In this document: positions 1-64,000 of the stretch, piece by piece
Layout: the number at the start of each line of letters is the position of its first letter
How positions within the stretch are numbered: position 1 is the first letter of the stretch
Source: Geosiphon pyriformis uo1
Lineage: Eukaryota > Fungi > Glomeromycota
NCBI GenBank assembly: GCA_016748015.1
Contig: JAAOMT010000328.1
Location: 636,955-700,954 of the forward strand
Direction of reading: 5' to 3'
Length of the DNA stretch: 64,000 nucleotides
Notes under the pieces: generated by a model
Databases searched by the model: none
Seen by the model: only the letters and a program-made list of their open reading frames with translations
What the model was told of the DNA's origin: nothing
Translations under genes and position numbers: made by a program

Positions 1-1222
1 ATTTCCAAAAAACTTTTGCTATTATTACTTAGGACAAAATCTTAATATTCAGAATTTATATACAGACAAACCAAAATAATTGTTTAACATGACAATATTG
101 AATCAACTCAAACAATTTGTGAAAAAGAACAACTTATCTACATAGACACAAGCTATATACCAGTTATAAGCAAAATTTTAAGACTGATTAAAAATACTAC
201 TGCATTCAACAATGAACACAATAACTATTAATTAATTGGAAAGGATTACCAATACCCAATTCGAAAAATTACAGATCAAAATTTTCCAAATAATTTTCAA
301 AAAAAAAGTTAGAAAGTTAATCCAAAAAGAAGAGTTAAAAAAATTAAGAGATTTTGATAAAGCTTAATATTAAAAAGAGGAAATAATGTTACTTATAAAA
401 ATTTAAGAAGTCTTAATAAGAATATAAAATAACTAATTAGAGATAAATATAGTAAGAAAAAAATTTCAGAATTCCTTTCAAGAAATTACAGGATTTCAAG
501 AATTTCAGGATTCCTTTTAAAAAATTGTAGAATTCCAAGAATTTTAGGATTCTTCTTAAGAAATTACAGGATTTCTAACTAAAAGAATTAAAGAAATCTA
601 AGAAATCTCATATAATAGTAATTATATATATATAACAAGAGTATTAGAAGCAGAAAAGTAGAATTTTAATTAGAATTAATTTAATTATCCAATACTTTTC
701 TCTTCAAAAAATAGTTTTCTACAACTTGAAATAAAATCAATCACATATTAATAAAATATCAATTATTATATGAATTTATATTATTGTTGTTTAATTAAGA
801 AATATTAGTTGCTTTTATTCTATCAACATTTTATGTTAATAGAATTCAATACTTAACCACACTAGACCAATAGTACTTAATCACAGCTATTAACAGGATA
901 TTAATTTTTTATTTTTTTTTATTTTTTTTATTTTTTTATTTTATTTTGTTGTTTATTAATTAATTAAAAAATTAATGTGCAGAGTTATTAACATCAAAAA
1001 AGACTGGTAAAAAACCCAGAAATAAGAGTAAAAACTCAAAATTTGAAGATAGCTTATCAGAAAGAACCAACAATCAAGCTGAAAAAAAAATTCATGAAAT
1101 ACACTTCTAGAAGAATATTAAAACAATTATTGAATCTTTGTCCCTTATACAAAAAATTTAACCAAAATCTTTAAATCACAAAAACTTTCAGATATTACCA
1201 CCAAGCACCAGTTATTAATCAC
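1..1222 (+). mobile_element. 3' end of Ty3/Gypsy element A1: ORF3 remnant, PPT and 3' LTR (387-1222, interrupted by element B)
   Basis: 1-386 aligns with ~62190-62569. The purine tract aaaagaggaaataa is followed by TGTT at 387. The LTR aligns with 53504-54422 and 62570-63454. Confidence 0.9.
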
Positions 1223-2198
1223 TGTTATACTTAGAAAAGAAAAAAATAATACATAATAGAAAAAAAAAACACATGATTATCAATTAGCCAATTAAAATAG
1301 AAGAAGAAAAAAAAGGATTTTTCAGGAAATTCTGAATATTTTAGGAAATTCAGGATTAATCAAGAAATCCAAGCTATTTCAGAAAAGTTGAGGATTTTTC
1401 AGGAAATTTTAGATGTTTCAAAAAATCAAAGATTTTGCAGAAAATCTAGCAAAAGAAAAAAAATTTCTCATGTAAAGAGAATTATGTATATATAGTAGTA
1501 GTATTAGAAGCAGAAAAGACAAATCTTTTAGTTTTGATTTCCTTTTCTATCTATTTCCTAATTACTTCAAAGATAGTTCATATTTACTAAAATGAAATTA
1601 TCAAATTATCAATAAAATATTTATCTACATTCAATTTATGTTGTTATCATTTGATTGAAAAATATTTATCAAAACTCTAATTATTAATACTTTATGTTGA
1701 TAGCTGTTGATACTTAACCACACTAGAATAATAGCTCTTGATCATGACTATTAATGAGATACTAATTTTTCTATTGTCTTGGCTTAATTTTCTTGATTTC
1801 TTTTATTTTCTTTCTTTGTTTTTTTTCTTCTTTTATTTTTTGTTTATTGTTGTTTACTAATTAATTAAAGATTAAGCACTAAGTTACAAACATTATAGGG
1901 ACTGGTAAAAGACCTGTGAAACAAAGATAAAACACTCATAGAATTAAAAATAGCTTACCAAAATAATTGCTGACCATTATGCTGAAAAAAAAATTCGATG
2001 CAATTGCAATTCCAGAAAGCTATAAGGAAAAACAATACTTGAATCTCTGTTCATTATACAAAAAACTTAACCAAAGCCTTCAAACAACCAAAACTTTCAG
2101 ATTACTATAACTTTCAGATATCACCATTATATCAGCTATTAAGCACCAAGTTACAGATTTGTTATTTGATTTGAGACTCCAAATAATTACTTGTAACA
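1223..2198 (+). repeat. 5' LTR of element B
   Basis: tgttatacttag...ttgtaaca, a direct repeat of 10283-11239. Confidence 0.93.
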
Positions 2199-2261
2199 TT
2201 TAGTGCTCTCTATAAGGTATAATCCTACAAAAAACCAGTACCAATACACAGCCAGTTAAAA

Positions 2262-5200
2262 GTGGCAGAATCAGAAATAATAGAGACAAACCATTTAGAA
2301 TTTGCCAAATTCTTATTTCAATACTATAGCCAATACTTGGAATTAAACAACAACTATTATCCAGTAGAATCTGTCTTCAATTTTTATGTTAATAAAAGAA
2401 TCAAAGATTTTCTAAGAGAACCAGTTGACATCAAAGCAGCAAGAAAAAATTTCTATACAGAATTAATTCAACATACTAGCTTACTATGAAATCATAGTTT
2501 TGCACCAATCATTTGTAAGATCAATCAAGAAATTGAAAAGTACACTCAACAACAATTTCTTATTACCTATATGGATAAAGACAAAAAAAAACTACAAACA
2601 CCAACAGTAACACTCAAAGGAATACAACCACTCACTTGGAAAAAAACCAGAGTCAAATTACCAATTAATTTATCATACTATTATACACCCAGAAGTGTTA
2701 TCAACATCTTATCAGCAAACATGTCAACATCAAATGTAAAATCATTATTAATTTAACTTCTATTTTAAAATAAACAAAAAAAAACAAAGTTATTAGGAAC
2801 CTATGGTGATTACTTTAAAGGATTCAAATTGTAATCACCAATGTTATCAGGATTTTGATTACTGCTACCTTAACCAAATTTCAGAACTATAAGTTCTTGA
2901 AAAGTATTGGAACTGAAAGAAAAAAAAAGAATTTAATTATCAAAACCCAATTGTAGAAAACCTGAAAATTGAAACTCTGAATATTTAAACTCAGCAAAAT
3001 TAGAATAATTTCAATCTTAATACTATTAATCAACACTTACCTCCAGTAATTGTAATTAATCAACCACCAATTGAACTAATAACCAAACCACTATAACAGC
3101 CAATACAATCATTACAATCATTACAACCACAACAACAATCACACCAATCTGTAATCACTCCAATAGTCTATGCACTTATTGCCAAAATTGAGAAATTCAC
3201 TAACAAAGAAGATAATGCTTAAGTATGGCTCAACAACATGAAAAAAACATTACAGCCAATAGATAGAATGACACTAGAGCACTACAGACAATCTCATATT
3301 TTCTAAAAGATACTGCTGATTCATGATATCAAAGCCTGATCCAAAAACCCCAGGACTTCAATGCATTCAAAGTGGAATTCTTGAGATATTTCAACAATAA
3401 TAACAGCATTAATTGCTTAGCAATTGCCTTTACCACTATTAAGCAAAGAGAAATGGAAACAGTTACCACTTATTTGGGACACTTTTATAGAAATTTGTGC
3501 CAAATCTAAGCAGTTGATGCCAACTATTTCACAGTATCACAAATTTTGAACCAGTTTATCCATGGTTTGCACAGCAGCATCTTTTAGCAAGTATGTCTAT
3601 TACATCCAGCAAACCTTCAAGCTGTAGTCACCCATGCCAAAGATTTTAAAACAGCTGAACTCAAAGCTAACCATGCCCAAACTATTAATCTAATAATGAA
3701 CAGATCATCTAAATTGGATTTCAAATTAAAACAATTCAGTGATTTAATCAACCAAAAATTGGAAGAGTACTTAGCTAACAATCAGACAATTTATTAATTT
3801 CCACAATAATGCAATAATCAAGGAAATACAAATTGCTTTCAAAGTCAGTTACATCTGTTATCATCAACAAATCAACAGTAACAACAAAAAACATGTATAT
3901 ATCACTATTGTAGTAAACAAGGACACTTAAAAATCAATTGCCAATTACAGATAGATAATCAACAATTGGAAAATCAATATTAAAACCCTAATTGCCAGGT
4001 TCAAATTCTGAATTATTACCCAAATCAAGATCACTATTTACCCTATTATACCCAAATAATGTACCAGTCAATTTATTAACCACTGGTATATCAAACTTCA
4101 GCACTTGTAATCTATCAATCACAGTCCCAAATTATTTATCAAACTCCTCCAATTTAAACACTGCCCCAAAACCCAGCTCTAATATCACCTGAAAACCAAA
4201 GACCCAGAATAACTCAACAAAACTGGAGATCAATAATGGTAGTCCATCAACTGATTCCCAGTTTTTCCAATCAAGCATCAAAATCATGTTCTTGAAGTTC
4301 AAAAACTGTATATGCCCAAAACCCAAATTCTCAATATTATTTAAGTTTTCTGGTTACTTCAGAAGATGTCTTATCTAGTAACCAAGAACCCAACCAGAAG
4401 CAGTCACTTACCAGCAATATCTCACCAGCAGCCAGTACTAAAGACAAATTACTTGCTGCCATATTCTCTTTTGAATTTAAAGAAATTACATTAGTCTTAT
4501 TATTTAGTGGAGCTGCTCTTGACACTAAACTCATTACTGCCATGTATATGAATGCCAAAGTTGATGGCCAATCTATCAAACTCATTTTTGATAGCAGACA
4601 GCATCATTACATGACAACTCATGAACCAATTAGATTGCCAAGTTGATTGCATTGCTAGCATCAGAATTATTATAGCAGATGGAGCTATTAAAACTCCAAT
4701 TGACAAAATTGATGACTTCTTATTCAAAATCAATGGCATCATTATACCCATTAAAATATTAGTAATGGAAGCCATTCAGTATTAAGCTTTAGTTGGTAAT
4801 AATTGGTTGTTCAAGACAAATGCTGTACTCAATTGGATCACTTAAAAATTACAGCTCAATCAGAATGGCCAGCATATGCAAGTACCAGCAATGTGTGGTC
4901 ACTTCAAGACCATTAATACATCAGCTCCACTTATTGAGTTTAACCAAGAAGAAAAAAAACCAACTTGAGAAGCTTACCAAATTTTGTGGACTGACAAAGA
5001 CCATAACAAGTTGCCACTAATACTCTTGTGAGATAACAAAGAGAAGAGAAAAGAAGAAGATATACTTGAAAAAACCACAGCCACCAAAAAAATAGATAGT
5101 AGTTGAGAAAGATCATACTTAACTGACACTAGACCAAAACCATTATATATACCATTAAAATATAAAGACTATAAGAAAAAGCTGTCCTCCATAAAAGCTT

Positions 5201-8200
5201 GGATTGCATCCAATAAAGACTATTAGATGCAAACCCATTATTACTGCAAACCATGTTATAGAAAATGCTACAGTTACTCTAAATGTCAAGAAAAGTGAGA
5301 CAATAAATCATGTTTCATTTGTGTAAAGCAGTTGCTTAATGAAAGAATATAGAATGACATTTCTGGTCAAGAAGAAATGTGCGACATTTCATGTCAATAC
5401 ATGATACTTATAAGTGATTGGGTAAGTTGTGGAACACTCATTAATGCAGCATGACAATAAACAATCTTTTGCTTGGACAGCTATCCACACAACAAAGACG
5501 AAATTTGGAAAATAGTGAATGCCAAAGTTGAAGACATATTGCCCAGTAAAATCCTAAAAATTAAGAACAATTTACCAGAACCAGTAGAAATAATTCACAT
5601 TTTCAACTCTAATGCTTTTCTGGATATTAAAACTGGTTCAGAAGAATTTTATGACTACTACCAAAATTTAGCACCAACTAAAAAAGAGCAAGAACAACAT
5701 TTAAAACAACTAAATATCTGATTATGTGATTATTGTTTGATTCCATGTGACTTTCAATATTGTAATGAGTGTGATATTATTTACAATCTACCAATTTCCA
5801 TAATCTACACAATCTCTGAAGAGAAAAAACCAATTAGTAGTTGCACATCAGAATTGGAATTACTATTCAATCCTGATTCAAACTCCAACAACAAAGATGA
5901 TAACAACAGTTCCAGCTCTATTCAAAATGGCAATAACAATAATAATAATTCAAACTCTAATTTGAATTCCAAACAATATATCATGCTCTCCAATTTTTTT
6001 AAGAAACAAAAACTAAGATGGTTCAGTAATAATAATGAAGGTATTATGTCAGAATGTGCATATAATACTAATACAAGATTTAATCTAAGATATCCAAGAA
6101 AAACAGCCATCAAATTAGAACTATATTTGCACACTTGTATTGATTTCAAAGTAGCACTAGAAATTCTAGTTACAATAATAATTTAATTAGCATTTAAAAG
6201 TAGTTTAACAAAAAAAAGAATCAACATCAGAGGAGAAATAATTAATACAGAATATGTAGAAAATATCATTACAATGCTACAAAATGACTCAGAAAAAAAA
6301 TATATTATTGAACTAAATGAAAAGATAGCACAGACAATATTTCTACCTCTGGTAAAAATAGTTCAGTTAGTATTAATAAGAAAAAAGGAAAAATTAGGGA
6401 TAACAACAAGAGAGATAAATGGATTTGGATCCATGAGTAGAATAAACATACCAATTAATATAGCAAAAAAAAAAATTGTTGACAAGAGAGAAATTATCTT
6501 CACTTATTAATTAATTTCTATTCTGTCATATAATCAGTACATGTTAGTCATAGAAAAGAAAAGAAAAAATCAGGCTTAAATGTTTGAAGCAGAAGCTACA
6601 ATTTGTGAATCAAAAAAAATTGAACTCACTAATCTTTACATATCAGCCAAAAGCTCTAAACACATCAAAATTCCCATCTACAATACAATAGAAGATGTTA
6701 TTAAAATACCAAAAAAAACCACTATTAGATATTTAAGTATTGAAATTGATAATTAAACACCAAACACCATTCCAGATTTTCCACAACTGTGTATATATAT
6801 AGACATTACATCACAAACAATATATGGACAAGAGAAATGTTATTTGCTCCAACCAGAACAATTGGAACAAATAAATTTGGGAAAGCTAGATCTGTTATAA
6901 TAAATGCAACTCAAAATGTTACTTAACAATTTTACTAACATCTTTGCCAGTGAAAATAAATTTGGCAGAACTGACATTATTCAACATCAAATCAAGACTG
7001 AAAATACAATGCCAATTAAGCAAAGAGCATATTGAATACCACCAACAAGTTATGAAATCATCCAACAGAAATTCAATCAGATGTTAAATAATGGGTTAAT
7101 TCAACCATGAATAAGTTCATGGTCTTTACCAGTTGTATTAGTTTGAAAAAAGAATGAGAAAATTCGGTTTTGCATAGATTACCAAAAACTTAATAGAGTA
7201 ACAAAAAAAGATAGCTATTTAACTCCAAAGATCCAAGAACTTTTCGATACATTTGGAGAAAAAAAATGGTTTTTAATGCTAGACTTGAATAGCAGTTATT
7301 GGCAAGTAGCCATAAATTCAGCCAATAAAAAAAAAACTGTATTCACAACAAAAAAAAAAATTTTGAGTTTGAAGTAATGCCATTTGGCTTAATAAATACT
7401 CCAATAACATTTCAATGGCTCATGAAAATTATCTATACTGAACTGTTATGGAAATCAGTAGTTGTATATTTGGATAATACCAATGTATTTTCAAAGACAT
7501 TTGATAACCATTTTTATTATCTACAATAAGTACTTGAAAGATTAAAAAGATCAAAGCTAAAGTTAAATGCCAACAAATGTTTCTTTGAAAAAACTGAACT
7601 CAAGTTTTTGAAACATGTTGTAAGTAAAGATAGCATCAAAACAAATCCAAACAAAATTGAAATTGTTAAAAACTTTTTAGTACCAACTAATCTCCCAGAA
7701 TTAAAAGCATTTTTGGAATTCACTGGATATTACTGTCACTTTATTCAAAATTTTTCCAAATTGGCCCAACTATTCTACCAGCTTCAAGCAAAGAATATTA
7801 AATACAAATAGAAAGAGGAACAACAAAAAGCATTAGACACATTAAGAAAAAAGCTTATTTAAGCTCTAATGCTGATATATTTGGATTACAGTAAACCATT
7901 TATTATTACCACAGATGCATCAGGCCAAGCATTAAAAGCTATGTTATCTCAGAAAAAACCAGACAGACGAGAACACCCAGTAGCATATGCCAGCAAAAAT
8001 TTGAGTTTAGCTGAAAAGAACTATAGAACTCTAGCACTAGAACACTTAGCTATTTATTAGGCTGTCATCAAATGGAAAAAATACTTGAATTAAAAGTTTG
8101 ACATATACACTGATTACAAAAGATTGATTTCAATCCAGAAACAAAAATTCAGAGATAATCATCATGCAAGATAGAAAATAAAGCTTTTACCATTTAATTA

Positions 8201-8270
8201 TACAGTATATTATAAAAAAAGAAAAAAAAATGGAAATGCTAATAGTTTGTCATAAATGAAACAAATCTAA
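2262..8270 (+). pseudogene. Element B gag-PR-Cys-rich-dUTPase-RT-RNase H ORF, with many nonsense mutations
   Basis: ORF fragments AESEIIETNHLEFAK, EKIAQ...GFGSM (dUTPase) and PFIITTDASG...PVAYAS (RNase H), collinear with element C. Confidence 0.9.
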
Positions 8271-8298
8271 ACATTTTAACTCAAAAATATAACAAAAA

Positions 8299-10267
8299 AT
8301 AAATACACAAAAATATCAACAAATTCAATATTATATTAATACTCAGCAATTCAAAGAGAAATTATCTCAAAAGGAACAAAACAACATAAAACAACAATCA
8401 AAATTTTTTATCACTCACCAAAATATATTATATCTAAAAAACAGAAAGAATCCAAATCAACCACTTAGAGTAATTACAGAACCAGAGAAAGAAATAATAC
8501 TATTTAATATGCACTCAAATCTAATAGCAGGATATTTTTATAAAGAAATAACCATTAAAAAAACCAGAAAAAGATACTATTGGCCATCAATGTATCCAGA
8601 CATTATCCAATATGTTTAAAATTGTGATGCTTGTTAGAGAAGAAGAGAAATAAGATTCAATGAGCCATTAAGACTAATTAAAGTAGGACAACTATTTGAT
8701 TGTATTGGAATTGACTTAGTCAGACCATTAACAATAACCAGTAGAGGAAATAGATATATTGCAGTAGCCATAAATTATCTCACTAAATGGCCAGAAACAA
8801 AAGCAATCTAAAGAGCAGATGCAGAATCTATTGTTAAATTTGTTTATTAAGACTTAATATGTTGATATAAATGTTCAAAAGAATTATTATTAGACCAAGA
8901 AACTTACTTTGTGAACAGAACTAAGTCAAAAATTTGAAATTAAATGACCACTATCATTATTATATTATCCAATGGCTTAGTTGAAAAATTCAATAGAATA
9001 CTGTGTAATGCAATTACTAAAATCAGTCAGGAAAACCAGGATAAATGATATTTGTTTATATTATCAGTACTATTTGCTTATTGAATAATGAAATAAGACA
9101 TTACACAAGCAACACTATTTGAATTAATATATGGTAGAACAGCAATATTACCAGTTAAAATAGAAGTTAAGACATATTCAATTAAACCAATAACAGAAGA
9201 CAATTTCCAAGAAACATTGTTAAGAAGAACATATAACTTAATAGAAATATTAGAAAACAAATGATGAAGAGCAGCTGATAACATTCAAAAGTCACAAAAA
9301 AAACAAAAAAAATGACATAATAACCAACTACCAAATAAACCAGAGTATTTTTATATCATACCAAAACAAAAAAACAATGGAGTGAAAAATTTGATCTCAA
9401 ATAAGACAGACCATTTCACATAGAAAAAATTCTAGGGAATGGAGCTTATAAATTAACATGGGACAACAAAATTTTAACCAAAGCAACACATAGTAATTGA
9501 CTAAAACCATATCACAATATAGTATTATTATTTACCAATAATATTCCACAACTGAGAGTACAAAAAACACTAGTGAGACCAGATAAAATTCCACAAAATC
9601 TGGAATCAATTATACATATTGAAACAAAACATGTTGATTTGATTTACCAAAACAATATATAAGAAACCAAAACACACAACAATAATAACAGAAAAATGAA
9701 AATTCCAGACAATATTTACCAATTAGCACAACAATTATTTCAAACCATAAATTAACAACAAACAAACATAGAAATAACGATCAATTATTAAACTATCTAC
9801 TATAAAAACACTAAAAAAGAAAGGAAAAAGACTATACTATATTAACAAACACACAAAAAAATTAGCAATAATATTGACAAAATTGTTAAGAAAGAAAAAA
9901 CACTCTCAAAAAACCAGTTGTTATTGTCCAACCAGGAGAAGTAATAACAAAAAATTGGGATAAATAAATAAAACAATTTCCAGTTTTATATTGCTATTAG
10001 CATTTGAGACAAAAATTTATTGGAAAAAAATCTAATTTGGGTATATATATTAAAATTATTTACCAAATATACATTATCTTTTAAAATTATCCAAAGATAC
10101 TATTACAACCAAAAATCAGTAGCTTATCTGTTAATCAATAAAGAAAAATGACCAACAGTCAGTTTGAAGAACTTTATGGAAAAATAGAGAAATTAATCTT
10201 AGAAAAAGAAGTTATAGAATTATTACAAGAAAGAATATTAAGAGATTTTAACAGAGCTTAATATTAA
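8299..10267 (+). pseudogene. Element B integrase (to ~9660) and ORF3 (9696-10267) remnants
   Basis: YYWP, GIDLV and LTKWPE integrase motifs; ORF3 starts MKIPDN and is homologous to element C ORF3. Confidence 0.85.
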
Positions 10268-10282
10268 AAAAAGAGAAGATAA

Positions 10283-11239
10283 TATTACACTTAGAAAAGA
10301 GAAAAATAATACATAATAGAAAAAAAAAACACATAATTATAAATTAGCCAATTAAAATAGAAAAAGAGAAAAAAAAATTTTTTAAGAAATCCAGAATTAG
10401 TCAAAAAATCCAAGATATTTCAAAAAAGTTGAAGATTTTTCAGGAAATCTTAGATGTTTCAGAAAATCAAAAATTTTGCAAGAAATCTACCAAAAGAAAA
10501 AAAATTTCTCATGTAAAGAGAATTATGTATATATAGTAATAGTATTAAAAGCAAAAAAGACAGATTTCTTAGTTTTGACTTCTCTTCTTATCTATTCCCT
10601 AATCACTTCAAGAATAGTTCATATTCACTAAAGTAAAATTATCAAATTATCAATAAAATACTTATCTACATCTAATTTATATTGTTATCATTTAATTGAG
10701 AAATATTCATCAAAACTCTAATTATTAATACTTTATGTTGATAGCTGTTAATACTTAATCACACTGGAACAATAGCTTTTGATTACAGCTATTAATAGGA
10801 TACTAACTTTTCTATTGCTTTGGCTTAATTTTCTTGATTTTTTTTATTTTATTTTTTTATTTTTTCTCTTTTTTTATTTTTTGTTTATTGTTGTTTACTA
10901 ATTAATTAAGGATTAAGTGCTAAGTTACAGATGTCATAGGAACTGGTAAAAAACCCATGAAACAAGAATAAAACACTCATAAAATTGAGAATAACTTACC
11001 AAAAGAATTGTTGGCCACCATGTTAAGAAAAAAATTTGATGGAATTGTAATTCCAGGAAGTTACAGAGAAAAGCAATACTTAAATTTCTGTTCATTATAC
11101 AAAAAACTCAACCAAAGCTTTCAGACAACCAAAATCTTCAAATCACTATAACTTTCAGATATTATTATTATATCAGCTATTAAGCACCAAATTATGGGTT
11201 TGTTATTTGATTTGAGACCCCAAATAATTACCTATAACA
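10283..11239 (+). repeat. 3' LTR of element B
   Basis: Follows the PPT aaagagaagataa; direct repeat of 1223-2198. Confidence 0.93.
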
Positions 11240-11243
11240 TCAC

Positions 11244-11294
11244 CAAGTTATGGATTTGTTATTTGTTTTATACTTTAAATAAACACTTGTAATA
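11244..11294 (+). repeat. Remaining 3' tip of LTR A1 after the element B insertion
   Basis: caagttatggatttgttatttg...tgtaata continues the LTR A sequence broken at 1222 (compare 63404-63454). Confidence 0.85.
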
Positions 11295-11960
11295 GCATCT
11301 TAATTCTTATATGGCAGCTTAATACACAAACAAATAAACTGCTAATCTGTGCATATACTTAATAAAAGCACCATATGAAAAATTGTCTGTAGTAGTTAGA
11401 AAGTACTTATATAATTATAATTATTCAATTATTTTGTGTATATACTATAGTAAAATAAAATTTTTAAACTATAGTTTTATTTGCAGTTTGAATTTGTCTG
11501 CTTATTAGAATTTGTTAAATTAGTGTTTTTTTTTGTTGAAATTTTTTAACCAATACAGCTTTGATTTTATTTGTAGTTTTTCAATCATTAGTTTCATGTG
11601 TTTTTAATATAAGTTTGTATACAGTTTTGTGTAAGAGATTTGTGTTTGAAAATTAGTTGAAGAAAACCAAAACTTCTTTTAGAAATGTTAATTTTGCTGT
11701 GTTTAAGTTAATTAAATTTGTTTAAAATTTAATTATTAACCATAAAAAGTGGATTTAGATGCCTAATTTAAAGCTTTAAACTAATATAGATTATAAAACT
11801 TTATTAGATAAAATAGTTTCTTGTTTGATATTATTTACAGTTTTTTTGTTAAGATTTTAGATAATATTATTTAATTATTGGAAATTAAGAAGAGTTATGT
11901 TATTAGTTTTAATTCAAAAATAGGTTATTTGTTTTTTGTAAGTACAGTTAAGGAAGTTTT
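11295..11960 (+). mobile_element. Decayed 3' end of a LINE ORF2 (zf-RVT-like region)
   Basis: Aligns with 51969-52150+ of the better preserved LINE (HPDSHM...YLIKA...LPVAVRK..Y..VLC..C..DHSF.C). The right boundary is approximate. Confidence 0.7.
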
Positions 11961-13216
11961 AGTTAATATAATTACATAATATAATCTTAATTAGCTAGAT
12001 GACTGGTTATATATAATAAGTACATAAATTATATTTAATTTAAAATTCTAAATAATTATATTGTATTAAATAGTGATTAAATCTTATTTGTAATTGCAAT
12101 AAAAAAAAATAACTAAATATAATATTTAAATTATATAATATTTAGAAATTTGTTAAAATTAATTATTAAAATAATTTATAATTTACTAAAATATATATTT
12201 AATTTATTAAGATTAACAAAAAAAATATTAAAACTTAAAATAATATTATAATAAGTTGTATAAAAAAAGCTTTTTTTTTGAAAAAATATATATTATTTTA
12301 AATTTAAAACATTAATTAATTAGTTATAAACAAATTAATAAAATAAATTTTTATTTTAAAAACCAAATTTTTTTATAATATTATATTAAAACTTACAAAT
12401 TTTAAAATTAATTAATTACTAATTTTAGTAAACTATTTTAATTTATTCTAAATTTAAACAAAAAATGTTTTTCTTAAAAACACATTTTTATTATATTATT
12501 TATTTATTTTTTAAATTATTAAGTAGTTTATTATTAAAAGTTTTTATAAAAAGTTAATTTTTACTGCAAAATAATTATATATTATTAAAAAATCTACAAT
12601 TAAAGATCTTTATAAAAAATTAACTTTATTTATAAAGTAATTAAACAAAATAATTAACATAAAATTAACAATTTTATTATAAATTTAATAATATAAATAG
12701 TTTAAAATATAAAAAAATATTTTAAAAATAAATTAGCTTATTAAAAATTTAACAGTTTTTATTAACAATAAATTTAATAACAATTAGTATTAATTATATC
12801 AAAAAAACTTCTAATAATAATAAAATTATTTATAAAATTATTTATATAAAATTAATTATATTAAAATCTGAAAATACAGTATAATCAAAAATATTTAAAG
12901 AAAAACCAAATTAAAAAAATTATATTACATGGTTTTAAAATAAATAATACTTGAACATTTAAAGTTTATTTCATAAAAAAAATTTACTTATAAAATTTAC
13001 TAAAAAAAAAGAAAAATTATAATTAATAAAAAAATTTAACTTCAAATTATAAAGAACCAAAAAAAAAAAGTAAAAACTAAAAGAAAATTAAACTCATTTT
13101 TTAATTATTAGAGTAATTAATTTTATATAAAAAAGAATAATTTTACTTAGTAATAATTAATATTATTAAGTTTTTACTGATTTTAATTTCTTTCTTCTTA
13201 TTAAATAGATAAAAAC

Positions 13217-13220
<4 letters not shown>

Positions 13221-13248
<28 letters not shown>
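13221..13248. repeat. (ATT)n microsatellite
   Basis: Directly visible; similar tracts at ~20243-20273 and ~21826-21869. Confidence 0.8.
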
Positions 13249-13251
<3 letters not shown>

Positions 13252-13580
13252 TTTATGTATATATAAATTATAAAATATGTAAATTAAAAAATGCAAATTT
13301 TTAAACAACAATTTTTAAAGTTTATGACAAATAAATAATTAATAATTTGTAATATAAACCTATAAATCTTGTTTGTTAGTTTTTAATAAACTAAATAAAT
13401 ATAATATCTAATGATTAACAATAATTGAACTGTTAAATTATTTAATCATATTATTTTCCAGTTAATTATTCTTTAGTTAATCATTTTTAATCACTTTTAA
13501 TCACATTAGAAAAATCAGTATAAAATTCTTCATTTTTTATATGATGTAAACGATGATGACACATCTAATATTTAGGTGCT

Positions 13581-16500
13581 CTATGAGAGAAATGAATCGT
13601 CGAATTCTTCATCTATTTCAAACCATTTTAAAGTTAAATATCAATAAAAATAATTAACATCATTATTAAAACAAATTTAAAGTGCTTACCGATTTCGTCA
13701 AATTTATTAGAGCTTGAGAAGTCAAATAGATAACTTGAGCTATTGGGATATTCCAGATCTGAAAAAAAGACGTTTAAATCAAAAAAGTTATTTACCTAGT
13801 AAAAAAAATACCAAATAAAAGGCTTACCATATATAGGGTTTGACATTAATTGACTTTCTGAGATTAATTGAATTTCTGAGATTAATTGACTTGTATAACC
13901 TATTATATCACAGGTAACACCTCTTTTTCTAGGGATAGGTTCATTTAAGTTACAGTAATCGTGAGCGGCAATTACTCTATGTTGAAGTTCTTCTGCAGTA
14001 TCACGATAATACGGATCTTGATGCCAATTTTTTCGAATAATTTCCTGAATATATTGAGGTGTATGCTTTTCATCAATTATAGGGCGCTTTCCTTTAAACA
14101 CTTCAAATGGCAAGCGCTTAAGATCTTTAATATTATTCCAAGGTATTTCTCCTGAAATAATTTGCCAGGAAATGATAGCAAAACTGTAAATATCGCTGTA
14201 CGTGGTATGACCAGACGAGTTAAAAATTTCAGGCGCTAGGTATTGGACAACGCCATAAACCTCCTCAGATTGTGAAGAGTAATTGGCAGGACGACAGAGT
14301 CCTAGGTCAGCGATGACAACTTTTAAGGGGTTTGATTTCAAAACAAGGATATTGCCAGGATGTAAGTCCCCATGGACTAGTTTTGAGTCATGTATAAACC
14401 TTAGGCCACTAACGATTTGAAAAAGAATACGAAGAACCATTTCCCAAACAAGAGTGTTTTCGTTCATCTTGAGAAAAGCACCGAGGTCCCCGTGTTCCGC
14501 AAATGGTAAAACCATAATAAATTCATCGGTTGTAGCATCTTTGGTTATTCCATAGCATTGGAGGATGTATTTGCAAGAGGCACTTTTAAGATGCGCAATA
14601 AACTATTTCAAAGCGTTTTCTTGCGTTAGAAAAAGAAATTAGAATAATAAAAATCATATTGATTTCTTAAAAGTAAATACCTCATCTGAATTAATATATT
14701 TTATATTTTGGCTATCTTTAAGATATTTCAAAGCAACTTTTGTAACACCACTCCGTTCATATTTTTGATTTTTCTTGTCCCAAAATAAAATTTTGCCTTT
14801 CTTCCAACTTCCTTTTTTAACAAAACCAAATCCTCCCTCTCCCACCTTATCTAAAAATTCAATCTCGTCGGGAGAAATCCATTCCAAAAAGCCTTTGCTG
14901 CTTTCAGAATTTCGCTGTGTATATATTATATATTGTTTAATATTCGTGTTTCCACTTTTCCAACTTCCCAAAAACTTTGAAAATCTTGAATTTTCACAAA
15001 ATCTACACCAAAGTGGATCTTTTAATGTTCTATCGCATTCTAGACATTTCGGCAAGCCGGCTTCAAATACACTTTTATGACTTTTATCGGTATCACAAAA
15101 TGGACATATAGGAGATCCACTAATGATTATACCCAAGTTACCACATTTAAGACACTTGAATTCATCCGAAAGCTCGTCAAAGAAAGCTTCAAAATGTAAA
15201 TCTCGATTTTGATATTGCAAAATGAAAAGTTCCAGATGATTTTGATCAAGGCCATTCAAATCAGGAAAATCACTTCGATAAATTAAGTTATTTGCCTCTG
15301 CTGCTTTTGAATAAATTACAAGTGCTTTTTCTAAGTTTTTTGTCGTTCCCCATCCATTTTGGTAGCACCATCCAAGGTTGTATTGTGCATTTTGATTTCC
15401 AGCCTCTGCTGCTTTTAAATAGGATTTAAATTCGTTTTCTAAATTTTTCGCTGTTCTCCATCCATTTCGATAATGCGTTCCAATATTGGTTTGTGGATCC
15501 GGATTTCCCGCTTTTTCCAGATCTTTTTTTATTTCTAGTCTATCTCGACATGTACCAATTTTAATTTTTCCAATTATACTTCCCGCCTCTGCAGCTTTTG
15601 AATAGAGTTCAAATGCTTTTTCCTCATTTTTGGTCGTTCCCCATCCATTTGTATAACAAGTTCCAAGACGTATTTGTGCATTTGTATGTCCCGCCTCTGC
15701 AGCTTTTGAATAGAGTTCAAATGCTTTTTCCTCATTTTTGGTCGTTCCCCATCCATTTATATAAGAAAATCCAAGATTGTATTGTGCATATGTATCTCCC
15801 GCCTCTGCAGCTTTTGAATAGAGTTCAAATGCTTTTTCCTCATTTTTAGTCGTTCCCAATCCATTTTGATAACAAAATCCAAGATTTACTTGTGCATTTG
15901 TATCTCCCGCCTCTGCAGCTTTTGAATAGAGTTCAAATGCTTTTTCCTCATTTTTGGTCGTTCCACATCCATTTCGATAACAAAGTCCAAGTTTGTATTG
16001 TGCATTTGTATTACCCGCCTCTGCAGCTTTTGAATAGAGTTCAAATGCTTTTTCCTCATTTTTAGTCGTTCCCCATCCATTTTGATAACAAAGCCCAAGA
16101 TTGTATTGTGCATTTGTATATCCCGCCTCTGCAGCTTTTGAATAGAGTTCAAATGCTTTTTCCTCATTTTTGGTCGTTCCCCATCCATTTCTATAACAAT
16201 TTCCAAGTTCGTCTTGTGCATTTGTATTACCCGCCTCTGCAGCTTTTGAATAGAGTTCAAATGCTTTTTCCTCATTTTTGGTCGTTCCGCATCCATTTAT
16301 ATAACAAACTCCAAGATTGTATTGTGCATATGTATTACCCGCCTCTGCAGCTTTTGAATAGAGTTCAAATGCTTTTTCCTCATTTTCGGTCGTTCCCCAT
16401 CCATCTCTATAACAAGTTCCAAGACTTATTTGTGCATTTGTATGTCCCGCCTCTGCAGCTTTTGAATAGAGTTCAAATGCTTTTTCCTCATTTTTGGTCG

Positions 16501-18265
16501 TTCCCCATCCATTTCTATAACAATTTCCAAGATTGTATTGTGCATTTGTATTTCCCGCCTCTGCAGCTTTTGAATAGAGTTCAAATGCTTTTTCTAAATT
16601 TTTCGTTGTTCCCCATCCATTTCTATAACAATTTCCAAGATTGTATTGTACATTTGTATGTCCCGCCTCTGCAGCTTTTGAATAAAGTTCAAATGCTTTT
16701 TCTAAATTTTTCGTTGTTCCCCATCCATTTCGATAACAAAGTCCAAGATTGTATTGTGCATATGTATTACCCGCCTTTGCAGCTTTTGAATAGAGTTCAA
16801 ATGCTTTTTCTAAATTTTTCGTTGTTCCCCATCCATTTCGATAACAAAGTCCAAGATTGTATTGTGCACTTGTATGTCCCGACTCTGCAGCTTTTGAATA
16901 AAGTTCAAATGCTTTTTCCTCATTTTTCGTTGTTCCCCAGCCATTTCTATAACAATTTCCAAGATTGTATTGTGCATTTGTATTACCCGACTCTGCAGCT
17001 TTTGAATAAAGTTCAAATGCTTTTTCCTCATTTTTGGTCGTTCCCCATCCATTTGTATAACAAGTTCCAAGACTTATTTGTGCATTTGTATGTCCCGCCT
17101 CTGCAGCTTTTGAATAGAGTTCAAACGCTTTTTCCTCATTTTCGGTCGTTCCCCATCCATTTATATAACAAAGCCCAAGATTGTATTGTGCATATGTATT
17201 ACCCGCCTCTGCAGCTTTTGAATAGAGTTCAAATGCTTTTTCCTCATTTTTGGTCGTTCCCCATCCATTTCGATAACAAAGTCCAAGTTTGTATTGTGCA
17301 TTTGTATCTCCCGCCTCTGCAGCTTTTGAATAGAGTTCAAATGCTTTTTCCTCATTTTTGGTCGTTCCGCATCCATTTATATAACAAACTCCAAGATTGT
17401 ATTGTGCACTTGTATCTCCCGCCTCTGCAGCTTTTGAATAGAGTTCAAATGCTTTTTCCTCATTTTTGGTTGTTCCCAATCCATTTGTATAACAAAGTCC
17501 AAGATTTAATTGTGCATTTGTATGTCCCCCCTCTGCAGCTTTTGAAAAGAGTTCAAATGCTTTTTCCTCATTTTTGGTCGTTCCCGATCCTTTTCGATAA
17601 CAATTTCCAAGATTGTATTGTGCATTTGTATTACCCGACTCTGCAGCTTTTGAATAAAGTTCAAATGCTTTTTCTAAATTTTTCGTTGTTCCCCATCCAT
17701 TTCTATAACAATTTCCAAGATTGTATTGTGCACTTGTATGTCCCGACTCTGCAGCTTTTGAATAAAGTTCAAATGCTTTTTCCTCATTTTTCGTTGTTCC
17801 CCATCCATTTCGATAACAAAGTCCAAGATTGTATTGTGCATATGTATTACCCGCCTTTGCAGCTTTTGAATAGAATTCAAATGCTTTTCCTGTATCTTTT
17901 AAAGTACCAATTCCATTATCATAACAATAACCTAGGAAGAATTGTCCAAAAGAATCGTTTGCCTTTGCTGCTATTTGAAATACTAAAAATGCTATTGTTA
18001 AATTAGGAATAGTTCCAATCCCATGTTCTAAAGAAAAGCCGAGCAAAATATAGTCTATTGAACGCTTTGAACTTTTATTTTTCAAGCAATTGAATAAGTC
18101 TTCAGGTGTTTTTTGATTACGCACAAGATATTTTTTCACCAAGTCGGCAACTTTTGAATATTCACTAGCTGGAAAAATGGACAAATTTTCTTTGATGACA
18201 ATCAATGCTTCTTCAAGCCATTCGAGAGATGATGTTGTCTTTTCAATTGATGAAGTTGAAGACAT
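13581..18265 (-). CDS. Sel1-like repeat protein kinase (TKL-like). Predicted exons 18265-14681, 14602-13828, 13758-13690, 13612-13581
   Basis: About 24 Sel1 repeats (AQYNLGxCYxNGWGTTKNEEKAFELYSKAAEAG), a Cys-rich linker, and kinase motifs GEGGFG, VALK, HGDLHPGN, ADLG and YLAPE. GT-AG introns join the ORF pieces in frame. Confidence 0.9.
15560..17960 (-). repeat. Coding tandem array of 108-bp (36-aa) Sel1 repeats
   Basis: Near-identical 108-bp units are directly visible. Confidence 0.95.
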
Positions 18266-19333
18266 GATTTTAAACTTTCAATATTTTTGGATGGGTAAAG
18301 AAGGGAGATTTATCTTGTTATTAAATAAGAAATTTGAAACGCCAAAAAGTTCTGAAAATAGATACTAACTTAATCCTCTCATTTACATTACTTAAAACGG
18401 GTAGAAACTCAGGTTTCAATAGCTGATCAAGTTTAAACTTTAAAAATTTTAAGAATTTTTATCGTCTTTCAATTGGTAAATATTTTATATAAATATTATA
18501 CATTAGATAAAATTTTAATTATAAAAATTAATAATTATACAGTACATGGTCAGTAAACATTTTTTATATTTTTATTTATACCTTTGATGTGTTAAAGGTG
18601 GTAGCTTTATTTTTAAAGATTAATAAAGAAGATGTAGGGGGGGGGGGAATAGAAATTAACAAAATGTTAAAAGTATGTACACTCTGTATTCTTTTTTACA
18701 TTAATAGTTACTTACTTAGAAAAAAAAAAATTTGATGAAAATGAAAGTGTGAACATTATTGAAAATTATAAAAAAGTTATTTAAGCTATTAATTGTAATA
18801 TGTTTAATTTAATGCTGCTTACGAAATCCATCATTTGTTTCTTTATATGAATACAAAAGAATATTTAGTAATCTGGTAAAAAAAGAAGTGCCAATATATT
18901 GATGAAAGAAAGATGGTGATGAAAGATGGAGTATTCACGTTTGCTATAACTTTGGGGATGGCAAGCTGGAATTTCTAGTGTATTCGAAAACTCTTTTTGA
19001 ATGTTGTATTAAATATTTTTTTTAAACTTATACATTTGATTTATTTTAAATGAATTTTTTGCATACCGTTTTTAACGTTTTTTATTAATAAATAAATAAA
19101 TAAATAAAATAAATAAATAAATAAATAAATAAAATAAATATTATCAATGAAAAAATATTATCAATGAAAAAATATTGCCCTTTAAGATTTACCACATTCC
19201 ATTTTCAAAGATTGTTATTTTGGCATTTCACCTGATCGCTAAAGGATTTGATCCATGATAAAATTAAAGGCTGTAGCTCTGAAACTTAACTTCAACACTA
19301 TCTAAATATTTTTGCTTTCAAAATCGAAACACT
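18266..19333. promoter_or_regulatory. Shared intergenic region of two divergently transcribed genes (putative bidirectional promoter)
   Basis: Head-to-head starts at 18265(-) and 19334(+). Contains a poly-G tract (~18637-18648), (TAAA)n at ~19086-19140 and a 17-bp direct duplication at ~19137-19175. Confidence 0.5.
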
Positions 19334-20243
19334 ATGGAATTTCCCTCGTTAGGCAAAACTTGTTCTTTTAAAAGTTGTGGAGATCTTGGTATGTATCTAT
19401 AAGTCACTTGACTCTGATATTTTTTCACAAGGGTCATTCACGGAGTGGTGGTTGACTTTGGAAAAAAATCTATGCTATCCACTAGAACTCTCCTGTGACT
19501 AACAACATGTCACGGACATATCACATTCCCAAAATAGATTTTTTACCGTTTCTTTGTGCTTGTTGTGGTTTAAACTTCTGGCAGGTTTTATTAAAAAAAG
19601 AGAGGGGGAAGAAGTGGTATCAATGGCAGCTTGGCAGGAAGAAAAATAAAAAATTTCAAGAATAATAATAATAATAATTTTTTAAACTTGTTAATCTTTG
19701 ATTGGATTCTTTGGTTTTATATCTTTATAATACAGTCTCAATCATCGGTATCCAGTGGCTCACCAGTGTGGTCGTTGGGAACAAAATGAAAGGGTAAGTG
19801 ATCGAGATGACTTTTTAAAGGATTTTTTTTTGTTGAAATTGTTTTATTTCATAAAATCTTTAATATTATTTTTTGCGCCGTTTCAATCAAAGAATGTTCA
19901 TTTATGCGAGATATGTTCCTCAATGATTTTGGTTCCAACGAATAAATCTGTGAATGACACGGTAATTTGTGGAAGTAATCTTTAATCTTTGAAATTCAAT
20001 TCACGTTTAATGAACTCAAATATTTTTTATTAGATTGCAGAGCATCGAACCTCTAATTGTACCCATCACCTTCTTTCCTCACTTCACCCATCCACTCGAA
20101 AAAAATGTATATGGTCTGATTGCAGATCTATCACGGAGGCTAGTCGTGGTGAAAATTCGTTTGTGATTGTGGTTTGTGATGGATGTGGTGGGATTTTTTG
20201 CTTAAAGTAAGTTGAATAGAATTATCAAATTTGAATATTTAGC

Positions 20244-20274
<31 letters not shown>

Positions 20275-21175
20275 TAATCCATCAGTTAGGATTTTATGAC
20301 TTATTATCAATTTATTTCTAAATACATTTCATAAATCATCTGCATGTTAAGACACCGCTATCCAGCTGCACATAATTGCGCATCATTAAATGTGACCGCA
20401 GAAGCTAAGGCAAAACGACGGGAAAATGCAGATATCATTATTGCTGAATATCGTAAAGCATCCGAAGCTAGGTCATTGCTTAACTCTACCTCCAATCCAA
20501 TTTCAATAACTACCACAAAATCTGCATCTACAATTAAACCAAAAAAGAAGGGCAGCAAATTGATCGAGGTGATGAAAATGAAATCAAAAGCTCAGGTTTT
20601 CAATCGACTTATTGATTCTCGTTTGAGGAGTTTTTTCTAGTGGACTTTTAATGGTAATTTATAATTTTGATATAGGGTGAGGCCTCAATTCCTCAAGACG
20701 CTCGAATATATGTTTCTGTAAGCTTTCCACGAGACTACAAAATACTGGCTAAACCATTATTTTTTAATAAGGTAGTGGAGAAACTTTTCTTTATGAAATA
20801 AGTTCTTTATTCGCGTTTGAATGAATTTTCTATTTATTCTATTCGATTTTTCCAAATGTTAGAACTGGACGATTGGCAAAGTACTTGATCAAATTGCGGT
20901 TTCCGTTAAGATTCGAAATGTGAATAATCAGCTGACACCCGACAATTTGGAGGTAATATTACTTTGTGGTTCGAGTCTTAAACCTGAAAATTCTCACTAT
21001 TCACACAAAAAACGTATCAATCTCTTTTATTTATGTAAAGTATTTGGTCTTGTTAAATAAAGAAACTGGTGAAATATTGGAGATGGCTCGAAAATTTGGT
21101 GATTTGGTCGAGAGTGGAGCCGAGATTTTATTGGAAAAGCAAAGTCTAATTGGTGAATACACATTGAATAATTGA
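19334..21175 (+). CDS. ZFAND1: AN1-type zinc finger protein with C-terminal ubiquitin-like domain (ZFAND1/Cuz1-like). Predicted exons 19334-19388, 19538-19580, 19736-19793, 19893-19961, 20034-20206, 20352-20595, 20676-20771, 20863-20952, 21041-21175
   Basis: Spliced product MEFPSLGKTCSFKSCGDLDFLPFLCACCGLNFCLNHRYPVAHQC; second AN1 finger CDGCGGIFCLKHRYPAAHNC; MKMKSKAQGEASIP and FFNKNWTIGKVLDQIA...NVNN, typical of ZFAND1. Confidence 0.88.
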
Positions 21176-21429
21176 AAGCGCTAACGATGAATATTTTTAA
21201 GATAATTCAATTTTTATTTTCGTTGAAGCTGGTAAAAAATAGTCATTCTCAATTAACAGATTTATGTGTTGCAAATGCATATGCATATGCAAATGGATAT
21301 GCATATGCATCTTTTAAAATAAAGTGTAAACAAAACATGGGACTTTTATTCAAGTTGAAATTTTTATCAAATGAAAATTGTGATGTCAATGTGTTTTTAA
21401 ATAATAAATTTATTATTATTATTTAACTT

Positions 21430-21822
21430 ATTTTTTCTAATTTATATAATTTTTAATAATTATTTACATATAAGTTTATATTTTAGTTTTATTAATTTTT
21501 ATTTGCCATTTATAAACTTACTTTTTACATTTTTGATTTTGTTTAAACATATAATTAAAATTTCTAAAATAGAAATAAACTTTTTAAAAATAATTGTTAT
21601 ATTACAGTTATATTAATAAAATTTATTTTAACTAATTCAGTTTTTGTGTTTTTAAAAATTTAAACAAATAAATTTTTGTTTTTAATATGTTATTTTAACA
21701 AAATAATAAACATAATTATTATTTCTAATTTTTTAAATACTTGGTTTTATAGGCTTAAAATATTTTTATGTTTTATTTATTATAAAAGTTAAAAAAAAAT
21801 TAAGATTTAATTCTTTGAATTG

Positions 21823-21871
<49 letters not shown>

Positions 21872-24800
21872 TTATTTTATAAAAATATTATATACAATTT
21901 TTATCAAATTGTATATATGTTTTAAATTATTATTTTTTACAAATTTTAAAAACACATAATAATTTTATAATGTTGTAAATAAATTTAAAAACATAAATAA
22001 AATATTTAACAACTTATTTTATATATTATTTATTATTGTATATATTATTTTATATATTATTATTAATTTAATATAATTTAAAATATATAAAAAACAATAT
22101 ATAAATATAAATTATTTAATAATAAATATTTTTTAATTATTATATATTTATTTATTTATTTTTAAATATACAATAAAAATCAATTATTATTATTATATAT
22201 AAAATTTAACTACTATTTAATATAATATAATTATTAAATAAGTTTTAAATTAAATATGTATTTTTTATATATAATTAAACACAATCGTTAAACCTAGTAA
22301 AAAAAAACACAAATTTAATTTAAGCTAAATTATATTGAAATTACAAAAACAAATTTATCAAAAAACTATTTTTTAAATAATTTTAATTATTTTAATATTA
22401 TTAAAAATTATATCAACTAATTATATAATAATTTTATTTTCTATTTTTTTAATTTTATGTAATAATTATAATTTATATTTATTATTTATAGTTTTAAATA
22501 CTATTATTATCAAAATTAATATTTTAAAAAGTATTATATTTAATAAAAAATTCTTAAATATTAATATTGTTTTAAGTATTAAAGTTTAAATTATTTGATT
22601 ATAGATTATTTAATATTGTTATATTTTTTTTTAAGTTTACTATTAGATTTAAAGTTTTTAAAATTTTTTTTATTAATATTAAGTTTTATATTAAGGTTTT
22701 TGTTTTTATAATTTATATTGTTGTTGTTTTACTAACTGCTTTTTTGTTGTTATTGTTGTTAATTTTATAATTGGTTTTTGTTTGGTTTTTTTAAAATTTA
22801 ATATAATTAATTTGGTTTTATTAATTAAATTTGTTAAGTTTTTTGGTGTTTTGATTTAATTAGTAATTAAATTAATTAATGTTTTTTGTTTTAATTGTAA
22901 AAATAAGAGATTTGTTTTTTGTTTTTTAAACTAAATTAAATAATATTGGCAAATTTATTAATAACTTAAATTTAAAAATTACAAAGCTTAATTTAAAGTT
23001 TAATTATAATAATAATAATAAAAATATTATAAATATTATTATTGATAATAAAATATATGTTTAAATAATAATTTTATAAAAATTTTAACTATTTAATATC
23101 AAGTTTTATATAAATAAAACTGTTATATAATTAAATAATTTAATAAAAACAGTAATTTATTAATTGTTTTTATGTAAAAAATATTTGTTAAAATAGGTTT
23201 TCTTTTATAAATTCAATTTAGTTTGGCTTTTACTAAATTAAATAACTAGTTATATATAATAAAAATAATAATTATTTTAAGTTTTTATATTTTAATTTAT
23301 AATTAATAATTGAATTATACTTTATAAAATCAATAAAAAAAAGATATTAAAGTTTTTTAAAAAAAATATTAATAATAATATATAATATTAATTATTATTT
23401 AATTGTATTTAATTGTATTTATATTATTTAATTAAAATTAATAAAATTTAATGTTGTTTTTTTGATAAGTTAATAATTTTTAATAAAATTAATTATAAAA
23501 TATATTTTTTTTTAAAATAAATTATTATAATATTAAATTATTTTATTATAATAATTAAATTACTAAATTTTTTTAATTATTATAATTAAAAATAATTGGT
23601 TTAAATTATTAAAATTTTAAGAATAATATATATAAATTATATTTAATTTTAAATAAAATTTTTGAATTTTTTAAAAATATATTTTATTAGAATTAATTTG
23701 GTTTTAATATATATATATTTTTTAATAATTTAATAAGTAAAACCTAATTACTATATAATATAATACAATAACTAAATATTTTAAACTAAATATAACTTAT
23801 ATATTTTTTATATATAACTAATTATTTAAATAGTTATATTATTATTAAAACTTAAATAAAATAAACAATATATATATATTTTAAAACTTATACTAAAAAT
23901 CTTAGTTATATTTAATAAAATAATTAGCAAATTATAATAAAAAATATTAAATTGTTATTATACATAAATTTAAACTTATTTATATCAGTTTTATATTTAA
24001 ATATACATTATTATCAGCCGAAATTTAAGATATTATTTGACATAAAATTAGTTTTTTAATTTTTATTATTAATTAGTATATATTATTATTTTAATTTATT
24101 ATTTATTATCTTATTAAATTATCTGAATTATTATTTAATCAATAATTTAATTTGTACAAAACACAAATAAAACCAAATTGTAATAATTAAATTATGTAAT
24201 ATACTGAACTATTTAATATTAAAATATTCAACAGTTTACTGAAATAACTCCTAATTTGTAAAAATAACTTGTAGTTTAACAAAATATATTTTTAGTTTAT
24301 TAAGAAATTAAAAAAAATATATATATTAAATTATAAAATAATATTATAACAAATTATATAAAAGAAGAATTAATATTTTTTATTAAATATTTTAGTTAGA
24401 ATTATTCTTTTTACAAATTAATTACAATAAAACTTGTTTTAAAAAACATAAAAATTCTTAATTATTCTTGTTTAAAAATTTATTATTCTATACTAATAAT
24501 CTAAAATTAATTAAGTATTAATTTTAGTAATTATTAGTAATTTTTAAGTCTAAATTCAAAACAATTTTTTTAACATATTTCTTGTTTTTTTTTGGTTATT
24601 TTCTTTTATCTTTTTTTTTATTTTTTTTATATTATTGAAAAGTCTACAGTCAAGATTTTTCTGTAGAAAAATTAACTTTATAACAAAATAACTATATACA
24701 ATTTTAAAAAACTTACAAATAAAATTTTTTTGTAAAAAAATTAATTTTTATTACAAAATAACTATCCAAGTAATTGACATAAAATTGGCTATTTTATTAT

Positions 24801-25200
24801 AAGTTTAATAGTATATATAGTTTAAAGTATTAAGAGATACTTTGAAAAAAAATTAACTTATTAAAGGTTTATTAATTTTTATCAACAATAGAATTAATAA
24901 TAAAACAATATTAATAATATTAAAAAAAGGATAAAAAAATCTTTGATAACATAATTAAATTTTATTATAATATTTAATAATTAAATTATATACAAAATTA
25001 ATATACTTTCTTAGAACTAACAAAAATTATTAAAACCAATTTTTAAAAACAAAATTTTTGTAAAAAATTATATATAAATTAATTAATATTAATAAATATA
25101 AAAAAATAGATTTTAATTTTAAATGTTTTTTTTAAGCTAAAATTATTTAAAACTTTTAAATTATAATTAAAAATAAGAATATTAACTTATAAAATAATAA
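21430..25200. other. Extremely AT-rich tract, probably fully eroded TE relics
   Basis: Almost no G/C. The ttgttg-rich stretch at ~22700-22950 resembles an antisense Gln-rich gag region. Not assignable with confidence. Confidence 0.4.
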
Positions 25201-25204
25201 TATT

Positions 25205-28200
25205 TAAAAAATTTCTTTTTTTCTTATATCTAAAATTTTTCAAAGAGCATTTTTTCAAAAAAAAAGTTTTTATTTTTTTTAATTATATTTCTTTCAATAT
25301 TTTTTAAGCTAATAATCCTTTTGTAATAAATTTAAAATCTGCTTTAAATAGCAATATATCTAAGAAAAAAGTGCCCAAAAGGGCTCTTTATGATTCTGTT
25401 GGTGGTATTTTTTCTCAGAAAAAGAGAATTTCTATGAGCAATATTAAACATTTTGGTAATAAAAAAAATTTTTTTGGTTAAATTTGGTCTTAATAGTAAT
25501 ATGTATTCGAATATAAATAGTGAGTCTAGTGACAATAAAATTAATAATACTATAATAAGATCTAATAATGGTTTTTTTTTGGCTTAGCTATAACAACTTT
25601 TAAAACTAAAAGATTTAATACTGGTTTAAATGATGGTTTTTTTATTAGTATAATTAACTTTGGAATAAATAAAAATATAAATTTCTTCCCTTTTTTTTTT
25701 AATATTTCTCTTAACAAAAAATAAATTGACCTTAAAATAATAAAGATTTAGGTTAAGATGGCTGTTAAAAAATTTTTTATATTAGATATTAATTTTTTAG
25801 TTATGGAAAAAAAATTAACAATAACAAAAACTCAGTTTATTAAAAAATTTTTTTATCAATTAATGGTTTTAGAAAGACCACTATTTCTTTAAAATTTAAA
25901 AAGATTATTAGATTAATATTTACTTTAGAAGAAAACATAGAAAAGATTGTATTATTGACCAGAAAAAAAAATTTATCATAAACAATAATGTTAAAAAACA
26001 AGAATTTCATTTAAATCAGACTATGGTTATTAAAAAATTCTTATAGATATACCAAAAAAAATAATTATTATTACAGTATTTGAATTTAGTTAAATTGTGT
26101 TCATTAAATTGTAATTTATTGAGCTGTGGCAGAAGACTATAGTAAAATTTACTGAATTGGCTCAAGCAGATTAATTAATGACTAAATAGTTATTTTTAAT
26201 TGGAAAAAATTCAATATGTGTGACAAAAACTGTAAAAAATTGTAAAGTTTAAATGTTAAGAAATTAGTTTAAGACATTTCTGTTTACTCTATCTGTAAGA
26301 ACAACTGTTTATAATTTTGGTGGTTTATTAAAAAAACTGATGAGAAAACTTGTATTATTAACTATTTATTTGAATTTAACAATAGAGTTTACTATGTAGT
26401 AATTAAATTTGATTTAGAAAAAAAATTGAAATCAGCTTTTCATATGAAGCTTATTCTAGATGATATCAAATTATCTTGGGTTAAAATAAATCTGGTTGTT
26501 GTAAAAAATATGGGCATTTCAGTTATTTATCTCTTAAATGTGATTTTTCAGGCCCATTTGTCTTTATTTTAAAAAAGTCTATAAAAAAAATGTTTTAAAC
26601 AAGAACTATCTTTAATTGGCTTATTTTTACATAAAAAAAATGTTTTTATTACCTGCTCTGCTGCCTTTAATGGCAAATTTTGGGCACAAATAGTCTTTTT
26701 AATTGTCAATTCTGCTGGTATTCACTTTGGTTTTCTCTTTAAGTCTTCTTTTTTTAGTGGTTTTTATTTTGACAATGTTTTTCTAATATTATATAACATA
26801 TTTTCTATTAGTGATTGGCTAATTTCTTTAGAATTATTAGCTAATTAGATATTGATAATTGTATGCAAGCTAAGTAGTATAAAATTAGTACTTTTTATAT
26901 TTGTTTTCTCTCCTTTTTCTTCTACATTGATAGATTTTTTGGCTTTTGGTGCAAATATAACTTCAAATTTGGTTACAAACACTTTTATAATATCTTTTTT
27001 TTACATGAAATTGAATGTGGTTCTGAATAATTCACAAGGTTTGTTTATCTTTTTTTTATTAATAATAGCAGAGATTTTAGTTTTGGGCTTGAATAGTTTA
27101 AAGATTTTGACCATTAAAATTGAAGATCTGGAATTTAAGATGATTGCTCTTAAAGTTTCTATTAGCTTAGTTTTAACTAAGTTAAATCAGTTGTATACTA
27201 GCTCAGATTTCTTATCACTTTTTTATTTCAATAACTAATTTGATTTGGAAGTTTGCTATATGCAATATTAAATGCATAAACAATTCTACTAAACAAAAAA
27301 ATGTTATTTATTAATACAGAATCAAGAGTAATTTAATATCTATTGTTATTAAAACAAAGCTAAAAAAGAGAATTCATTCTTGAATAACAAGCAAATTTAA
27401 TAGAATTAAGATCTTTATCTTGAGTATTGATTCTAATTACCTGAATTCTGATATTGCTATAATAATTAATAGTAACATTGCTAAACATATTTACAAAATT
27501 TCAAAAATAACTGATTGGCTTTTGTTAATATGTCTGCTGTTTAAAAATAGTCTTCTTGTTTTTATTATGCATTTATACACTGGAGCTATTTTGGAAAAAA
27601 ATTTGATTTAGTCTTGTAAAATTAATTCAATGATGGCTAAAACTTTAAACAATAGTGCTTTTATGGTTCTTGATAATAACTTTAATTGAAATAATTCTGG
27701 TTGTAGTATAAGTTTCAAAAATTTTTTGAATATAAGATTATACAACTTTTTAAGTGGTTTTTTAGTATACAAGATATCTATGTGGTCCAATTCTAAGGAT
27801 ATTAATAAGTATATAAACTTTATTTTAGTTAGTAATAATCTTTAGAGTTAATTTATTAATTAACAGATTTATAGTCTAAACGAGTTTTTCAATATTAATA
27901 ATATGATTGTTTCAGTGAACATTGGTTTGGAAAAATTTCTGAGCTTTTAACTTATTTTAATGTACAAACAGACTGTCAAAAATAGATGAAAATTCAAAGT
28001 CAGTAGTATTGGCAAAGAAATCTAAAAAAAATTTGAAAATTTGTTACTAGTTATTGCTATGGCTGCTGCCAATAACTTTAAAAGCTATAAAAAAAGATTT
28101 GACATTAATAGAATATAAAGACTGCTTAACCAAATGATATTTTCTGCTGCCAAAACTGCTTTTTTGAAAACATAATACAGAAATAAAAATGCAATCAAAT

Positions 28201-30517
28201 GTACTGTATCTTTTAGTTTTTACAAGCTAGAATTGTTAATATTTAGGATATTAAAAACATGTAAATTAGATGATTTAAAAAATTTTCAGGCTTTGTTTAA
28301 CAAATAGTTGAATTGAATTCTAACCAAATAGCTGAGTTTAAAAAAATTTTTAATAACAACTGTAGCAAAATTTTGATTAAACAATCATTGACTTATTTTA
28401 GGAAGTATTATAAATTTTATAAAATATCAGAAGTTAAGGCAATTAAAAACTTTTGTATTAAGACTACTATTATTAAATACATAAAAGTTTTTGTCAGTAA
28501 CAAAAGTCAGATAATAAAAAACATGCTAGAACAGCTTTTTAGAAAGATTGTACTGAATTTTTTGGTCGATAATAGTGATTTAGTTTTGAAATCCAATTTG
28601 GTTAAGTGCAGAGTTGATTTAATTATAGAAAATTGAACCAGAAAATATACTGTTAAGAATTTTATTCTTCTTTATTGGCAGAAACAATTAGTGTTCTTTG
28701 ACTATGTTAAAAATATTTTCTGGTATTATAGAAATTATTGGTCTTGACAAATTTTTGTTGGTGGTTAAGAATCTCTCCAATAATAAAGCTTTAAACTGTT
28801 TAATATTTTTAATAAGATGTAGAAGTATTATAACAAACATGTTTTGCTTCTTTTTTAAGTTTACTTAATTTGTGCTTGGTAACAAAATTTGTTTTTAATG
28901 TTTGGAAGAAAGCTTGAATATTAATAATTTCAAAGTCTTATAAATAGGAAAGAGTTTTGACAAATACTAGATTAATTGCTCTTATTAAAACCATGAGAAA
29001 AATTTTCTTAAAAGTTTTATTTGATCAGATATCTAAGATTTGCAGTAAGAATAGTGTTTGCATGGAAACAATTTTTTGGTTTTGAAAAATATGTTAACTC
29101 AATCTCCTATTTTCACTGTTGGTTTTGTGGTAAAGATATCTTAAAAAAGAGAAAAAAAATCTGATTAGTGCTTTAAAATATGTATAAAGTTTATAATTTA
29201 GTAAAACAATCATATTTGGAAGGAAGTTTGAAAAAAATCAAGATATGTATAAAGATTATTAAGTTTTATGATCATATTTATAACAGCCACAAAAATAGAA
29301 TAATAATAAATTTTGGTTTGTTTAAAGATTACATAATTAATAATGAACTAGATTAAGGTAAAGTTTTTTTGTCTTTTCTTTAAAAAAATTTTTATAATTT
29401 TTTTTTGTGTAAAGTAAAAAAACATAACTCAATTTTTAAATACTATATGAATTTCAAATTTGTTGTTAGAACTAACAGAATTGAATCTAATGTAAATTTG
29501 ATTTTTTTTTTGGCTGTTGGTATTTTTGTAAATAATACAATCTGAATTGACAATTATTGTACAGCTATACAAAATATTTTGAACATTGCCAGTAAGTTTT
29601 TTAATATTATAAACATTTTAATAAACACAGAAAAGACAGTAACTATTTTAATATATCCAAAATTTAGTAGTGTTTCTTTAAGTAGAAGTGAATTTCTTAT
29701 TTTAATTACTAAAGCTGGTAAAACTCATTAGTATTTGGGTATTTTTTTGTTAACTAAAAATCTCTTTGGTCTAAGTATAAAGAAAGCCAACTTGGATGTA
29801 AAGTTTTTTTTATTAATAATCTTGTATAAAATTATATCAAACAAACAGTTTTTTTATTTGGTTATAGCAGTTTTACAATTAATTATTGAATACAAAACTC
29901 AATTTAGTTTTGTTAATAAGAGTACATATAACAAATAAAACTGTTTAATTGAAAAAAATTTGAAAGCCAAGGCCAATCTACTAAGTGATTTTCTTAATAA
30001 GACTATGTATTATCTATTATTGTACAATTTAAAATTTTTTAATCAGATCCAAATAAAAAGAAAGATGGCATCAGTTATGAGTTTTGCTAATATTAAAGGT
30101 GTTTTAAATTGGCTTTTCGACACAAGTTGTTAAATTTACAGGTATTAAATTGGGTTTTTTAGAATATTTTTCAATTTTCTGTCAAGTTAAAAGTTAACTC
30201 TGCAAACAATTTTCTTGTTAGTATAACTCAAATTTTTTTACACAATAATATCTCTCTAAATAATGGTTTACCTAATATTTTTTGTCTTAAAAAAAAAGTT
30301 TTTGTTATAGATATTTTGGATTAGATAAAATATTTTCAAATTTTTAGATCTTTTAAGTATTTTGACATAATTTTTGCAAATCAGTTTTTAAACAGTCATG
30401 GTAAATGTTTTTTAAAAAAAATTTTTACCATTGAAAGTAGTTGGATTTTAAGAGTCTGATTTTTTTTTGGTTTGTACAAGTTTTGGAGTTTGTCAAGAAT
30501 AATGGTTTGGTTCATAG
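25205..30517 (+). mobile_element. Degenerate LINE (5'UTR, ORF1, ORF2 APE-RT), interrupted by element C; continues at 40674-~40960
   Basis: Collinear with LINE 45986-52794: similar 5' end, ORF1 KKKVPKRA..GGIFSQKK, and APE/RT remnants. Confidence 0.88.
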
Positions 30518-31400
30518 TGTTACTCATAAAAAGAAAACAGATAGAGAAAATAACAGACCAATAAGAAAATAGTATTTAGCATGTGAGCACATTGCTTAGC
30601 AATATGAAGCAATGTCAGAAATTATGGCACATTGCTCAGCAAGGTGGAGCAATGTCAGAAAACATGGCACATTACTCAGCAATATGGAGCAATATTAGAA
30701 AATTAGAGCACATCATTCAGCAATGTGAGCATTGCTTAAGAAATCATAGCATATTGCTTGGAAATGTAAACGATCTTGTAGAACATCAATTATGTATATA
30801 TAATAGTAGCGTTAAAAGTAGAAAAAGCAGAATCCATCAGTTAGAAACCTTCTATATTACAAATATCAATAAATAATTATTCACTATTTCAATTCACTCT
30901 TCACTATCAGCACTTCATGTTGATAGTAATTAATACTTAACCACACTGGAACAATAGCTCTTGATCATGGCTATTGACGGGATACTAACTTGCAAATCAC
31001 CTTGGCTTATTTTTTACATTTCTTTATTTTCTTCTATTTCTTTTATTTGATTTTGTTGTATATTAATTGATTAAAAGCACTGAATTATTGATGTCATGGA
31101 TAGCTTGATAAAAGACCCAGAGATAAGAGTAGCATTATATATATTATTGGATAGCTTACCAGAAGAGCACAACTGCCAGAATAAATCTGGCCACCAAGCT
31201 GAGAAAAAAATTGGGAAACAACTTATACAAACTAACTGTGAATAACATCAACAAAAAATCTCTGTCCATTATACAAAGAACTCAACTCCAAAACCTTCAG
31301 ATACAACCAACATACCAGTATTACCAGTATTATCAATCAATTGAGCACCAAGTTATGGGTTTGTTATTTGCTATAAGACTCCAAATAAGCACCTGTAACA
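30518..31400 (+). repeat. 5' LTR of element C (U3 has ~40-bp tandem repeats at 30587-30765; TATA-like at ~30794; AATAAA at ~30868)
   Basis: Direct repeat of 39791-40673 with the same length. Confidence 0.96.
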
Positions 31401-31402
31401 TT

Positions 31403-31418
31403 TGGTGCTCCCTGTGAG
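31403..31418 (+). promoter_or_regulatory. Primer-binding site TGGTGCTCCCTGTGAG (probably tRNA-Ile(UAU))
   Basis: Directly after the LTR. Its complement CTCACAGGGAGCA-CCA resembles the 3' end of eukaryotic tRNA-Ile(UAU) (e.g. CTCACCTGGAGCA). Variants occur at 2201 and 54425. Confidence 0.7.
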
Positions 31419-31461
31419 ATATAATCTTACAGAGAACCAGCACCAACAACTCCATCCAAAA

Positions 31462-34400
31462 GTGGCAGAATCAGAAAACATAGGAGCAAACCATTTAGGA
31501 TTCACAAAATTCTTATTTTAACACTACTGTCAACACTTGGGATTAACCCCGAATCACATATTAGCAGAATCAGTCTTCAACTTTTACATCAATGAAAAAA
31601 TTGCCTACTTATTAGGAACAGCAACAAATACTGAATCAGCAAGAGAAACTTTTTACAACAAATTAATCCAAAACAGCAGCTTACCAACAAACTATAATTT
31701 TGCATCTATCATTACTGAGATTAATAAAGAAATTGAACATCACATCCAACAGAGATACTCAATTATCTATGCAAGTAAAGACAAAGGGAAACTACAAATA
31801 CCAGTAGTAATACCCAAAGAAATACAACCACCCACTTGAAAGAAACACAGAGTTGAATCACCTACCAATCCATCATATCATTATACTCCTGGAAGCACCA
31901 TCAATATCGCATCAACAGGTGCGTCCACATCGAATGTGACATCAACATTTGGATGATTCCTATTTCAAAGTAAACAAAGAAAAGAAGACTTATTAGGACC
32001 ATATGGCGCATATTTTGAAGGATTTAAATCATGATCACCAACATCATCAGGATTTTGATCACTGCCACTTTAACCAGATTTCAGAACCGTGAGTCCTTGG
32101 GAAGTCACAGAATCAGAAAGAAAACAAGAAAAAGAGGAAGAAGAATCTGAGGATCAGGAATTTACATACCAAAACCCGATCCCAGAAAACCCAAAATTTA
32201 AAACCCCAAACATTCAAACTTCAAAAAATCCAAACCAAGAAAATCCGGAAATCAAAATGCCAAATTTTCAAGCTTAGCCAAATCAGAACAACCAAAACTC
32301 CAACTTAATTAATCAACAAAACTTACCTCTAGTAATTGTCATTGATCAACTACCAATTAATCCAATAGCCAAACCTATACAACAACTGCTTCAACAGCCA
32401 CCACAACAACCCAACTTAGACCCAATAGCCTACACACCAATTGCAAAACTTGACAATTTTATCAGCAAAGAGGACGACGCTCAAGTATGGCTGAATGACG
32501 TGGAAAAAGCCATTGCAGCCAACAGATGGAATAACACCCAAGCAATGCAAGTCATTCCCTACTTCCTCAAGGATACCACTGATTCATGGTATCAGAGCTT
32601 GATTAATAAACCACAAGACTTCAATATTTTCAAAGTGGAATTTTTAAGATACTTCAGCAACAATAACAGTATTAATTGCCTAGTCAATACATTTACCACC
32701 ATAAAGCAAGGAGAAACTGAAGCAGTTACTACTTACCTAGAATGCTTCCATAGAAACCTGTGCCAAATTCAAGCAATTAATGCCAACTATTTTACAACAC
32801 CACAGATTCTCAACCAGTTTATCCATGGTTTGCACAGCAGTATCTTGCAACATGTACATCTATTGCATCTAGGCACCCTTCAAGACGCAGTTACCCACAC
32901 CAGAGATTTTGAATCAGCTGAGTTAAAAGCCAACCACACCCAAGCCATTAATCTAGTGATGAACAGATTATCTGAATTGGATTCCAAATTGGAGAAATTC
33001 AGTAAAACAATTAATCAGAAGATAGAGAGATACTTAGTTAACAACAATCAGACAATTTATCAACCACCACAACAATGCAATAATTAAGGAAACTCTAATT
33101 ATCCACAGAACCAACCATGTCTATCTTCATCAACCAATCAACAGTGACAACAAGAAATGCATATCTGCTACTATTGTGGTAAACAAGGACATATCCAAAT
33201 CGACTGCCACCAGCATATAAATAACCAATGATCAGGAAATCAATATCAAAATCCTGATTGCTGGTTCCAATTTTGAATCATCAATCAAACTCAGCACAAT
33301 ATCAAACCACTTACCTGCTGATGATGCAGCAACCAATCTATCAACCATCAGCATATCAAAACCCAATTTATCAACCACAAACAATTTACCAGCCACAGCC
33401 ACCAGTAATATATTAACCACAGCCACAAGTAATCTATTAGCCTCAACAATCAATCCAAACACCACTCCAAAATCCAGCTCAAATGACATTAGGAGATCCC
33501 AGATCCAGAATCACCCAAAACTGGAGATCAGTAATGATCATTCACCAACCAATTCCCAGCTTTTTTTACCAATCCACTGGATCATGCTCTTGGAATTTGG
33601 GTACTGGTTTCAACCAAAACCCAAATTTCCAACACTATTTAAGTCTTCTGGTTACTCCAGAAAATGCCACCACCAACAATCCAGAACCCCATCAACAAAT
33701 AACACTTACCAACAACATCCCACCAGCAACCATTACCAACAATGAATCATTGGCCACCATCTTTCTCTTTGAACTCGAAGAAACCACAACAGTACTGCTA
33801 TTCAGTGGAGCTGCTCTAAAAGAAAAACCCATCACGGCTATGTACACTAATGCAAAAGTTAATGGACACTTCATCAAACTAATCTTAGATAGTGAATCAG
33901 CTGGCAGTATTATTACTAGACAACTCATGGATCAATTAGGTTGCTAAGTTGATCACACTGCCAGTGCCAGAATTATCACAGCTAATGGAGCAACCAAAAC
34001 ATCCATTAGAGAGATTAACAATTTATCCATAGAAGTCAATGGCATTATTATACCAATTAAGGTACTGGTAATGGAAGCCACCCAGTACCAAGCCCTCATT
34101 GGCAACAACTGGCTGTCTAAAGCCAGTGCCATTATGGACTGGAACACGCAAAAGGTTTAACTCAGTCAACATAACCAACATACAAAAGTACCAGCCATCT
34201 GTGGTCACTTTAAATCAAATTATTTCTCCACACTATTGATTGAATTGGAAGAAGAAAAACTGAAACCTACCTGGGAGGTGTACCAAGTGTTGTGGGCCAA
34301 CAATGACCACAACAAACTGCTGCCAATACTATTGTGGGACAAGCCAGTAAAAGGAAAACAAAGAGAAGAACCCACCTGGGAAACTAACAATCTGACATAA

Positions 34401-37400
34401 ACTGACAATAATGACAGTGAACTGACAGTAAATTGGGAGTGGGAAGAAGATAAAGGAAGAGACAAAGGGAAAGGGAAAGAAAAAGACACTACCCAAGCCA
34501 ACAATACTTATATTCCAAACACTTACACTCCACCACAACAGTTTACCTATCGCTAACCCAAATTAATATGCATTAATTGTGGCAAAAAATTGTCATCAAT
34601 GGGCACATGCTGTAGCAATAATGAAGAATATCAAATAGTGACCAAATTTTACTGTTATGTATGCATTATAGAATGCTTTGGACGACTGAAAAGACAAGAA
34701 AAATGGGACAACAAATCTTGTCTAGCTTGTGGTGAAACCTTACTTGATGAAGGAATGTGGAATGACATTTCTGGTCGAGGAGAAACATGCAACACTTTGT
34801 GTCAGTACACGATCCTCATCAGTGACTGGATCAAGAAAAGAACTCCAATAGAAGCTGCTTGGAGAAGAGCTGTGCAGTGATTAGACAGTTGCCCACACAA
34901 CAATGACAAGATCTGGAAAATGACAATGGCCAAGATAGAAGGAACATCACCTGAAAAAATCAGAGAAATCAAAAACAATCCACCAGAACCCATAAAACTT
35001 AACTGGGACTCAGAACCAGTCATAAATTTTCTAGATCCAGAACAATTTCATGAACACTACCAAAAGTTAGCACTCACAAGAGAAGAGCAAGAGCAATATC
35101 TAGAACAATTGAATACTCGACTATGTTAACACTGCCTAATTCCTTGTGACTTTCAATATTGTAATGAGTGTGACCTTATTTACAATCCACCATCATGCAT
35201 GATCTACACAATCTTAAAAGAAAACAAACCAATGAGCAGCTGCATGTCAAAATCGGAATCAGTTTTCAATTCCAATTCAAACTTTGACAATGACGACAAC
35301 AAAAATAATAGTTCCAGCTTCACTTCAATTAGCAACACAAATTATGACAATTCAAACTCTAATTCATACTCCAAAACATTTATCACACTTTCTGATCTTA
35401 CCAAGAAGCATGAACTGAAATGGTTCAGCGATAATAATGAAGGTATCATGCCTGAATATGTGCACAATACTGATGCAGAGTTTAATCTAAGATATCCAGA
35501 GAAAATTCTATTCAATTGGAACCATATTCACACACCTGCATTGATCTCAAGGTAGTATTGGAAATTCCAGCAACAATAATAGTTCAACTAGCATCCAAAA
35601 GTAGTTTAGCAAAAAAAGGGATAAACATTAGAGGAAGAATAATTAACATAGGATACATAGGAAATATCATTGCTATGCTACAAAATGATTCAGAAAAAGC
35701 ATATAGCATAGACCCAAATGAAAAAATAGCACAAGCAATATTCCTATTTCTGGTAAAAATAGCTCAGTTAGTGTCAGTGGGAAACAGGGAAGAATTAGGA
35801 ATTACAATTAGAGGGATACAAGGATTCGGATCAATGGGTAGAATAGATATACCAGTTAATATGACAGAGAAAAAAATTGTTGACAAAGGAGAAATTATCT
35901 CAACTCATCAATCAATCTCTATTCCACCATATGACCAGTATATGTTAGCCATAAAGAGAAAAGTGAAGAATCAAGCTCAATTGTTTGAAGCAGAAGCTAC
36001 TATTTGCAAATCAGGAGAAATTGGACTCACCAATCTCTACATATCAGCCAACAGCTCCAAAAATATCAAAATTCTCATCTACAACACAACGGAACATGTT
36101 ATTGAAATACCAAAAGGAACTGTCATTGGATATTTAACCACCAAAGTTGAAGACCAACCACCAAACCATATTCCAGATTTTCTACAGCTTTGTGGATATA
36201 TGGACATTACATCACAAACCATCTACAGACGAAGTGAATATTATTTGCTCCAACTGGGACAATTGGAACAAACAAACATGGGCAACTTAGATCCACTTTA
36301 ACAGATGCAGCTCAAAATGTTGCTCAACAATTTCAATGACATCTTTGCAAGCAAAAATGAATTTGGCCACACCAACATCATTCAGCATCAGATCAAGACT
36401 AAAGATACAATGCCAATTAAGCAAAGAGCATACAGAGTACTACCAGCTAGCCATAAGATCATTCATCAAGAAATCAACTAGATGCTTGACAATGGGCTAA
36501 TTCAGCCATCAATGAGTCCATGGTCATTACCAGTGGTACTGGTCCAGAAGAAAAATGGAAAAAATCCACTTTTGTGTGGATTATCAAAAACTGAATGGAG
36601 TAACTAAAGGTGATAGCTATCCAACTCCAAAGATCCAAGAACTATTTGACACTTTTGGAGGAAATAAATAGTTCTCAACATTAGATCTAAACAGTGGTTA
36701 CTGGCAAGTAGCTATAAATCTAGCTGACAAAGAGAAAACAGCATTTACCACAAAAGAAGGGAATTTTGAATTTGAAATCATGCCATTTGGCTTGATGAAT
36801 GCCCCAGCAACATTCCAATGGCTCATGAAAATTGTCTATACTAGACTACTATAGAAATTAGTAGTTGTATACTTGAATAACACTAATGTGTTCTCAAAAA
36901 CATTCGATAATCATCTATATCATCTTCAACAAGTGTTTGAAAGATTAAAAAGAGCTGAATTGAAACTAAATGCAACCAAATGTTTTTTTAAAAAAACTGA
37001 ACTCAAGTTTTTGGGACATATAGTAAGTAAAGATGGAATCAAAACAAATTCAGACAAGATAGAGATTGTCAAGAACTTTCTAGTACCAAATAATCTCACA
37101 GAATTAAAAGCATTCTTGGGATTTGCTGAATACTACTACCACTTCATTAAGGACTTTTCCAAAATAGCTCAACCACTACACCAACTCCAAACAAAGAATG
37201 TGAAGTACGAATAGACAGAAACCCAACAAGAAGCTTTTGACATATTAAGAAGAAAGCTTATCCAAGCTCCAGTATTGATGTATCCAGATCACAGCAAACC
37301 ATTCATTATTACTACCAATGTATCTGGCCAAGCATTGGGAGCAGTGCTGTTACAGAAAGGACCAGATGGAAGAGAACATCCAGTAGCTTATGCCAGTAGA

Positions 37401-37673
37401 AGCTTAAGTCCAGCTGAGAAGAACTATGAAACTCCAGCACTAAAACACTTAGCTATCTATTGGGCTGTCATCAAATAGAAGGAATACTTGAGTCAAAAGT
37501 TTGAAGTGTACACTGATCACAAAGGATTGACTTCAATTCAGAAACAAAAATTTGTAGATGATCACCATATCAGATGGAAAATAGAACTTTCACCATTTAA
37601 TTATACAGTACATTATAAAAAGGAAAAAAACAATGGAAATACTAATGAACTGTCATGAATAAGACAAATCTAA
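31462..37673 (+). pseudogene. Element C ORF1: Gag (capsid ~32420-33000, CCHC ~33166-33207), protease (LILDS ~33878), Cys-rich insert (~34560-35190), dUTPase (~35430-35850), RT (YLNN from YLDD ~36870), RNase H
   Basis: Motifs CYYCGKQGHIQIDC, DAEFNL, SKSSL, IINIGYIG, EKIAQ, RGIQGFGS, MPFGL and PVAYASR. Interrupted by transition-derived stops and a few 1-nt indels. Confidence 0.93.
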
Positions 37674-37703
37674 AAACATTTCAACCCAAAAATATAACAA
37701 AAG

Positions 37704-39080
37704 ATGAATACACAAAAATACCAACAACTCCAGTATTATATAAATAATTAATCATTTAAGGAGAAATTATCTCAAAAGGAACAAAACAACATAAAACAAC
37801 AATCAAAATATTTTATTAATCATCAAAATATACTCTACTAGAAGAACAGAAGAAATCCAGATCAACCAATTAGAGTAATCACAGAACCAGAGAAAGAGAC
37901 AGTATTATTCAACATGCACTCAGATCTAACAGCAGGACATTTTCACAAAAAAGTGACCATAGAAAGAACCAAAAAAAGATATTATTGGCCATCAATGTAT
38001 TCAGACATCATCTAATATGTTCAAAATTGTGATACTTGTCAAAGAAGAGGAGGAATAAGACCAAGTGAACCATTAAGACCAATCAAAGTGAGACAACCAT
38101 TCAATTGCATTGGAATTAACTTAGTCGGACCATTAACAATCACCAGTAAGAGCAACAGATATATTGTAGTAGCCATGGATTATCTCACTAAATGGCCAGA
38201 AGCAAAAACTATTCAAAGAGCAGATGCAGAATCCATTACCAAATTTGTCCATCAAGATTTAATATGTCGACATGGATGTCCAAAAAAACTACTATCAGAT
38301 CAAGGAACTCATTTTGTAAATAGAACATTAACAGAATTAAGTCAGAGATTTGGGATAAAAAAACCACTATTATTATTATATCATCCACAAACAAATGGAC
38401 TAGTCAAAAGGTTTAACAGAACATTGTGTGAAGCAATTGCCAAAATCAGTCAAAAGAATCAGAATGAATGGGATTTGTTTATATTATCAGTACTATTTGC
38501 TTATCAAACAATGAAGCATGACACTACACAAGCAACACTATTTGAATTAGTATACAGTAGAACAGCAACATTACCAGTTGAAATAGAAGTCAACACTTAT
38601 CCAACAGAACCAATAACTAAAGACAATTTTCAGAAAACGTTGCTAAGAAGAACATATAACTTGATAGAAACTCTAAAAAACAAGCAATAAAGAGCAGCTA
38701 ATAACATCCAAAAGTCACAAAAAAAACAAAAAAAGAGACACGATAACCAACTACTAGACAAATCAGTTGAATTCAAGATTGGAGACAAAGTATTTCTACA
38801 TTATACTAAAACGGAAAAACAATGGAGTGGAAAATTTGATCCCAAATGAGACAGACCATTCTACATTAAAGAAATTATTGGAAATGGAGCTTATAAACTA
38901 AGATGAGACAACAAAACCTTAGCCAAAACAGCATATGATGATCAACTAAAACCATATCACCAAATAGCATTATTATCCACTAATAACATTCCACAATTAG
39001 GAGTACAACAAATATTAGTTCAACCAGATAAGATTCCATGAGATCTGGAACCAATTATAATCATTGGACCAAACACGTAA
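37704..39080 (+). pseudogene. Element C integrase (HHCC, DDE core, GPF/Y C-terminus; no chromodomain seen), apparently a separate ORF
   Basis: ATG at 37704; H..GHF..YYWP..CDTCQ; LSDQGTHF; YHPQTNGLV(E/K)RFNRTL; stop at 39078-39080. Confidence 0.9.
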
Positions 39081-39141
39081 AATCAAACAATAAAAGAGTA
39101 TATAAAAGACACAGTATATGCGACAAAGGCAACCAAGAAAA

Positions 39142-39777
39142 ATGGAAATACCAGATTATATTCACACCATAACTCAACAATTATTCCAGGCCTTAAGTCA
39201 ACAACCTTTAAACATGGAAATTATCGTTAACAACCAAACAATTTGCTATCAAAACACCAAAAAAAAGACAAAGAATACACCATATCAGCATTTACCAAAG
39301 AATGATAAAAACTGGTCAGATAACATAATTGAAAAAGTAAAGAACACTTTTGGAAAAATACCTATTATGGCACCAACAGAAGAACTTACAAAAAAGAATT
39401 GAAAGCAATAGACAGAGCAACTTCCAATATTATACTGTTACTACCAGTTAGGTTGAAAGTTGAATATTCAGGAGTTGTATATCAACAAATCCAAAAGAGT
39501 ATTTAACCAAAACATAATACAGCAAATTGAAGAATTTATTGGGAAAAAGACAAACTCAACACTACATGTAAGAACAATTTATTGACTGCACAACATATTT
39601 CAGAACTATCCAGAAATACTGTTACACTCTGACATAGAAACCATATCTATTAACCAATAAAGAAGAATAAACAATACACAAGTAGAAAATGTGAAGAACA
39701 GAGTCGAACAAACAATACTTGAAAAAGAAGTATTAGAATTAATTCAAGATGAAGATTTCGATAGAGCTCAATATTAA
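39142..39777 (+). pseudogene. Element C ORF3, ~211-aa protein of unknown function
   Basis: MEIPDYIH...LPILYCYY...EDFDRAQY* in one frame with only a few internal stops, mostly TGG/CGA-derived. Homologs are present in elements A and B. Confidence 0.75.
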
Positions 39778-39790
39778 AAGGAGGAGATAA

Positions 39791-40673
39791 TGTTACTCAT
39801 AAAAAGAAAACAGATAGAGAAAATAGCAGACCAATAAGAAAATAGTATTTAGCATGTGAGCACATTGCTCAGCAATATGGAGCAATGTCAGAAATTATGG
39901 CACATTGTTCAGCAAGATGGAGCAATGTCAGAAAACACAGCACATTGCTCAGCAATATGGAGCAATGTTAGAAAATTAGAGCACATCACTCAACAATATG
40001 AGCATTGCTCAAGAAATTATAACACATTGCTTGGAAATGTAAGTGATCTCATAAAACATTAATTATGTATATATAGTGGTAGTGTTAGAAGTAGAAAGAG
40101 CAGAATCCATCAGTTAGAAACCTTCCACATTACAAATATCAATAAATAATTATTCACTATCTCAATTCACTCTCCACTATTAGTACTTCATATTGATAGT
40201 AATTAATACTTAACTATACTAGAACAATAGCTCTTGATCATGGCTATTGACGGGATACTAACTTGCAAATCGCCTTGGCTTATTTCTTACATTTCTTTAT
40301 TTTCTTCTATTTCTTTTATTTGATTTTGTTATATACTAATTGATTAAAAGTGCTGAGTTATTGACATCACGGATAGCCTGGTAAAAGACTCAGAGATAAG
40401 GGTAGCATTATATATATTATCGGATAGTTTACCAGAAGAGCATGACTGTCAAAATAAATCTGGCCACCAAGCTGAAAAAGAAATTGGAAAACAACTTATA
40501 CAAACTAACTGCGAATAACATTAACAAAGAATCTTTGTTCATTATACAAAGGACTTAACTTTAAAACCTTCAGATACAACCAATGTACTAGTATTACCAA
40601 CATTATCAATCAATTGAGCACCAAGTTATGGGTTTGTTATTTGCTTTGAGACCCCAAATAAGCACCTGTAACA
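39791..40673 (+). repeat. 3' LTR of element C
   Basis: Follows the PPT aaaaggaggagataa. Confidence 0.96.
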
Positions 40674-40960
40674 ATGGCCTTTTGGCTGTCTCTAAATTTT
40701 TTTTCAAATTGTGTATGTCCAATACTTGTGATTTTAGTACTATTTATTTTTATTTGAGGAAGACTTTGTTGTCTATTGTTACTAGAAATTTTTGGTCTTT
40801 TTTTTTTAATGTTGCTAATGTTAGTTTGCTGTTTAATTCATGTTTATTAGAAGCTATTAAATCTTTAATAACTGAATTTATTTTCAAATTATCTCTTATA
40901 ATTTGAACTACTGGGCTTATAAGTAAAATAACCAATTTTGTGCCAGTTGTTTTAGATAGT
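40674..40960 (+). mobile_element. Continuation of the 25.2-kb LINE after element C
   Basis: The TSD ATAG/ATGG joins it to 30517; same T/G-rich LINE composition. Confidence 0.65.
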
Positions 40961-40962
40961 TA

Positions 40963-43318
40963 TATTGTAGTAAATATTAATTCTTTTTTAAGAATTGCTC
41001 ATTTAAAAGCTTACTTAATATGTGTAGTTATTTTGTTGTAAAAGTCAACTCTTTTACAGAATTTTTGTCTGTAGATTATCTTAATAATTATAATAATAAA
41101 AAATAATAAAAAATAAAAGCAATATAAAAGAATTAGAATTTCATCAAGAGAATTGTTTTTTATTCAGGCCTGGATTCACTAATTAATTTCAAAATATTAG
41201 TTAAATTTTAGGGATTTTCAAGTGCAAATAAAAGAAATTGGGTTTTTAAAGTATTTGATATTTTATTTTTTTTGTTATATAACAAATAATTAATTTTAAT
41301 TAAAATAGTTTTAAATAAAATGTTTCTAAAATAAGATAATTTTAAAAAAAAATACATTTTCTCAAAGAAAAAAGCTCTTTTTTTATATAACTTGTTGTAG
41401 TATTAGTCTATAAACTTGAACTTTTTTTTGCTATAATTTTAACAAATTAAAAATACATTTTGACAAACTAAAAATTATTTTGTTGAGCTATTAATTATTT
41501 TAGTGAATTATTTATTATTTTAGCAAATTTTAGCAAATTTTTAAATGTTATATAATTTGAAATATTATGTAATTTGATTATTCTAATTTCTATTGTACTT
41601 ATTAAGTTATTAATTAAATAATAATATTTGCTAATTTTGATTAAAATAATAAGTGATAATTAAAATAATAATAATATATACTAATTAATAATAAGAATTA
41701 TAAGATAATTTTATGTTAATTAATAACTAAAATTCCACTTATAACATAATCTTCTCTTTAAGACTAAGTTCTATTAAAGTCTAAATACTATTTGTAATAT
41801 TAAGATAATAATCCAAAATAATTGAAGTAATTTAATCTGAAAATTGTTGAAATTTCAATTTTGTGAATTTGCCAATGTATTAAATTTTTATTGGTTGAAA
41901 TATTAGATTTTGTAGGATATTTTTACAAGTATTAAATAAATTATAAAGTCTAAAAGCTGTTTTAAGTTTGTAGCAAGTGTTTGTTGATCCATTTGCTGTT
42001 TTAAAATTATTGTAAATGTGTTTTTGTATAGCTTTAAAAGTGAGATTGGTTGCTTCAAATTTCAGTTTTCGTTCATAAAATGTTTTTTCAATATAAAAAT
42101 ATCTAAAAATAGGAGTATATTTATGGCTTTGTTTATTAAGACATAGTTGAAGCTTTTGTTGAGTTGTGGTATTTGGTAAAATATTAATAAAAATAAATAA
42201 ATTTTTTTTTTAAAGTTTGTTTTAAAAGTTCTGGCAATTGAATTCCAAAAAAACTTTTTATATTCTTTTTATAAGAGTGATAATTCTGAGAATTATTTAC
42301 TACTAACATTATAGTTTCTTTTTAAGTGTAATTAATTTGACTTTTATTAATTGTTATGAATAAATTAAAGTATATTTTCAAAGCTAATATTAATTTTTAG
42401 GACATTTATTGAATGTTTCAAGAAATAATTATGATAAAAGTAAATAATTAAGAATAAAATTTGAAAAAGATTTGAAAAAAGGAATAAAAAATTATTTTTG
42501 GATATAAAGTTTTTATATATTTTTGGTTTTAGGTTTTTTTGTTATTATTTATTATTTTTGTTTTTACATTTGTGTATAATTAAAAAAATATCATAATAAT
42601 AGTAAATTAAATGTTTAGGTTTGATTGTTGTTTTATTATAACTGTTAATTCTAAATTTTGGGAAATATTTTTGAGATTAATTAAAAAAAAATATGTACTA
42701 ATTTGTGAAATTAATAGTTCAGAATTGTTTTTGAAATGATAGTACTTTAATTAATCTTTATGTACAGCTTTTGCTAGAACTTTGTTATCAAGTCTTAACT
42801 TATATGATTTATTGTTTAAGATTTTATGAATATAAAATAGTCCATCCTATTTATGTTTAAATTTTTTATTCTATTGTTTTTCTATCTTAGTTTTGTATAA
42901 GAAAACTTTGTTTTTAATTTTAAATTTGTTGGTGACTGATGACAATTTGTTGTCATGCTATTCTTTTTGTTAAGCTTAAAAGTGTTTAATATGGATGGCT
43001 GTTATTTATTATTTTTCTTTTAAAGTATTAAAAAAGATGTAAGCTTTTTATTAGAATGTTTCTTATAAGTTTTTTTTATTGATTGGTTAGATAAAATATG
43101 TTTTCATGATAAAATTAATTGGTAATATTGTTATTCTTCTATAAATTAAATTGAAAAGTATATGTTTTATGGTGTTTTGTTTTAGTGTTTTATATGTTAA
43201 TAACATTAATAAAATAAATATATTTTATTCTTATTTAAAATCTGTTAAGATTTTAGTTAATAATTTATATAGTGTTTAATTATTTATTTTACAAGTTTAT
43301 TTGTCTATAAGTGATATG
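40963..43318 (-). mobile_element. Heavily decayed minus-strand Gypsy element E: 3' LTR (~41746-40963), PPT, ORF3 and integrase C-terminal half
   Basis: The reverse complement shows aaagagaagatta-TGTT at 41746, the integrase C-terminus (YKLRLDNKVLAKAV, ~42765-42850) and a YHPQTNG-like core next to 43318. The far LTR end is approximate. Confidence 0.7.
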
Positions 43319-45021
43319 TAGAGTTTCAATGTTTAATCTGGTTTAATTCAAGTTTAATCAAACTACCAAACCAAATTAAACCAAACTCAAACAAAAAATT
43401 TGGCAAAATTTTGAACTTGAACTTAAACCAGACATAAAATTACTAAACTTAAACTGAATTTGAATACATGTAATAAGTTTGGTTTAAGTTTAGTTTGAAA
43501 TTCATAAACATATTCAGATTTAACTATTAAAAACATTATATTATATTATATTATTATTTAATTTTTTTTTCAATGGTTTCTGCATCCATAATTGAAAACA
43601 CTGTACTGCTTTTGTAGTTTTAAGCACTAAGCAAGACTTTATATTTGTAATCATATTTTCACTTGTAAAAAAGACATATTTAGAAGCAACAGATAATTCT
43701 TGAATTGCAAAATAATTATAAGCTATATATATAAGATAAAAAAATTGTGTTTGATGTGTTTAAATATTGAATTATTAATAAAATGTTAATTTAAATAAAT
43801 ATTTTTTGTAATATACTTTCTATTATGTCATTATATCTATTTTTTTATTGGCCATCTTTTTAGAAATATAACAATCAATTTTGTCAAGTTTTTTTTTCAT
43901 TATTATTAAAGTCTGTCTTTAATATAGATTATGTAAAAGTTAAAAAATAAAATTGTTTAAATAAATTAATAACTTATAATTTTTTCATTTTATTAATATT
44001 GTTATCTAAAAATTCTTTCTTTGTAAAATAATGAAATTTTTTCTTTGAATCTAATACAATACAGAATATTACAATTGTATTTATTTTAGAGTAATATTCA
44101 ACCAACTTTTTTTTTGCTGCATTAGTTATTATAACAAATAATAAATCTAATATTAAATATATTAAATAAATAACTAAATAAATACAATTGAGATTATAAT
44201 AATTTACTAAATTTATTATTATCAATTGTCTTCAATGTAATTAAAAATAATATTAAAAAGAGAAATAATCAAGAAGATAGTATTATTTGAACTGGTTAAT
44301 ATTTTGACTGTAATATTCTTAAATAGTTCAAAGAATTTAGCAATTTTATTGAAAACAGCCCATTGATTATATAAAATGACATATTAATAAAGATCAATAT
44401 AAGTGTTAATAAAGATGTTTAATGCTTATAAATTTACAATTAAAATTTTTGTATTCAAAATATATAAAATCAGAAATAAATAACTTGCTAATTTAAAAGA
44501 TAAACCTATTTTTAACTATATTATAAGTAAAATTTCACCAGATAAGACAATTCAAAATAGATTTATGGCATTTAATTTGACATGTATTACAAATATGTTC
44601 AAAAAGTTTAAAATATTAAAGTAAAATATAGATTACAGAGTTAAGTTTCCTAATCTTTAATTTATACAAAATTTACATTAAAAAAATTTTAAATAAATAT
44701 ATTCAATTTAAGTTTTTAACAAATATCTTGAAAATATTATCTTTTATTTTATTTAGAATCATTTATATTGCCAAATTTAAAATATAATCAAAGCATTAAA
44801 ATTAAAAATCCTCCAAGTTTCATTAAATGTTTTTTTTTCTAATTTTTTTACTAATTTTTTTATAAAAGTACTATTATTTATAATATTATAAAAGATAATA
44901 ACAAGAAACTATTAAAAAAAAATTAGGTTATAACTAATAAAATTAATAATAAACTTATATAAAAAGAGTGTAAGTTTAATTTTTTCTTAAATTTTTTTCT
45001 TAATCTTTTTGGCTAAAAATT

Positions 45022-45350
45022 TGGCTTGAAGCAATAATAAAAACCACTTAAGTTAACATTAAGAAAACACAGTTTTTAATAATATAGACATTGTAGTAAC
45101 TCTAAGTTTTAGATAATACTAATACCAAAAATTCAGCTCTGAAACAATAATAAAAACCAACTTAAGCTAATATTAAGAAATGTAATTTTTAATAATATAG
45201 ACACTATAATAACTTTAAGTCTCAGATAATGCTAATACTAAAAATTTAGCTTTGAAGCAATAATGAAAACCAATTTAAGTTAACATTAAGAAAATGCAAT
45301 TTTTAATAATATAAGCATTATAGTAATTTTAAATCTCAGATAATATTAAT
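45022..45350. repeat. Three tandem copies of a ~113-bp unit inside the hAT element
   Basis: gaagcaataataaaaacc recurs at 45028, 45141 and 45254. Confidence 0.85.
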
Positions 45351-46114
45351 ATATTGCATAGTATGCCAATTTTATTATTGGTCATTAATTAATCCAAATT
45401 TATACAAAAATATACATATGTATTTTTAATGTAATTTTTTAATTTTTTAATATTTTAAAAAATTTGTTCACAATGTTTATTCTATTATGTTGTCTATTTA
45501 TTAATTCAAAATTAATTATTGTTTATTAAAAGTTCCAATTGTTATTAATATAATAAATAATAACAAAAACAAAAATTTTATTATTGGGAAATATTTAAAA
45601 ATCTGATGTAAAGAAAATTTTGGACTTGATAATACTTAAATATACTTATTATATTATAAATATAGATAAAAAAAAAACATTTTATAATAAAAAAATACTT
45701 ATTCTTAATTTTTGTCTATTCAAAATATAGAGTTCTATAACTTTATTTTTAATTGTATTGGCACAAACAGGTTGAAAAGTGGAATTTAAATATTGGAATA
45801 TTTCAATTAATTTAAGATCTTTTACTATAAAAAATGGTTGTTGGCAGTTAATAAACCAAATAATAATTATGTTACAAAATTTTTTATTATTAATAGCAGT
45901 TACTACAAAAAACTAGAGCAGTTTTCAAGTTAGATTGGCCAAAAATCATAAAAAAAAATAGTAATCTTATTAATTGAAACATTTTAAAAAAAACTTCTTT
46001 TTCTCTTATCTTCACAAATTCCTAAAAAGTGCATTTTCTGAAAAAGAAGTTTTTTGTTTTTTTTTAGTCTATATCAATATTTCTTTACCTAATAATAACT
46101 CATTTTTCATAGAT

Positions 46115-47969
46115 ATGAAGGCTACTGCTAGTGGCACCGCACTTAAGAAAAAGGCTCCTAAAGGTGCTTTTCACGGTCCTGCTGGTGGCTTCTTTTCTCA
46201 GAAGAAAAAAGTTGTTCTTGGTAATGTAAAACATTCTGGTAATGAAAAGGATCTAGTGGCAGTATTTATTTTAATGTGAAGAGTCTATCTGGTGAGAATG
46301 AGGATGTTAACATGTTTGGGACAAATGGTAGGTCTCTTTTGGGTTCAGCTGCTACTACACCCAAGGCAAAGCAAATTAACACTGGTACTGGTTTTGGTTC
46401 TCCACTTGGCTTTCCTAATTTTCATATGGATGATGATGAAGTTGTGCTTCCTCCTCACTTGCTTATCTCTTTAGAAAAAAAGTGGATTGACCCTAAGATT
46501 ATCAAGACTCCTGTGAAAGTGTCAATTAGAAAGTTATTTGCTTTGAATATTAATCTCTCAGCTGTGGAAAATAAATTGGTGATGGCAAAAACTCAGTTAA
46601 TTAGGAAAATTTTTTCAACAGTCAATGGTTTTGGGGGGCCACTACTCCCTCAAAATTTGAAGGGATCATTCGATCTACCTTTACTTTCAAAAAAAGCATA
46701 AATATGGCTGTATCCTTGGCCAGGGAAAAAGGAATTGTTGTAAACACTGATCTCAGAAAATCAGAAGTACGTTCAGATCAGGCTGTAATAATCAAAAAAA
46801 TTCCCATGGATACTCCAAAGGAAATGATTGTTGCTGCAGTTGCTGAGTTTGGTGAAATTAAGTTGATCAAAATTCAGTTAATTGGCATGTGGCAGAAGGC
46901 TGTGGTGAAGTTTGCCAAATCAAGTCAAGCCAATTAGTTGGCCTCAAGATGGTCATTCCTAATTGGGAAAAATTCAGTGCATGTGGCCAAAGCTGTGGGT
47001 GATCATAACACCTGGGCATCTAGAGATTAGTTTAGGGCACTGTTGTTTACTTTGCTGGTGAGAACAACTATGCATGATCTTGGTACTCTTTTGAATAAGA
47101 CTGGTGAGAAAACTTGCACCATTAATTGATTATTGAAGACTGGCAATAGGGTTTGTTGTGCAGTAGTTGGCTTTGAGCCTAAGGTGGATTTGGACTTTGC
47201 CTTTAGTACTAAGTCTGTTTTTGGCAGTGTGTAATTATCATGGGCTAGGTTAGATTTAGTTCAGTGTGGAAAGTATGAAAGATTTGGTCATTTAGCCTTG
47301 GAATGTGATGCTTCTGATGTTGCTATTTATGTGTCTTCTGTTCTCTTTAAAAAAAATGCTCCTGGTATTGATCATCTTCAATTAGCCAAGTTGTATGCAA
47401 AGAAAAATATTTCTATTTCTTGCCCTACTGTCTTTGGTGGCAAATCATGGACTCAAGTAGTCTTTCTTGCTCTCTCTTCTGGTAGCTCTCCTTTTGGCTC
47501 TAGTTATGGTTTAAGCTTTTCTTCGTCTGGTGCTTTGGGGTTGGGTAGTAATGCTTCCTCTTTTTCATGTGATGAGTCTCTCTTGGCTGCTTATTTGGCA
47601 TCTTTGGAGCACTCTCTTGAACTTTTGGCTGACCAGGTTTCTGGTATTCTTAGGAAATTGAGTTTTGTTAAATTGGTGCCCATGGTACCGTCTTCTGGTG
47701 CTCCTTCTTTGGTCGGCTTTGTGCTGGTGGCTCCTGTTTTGGATTTGGATATGGCTTTGAATGGTGTGTTGGTTTCTTCTTTTCCCCCTCCCTCAAGTGT
47801 TGAGTTAGGTGCTGGTTTCAATTTGAGTAGTTCAAAGATTCTGACCACCAAGATAAGTGGTTTAGAGTCTAAAATGTCAGCTATAAAGGCTTTGGTCAGT
47901 TCTGTTTTGGTGAAATTGGATCTCTTGTGTTCTGGTTTGGGTTTCTCTTTACCTCTTTCATCCCAATGA
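46115..47969 (+). pseudogene. LINE ORF1 (degenerate zinc knuckle ~47260-47306; C-terminal leucine-rich/coiled segments)
   Basis: MKATASG...; C..(C)..FGH....C; disrupted by stops and frameshifts. Confidence 0.8.
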
Positions 47970-50900
47970 ATGATCTGGTTTGAAAATTTGCTATGTGTAA
48001 TGTTCATGAAATCAATGTCCCTGCCAAGCAGGAGAATGTTATGCATTGACATTGAAATTCTGACAATTTGGTTTCATTCATCATGGAAACAAAGTTAAAG
48101 GTTTTTACTAGGCCATGGATTGTGAATAAGTTTAATGGAGTGCAAATTTTTTCTTCAGGATTGGATAAAAGTTTCATTGGTGCTGGTGTTGCTATAATTA
48201 TGGACAATTCCTTGGCTCGTTATGTTTCTAAGGTGGAAGAGGTTTCTAGTAGGATTGTTTCTGTTCGGCTCTTATTTAAAGGCAAGCTCTTGGTTACTCT
48301 TTTGAGTTTATATGCTGGTGCCTTTTCTGGGGCTAGATTTGGTCAGACTTCTGAAGTTAACTCTCTCATTGCAAAAGCCATCAATTCCAGTACTCATGTT
48401 GTTTTGGGTGGGAACTTTAATGAGAATGGATCTGGTAAGAGTACAAGTTTCAAGTTCTGTTTGGGTTTGGGTTTGGTCAATTCATTTAGCAGTCATTATT
48501 CAGCTGGTTCTCATACATGGAACAACTCAAGAGGGGTTGTGAAAACAATTAATTATATTTTTGTTAGTGGCAGCTTGTCTTCGGCTGTTGCTGATCATCA
48601 AACAGTCTCTGTTTCAGATTTCTTTGACACTAATCACAGGGCAGTTATGGTGTCAATTGGTTTGAGTGGGCTTCTGAATGTTCAATTGAATAGCTTGCAC
48701 AAGCAGATGAATAGGGATCGTTGGAAATTCAAGTTCAAAAATGCTGACAATGCTAAATGGGCTAAGTTTAGGGATCTCTCCTCAGCAAAACTCTTGTTAT
48801 TGGGTGACGTGTTCTCTGGTGCAGAAGCACGTGGTGATGTGGATACTATGTGAACAATGTTGCAGGAGGCTGTAGTAGAATTTGCTGATGAGATGTTTTC
48901 AAAACATTGGTTCAGCAAATTTAAGGGTCCGAAAAACAAGCATTCTTCCAAGTTTTTTGGCTTGGAATTATTGGTGGCCAAAATTGTCAAGAAATTTTGC
49001 TCTGGTGGCTTGTCTGATGTCAATCTTCTTGTGAGTAAATGGTTGACTCTGGATAATGCCAAGACTTGTGCCTTCAGTGACTTGGTTAGCTCGGGTGTTA
49101 AATCTGATGTTATTGTTAAGCATTTGTCATTGATCTGCAGAGATTACAGGAGAGCCAAGATGTTTGAGTCGAGGTTTGCTAAGGAAACTTCTATTAGAAA
49201 GGCAATTAATAGGCACATGGATAATTTCTGTTCAGAAAAAAGTAGTATGATAAGAAGTGTGTTGGACAGACCCTTTCACAAAGTAGTGTTGGATCACCTG
49301 GTGGTTGATGACGAATTGGTTTTAGAGCCTAAAGAGGTGAAGATGAGTGTGGACAAGATAATAGAAGGGTGGACAAGAAAAAATCAGTACATGCAGTGAT
49401 CCCTGATCATTGGACTCGGCAGTATGCGCTATTAAGCTATGTTCAAGATGATGTCTTTTCTGGTGTTATGTATGAGGTTGACATGGATGAGTTGCTTTCT
49501 GTTGTTAGTGGTCTGTTTGATGGCAAGGCCACTGGTTTGTCTGGTATTCCAAATGAGTTGTGGAAACATGATGGTGAGGTGGTTTTGGGATGCATGTTAG
49601 CATTATTTAATGTGTGTTTGACTGCTGGTGTGGTACCTGTTTTATGGAAAAAGGTGTGGGTTTCTATGATTTCTAAGCCTTACAACTGAGATGGGGTCCT
49701 CATGAACACTCGACTCATTGCTTTGATTAAAACTGTCAAGAAAATTCTGTCTAAGATTCTGTCTGATTGTATTTCAGTGGCTTGCAGCAAATTCAACATT
49801 CTTCAGAGTGACAATTTCTTAGTGTTGAAAGGTATGTCTACACAATCTCCAGTGTTTGCTGTTGGTTCAGTGATTAAAGATACTCTTGAAAAAAATTGAG
49901 AGGTTTGGTTGGTTTTGCAGGATATGCAGAAGACTTATGATTCAGTTGAATAGCACCATTTGAAGGCTAGCTTGCAGCATATCAAGATGTGTGAGAAGTT
50001 TATAAGATTTTTCAGTGGTATTCATGAGGATAGGGTTAACAGGGTAATGACTGACTTTGGTTTATCTGATGGCTACAAGGTGCATGATGGTCTAAATTAG
50101 GATGAGGTTTTTTCACCTCTCCTGTGGAGGATCTTTTATGATCTGCTCTTGTGTGAGGTTAAGAGGCATGAACAATTGTGTGAGTACTGGATTGATACTA
50201 AGTTTGTTTCAAAAACTGGCAGAATTGAGGGTGGTAGTGGTTTGACTTTATACTTTTTGGCTGGCACATTTGTTGATGATACAATCTGGGTTGGAAATTG
50301 TCAGACTTCTACTCAATATGCATTGAACATTGCCAGTGAGTTTTTTATGATCAATGATATTTCTATTAACAGTGAGAAGACAGTAGTTATTCTCATAAAT
50401 CAGGGTGTTAAGATTGCTAAGCTGAGTATTTGTGGTCAGTCTATTTTGATTGCTAAGAAGGGCAAAGCTAATCACTATTTGGGTATTTTTTTGTCAACTG
50501 AAAGGTTGTCCAAGCTAAGTATTGCCAAGGCTCATGCAGATGTGCATTTTTTTGTCAATGTTGTACTTAGAAAGGCAATTATGGACAAACAATTCTTGTA
50601 TTTGGTTTCAGCTGTTTTACAGCCTATTGTCAACTATCGTATTGAGTTCAGTTTTGTCTCTTCTAATGTTTGTCGCAAGTGGGATGCCTTAGTTAGGAAG
50701 GGTCTCAAATCTAAAGCTTGTCTTCCTCATGATTTTTCTAATGCTGCTTTGCATTATTCATTATTCTATGGCCTGAAACTTTTTGAGCAGGTGTAGTCCA
50801 AAGGGAAAGTGGCTGCTTTGATAATGTTCTCCAATGCTTCTGGTGTTCTTGGGCATTTGTTTAATCATAGATTTTTGGATTTGCAGGTTCTTGGTTGGGC

Positions 50901-52656
50901 TCCTTTGGATTCTTTGCAGTTTTCCATCAGGTTGCATGTCAGTCCGGTGAACAATTTTTTGGCTGGGTTGATAAAGATCCTTTTGGACAATAGGCTTTCT
51001 CTGGTGAACAATCTCCTCACTGCATTTTATAGTCCTGGTCACTTTCTTATGTCTGCTATTCTTGAGAAGTTTCTGTATTTTAATTTGGTCATCTCTCTTA
51101 GACATTTTGGTGTTGCTTTTAGTGATCAACTTTTTGATAAAAAGGGTGGTTTGATGGATTGGAAGACATTTTGCCATTGAAAGAGATTGGATCCACATGG
51201 CTCTGTGCCTCATTGGTTCGTAGTTTCTTCTGAGTTTTTGAAAAGTAAGGGTTTTTCATCTTCTGGTTCTGCTGACCCTGTTGTGCTACTTGGATTAGAC
51301 ATTTTGGGGTCTGGAGAGTTCTCTGCTGTAAGGGATGGATCGCATGACATGTGGTTGGGTTTTTTTGAAGTTTTTATGGATGGGTCTTTAAAGAATTTTG
51401 GTTCTGCTGGGATTGTTAGTGGTACTGCTGCTTACTTTCTGGCCTTGGATTTAAGTGTTGGCATTGCTGTCCAGGGTTTCTTGTCATCTACTATGGCTGA
51501 ATTACAGGCTGTTGTTTTGTCTTTGGAGTGTGTTCCTTCTTCGAATACTGTGGTGGTGCATCTTAACAGCCAGACTGCTATTGATGCTTGTATGTCTGAG
51601 ATGTCTTTGACTGCCCCCAATTTTTGTAATCAATACTGAATAGAAAGGCATTATATTTTCAATTTGGTTAAGGATAAAGATTTTAGTGTGAGTTGGGTTA
51701 AGATAAAGAGCCATTCTGGGGTTTCTGGGAATGTGGAGGCTGACTTGGCTGCTGGGGCTATCTCTGGGTCTCCTTTTTCCCTGTTGGCTGGGGTGTGTAA
51801 ACACTTTCTGGTTGCTGAGGATACTCCTGTCTCTGGTAATGCCTGTTATTTTGTCAGGAATATTTTTTATTCTGTTTGTTGTGCTCATTGGGAAGCTGGT
51901 CTTGGTTTTGATGTAGTTCTGGATGCAATGATTGTTTGCATAAACTGGGTTGTTATTGCAATGGTGTGGCATTCTAATTCTCATATGCTTACCAGTTTTA
52001 CTAGTCATAAGTTCTCAGTGCTTTGAATTTATCTTATAAAAGCTGTCCACAAGAGATTGCCAGTGGCAGTCAGAAAGAAGTTGTATGACAGGTGTTACCC
52101 TGGTGTATTGTGTTTGTTGTGTGGTGGTGTGGAGTTCTCTAACCATTCTTTTACTTGCACTTATGAGTCTGGCATTCGTGATGAGATCTTGGCTGAGACT
52201 TCTGCCCATTGGTCTGTTTTGGCTGATGCTTCTAGTTTTTCTGCTTCCACCATGCTATGGGTTTTATTTCAATGTTCTGTCGATGTTGGACTGTATACTT
52301 TGATTTGCAAAGGGTTTGTGTTGAATGAGTGGTATAAGGAGGCATGTAGTGTTTTCAATGATAAGAAAGTGGCTGTTGCTCGGATTACTAACTTTGTGAG
52401 ATTTGTTGTGGAATTACATCATGCTAAAATGTGGTTGGTAAGATCTAATCACCGAGTGAAAATGGAGAAGACTGGTTTGGTTCATAATAGCAGTGTTATT
52501 TCTGGGCTTGCTTATGGGGTGTCTTTGGTTTTGTCTAATGGTGTTGTTAGGTTGCTTGGTCTGGCTGAGTCTTTTGCTGTTTGCTTTGGTTGTTAGAGAC
52601 CGTATGGTTTTTTTTCTGGTCTGGATGGTGATATGATGGTTAATATAGGTGTGTAG
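47966..52656 (+). pseudogene. LINE ORF2: AP endonuclease, RT, RNase H, C-terminal CCHC
   Basis: CNV..IN, ETKL, LGG(D/N)FN and T(D/N)H (APE); FVDDT (RT); FMDGS, AELQA and KSHSGVSGNVEAD (RNase H); CLLCGGVEFSNH. Confidence 0.92.
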
Positions 52657-53503
52657 TGTTGCTTTGTCCGGCCTGAGTAGCTAGCCACATGTAGAAAGTA
52701 CATGAGTCACGTTTAGTTTGAGCCTCTTAGTTTGGCTCTTTGTACTAGATAGTGATTGGACTTCACTCATTAAATGCATAATAAAATAAAATAAAAACAT
52801 TTTTTTAATTAATTTGCAATTTTCTTGAACATTTTGTCTTTTTTTATAATATTCTTCTATTATAACATATACTATTTAGTAAAAAGCCTCTAAATAATGC
52901 CATAAAAGTTTAGTAGTGCTTATAGTTCTACAAAAAAATGATTTATGTACACATTTTAAGACTGTATATTTAGCTGTTTTTTTTTGTTCATTTAAACTTA
53001 TTAAAATAGTTTTATACTTCATTCTAAAACTACATTTTATAAATATATTAATATTTGAATTATTTGGATTATCAAATTTCATTATTTTGAATTTTAAATC
53101 TTTAATAATACTAGATGATACTAATAATAAATGTATTTTGGTAAGTTGAAAAGTAAGTTATTATACATATATTGTTTTATATATCTTTTTAACTGATTAT
53201 AGTAATTAAACAAAATAATAATTGATAAACAAGTAGTACAAGTTATATTTTTTTTAATTTCATTAAACTTGAACAAATTTATAAACTTTGAACCAGACTT
53301 AAATTAAATTCAAACTTGTCAAAAAAATTTAATGTCAAACTTAAACTGAACTTACTTTAAAAAATTAGTTCAGTTTAAGTTTAGTTTATAATTTAAACCA
53401 AACTTGAACAACACCCAAAGTTCAGTTTGGTTCAGTTTAATTGAAATCTTATACATGTTTTTCTATAACCAAAAATGTTGTTCTATATTTTTTTGTTAAG
53501 TAA

Positions 53504-56500
53504 TATTACTCATAGAAATTTAAGAAGTCTTAATAAAGATATAAAGTAGCCAATTAAAGATAAGTGTAGTAAGAAAAAAATTTCAGGATTTCTCTCAAAA
53601 AATTGCAAAATTCTAGAAATTTCAGGATTCTTCTTAAGAAATTGTAGGATTTCAAGAATTTTAAAATTCTTTTTAAAAAATTACAAGATTTCAAGAATTC
53701 CTGGCTAGAAAAATTAAAGAAATCTAAAGAATTTTATATAACAGTAATTATGTATATATATAGTAAGAGTATTAAAAACAAAAAAATAGGATCTCAATTA
53801 GAATTAATTTAATTATCCAATACTGTTTCTTTCAAAAAATAGTTTTTTACAACTTGAAATAGAATCAACCACATATTAATAAAATATCAATTATTACTTG
53901 AATTTATGTTATTGTCATTTAATTAAGGAATATTAGTTACTTTTACTCTATCAATACTCTATGTTAATAGAATCTAATACTTAACCATATTAGACCAATA
54001 GCTCTTGATCATAACTATTAACAGAATACTAATTTTTTATTTTTTTTCTTATTTTTTTTATTTTCTTTTATTTTTTTTATTTTTTTGTTTTGTTTTGTTG
54101 TTTACTAATTAATTAAAAAATTAATATGCAGAATTATTAATGTCAAGAAAAACTGATAAAAAACCCAAAAATAAGAGTAAAAACTCAGAATTTAAGAATA
54201 ACTTACCAGAAAAAACCAGCCATCAAGCTGAGAAAAAATTCACGAAATACACTTTTGGAAAGGTATTAAAACAATTATTGAATCTTTGTTTATTATACAA
54301 AAAACTCAACCAAAATCTTCAGATCATGAAAATTTTTAGATATTACTACTAAGCATTAGCTATTAAGTACCAAGTTACAGGTTTGTTATTTGTTTCCACA
54401 TTCCAAATAATTATCTGTAATATTTGGTGCTTCCTGTAAGGTATAATCTAGCAAAAAACCAATATTAACAACAATTATTTAGAACAGTGGCAGAATCAAA
54501 AAAAATAGGAACAAATTACTTGAAATTTACAAAAGCTTTATTCCAATACTATTAAACTTACTTAGAATTAACAAGTAATCATTGGCCAGCAAAATCAACT
54601 TTCAACTTTTACATCAATGAAAAAATTAAATCTTATTTGGAAAACCAAGAAAATCTGAAAGCAGTACTTAACAATTTCTATAGTAAATTACTCCAAAGTA
54701 CTATGCTTTTATAAAATCATTTGTTTATTCCAATAATTACAGAAATCAACAAAAAAATTGGGAAACACACTAGTTAGCAATTTTCTATTATCTTTACAAA
54801 TAACAAAAAAAAAATTACAAACACCAACAAAAACACCAAAAAGAATACAACTATCTACTTAAAAGAAACCAAGAGTTATTTCACTCATTTACTTATCATA
54901 CTATTATACATCAGAAAGTATTATACATATATCATTAGGATCTGTATCACAATTAACTATAAGAACACTATTACTTCAAGTTCTATTTCAAAACAATTAA
55001 AAAAAAGCCAGATTATTAGGAATCTACAATGATTTTTTTGAAAGATTTAAATTATAACCAACAACTCTATCAAAACTTTTATTATTGCCATTCCAACCAA
55101 ATTTTAGAGTCACAAATTTTTGAAAAATAACTGACTTTAAAGAAAAAAAGACAACAATCAGAAAATTAATAATTAAAATCCAATCTTAGAAAACCCAGAA
55201 ATTCAAACTTTGATTGTTTAGGCTCAGCAAAACCCAAACAATTTAAATTTCACTTCTATTATTTCACAAACTTATTTCTGGTAAATCCGATCTATTAACT
55301 ACCAATTACACTAATTGGTTTATTACAACCACTATCTTTACAACAATAATCTCAACAACAATTACAACAATCACAAGTAACACCAATGGCATATATACCA
55401 ATTACCAAATTAAAAAAATTTATTGGCAAAGAAGATAATATACAAGCATGACTAAATAATGTGGCCAAAGCCATTATGATTAATGGATAAAACAATATTA
55501 GAGCCTTATAAGCCATCCTGTACTTTTTACAGGATATTGCTAATTTGTGATATTAGAGTTTGATCAACAAACTTATAACTTTTAATGTATTTAAAACTGA
55601 ATTTTTAAGATACTTTAGTAATAATAACAGCATTAATTGCTTGGCAACTGTTTTCATTACTATTAAGCAAGAGAACATTGAAGCTATCATTACTTACTTG
55701 GGACACTTCTATAAAAATCTGCACCAAATACAAGCAATTGATGTGAATTATTTTATAGCACCACAAATTCTAAACCAGTTTATTCATGGTCTGTACAGTA
55801 GTCTCTTACAATGTATATGTTCATTACATCTACAAACACTTCAAGATATAGTCATACATGTCTAAAATTTTGAATCAGCAGAGCTGAAAGCCAATTATGC
55901 TCAAACTATTAATCTAATAATAAATGGATTATTTGACTTAGATTCTAAGTTAAAACAATTCAATGATTTTATCAATCAGAAATTAGAGGAATACTTAGCT
56001 AACAATCAAGCAATTTATCAATCTTTACAATATTGTAACAATTCAGAAAACTTTAATTAATTCCAAAATCAGTCACATTCCTTATTTTTAACTAATTAAC
56101 TATAATAGTAAAAGATGCATATCTGCCATAATTGTGGTAAACAAGGCCATTTAAGAGCTGATTGTCATGTTAGAATCAATAATTAATGATCATGAAATCA
56201 ATATTAAAATTCTAATTGCTGGTTTCAAATCCCAAATTACACTCAAAATCAAAAACTATATTAATCTTATTACATTTTAATGATACAACAACCAATATAT
56301 TCACCTTTAGTGTATCAAGCTTCAGCACCAATCATCTATTAGACACAGTCACAAACTATTTATCAGCTGCAACCACAAATTATCTATTAAATCTCACCAA
56401 TTCAAACACCAAATTAGATGTTATCTGGCAACCAAAAGCCAAAAATTACTCAACATAATTGGAAATTGATAATAGTAATATATCAACTAATCCTCAGTTC

Positions 56501-57271
56501 CTTAAATCAACTATTAAAATTATGCCAGTAAAGTTTGAAAAGTAAGTACATCCAAAACCCAAATTTTTAGAACTATTTAAATTACCTGGTTACCTTAGAA
56601 GATGCTTAATCTAACAACCAGGAACTCAATCAAAACAACCACTCACCAATATTTCATTAGCAACTATTACCAAAGATGAATTATTTACCACAATATTTTC
56701 TTTCAAATTCAAAGAACCAAATAAAACACTATTATTTAGTAGAACTGCTTTTAACACTAAACCAATTACTGCAATATATACTAATACTAAAGTTAATAGC
56801 CACTTTATCAAACTAATTCTTGATAGTAGTTTAGCAGACAGCATCATTACACACCAACTTATAGACCAATTAGGTCATCAAGTTTATCATGCTACCAACA
56901 CCAGAATTATTATTGCTAATAGAGTAACAAAAATGCCTATTGGTAAAATTGACAACTTTTCATTTAAAGTTAATAGTTTTACAGTATTAATCAAGATATT
57001 AGTAATAGAAGCCACACAATATTAAGTGCTTATTAATAATAAATGGCTGTTCAAAACCAACATTGTGCTTAACTGGAATATTCAGAAGTTACAGCTCAGT
57101 TCAGATGATTTGCAAACTTGAGTATTTGCTACTTACAGCCATTTTAAACCATTTATTATGCACTCACTAATAAAATTCAAGGAAGAAAAAAAAAACCTAT
57201 TTGAAAAGCTTATCAAGTTTTATGGGCCAACAAAAACCACAATAAACTATTACTTATTCTAATCTGAAAAG

Positions 57272-57303
<32 letters not shown>

Positions 57304-60300
57304 CAAGCCACTATCTCAACATATATTTTATATAACACTATACTACTAAGACAATCAACTTATTGCCAATCCAAATTAATCTGCATTAATTGTGGCAAGA
57401 AATTGTCAACAATAAATAAATGTTGTGGTAATAATGAGAAATAGCCAATAACAACCAAATATTATTGTTATTTATGTATTTTTAAACACTTTAGATAATC
57501 CAAATAATAAGAAAAATAGGACAATGAGCTTTGTCTCACATGTAAAACAATTTTTCTTGATGAAAAAATATAGAACAACATTCTTGGACAAAGAGAAACA
57601 TGTAATGAATCATGTTAATATATGATTTTAATCAACAATTGAATATAAAAAAGATTCCAATCAATGCCATTTGAAAACAAATACTGAGATAATTAGAAAG
57701 TTATCCACATAAAAAGCATAAAATCTGGAGAATAGTAAGTGTTAAAATAGAAAATACTTTAATTAGTAAAATACTGGAAATTAAAAACAATTTATTAATA
57801 CTTTCTGAAACCAAATTTGTTCTAACTTTTGACTTTGATGATGATATTATGGACAATCTTAAGCAATTCTATAAGCATTATCAAGACTTAGCACCAACTT
57901 GTAAAAAGCAAAAGCAAAGATTAGAACAATTAAATACAAGGCTGTATAGATATTGCTTAATTCCTAATAATTTTAAATATTGTAGTAATTGTAATTTTAT
58001 TTACAATTTACCACTTTATATTATTTATTTGATTTCTAAAAAAAAAAACCAATCAGTAAGTGCACATCAGAATTAAAATTAAAAATTAATTGTAATTCAA
58101 ACTTCAATAATAACAACAATAATGGTTCTAACTCTATTTACTATAACAATAACAACAATAATTCAAACTTTGATTACAATTCTGAACAATATATTGTGTT
58201 TTTAAATCTTTTTATGGAACAAAAACTAAAATGGTTCAGCAATAATGATAAAAATATTATACCAGAATGTATGTATAATATTAATACAGAGTTTGATCTT
58301 ATGTATTCAAAAAAAACTGTTATTAGATTAGAACCATATTCATGCACTAATATAATTTAAAAATAGCACTGAAAATTCTAGCAACAACAATAGTTTAATT
58401 AGTTCTTAGATCTAGTCTAATAAAAAAAATTAATATCAGAAAAGAAATAATTAATGCAGAATATATAAGAAATATTATTGTAATACTATAAAATAACTAA
58501 AAAAAAAGATATACTATTGAACTAAATAAAAAAATAGCACAGACAATATTCCTGTTTTTGGTTAAAATAACTTGGTTAGTCTCAGTAGAAAAAAGGGAAA
58601 AATTAGGAATTATGGTAAAAAAAATAAGTGGATTTAAATTCACAAATAGAATAAATATACCAGTTAATATAATGAAAAAAAAATCATTAATAAAAAAAAA
58701 ATTATTTTTACCAATCAATCAGTTTTTATTATACCATATAATTAGTATATATTAGTAATAGAAAAAAAAGCAAGGGACCAGCTTTAGATTTTTAAAGTAG
58801 AACCAATTATTTGTAAATCAGAAAAAATTGGAATCACCAATCTTTACATATTGGTCAAGAACTATAAACACATCAAAATTCTTATCTACAACACAATTAG
58901 AAACACTATTAAAATACCAAACAGAACTACTATCAAATATTTAAGCAGTAAAGTTAAGAACCAACTATCAAACACCATTTCAGATTTTTTACAACTGTGT
59001 AGATATGTAAATATTATATTACAAACAATATATGAATAAAAAAAATGTTATTTGTTCTAACCAGAACAATTGGAACAAATAAACTTGAAAAATTTAGTCC
59101 CATTTTAATAAATGCAATTCAAGATACTACTCAACAATTTTACTAACATATTTGTCAGTAAAAATAAATTTGACAGAACATATATCATCCAGTATCAAAT
59201 TAAAACTGAAGATACAATACCAATAAAACAATAAACATACAGAGTACCATTAACAAACCATGAAATCATCTGACAAGAAATCAATAAAATGTTAAACAAT
59301 AGATTATTTCAACCATTCATAAATCCATAGTTATTACCAGTGGTATTAGTCCAGAAGAAGAATAAAAAAATTCACTTTTGTGTAGATTATAGAAAGCTTA
59401 ACAATATTACTTGTGGAGACAGCTATTCAATTTCATGAATTCAAGAATTATTTAATGCATTTGAAGGAAAAAAATGGTTTTCCACATTAGACTTAGATAG
59501 TAATTATTAGTAAGTAGCTATGAAACCAAAAGATAAAAAAAAGACTATATTTACAATCAAAAAGAGGATTTAATGTTATGCTTTTTGGCTTAATTAATGT
59601 ACCAGCTATTTTCCAATGACTAATGGAAATTGTTTATACTTAATTACTATGAAAGTTAGTAATAATCTACTTAGATAACACCAATGTGTTTTCCAAAATA
59701 TTTAATGACCATCTTCACTATCTACAACAAATGTTCAAGAGATTAAAGAGAGCCAAATTAAAATTAAATACAGCCAAATGCTTTTTTGGCAAAACAAAAC
59801 TGAAATTTCTGGAACATATTATGAATAAAAATAATATTAAAACAGATTCAGATAAAATTGAAATAGTCAAGAACTTTTCAGTACTAACCAATTTGATAGA
59901 ACTATAAGCATTCTTGGAATTTGCTAAATATTACTGTTACTTTATCCAAAACTTTTTCAAACTGGTTCAACCACTTTACCAGTTCCAAACAAAGAATGTA
60001 AAATATGAATAAACTGAAACCCAAAAAAAAGCTTTTAACATTTTGAAAAAAAAGCTTATTCAAGTACTAGTACTAATTTATTTAGATTACAACAAGCCAT
60101 TTATTATTACCACTAATGCATCAGATCAAGCATTGAGAGCCATATTATCACAAAAAAAATCAGATAGAAGAGAACATCCAGTGGCATATGTCAGCAAAAG
60201 TTTAAGTTCAGCCAAAAAAAACTATGAAATTCTAACATTAAAATACTTGGCTATCTATTGGACTGTTATCAAATGGAAAAAATATTTAAGTTAAAAGTTT

Positions 60301-63300
60301 GATGTGTACACTGATCACAAAAAATTGACATCAATCTAGAAGCAAAAATTTGAAGACAACTACTATACAAGATGAAAAATAGAACTATTATCATTCAATT
60401 ATATAGTATATTATAAAAAAAACAAAAACAGATATGCTAACAGTTTGTTGCAAATAAAACAAATCTAAGAACATTTCAACCCAAAAATATAACAAAAGAT
60501 GAACACATAAAAATATCAACAACTCCAATATTTTATTAATATTTAACAGTTTAAGAAGAAATTATCTCAAAAAGAACAAAACAACATGAAACAATAAGCA
60601 AAATATTTTATTACTTACCAAAATATATTATACCAGAAAAACAGAAAATACTCAGATCAGCCACTTAGAATAATCACAGAATTAGAAAAAGAAACAATAT
60701 TATTCAATATGCACTTAGATTTAACAACAAGACATTTTCATAAAAAAGCAACTATGGAAAAAACTAGAAAAAAATATTATTGGCCATTTATGTATTCAAA
60801 CATTATTTAATACATTCAAAATTGTAATGCTTATTAGAAAAGAGAAGGAATAAGACCTAATAAACCACTAAGACCAATTAAAGTAAGATAACTATTTAAT
60901 TGAATTGGAATTAACTTAATCAAATTATTAACAATAATTAGTAAAGACAATTGTTATATAGTAATAACTATGGACTATTTTACAAATAGCCAAAAGCAAA
61001 AGCAATCCAAAGAGCAAATACAGAATTTATAGTCAAATTCATTCACTAAAAGTTGATTTGTTAACACAGATGTCCAAAAAAACTACTATTAGATCAAAAA
61101 ACTTACTTTGTAAACAGAATATTAACAAAATTAAGTCAAAGATTTGAAATCAAAAGATCATTATCATTATTATATCATCTACAAACCAATGGCTTAGTAA
61201 AAAAATTCAATAAAACATTATGTAAAGCAATTACCAAGATCAGCCAAGAAAACCAGGACAAATAAAATTTGTTCATACTATCAGTATTATTTGCTTATTA
61301 AACAAACTACACAAGCAATACCATTTAAACTTGTTTATAGTAGAACAGCAATATTATCAGTTGAAATAAATATTTACACACATCTAATAGAACCAATAAC
61401 AGAAGCCAACTTCCAAAAAACATTGCTAAGAAAAACATATAACTTAATAGAAACATTAAAAAACAAAAAGCAAAAAGCAGCTAATAATATCTAAAAGTTA
61501 CAAAAAAAACAAAAAAAATAACATAATAATCAATTACTAGATAAACCAATTGAATTTAGAATTGAAAACAAAGTACTCTTATATTATACCAAAACAGAAA
61601 AACAATAGAGTAGAAAATTTGATCCCAAATAGAATAAACTATTTTACATTGAAAAAATTCTAGGAAATAGAGCTTATAAACTATGATAGAATAACAAAAT
61701 CTTAGCTAAAGCAATACATAAAGATTAATTGAAATCATATTACAATATAGCATTATTATTTACTAGTAATATTTCACAACTAAGAGTACAATGAATACTA
61801 GTTCAACCAGATAAGATTTCATGAAATCTAAAACCAATTATAATTATCAACACAAACACATCAAATTAAGATAGCAAAAAAATATATAAAAAACCAACAT
61901 GTAACAAAAACAAAACAAAAAAATAGAAATTATTAATAACATCTACTTATTTACATAACAACTGTTTTAACTGATCCAAAATCAATAACAAAACATAGAA
62001 ATTACAATTAACAAACCATTCAGTATAAAGATAAAGAGAAAAAACCAAAACATCCATACAAAATACACCAAAAATCAAAAAACATAATAAATAATATACT
62101 AATAAAAGTAAAATTATCAGTAGAAACATCCAGGACAACAACATTATATAAAGAATTAACAAAAAAAAACTGGAAATAGTAAACACAACAATTTCTATTT
62201 GCTATTATTACTTAAAACAAAATTTTAATATTCAAAACTTGTATACAAACAAAACAAAATAATTGTTTAATATAATAATATTGAATTAACTCAAACAATT
62301 TGTGAAAAAAAATAACTTATTTACATAGGCACAAGTTATATACCAGTTACAAACAAGATTTTAAGACTGACCAGAAATATTACTGTATTCAACAATGAAC
62401 ACAGTAACTATTAATTAATTGGGAAAGATCACCAATGCCCAATTCAAAAAATTACAAATCAAAATTTCTTAAATAATTTTCAAAAAAAAAGTTAGGAAGT
62501 TAATTCAAGAAAAAAAGTTAAAAAAGTTAAGAGATTTTGATAGAGCTTAATATTAAAAGAAGAGAATAATATTACTCATAGAAATTTAAGAAATCTTAAT
62601 AAGAATATAAAATAGCCAATTAAAAATAAGTATAATAAAAAAAAATTTCAGAATTTTTCTCAAGAACTTGCAGAATTTTAGAAATTTCAAAATTTCTCTC
62701 AAGAAATTACAAGATTTTAGGAATTCCAGAATTTCTGATTAGAAGAATTAAAGAAATTCAAGAAATCTTGTATAACAGTAATTATGTATATATAGCAAGA
62801 GTATTAAAAACAAAAAAGTAAGATTTCAGTTAAAATTAATTTAATTATTCAATACTTCTTTCTTCAAAAGATAGTTTTCTACAACTTAAAATAAAATCAA
62901 CTACATATTAATAAAATATCAATTATTATCTGAATTTATATTATTGTCATTTGATTAAAGAATATTAGTTGCTTTTATTTTATCAATATAAAGTGTTAAT
63001 AGAATTCAACACTTAACCACACTAGACCAATAGCATTTGATTACAATTATTAACAAGATACTAATTTTTTATTTTTTTTCTTATTTCTTTTATTTTCTTT
63101 TATTTTCTTTATTTTTTTGTTTTACTTTGTTATTTACTAATTGATTAAACGATTAATGTACAGAGTTATTAACATTAAAAAAAACTGGTAAAAAACCTAG
63201 AAATAAGAATAAAAACTCAGAATTTGAGAATAGCTTACCAAAAAAAACCAGCTATCAAGCTGAAAAAAAATTCATAAAATATACTTCCAGAAAAATACTG

Positions 63301-63454
63301 AAACAATCATTAAATTTTTGTTTATTATATAAAAGATTTAACCAAAACCTTTAGATTACAAAAATCTTCAAATATTACTACCAAGCATCAACTATTGATT
63401 ACTAAGTTATGAATTTGTTATTTGTTTTTACACTTTAAATAATTATTTGTAACA
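53504..63454 (+). mobile_element. Ty3/Gypsy element A2 (LTRs 53504-54422 and 62570-63454), decayed and probably chimeric
   Basis: PBS tttggtgcttcctgtaagg at 54423; GTG GCA GAA at 54487; gag, PR, dUTPase, RT and RH remnants; integrase ATG at 60499; ORF3 ~61923-62556. Flanks GTAA/GCAT do not form a TSD. Confidence 0.92.
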
Positions 63455-63634
63455 GCATCCTAATTCTTATATGACAACTTAATACACAAACAAATAAACT
63501 GCTAATTTGTATATATACTTAATAAAAGCACTATATAGAAAATTGTTTATAGTAGTCAGAAAGTGCTTATATAATTATAATTATTCAAGTATTTTGTATA
63601 TACACTATAGTAAAATAGAATTCTTAAACCATAG
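63455..63634 (+). mobile_element. LINE ORF2 3' fragment, paralogous to 11295-11474
   Basis: Colinear, with mostly transition differences. Confidence 0.85.
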
Positions 63635-64000
63635 TATTACAAGTAATTATTTGGGGTCTCAAGTCAAATAACAAATCTGTAACTTGGTGCTCAGTTAATT
63701 TCTTGATAATAGTTTCTGATGGTTTTAGATAATCTAAAGGTTTTGAGTTAAAGTCTTTTGTATAATAGACAGAGATTCAATAGTTGTTTTAGTAGCCTCT
63801 CAGAATCATAATTCCGTCAATTTTTTTCTTAGCTTGGTGGCCAGCAATTCTCTGGTAAGTAATCCATAACTCTGTATGTGCTCTACCCACTTACAGGAGT
63901 CTTTTACTAGGCAATTCTTGATGTCAATAATTCAGTACTTAATTCTTTAATCAATTTTAGTAAACAACAAAAGAAATAACAAAATAGAAGAATAAAAAAA
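63635..64000 (-). mobile_element. 3' part (U5) of an LTR of a fourth related Gypsy family (D), minus strand, running off the window
   Basis: The reverse complement contains the shared blocks ggccaccaagct, aatctctgtc.attatacaaa and gagcaccaagttac...ccccaaataattacttgtaata. Confidence 0.88.

What the first reader, a model, noticed from the sequence alone, without database searches (positions are those of the whole stretch)
30904..31300. Conserved, apparently covarying structured RNA in an unusually long U5, shared by four LTR families
Seen: the U3 halves of LTRs A, B and C are unrelated, but downstream of the TATA/AATAAA they keep the same ordered blocks, and D shares the 3' blocks visible in the window. 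The blocks are: hairpin CTATCARCA/TGTTGATAG; ATACTTAACCACACTGGA; hairpin CAATAGC/GCTATTG; GGGATACTAAC plus a long pyrimidine tract; a multibranch helix CTGGTAA...TTACCAG enclosing ACCC/GGGT and a second stem that is CTCA/TGAG in A and B but CATA/TATG in D (compensatory); YGGC-CACCAA-GCTG; and GTCC-ATTATACAAA-GGAC. Loops vary in length while stems persist. Inference: this is a ~500-nt functional RNA module, such as an IRES for the non-AUG start, a packaging/dimerisation signal (palindromes AGCGCT and GACGTC are reconstructable), or an unrecognised ribozyme. I could not match it to hammerhead, hairpin, twister, pistol or HDV cores by eye.
Basis: partly seen in the sequence, partly recalled or inferred. 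Interest (0 to 1): 0.78.

Follow-up and report, generated by a model that had tools for sequence, protein, structure and literature searches.

The report
Conserved RNA leader in fungal retrotransposon
The ends of decayed jumping genes in the fungus Geosiphon carry a ~500-base stretch whose key blocks are as conserved as protein code, and it is likely a folded RNA leader that would pair and package the element's genome and guard its primer site, ahead of a gag gene that likely starts at GUG instead of AUG.

Summary
The blocks are real. They lie in the LTRs of dUTPase-bearing Ty3/Gypsy elements whose gag relatives are all named Geosiphon pyriformis. Once C>T/G>A decay is set aside, the 86-nt core (30904-30989) has 4 purine/pyrimidine-variable columns among families A, B and C, against 20 of 81 fourfold sites: real constraint. 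'Covarying' is overstated. The covariation score does not beat shuffles (107 of 500), and the whole region folds no better than chance (z +0.3). Only 2 of 64 pairs show compensation that decay cannot mimic: stem P3 in D, and AGCGCT to TGCGCA in A. P3 is missing in family C, the family at the finding's coordinates. No Rfam family or ribozyme core matches. The leader is depleted of AUG here and in nine related elements, which favours scanning over an IRES. Gag likely starts at a conserved GUG (31462). A hairpin at the U5 end covers the primer site. The module is absent from 80 related metagenome loci. Best reading (45%): a U5-encoded leader for dimerisation, packaging and primer control. A branch-point-like TACTAAC plus pyrimidine tract remains unexplained.

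The parts
30519..31400 (+). 5' LTR of element C (TG...CA); 3' twin at 39790-40673, 91% identical
30795..30842 (+). TATA box and Inr-like TCAGT; start of transcription inferred near 30838
   Evidence: sequence; motif labels recalled
30869..30874 (+). AATAAA, likely poly(A) signal; R/U5 border inferred just downstream
   Evidence: sequence; an AATAAA lies 84-361 nt before the LTR end in 9 related loci
30904..30926 (+). Hairpin 1 (9-10 bp); its arms also read as two inverted GATA-type DNA sites
   Evidence: 0 of 23 columns variable in C5/B5/A5; fold; GATA label recalled
30932..30950 (+). Invariant single-stranded block (G)ATACTTAACCACACTGGA; no partner found elsewhere in the element
   Evidence: 0 of 19 columns variable in all 7 copies that cover it; partner search; 30932 is G in 81% of laid depth
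30952..30976 (+). Hairpin 2, with the palindrome TGATCA (30962-30967) in its loop; candidate kissing loop
   Evidence: (predicted dimer 12 kcal/mol below two monomers)
30979..31058 (+). GGGATACTAAC (branch-point-like) followed by a pyrimidine tract; no AG until 31076-31077
   Evidence: 0 of 13 columns variable in the motif; alignment; branch-point label recalled
31059..31074 (+). Second TACTAAY-like motif and TGATTAA block
   Evidence: 1 of 17 columns variable
31076..31095 (+). Two 6-nt palindromes visible across decayed copies: AGCGCT (TGCGCA in all three A copies) and GACGTC
31105..31162 (+). Three-way junction P1/P2/P3; P3 compensated in D, not formed in family C
31188..31201 (+). Small hairpin with CACCAA loop (CACCAT in family B, which makes an upstream ATG there)
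31257..31285 (+). AATCTCT-GTCC-ATTATACAAA-GGAC block
   Evidence: 0 of 29 columns variable in C5/B5/A5
31343..31410 (+). U5-end hairpin of about 25 bp; GAGCACCAA pairs with the primer-binding site
   Evidence: z -5.1; anti-PBS run beats shuffles in C5 (1 of 500) and A5 (2 of 500), not in B5, whose PBS is decayed
31403..31418 (+). Primer-binding site TGGTGCTCCCTGTGAG, tRNA type
   Evidence: sequence; assignment to tRNA-Ile is recalled and not tested
31462..31464 (+). GTG, likely start codon of ORF1/gag, behind an A/C-rich spacer of non-conserved frame
   Evidence: GTG in 3 of 3 5' copies; Val in 93 of 103 gene models, Met in 3
32278..38690 (+). Decayed gag, protease, dUTPase, RT, RNase H, integrase
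   Evidence: Pfam

Best explanation
The conserved U5 blocks are likely a folded RNA leader at the 5' end of the element's genomic RNA, which would let two copies pair through short palindromes, be picked up by Gag, and keep the primer-binding site folded away until priming. Shown: the blocks are under purifying selection; nine helices are complementary in nearly all copies; two pairs change on both sides in a way decay cannot mimic; the U5 end can pair with the PBS; the leader lacks ancestral AUGs; ORF1 has no conserved AUG and begins at a conserved GTG only 61-64 nt after the LTR. Inferred: transcription starts near 30838 and poly(A) follows the AATAAA, so the module occurs once, at the 5' end. 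With gag starting right after the PBS, there is little non-coding room downstream, so dimer and packaging signals would sit in U5. Ribosomes would scan the ~620-nt AUG-free leader to a weak GUG, which would keep Gag-Pol output low. The invariant single-stranded blocks (GATACTTAACC..., GATACTAAC, ATTATACAAA) would be binding sites for Gag or a host protein.
For: Constraint: (4 of 86 vs 20 of 81). The variable columns sit in a 5-nt linker inside the core, which argues against recent homogenisation. Genome-wide: of 4715 contigs of run X1 laid on 30890-31010, the 16 listed differences are all transitions and no indel is listed. The core is the deepest bin of 30700-31700 (2.2 M against 0.07-0.21 M in U3 and ~0.5 M at the U5 end; depth is no copy number). 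Pairing: 89% of cells pair, against 30-44% for slid controls. Compensated pairs: T-A to A-T in P3 of D, and A-T to T-A around GCGC in A. Translated gene models (349 examined) fit P3 loops of other lengths (14 H[SL]IE-type, 2 TH.FE-type) and a D-type stem in 6 further models (codon-level inference only). Ty1 dimerises through palindromes in its 5' UTR (PMC6844567, abstract). Ty3 needs a 6-nt palindrome at a hairpin tip, and its PBS tends to pair intramolecularly (PMC11381356, passages).
Against: No global covariation signal (107 of 500 shuffles), and no global folding signal (z +0.30; +0.4, -0.4 and -1.4 on decay-merged copies). P3 is broken in family C. About eight 6-nt palindromes are expected by chance in 500 nt, and TGATCA and GACGTC show no covariation. 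Five of six palindromes in Ty3's 5' RNA showed no dimerisation role (PMC11381356, passages). Invariant stems cannot be told from DNA inverted repeats. Ten related elements with the same layout lack the module, so the clade does not need it. The table is evidently incomplete: 30910 G>A, listed, is missing from it. No mechanism step was tested.
Confidence: 0.45

Rival explanations
1. The module mainly controls translation: it slows or positions scanning ribosomes, or recruits a factor, so that the weak GUG start is used. A classical IRES is the less likely form of this.
For: GTG in 3 of 3 families; Val in 93 of 103 models with all three frames found upstream. Module and GUG start co-occur: the nine related elements scored start with ATG and lack the module. 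The integrase is also expressed unusually, behind a stop.
Against: AUG depletion (7 unexplained ATG against 27-62 for its letter permutations; 6 against 53.5 in relatives) points to plain scanning. Most blocks lie 180-560 nt upstream of the GUG. Five of 14 fetched models begin with Met at this position, so a family with a true AUG is not excluded, though G>A decay and gene callers' preference for ATG would explain them.
Confidence: 0.2
2. GATACTAAC, the pyrimidine tract and the second TACTAAY form a branch-point/3' splice signal that recruits SF1/U2AF/U2, either for a leader intron or as a decoy that affects poly(A) choice or export.
For: The motif is invariant (0 of 13), has no partner within the element, and is followed by ~85 nt without AG in C5. 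A near-copy, GATACTTAAC, sits 47 nt upstream. Extended complementarity to U2 snRNA is recalled, not tested.
Against: No conserved GT donor between the inferred start and the motif, and no conserved YAG (AAG in B, C and D; GCAG further down in A). None of the 10 related LTRs has TACTAAY in its last 600 nt. An intron would not need to avoid AUG.
Confidence: 0.13
3. The blocks are DNA elements of the downstream promoter: inverted GATA sites (hairpin 1 arms), a CRE-like TGACGTCA and a homeodomain-like TAATTGATTA.
For: Hairpin 1 and 2 stems never vary beyond decay, as expected of sequence-specific sites. The motifs match recalled consensus sites and lie just behind the TATA box.
Against: Nested P1/P2/P3 stems with variable loops, two compensated pairs and the anti-PBS pairing are RNA-like. 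The outer CRE pair is broken in B.
Confidence: 0.12
4. Nothing is selected: the families are close relatives or recently exchanged U5, and short inverted repeats arise by chance.
For: Families differ at only 62 of 408 fourfold-site comparisons by transversion. The three-way junction and pyrimidine tract as wholes are not below neutral. 7-bp inverted repeats are common in AT-rich DNA.
Against: The core and the 31257-31285 block are as invariant as first+second codon positions, while linkers between them are more diverged than fourfold sites (11 of 18, 3 of 5, 18 of 38).
Confidence: 0.06
5. An unrecognised self-cleaving ribozyme.
For: Invariant single-stranded nucleotides next to short stems and a three-way junction.
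Against: No Rfam hit near a gathering score. No strict hammerhead CUGANGA on either strand, and no decay-tolerant match to hairpin loop B 3' strand, group I or group II cores; the tolerant matches to other cores fell in T/A-rich runs. Cleavage in U5 would cut R off the template, which an LTR element needs.
Confidence: 0.04

Closest known systems
Ty1 5' leader with PAL1/PAL2 (PMC6844567, abstract; PMC4974528, passages)
   Same: Structured 5' end of an LTR-retrotransposon RNA with palindromes in the 5' UTR; packaging signals within the first few hundred nucleotides.
   Different: Ty1 is a Copia element with a short UTR, a PBS inside GAG and an AUG start. Here ~500 nt of U5 precede the PBS, gag likely starts at GUG, and no function is tested.
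Ty3 DS/PAL6 (PMC11381356, passages) and the HIV-1 DIS hairpin (recalled)
   Same: A 6-nt palindrome at a hairpin tip; a PBS that pairs intramolecularly.
   Different: Ty3's site lies in GAG and HIV's lies downstream of the PBS; here the candidates are upstream of the PBS, in the LTR. TGATCA is AU-richer than those palindromes.
Cassandra, Helenus and Ajax TRIMs (PMC10886601, abstract and introduction)
   Same: A strongly conserved RNA-like block inside otherwise diverging LTRs.
   Different: Those blocks derive from 5S rRNA or tRNA and act as Pol III promoters in non-autonomous elements. Here there is no Rfam or ARAGORN match, and the elements are full length with a TATA box.
PEG10 non-AUG start (PMC2800197, abstract and headings)
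   Same: A retrotransposon-derived gag initiated at a non-AUG codon.
   Different: PEG10 is a domesticated gene using CUG as well as AUG. Here a whole transposon lineage appears to have GUG and no conserved AUG in the first 110 codons.
Related Ty3/Gypsy elements in soil metagenomes (L009, L015, L018, L039, L041, L055, L056, L063, L068, L074)
   Same: Same LTR-PBS-ORF1 layout and AUG-poor leaders up to 884 nt; L068 also has an anti-PBS hairpin.
   Different: No sequence or model match to the module, shorter U5, ATG starts.

Membership tests
Ty3/Gypsy LTR retrotransposon | gag, protease, RT, RNase H, integrase in this order between LTRs | tested here: met
Ty3/Gypsy LTR retrotransposon | PBS after the 5' LTR and target-site duplication | tested here: met
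   PBS in A, B and C; 4-bp duplication TCAC for B and ATAG/ATGG for C, none seen for A
Retroelement dimer/packaging leader (PAL/DIS type) | self-complementary sequence near the 5' end of the genomic RNA | tested here: met
   TGATCA in a hairpin loop; AGCGCT/TGCGCA compensated; GACGTC; position relative to RNA ends inferred
Retroelement dimer/packaging leader (PAL/DIS type) | conserved secondary structure | tested here: inconclusive
   89% of cells paired but covariation not above shuffles; 2 of 64 pairs compensated, 2 broken in C
Retroelement dimer/packaging leader (PAL/DIS type) | palindrome-dependent dimerisation and Gag binding | not testable with these tools
   only a predicted dimer energy
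IRES | tolerates upstream AUGs (no need to scan) | tested here: not met
   leader is AUG-depleted after decay correction, as are relatives
IRES | cap-independent initiation | not testable with these tools
   needs a bicistronic assay
Known self-cleaving ribozymes and group I/II introns | conserved catalytic core | tested here: not met
   Rfam (on decayed copies); motif scan of hammerhead, hairpin, HDV, group I and II cores (motifs recalled); twister, pistol and hatchet covered by Rfam only
Spliceosomal intron 3' end | branch point and pyrimidine tract | tested here: met
Spliceosomal intron 3' end | conserved upstream GT donor and YAG acceptor | tested here: not met
   alignment, read by eye
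Spliceosomal intron 3' end | spliced reads | not testable with these tools
Small-RNA-derived LTR (Cassandra/Helenus/Ajax) | 5S rRNA- or tRNA-derived segment | tested here: not met
Tf1-type self-priming | 5' end of the transcript complementary to the PBS | tested here: not met
   the complement lies 51 nt before the LTR end, ~510 nt from the inferred start; mechanism recalled

The most novel reading that the evidence does not exclude
A lineage of Ty3/Gypsy elements carries in U5 a new class of structured RNA that uses a branch-point mimic to bind the host's SF1/U2 machinery without splicing, and couples this to genome dimerisation and to initiation of gag at GUG. It would be the first LTR-borne spliceosome decoy in a retrotransposon.
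Probability: 0.12. Interest if true: 0.8.

Novelty: new variant of a known kind. Interest (0 to 1): 0.45.

Why it matters
Cis-acting RNA signals are mapped for very few LTR retrotransposons, and packaging signals are still poorly defined even for Ty1 and Ty3 (PMC4974528, passages). LTR elements cover 41.2% of the G. pyriformis genome (PMC11952901, passage), so thousands of copies could give the covariation power that four families lack. A ~500-nt constrained module upstream of the PBS, together with a lineage-wide GUG start for gag and a separate integrase gene, would be an unusual expression strategy. Its reach is limited: all copies seen are decayed, and the module was found in this species only.

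Tried and rejected
No whole genome is held. DNA patterns of the core found nothing in viral contigs, metagenome contigs or genome contigs. The integrase alignment found no relative in viral contigs (77 candidates, 0 confirmed). It gave 80 loci from metagenomes (the best 80 of 302 confirmed). A nucleotide profile and a covariance model of the core matched none of the 80; only 10 of them reach a recognisable LTR-PBS junction. No RNA holder was listed, so splicing, ends and expression were not examined. Joints seen in DNA contigs at 80% likeness were single-contig and not GT..AG and were ignored. Run X3 laid nothing. RNAalifold on the raw alignment recovered only some helices, with a covariation term of -0.59. 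My first hand structure had two helices off by one column and was corrected. A search for long-range partners of nine single-stranded blocks gave only 7-9-nt chance-level matches, and none for the two invariant blocks. An anti-PBS pairing beat shuffles in only 1 of 10 related loci (L068), so it is not a clade-wide trait. Resemblances to U1, U2, U6, tRNA D-arm, 5S and Pol III A-box sequences were noticed from memory. They are 7-12 nt long, gave no Rfam hit and could not be tested without host RNA genes. Literature searches listed no paper on this module or on a GUG-initiated retrotransposon gag; only listings were seen, and the species' genome paper was not among them. No supplements were opened.

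Full report
Context. Self-comparison shows eight LTR copies of four families in the window. Element C (30519-40673) encodes decayed gag, protease, dUTPase, RT, RNase H and integrase, so it is a Ty3/Gypsy element. All 120 listed gag relatives (of 256 hits) and all 120 listed ORF1 relatives (of 182 hits) are named Geosiphon pyriformis. So were 10 of 10 further representatives looked up. One model, P0279, matches a translation of C5's U5 at 100% over 30 residues. Differences between LTR copies of one family are almost all transitions: 76 of 77 in C, 114 of 120 in B, 373 of 395 in A. They are highest at CG, 39 of 48. I therefore used purine/pyrimidine differences to measure divergence between families.

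The observation. Among C5, B5 and A5 the core 30904-30989 has 4 variable columns of 86, three of them in a 5-nt linker. Fourfold-degenerate sites have 20 of 81 and first+second codon positions 64 of 1800. The block 31257-31285 has 0 of 29 and the U5 end 5 of 61. The linkers are more diverged than fourfold sites (11 of 18, 18 of 38). The three-way junction (10 of 57) and the pyrimidine tract (14 of 67) are not below neutral as wholes. Blocks were chosen after seeing the alignment. In run X1, 14,315 of 2,090,870 contigs lay on 30700-31700, and depth peaks on the core (depth is no copy number). On 30890-31010, 4715 contigs gave 16 listed differences, all transitions, and no indel. That table omits at least one difference seen, so it is incomplete. 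U3 is unrelated for C, but A and B align over the whole LTR at 66-68%.

Structure. The raw 501 nt fold no better than shuffles (z +0.30). Decay-merged copies give +0.4, -0.4 and -1.4 (40 shuffles each). The core (z -2.9, 3 of 200 shuffles) and the U5-end/PBS hairpin (z -5.1, 0 of 200) stand out, while the junction region of C3 does not (z -0.5). A hand-drawn structure of 56 pairs has 89% of cells paired against 30-44% when slid, but its covariation score is reached by 107 of 500 shuffles. Most 'both-sides' changes are C-G to T-A, which two decay events also produce. Of 64 pairs (stems plus three palindromes), 58 have no purine/pyrimidine variation, 2 are artefacts of A0's cut end, 2 break in family C (P3) and 2 are compensated. 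Gene models that happen to translate U5 add indirect support for P3 (349 proteins examined). Fourteen read H[SL]IE, which fits CTCA and TGAG with a very short loop; 2 read TH.FE, a 6-nt loop; and 6 (five MYRRY, one GHIQKIQ) fit a D-type stem with CG decay on either strand. This is codon-level inference and not DNA. Two C-type models give no P3. So the RNA fold is likely for some helices and unproven for hairpins 1 and 2, whose stems never vary.

Translation. In A5, B5 and C5 ORF1 begins with GTG GCA GAA 61, 63 or 64 nt after the LTR, so the spacer does not keep frame. In 103 scorable models (17 of 120 lacked my anchor) this residue is Val in 93 and Met in 3. All three frames of the spacer are found upstream (67, 13 and 10 models), and no downstream Met exceeds 4 of 103 within 110 residues. 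Against this, 5 of 14 fetched models begin with Met here; G>A decay and gene callers' preference for ATG would explain that. In the leader, 28 of 35 ATGs are read as less decayed triplets in another copy. Seven remain, in 4 columns, against 27-62 for the five permutations of the same letters and 26 of 62 for the antisense triplet. Family B has a fixed ATG in the CACCAT loop. Nine related metagenome elements have 6 ATG in their leaders against 53.5 expected, 7 of 9 have none, one leader is 884 nt long, and all nine start ORF1 with ATG. L068 was left out of that count because no ATG-started ORF was scored before its contig ends. A long AUG-free leader is thus a clade trait and points to scanning, not to an IRES.

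Distribution. Neither a nucleotide profile nor a covariance model of the core matched any of 80 related loci, 10 of which reach an LTR-PBS junction. Their first AATAAA lies 84-361 nt before the LTR end and about 420 nt in L068, against 531 nt in C5. U5 is long here, but not out of all proportion. Pattern scans of three collections were blank. The ORF1 N-terminal domain was also seen only in proteins of this species, where names were checked.

What it is not. No Rfam family comes near its gathering score, ARAGORN finds no tRNA, and no known ribozyme core is conserved. The branch-point-like GATACTAAC with its pyrimidine tract is invariant, but I found no conserved donor or YAG, no partner within the element and no such motif in the related LTRs. 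It remains the main unexplained feature. Hairpin 1's arms and TGACGTCA also fit recalled DNA-binding consensus sites, which invariant stems cannot exclude.

Mechanism. I put 45% on a U5-encoded leader for dimerisation, packaging and primer-site control. The rivals are translation control of the GUG start (20%), a splice-factor or 3'-processing element (13%), DNA promoter sites (12%), shared descent (6%) and a ribozyme (4%). These are odds for the main role and need not exclude each other. Shown are constraint, complementarity, two compensated pairs, the anti-PBS pairing (C5 1 of 500 shuffles, A5 2 of 500, B5 not significant), AUG depletion and the conserved GTG. Inferred are the RNA ends, dimerisation, Gag binding and GUG initiation.

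Comparison. It would work like the Ty1 leader, whose 5' UTR palindromes are essential for dimers (PMC6844567, abstract), and like Ty3's palindrome at a hairpin tip (PMC11381356, passages). It differs in lying wholly upstream of the PBS. Membership cannot be settled without assays. It is not a Cassandra/Helenus/Ajax-type small-RNA insert (PMC10886601, part 1 of 6). A non-AUG start is known for the domesticated gag gene PEG10 (PMC2800197, abstract and headings). LTRs cover 41.2% of this genome (PMC11952901, passages). Packaging signals of Ty1 and Ty3 are not precisely defined (PMC4974528, passages). Searches listed nothing on this module or on a GUG-initiated retrotransposon gag; only listings were seen. 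Earlier notes of this scan hold nothing on the module. Two unreviewed notes on a stand-alone integrase agree with a stop at 37671 in all three families and an ATG at 37704 in C and A (ATA in B).

Verdict. A real, constrained and apparently undescribed LTR leader, probably structured in part, with weaker covariation than claimed and no evidence for a ribozyme or IRES. New variant of a known kind; interest 0.45.

Noticed in passing
window 31462-31464; also 2262 (B) and 54487 (A): ORF1/gag likely starts at a conserved GTG in good context, behind an A/C-rich spacer of non-conserved frame; Val in 93 of 103 gene models. This may deserve its own follow-up.
   Followed up: yes
window 37671-37706: RNase H frame ends in TAA in A, B and C, and an ATG (ATA in B) follows ~30 nt later, so the integrase looks like a separate gene, as earlier notes of this scan say.
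   Followed up: partly
window 35486-36298: dUTPase domain between protease and RT, preceded by a Cys-rich stretch at 34557-35200.
   Followed up: no
window 1219-1225 and 11240-11243: Element B is inserted into the U5 of LTR A0, inside the anti-PBS motif, with a 4-bp duplication TCAC.
   Followed up: partly
window 11242-11479 and 63401-63639: The 3' LTRs A0 and A3 are followed by the same flank (88% over 239 nt, of which ~185 lie outside the LTR), so they likely come from one duplicated insertion and are not independent. LTR D sits, inverted, in this flank at 63637. A5 and A3 show no matching target duplication.
   Followed up: partly
window 31188-31201; B copies near 1979 and 11020: The loop CACCAA equals a tRNA 3' end and a second anti-PBS motif. 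In family B it reads GCCACCATG, a Kozak-like upstream ATG; the same variant appears as a loose end in X1.
   Followed up: no
window 39100-39770: A further, less conserved ORF between integrase and the 3' LTR in A, B and C, without a convincing Pfam family; relatives have similar 3' ORFs.
   Followed up: no
window 13796-18277 (minus): Protein-kinase and Sel1-repeat gene with 23 repeats of 108 nt.
   Followed up: no
window 47235-52596: Decayed ORFs with weak endonuclease and RT hits, likely a LINE-like element.
   Followed up: no
run X2 on window 31070-31307: One 330-nt contig of X2, a run that holds next to none of the window's words, carries a C-like version of the 3' half of the module with 31 other letters and 10 gaps; its source is unknown.
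   Followed up: no
L041 5963-6877; L068 2633-2652: L041 has an 884-nt leader without ATG, 460 nt of it after the PBS. L068 has an anti-PBS hairpin at its LTR end.
   Followed up: partly
window LTR pairs: Decay is highest at CG but also strong at CA, CC and CT, which is broader than CpG methylation alone would give.
   Followed up: no

Follow-up and report, generated by a model that had tools for sequence, protein, structure and literature searches.

In a family of Ty3/Gypsy retrotransposons found in a 64,000-nucleotide stretch of DNA from Geosiphon pyriformis, referred to here as the window, integrase (IN) is almost certainly encoded as a separate cistron, with its own ATG located behind the stop codon that ends Gag-Pol. 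The split between reverse transcriptase (RT) and IN is real and inherited, and not a product of decay. Judging from the sequences of the relatives identified to date, it appears to be equally real across the whole clade. IN is usually translated as the C-terminal part of the Ty3/Gypsy Pol, a feature that lies outside the formal definition of these elements, and neither the window family nor its 11 nearest relatives have it in that position.

Three full LTR elements reside in the window, namely copies B (1223-11239), C (30518-40673), and A2 (53504-63454), whose LTR pairs are approximately 86%, 91%, and 81% identical, respectively. Copy B is flanked by a target-site duplication (TCAC/TCAC), the flanks of copy C (ATAG/ATGG) are compatible with a decayed 4-bp duplication, and those of A2 differ from each other. 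Based on LTR anatomy (paired TG...CA LTRs, a motif like a primer-binding site (PBS), a polypurine tract (PPT), and a short target-site duplication) and on the Gag-protease (PR)-RT-RNase H (RH)-IN domain order, these elements are Ty3/Gypsy, and the Pfam matches to RT_RNaseH and Ty3_capsid fit this assignment. The domains recognized in the copies are Gag, a protease-like region, dUTPase, RT, RNase H, and an H2C2/rve integrase (Table 1). All three copies are dead: the ratio of observed to expected CpG is only 0.02-0.15, and the RT-RH-IN region of copy C (36303-38690) carries 13 stops in 796 codons. All three also harbor a long Cys-rich and Asn-rich insertion in the interval between protease and dUTPase (34250-35500 in the window). 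Elsewhere in the window, we observed the 3' piece and LTR of another copy, near A2 in sequence (15-1228), and, where the window ends, an LTR-like piece in inverted orientation (63635-64000, minus strand). A gene of host type (13796-18277, minus strand) encodes a protein kinase domain together with some 23 Sel1 repeats in a 108-nt array, and a LINE-like element in decay (45974-52596, plus strand) matches endonuclease, RT, and RNase H weakly.

Table 1. Coordinates of the features of copy C in the window, and of the RNA motif and ORF3 in related metagenome loci.
Feature	Location	Strand	Basis
5' LTR of copy C, ends TGTTA...TAACA	30518..31400	+	
Primer-binding-site-like TGG motif, directly after the 5' LTR	31403..31418	+	sequence
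Gag fragment (Retrotrans_gag, Ty3 capsid-like)	32278..33087	+	
Aspartic-protease-like region, decayed, limits approximate	33900..34250	+	read off the translation
dUTPase domain, between protease and RT	35504..35833	+	Pfam PF00692, E 6e-13
Reverse transcriptase (RVT_1), decay stops inside	36573..37025	+	
RNase H, up to the end of the Gag-Pol frame	37215..37670	+	
TAA, inherited Gag-Pol stop	37671..37673	+	junction read in the copies and the contig pool
Spacer of 30 nt, rich in A and C and free of ATG; second in-frame TAA at 37695	37674..37703	+	
Separate integrase ORF, from ATG to the family-end stop; premature stops in copy C	37704..39080	+	
ORF3, decayed, positioned like the ORF3 of relatives	39142..39777	+	
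Polypurine tract	39776..39788	+	sequence
3' LTR of copy C	39791..40673	+	
RNA motif in relatives	L006:4454-4507, L007:576-629, L009:176-228, L010:481-533, L012:166-218		
RNA motif in relatives (continued)	L016:2-52, L019:483-535, L024:10-62, L004:13-65		
ORF3 in relatives	L001:2284-2712, L006:5890-6330, L007:1915-2364, L009:1488-1916, L010:1870-2385, L017:8758-9447		

In copy C, a TAA at 37671, a second TAA at 37695, and the IN ATG at 37704 all lie in the RT-RH frame, and 30 nt separate the first stop from the ATG. The same elements are found on the plus strand of copy A2 (TAA 60466, TAA 60490, ATG 60499; junction 60466..60501), while copy B, also on the plus strand, carries the TAA at 8268, a 2-nt deletion in the spacer, and ATA at 8299 instead of ATG (junction 8268..8301). 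Both spacer TAAs are identical in all three window copies, and the junction coordinates given for them in the initial annotation proved exact. Between 37671 and 37706, C and A2 are identical at 35 of 36 positions, compared to 1368 of 1780 in the coding sequence, and 4 of 34 columns of the spacer region are variable versus 10.3 expected, with a p value of approximately 0.01 that is optimistic, since the region was picked by eye. Other parts of the initial reading need to be qualified. The frame was said to end right after RNase H, and a TAA is indeed located there, but the sequence around it is interrupted by the many decay stops mentioned above; likewise, the IN of copy C, which was called complete, is so only in its extent, as premature stops occur at 37749, 37839, 38013, 38688, and later, and two of the three DDE positions read N and K.

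Because each of the two spacer TAAs is a single C>T change away from CAA, decay was taken as the first rival explanation for the split. According to it, the stops would derive from Gln codons, either independently in each copy or once in a non-autonomous ancestor, and the heavy mutation that these copies have undergone would speak in its favor. We calculated stop statistics on the 776 gap-free codon columns across C, B, and A2. Gln codons were turned into stops by C>T in 2 of 44 cases in C, 7 of 44 in B, and 11 of 44 in A2, and based on these rates the chance of a stop matching in all three copies is about 0.002 per column. In the count of gap-free Gln-type columns, three matching stops were found only at 37695 and at 37212, the latter being Trp-type; 37212 and 36513, where all three copies also carry a stop, are in fact Trp-type columns in which the stop codon differs between copies. 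Position 37671 is absent from the gap-free count owing to the adjacent gap in B, but reads TAA in all three copies nonetheless.

The contig pool (run X1) offered a second view of these positions. It comprised 4151 contigs on 37560-37860 and 68 variant places, and among the 40 of these 68 that are listed, the weakest at approximately 17% of depth or 15 contigs, there is no variant at 37671, 37695, or 37706. At the private T's of copy C, the pool majority is C (37749, 59% of depth; 37734, 71%; 37757, 69%; 37817, 76%), and the pool holds no C majority at either spacer TAA. A sense majority at the stops would have shown under any ranking; a minority sense allele may remain, and the other 28 variant places include two T>C changes. 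Some contigs turn back inside the spacer and 15 loose ends fall after 37702, which hints at repeated or longer spacers in other copies. Columns with transversions, furthermore, are distributed over codon positions 1/2/3 as 9/3/40 of 211 in RT, 3/3/19 of 150 in RH, and 5/1/24 of 257 in IN (p 1e-7). As transversions concentrate at third positions, IN was kept functional after the subfamilies that share the stops had diverged, which argues against decay. More importantly, relatives free of such stops are split too, and on the available sequences it is these intact relatives that refute the decay reading, to which we assign a very small likelihood. That the shared stops are not independent decay, as was proposed initially, is thus supported by the three identical TAAs, by the pool, and by the relatives; sense codons at both TAAs in the consensus or the youngest copies, named at the time as the observation that would overturn the proposal, did not emerge from either the pool or the relatives.

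Our search for these relatives was conducted by scanning metagenomes with a 40-sequence IN alignment, and returned 80 loci, and in 45 of these RNase H precedes IN. The 11 that rank highest among the 45 are all split, with stop-free RH and IN matches and a stop between them. IN is out of the RH frame in nine of the 11, with both +1 and +2 offsets, and in frame in L003 and L013. From the stop to the first in-frame ATG, the 11 gaps measure 89, 163, 63, 62, 365, 74, 30, 727, -8, 110, and 107 nt; they include the 30-nt gap of L013, associated with two in-frame stops, the start/stop overlap of L018 (-8), and the long gaps of L008 (365 nt, with 7 ATGs) and L017 (727 nt, with 12 ATGs). The conserved 30-nt spacer described at the outset is therefore a property of the window family, and not of these relatives, whose gaps are unrelated. 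The remaining 34 loci, which are more distant, comprise 20 fused elements and 14 flagged as split; in 12 of these 14, stops inside the RH or IN match point to decay. L027 looks split, but as it is nested among fused elements near L032, we interpret it as a private frameshift. The most complete picture is provided by L006, where a single 1479-aa Gag-PR-RT-RH-extension frame is followed by a 418-aa IN, then by an ORF3 of 147 aa, and finally by a polypurine tract. LTR signals, either a PPT or PBS-like, are seen in several relatives. The view that these elements are polycistronic (Gag-Pol without IN, then IN, then ORF3) is thus upheld, as intact relatives have the same layout in three frames, and the survey of related elements suggested along with it, run here on metagenome loci and proteins, found every one of the 11 nearest to be split.

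Quick trees of RT-RH and IN, in which the rows are database hits with no named reference elements, placed the 11 split rows and two gene models in one RT-RH group (SH-aLRT 88), and also grouped the split elements by IN, in a set of 28 rows (SH-aLRT 89) that includes the apparently fused Pol P0275, located inside the IN clade on a long branch. With supports below 95 and L023 placed by neither tree, a single origin of the split is compatible with these data although not proven. Other features of the loci were also recorded. An IN match lies upstream of RT-RH in the distant loci L059, L063, L076, and L080. Gag/Pol junctions vary within the clade, from the single frame of L006 to an other-frame overlap in L013 (2898-2916) and single in-frame stops in L017 (3357-3361), L008 (869-873), and L018 (480-484 and 1584-1588), which may represent readthrough or decay. 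Pol runs past RNase H for 316 aa in L006 (3490-4439) and for 588 aa in L017 (4938-6703) before reaching a stop, and this extension is Cys/His-rich in the L007 and L019 fragments.

Database proteins point in the same direction. The window IN matches 1116 proteins of 180-574 aa, the best 120 of which are all integrase-only, with identities of 44-56%. A start Met is present in 118 of these 120. The first zinc-finger His occupies residue 72, its position in the query, in 60 of them, and lies at residues 68-73 in 89. The IN ATG is therefore homologous to the start codon of a large integrase-only protein family; Rhizophagus and Cetraspora supply the nearest named proteins. Of 295 longer proteins, the best 120 include just three that reach the same score range, P0272-P0274. 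These are Cetraspora and R. clarus gene models that lack the RH end and the IN start and are joined at differing places, and the IN of P0273 hardly differs from P0035, a stand-alone protein of R. clarus; judging from the proteins alone, we read these in-clade "fused" proteins as gene-model artefacts. In a phmmer search with the junction, the matches were distantly related fused Pols (28-46% identity) and, at 72-74% identity, two short gene models that either skip the junction or start within IN, while a homologue search with the junction region alone gave no match. In viral contigs, no relative was found with a single query, and three weak ones were found with the alignment.

How IN is made in these elements is a matter of weighing several routes. 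Synthesis of one Pol-IN polyprotein, by stop readthrough or programmed frameshifting, could be contemplated on the grounds that C, A2, L003, and L013 have their IN ATG in frame with Pol. In C, A2, and L013, however, two in-frame stops would have to be crossed, most relatives have IN out of frame, there are further stops in the gaps, and the start Met is conserved. As the frame varies freely, and the length of the gap likewise, both readthrough and frameshifting were rejected, and we see hardly any likelihood for either.

We regard it as an even prospect that the window copies are dead members of a split-IN lineage in which IN was translated by termination and restart across a short, ATG-free spacer. 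Reinitiation as the route of IN translation in this family we would rate slightly below that, and we favor it over the other routes. The start/stop overlap of L018 favors reinitiation, as does the window spacer, which is short, devoid of ATGs, and weakly folded. Moreover, nine of the 12 split junctions (window C and the 11 loci) have at most 163 nt to the homologous ATG, and seven of the 11 positive gaps are ATG-free. There is also a precedent in LINE-1, reported to reinitiate across a 63-nt spacer (PMC5972666). On the other hand, the depletion of ATG in short gaps (4 versus 10.6) is matched by that of the control word CAT (9 versus 16.6), and the gaps of L008 and L017, with their many ATGs, would be hard to cross by scanning. 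Most of the junctions also differ from those of TURBS-type reinitiation, which is reported to fade beyond approximately 30 nt and to be independent of Kozak context (PMC10275272). Stop and start lie within about 20-30 nt of each other only in window C (30 nt, a borderline case), L013 (30), and L018 (-8), with the other nine of 11 loci beyond this distance, and the IN ATGs are in strong Kozak context: an A at -3 is found in 14 of 20 IN starts compared to 32 of 100 internal ATGs (p 0.002), and a G at +4 in 16 of 20 compared to 27 of 100 (p 1e-5), the latter being due in part to a conserved Asp/Glu at residue 2. As to an upstream RNA element of the TURBS type, no 6-mer is present upstream of the stop in more than five of 12 regions.

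Such strong context also favors translation of IN from its own subgenomic mRNA, obtained through an internal promoter or through splicing as in env-like or foamy-virus pol-like expression. We consider this route possible but rather unlikely. The long gaps of L008 and L017, rich in upstream ATGs, speak for it, as does the downstream ORF3, which needs a similar solution, and foamy-virus Pol is produced from a spliced mRNA (PMC3705302). Against it, 10 of 20 starts lack a YAG in the 40 nt before the ATG, among them window C, whose nearest YAG is 95 nt away. Over the 120 nt upstream of the ATG, the 20 starts also have neither a YAG nor a branch point at a common position. Upstream of the ATG there is no shared word besides A-rich 6-mers, and the L018 overlap is more easily explained by coupling. 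The expression route may, after all, differ between branches.

Internal ribosome entry, for which either a leader that is A-rich and unstructured or, in one subclade, a structured motif before the ATG would serve, appears improbable to us. The leaders contain little G, are rich in A in most cases, and fold weakly, and nine loci of one IN subclade do have a covarying RNA structure of approximately 40 nt shortly before the IN start. This motif is composed of a closing stem, a 5' bulge with a small hairpin, a long stem, and a near-invariant loop. In the alignment, 94% of cells pair and two-sided changes affect eight of 13 pairs, in a structure derived from the same nine sequences on which pairing was scored, and covariation is higher than in every one of 500 shuffles and in all slid controls. 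We rejected a tiny GT-AG intron as an explanation, as L004 lacks those ends and the pairing covaries. The motif has no Rfam match, a search of Rfam with 19 loci gave one match at chance level, and exact scans of viral and prokaryote genome contigs returned none. It is absent from the window, however, and its model recovers only the nine training loci among 81 sources; furthermore, a stable stem beside the AUG could equally repress translation or bind a protein.

The ORF3 located downstream of IN belongs, in nine relatives, to a family of approximately 140-230 aa, predicted to be all-helical (pLDDT 88). The ORF3 of L007 has no Pfam family and no Atlas match, and comparing its fold with pdb, pdb_via_wide (best Z 5.0), and BFVD yielded no match either. 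When the window row is excluded, comparison of the window ORF3 with that of the relatives yields a probability of only 0.5%, although the position is alike. In L009, the ORF3 ATG overlaps the IN stop (ATGA), creating a second stop/start junction.

If reinitiation is indeed the route, translation of the Gag-protease-RT-RNase H frame would terminate at the TAA, and ribosomes would restart at the IN ATG, with IN presumably reaching a lower level than Gag-Pol. IN would be made as a free protein, whose start would lie approximately where a protease cut would otherwise release it, and it could reach the particle or the cDNA through non-covalent contacts with RNA or with Gag/RT, in a manner similar to foamy-virus Pol. 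It is tempting to speculate, albeit tentatively, that this lineage swapped protease release of IN for separate translation, that the junction then came to be an overlap, a short spacer, or a long one, and that in one branch a structured RNA binds or regulates free IN and brings about its loading in cis, a step in which ORF3 would help.

In LTR retrotransposons and retroviruses, fusing integrase to Pol normally settles both its amount and its entry into the particle. A successful clade that dropped this fusion must settle both otherwise, and the intact L006 and L013 would allow both to be tested, namely reinitiation once a very long ORF has been translated and the packaging of integrase as a free protein. 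Should our reading be correct, these elements would represent a new expression and packaging strategy for LTR elements with a DDE integrase, as well as a living intermediate that connects Gypsy elements with integrase-only transposons of the Ginger kind, in a lineage that would be old, widespread, and of fungal type. There are also implications for annotation. Integrase-only proteins of Rhizophagus carry generic integrase or transposase labels, gene predictors appear to splice across the RH-IN junction, and surveys in which elements with an rve domain are named Ginger (PMC5751038) could include some split-IN elements.

Our search of the freely accessible literature has so far retrieved no published account of a Gypsy clade with a separate integrase. 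Canonical Ty3/Gypsy elements, including the fungal PosPlaTy3-5, share with the window lineage the LTRs, a PBS-like motif, a PPT, a 4-bp duplication, the Gag-PR-RT-RH-IN order, and the H2C2 and rve domains, and PosPlaTy3-5 also has a dUTPase between PR and RT, as the window copies do (PMC2864245); the window lineage differs in having IN outside the Pol frame. The accessible text of that fungal survey describes most full-length elements as having one Gag-Pol ORF or two ORFs, and that same text mentions no separate Int ORF (PMC2864245). As in mammalian LINE-1 and silkworm SART1, a downstream enzyme ORF sits here behind a stop, with a 63-nt spacer and an overlap, respectively, in those elements (PMC5972666, PMC10275272). 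These, however, are non-LTR elements whose downstream ORF encodes an endonuclease-RT, whereas here an integrase of a particle-forming element is involved, and the mechanism is a proposed one. The bicistronic systems of the fungal viruses HvV190S (a victorivirus) and CHV1 (a hypovirus) and of calicivirus TURBS resemble the L018 overlap, but they need overlapping or very close codons and upstream RNA elements, while most junctions here span 30-727 nt and showed no common upstream motif. Ginger1 likewise encodes an integrase of Gypsy type that stands alone, is about 400 aa long, and has an aromatic N-terminal segment preceding its H2C2 finger; it differs in its terminal inverted repeats, lack of RT, and extra C-terminal domains (PMC2836005); Ginger1 or Ginger2 identity was rejected for our elements, given that RT-RH lies upstream of IN in the window copies and in the 11 nearest loci with enough flank. 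Foamy-virus Pol, finally, is also an enzyme made without Gag that needs separate, RNA-dependent packaging, which occurs through genomic RNA sequences (PMC3705302). In foamy viruses, however, it is the whole PR-RT-IN precursor that is made separately, from a spliced mRNA, whereas in the lineage described here it is IN alone.
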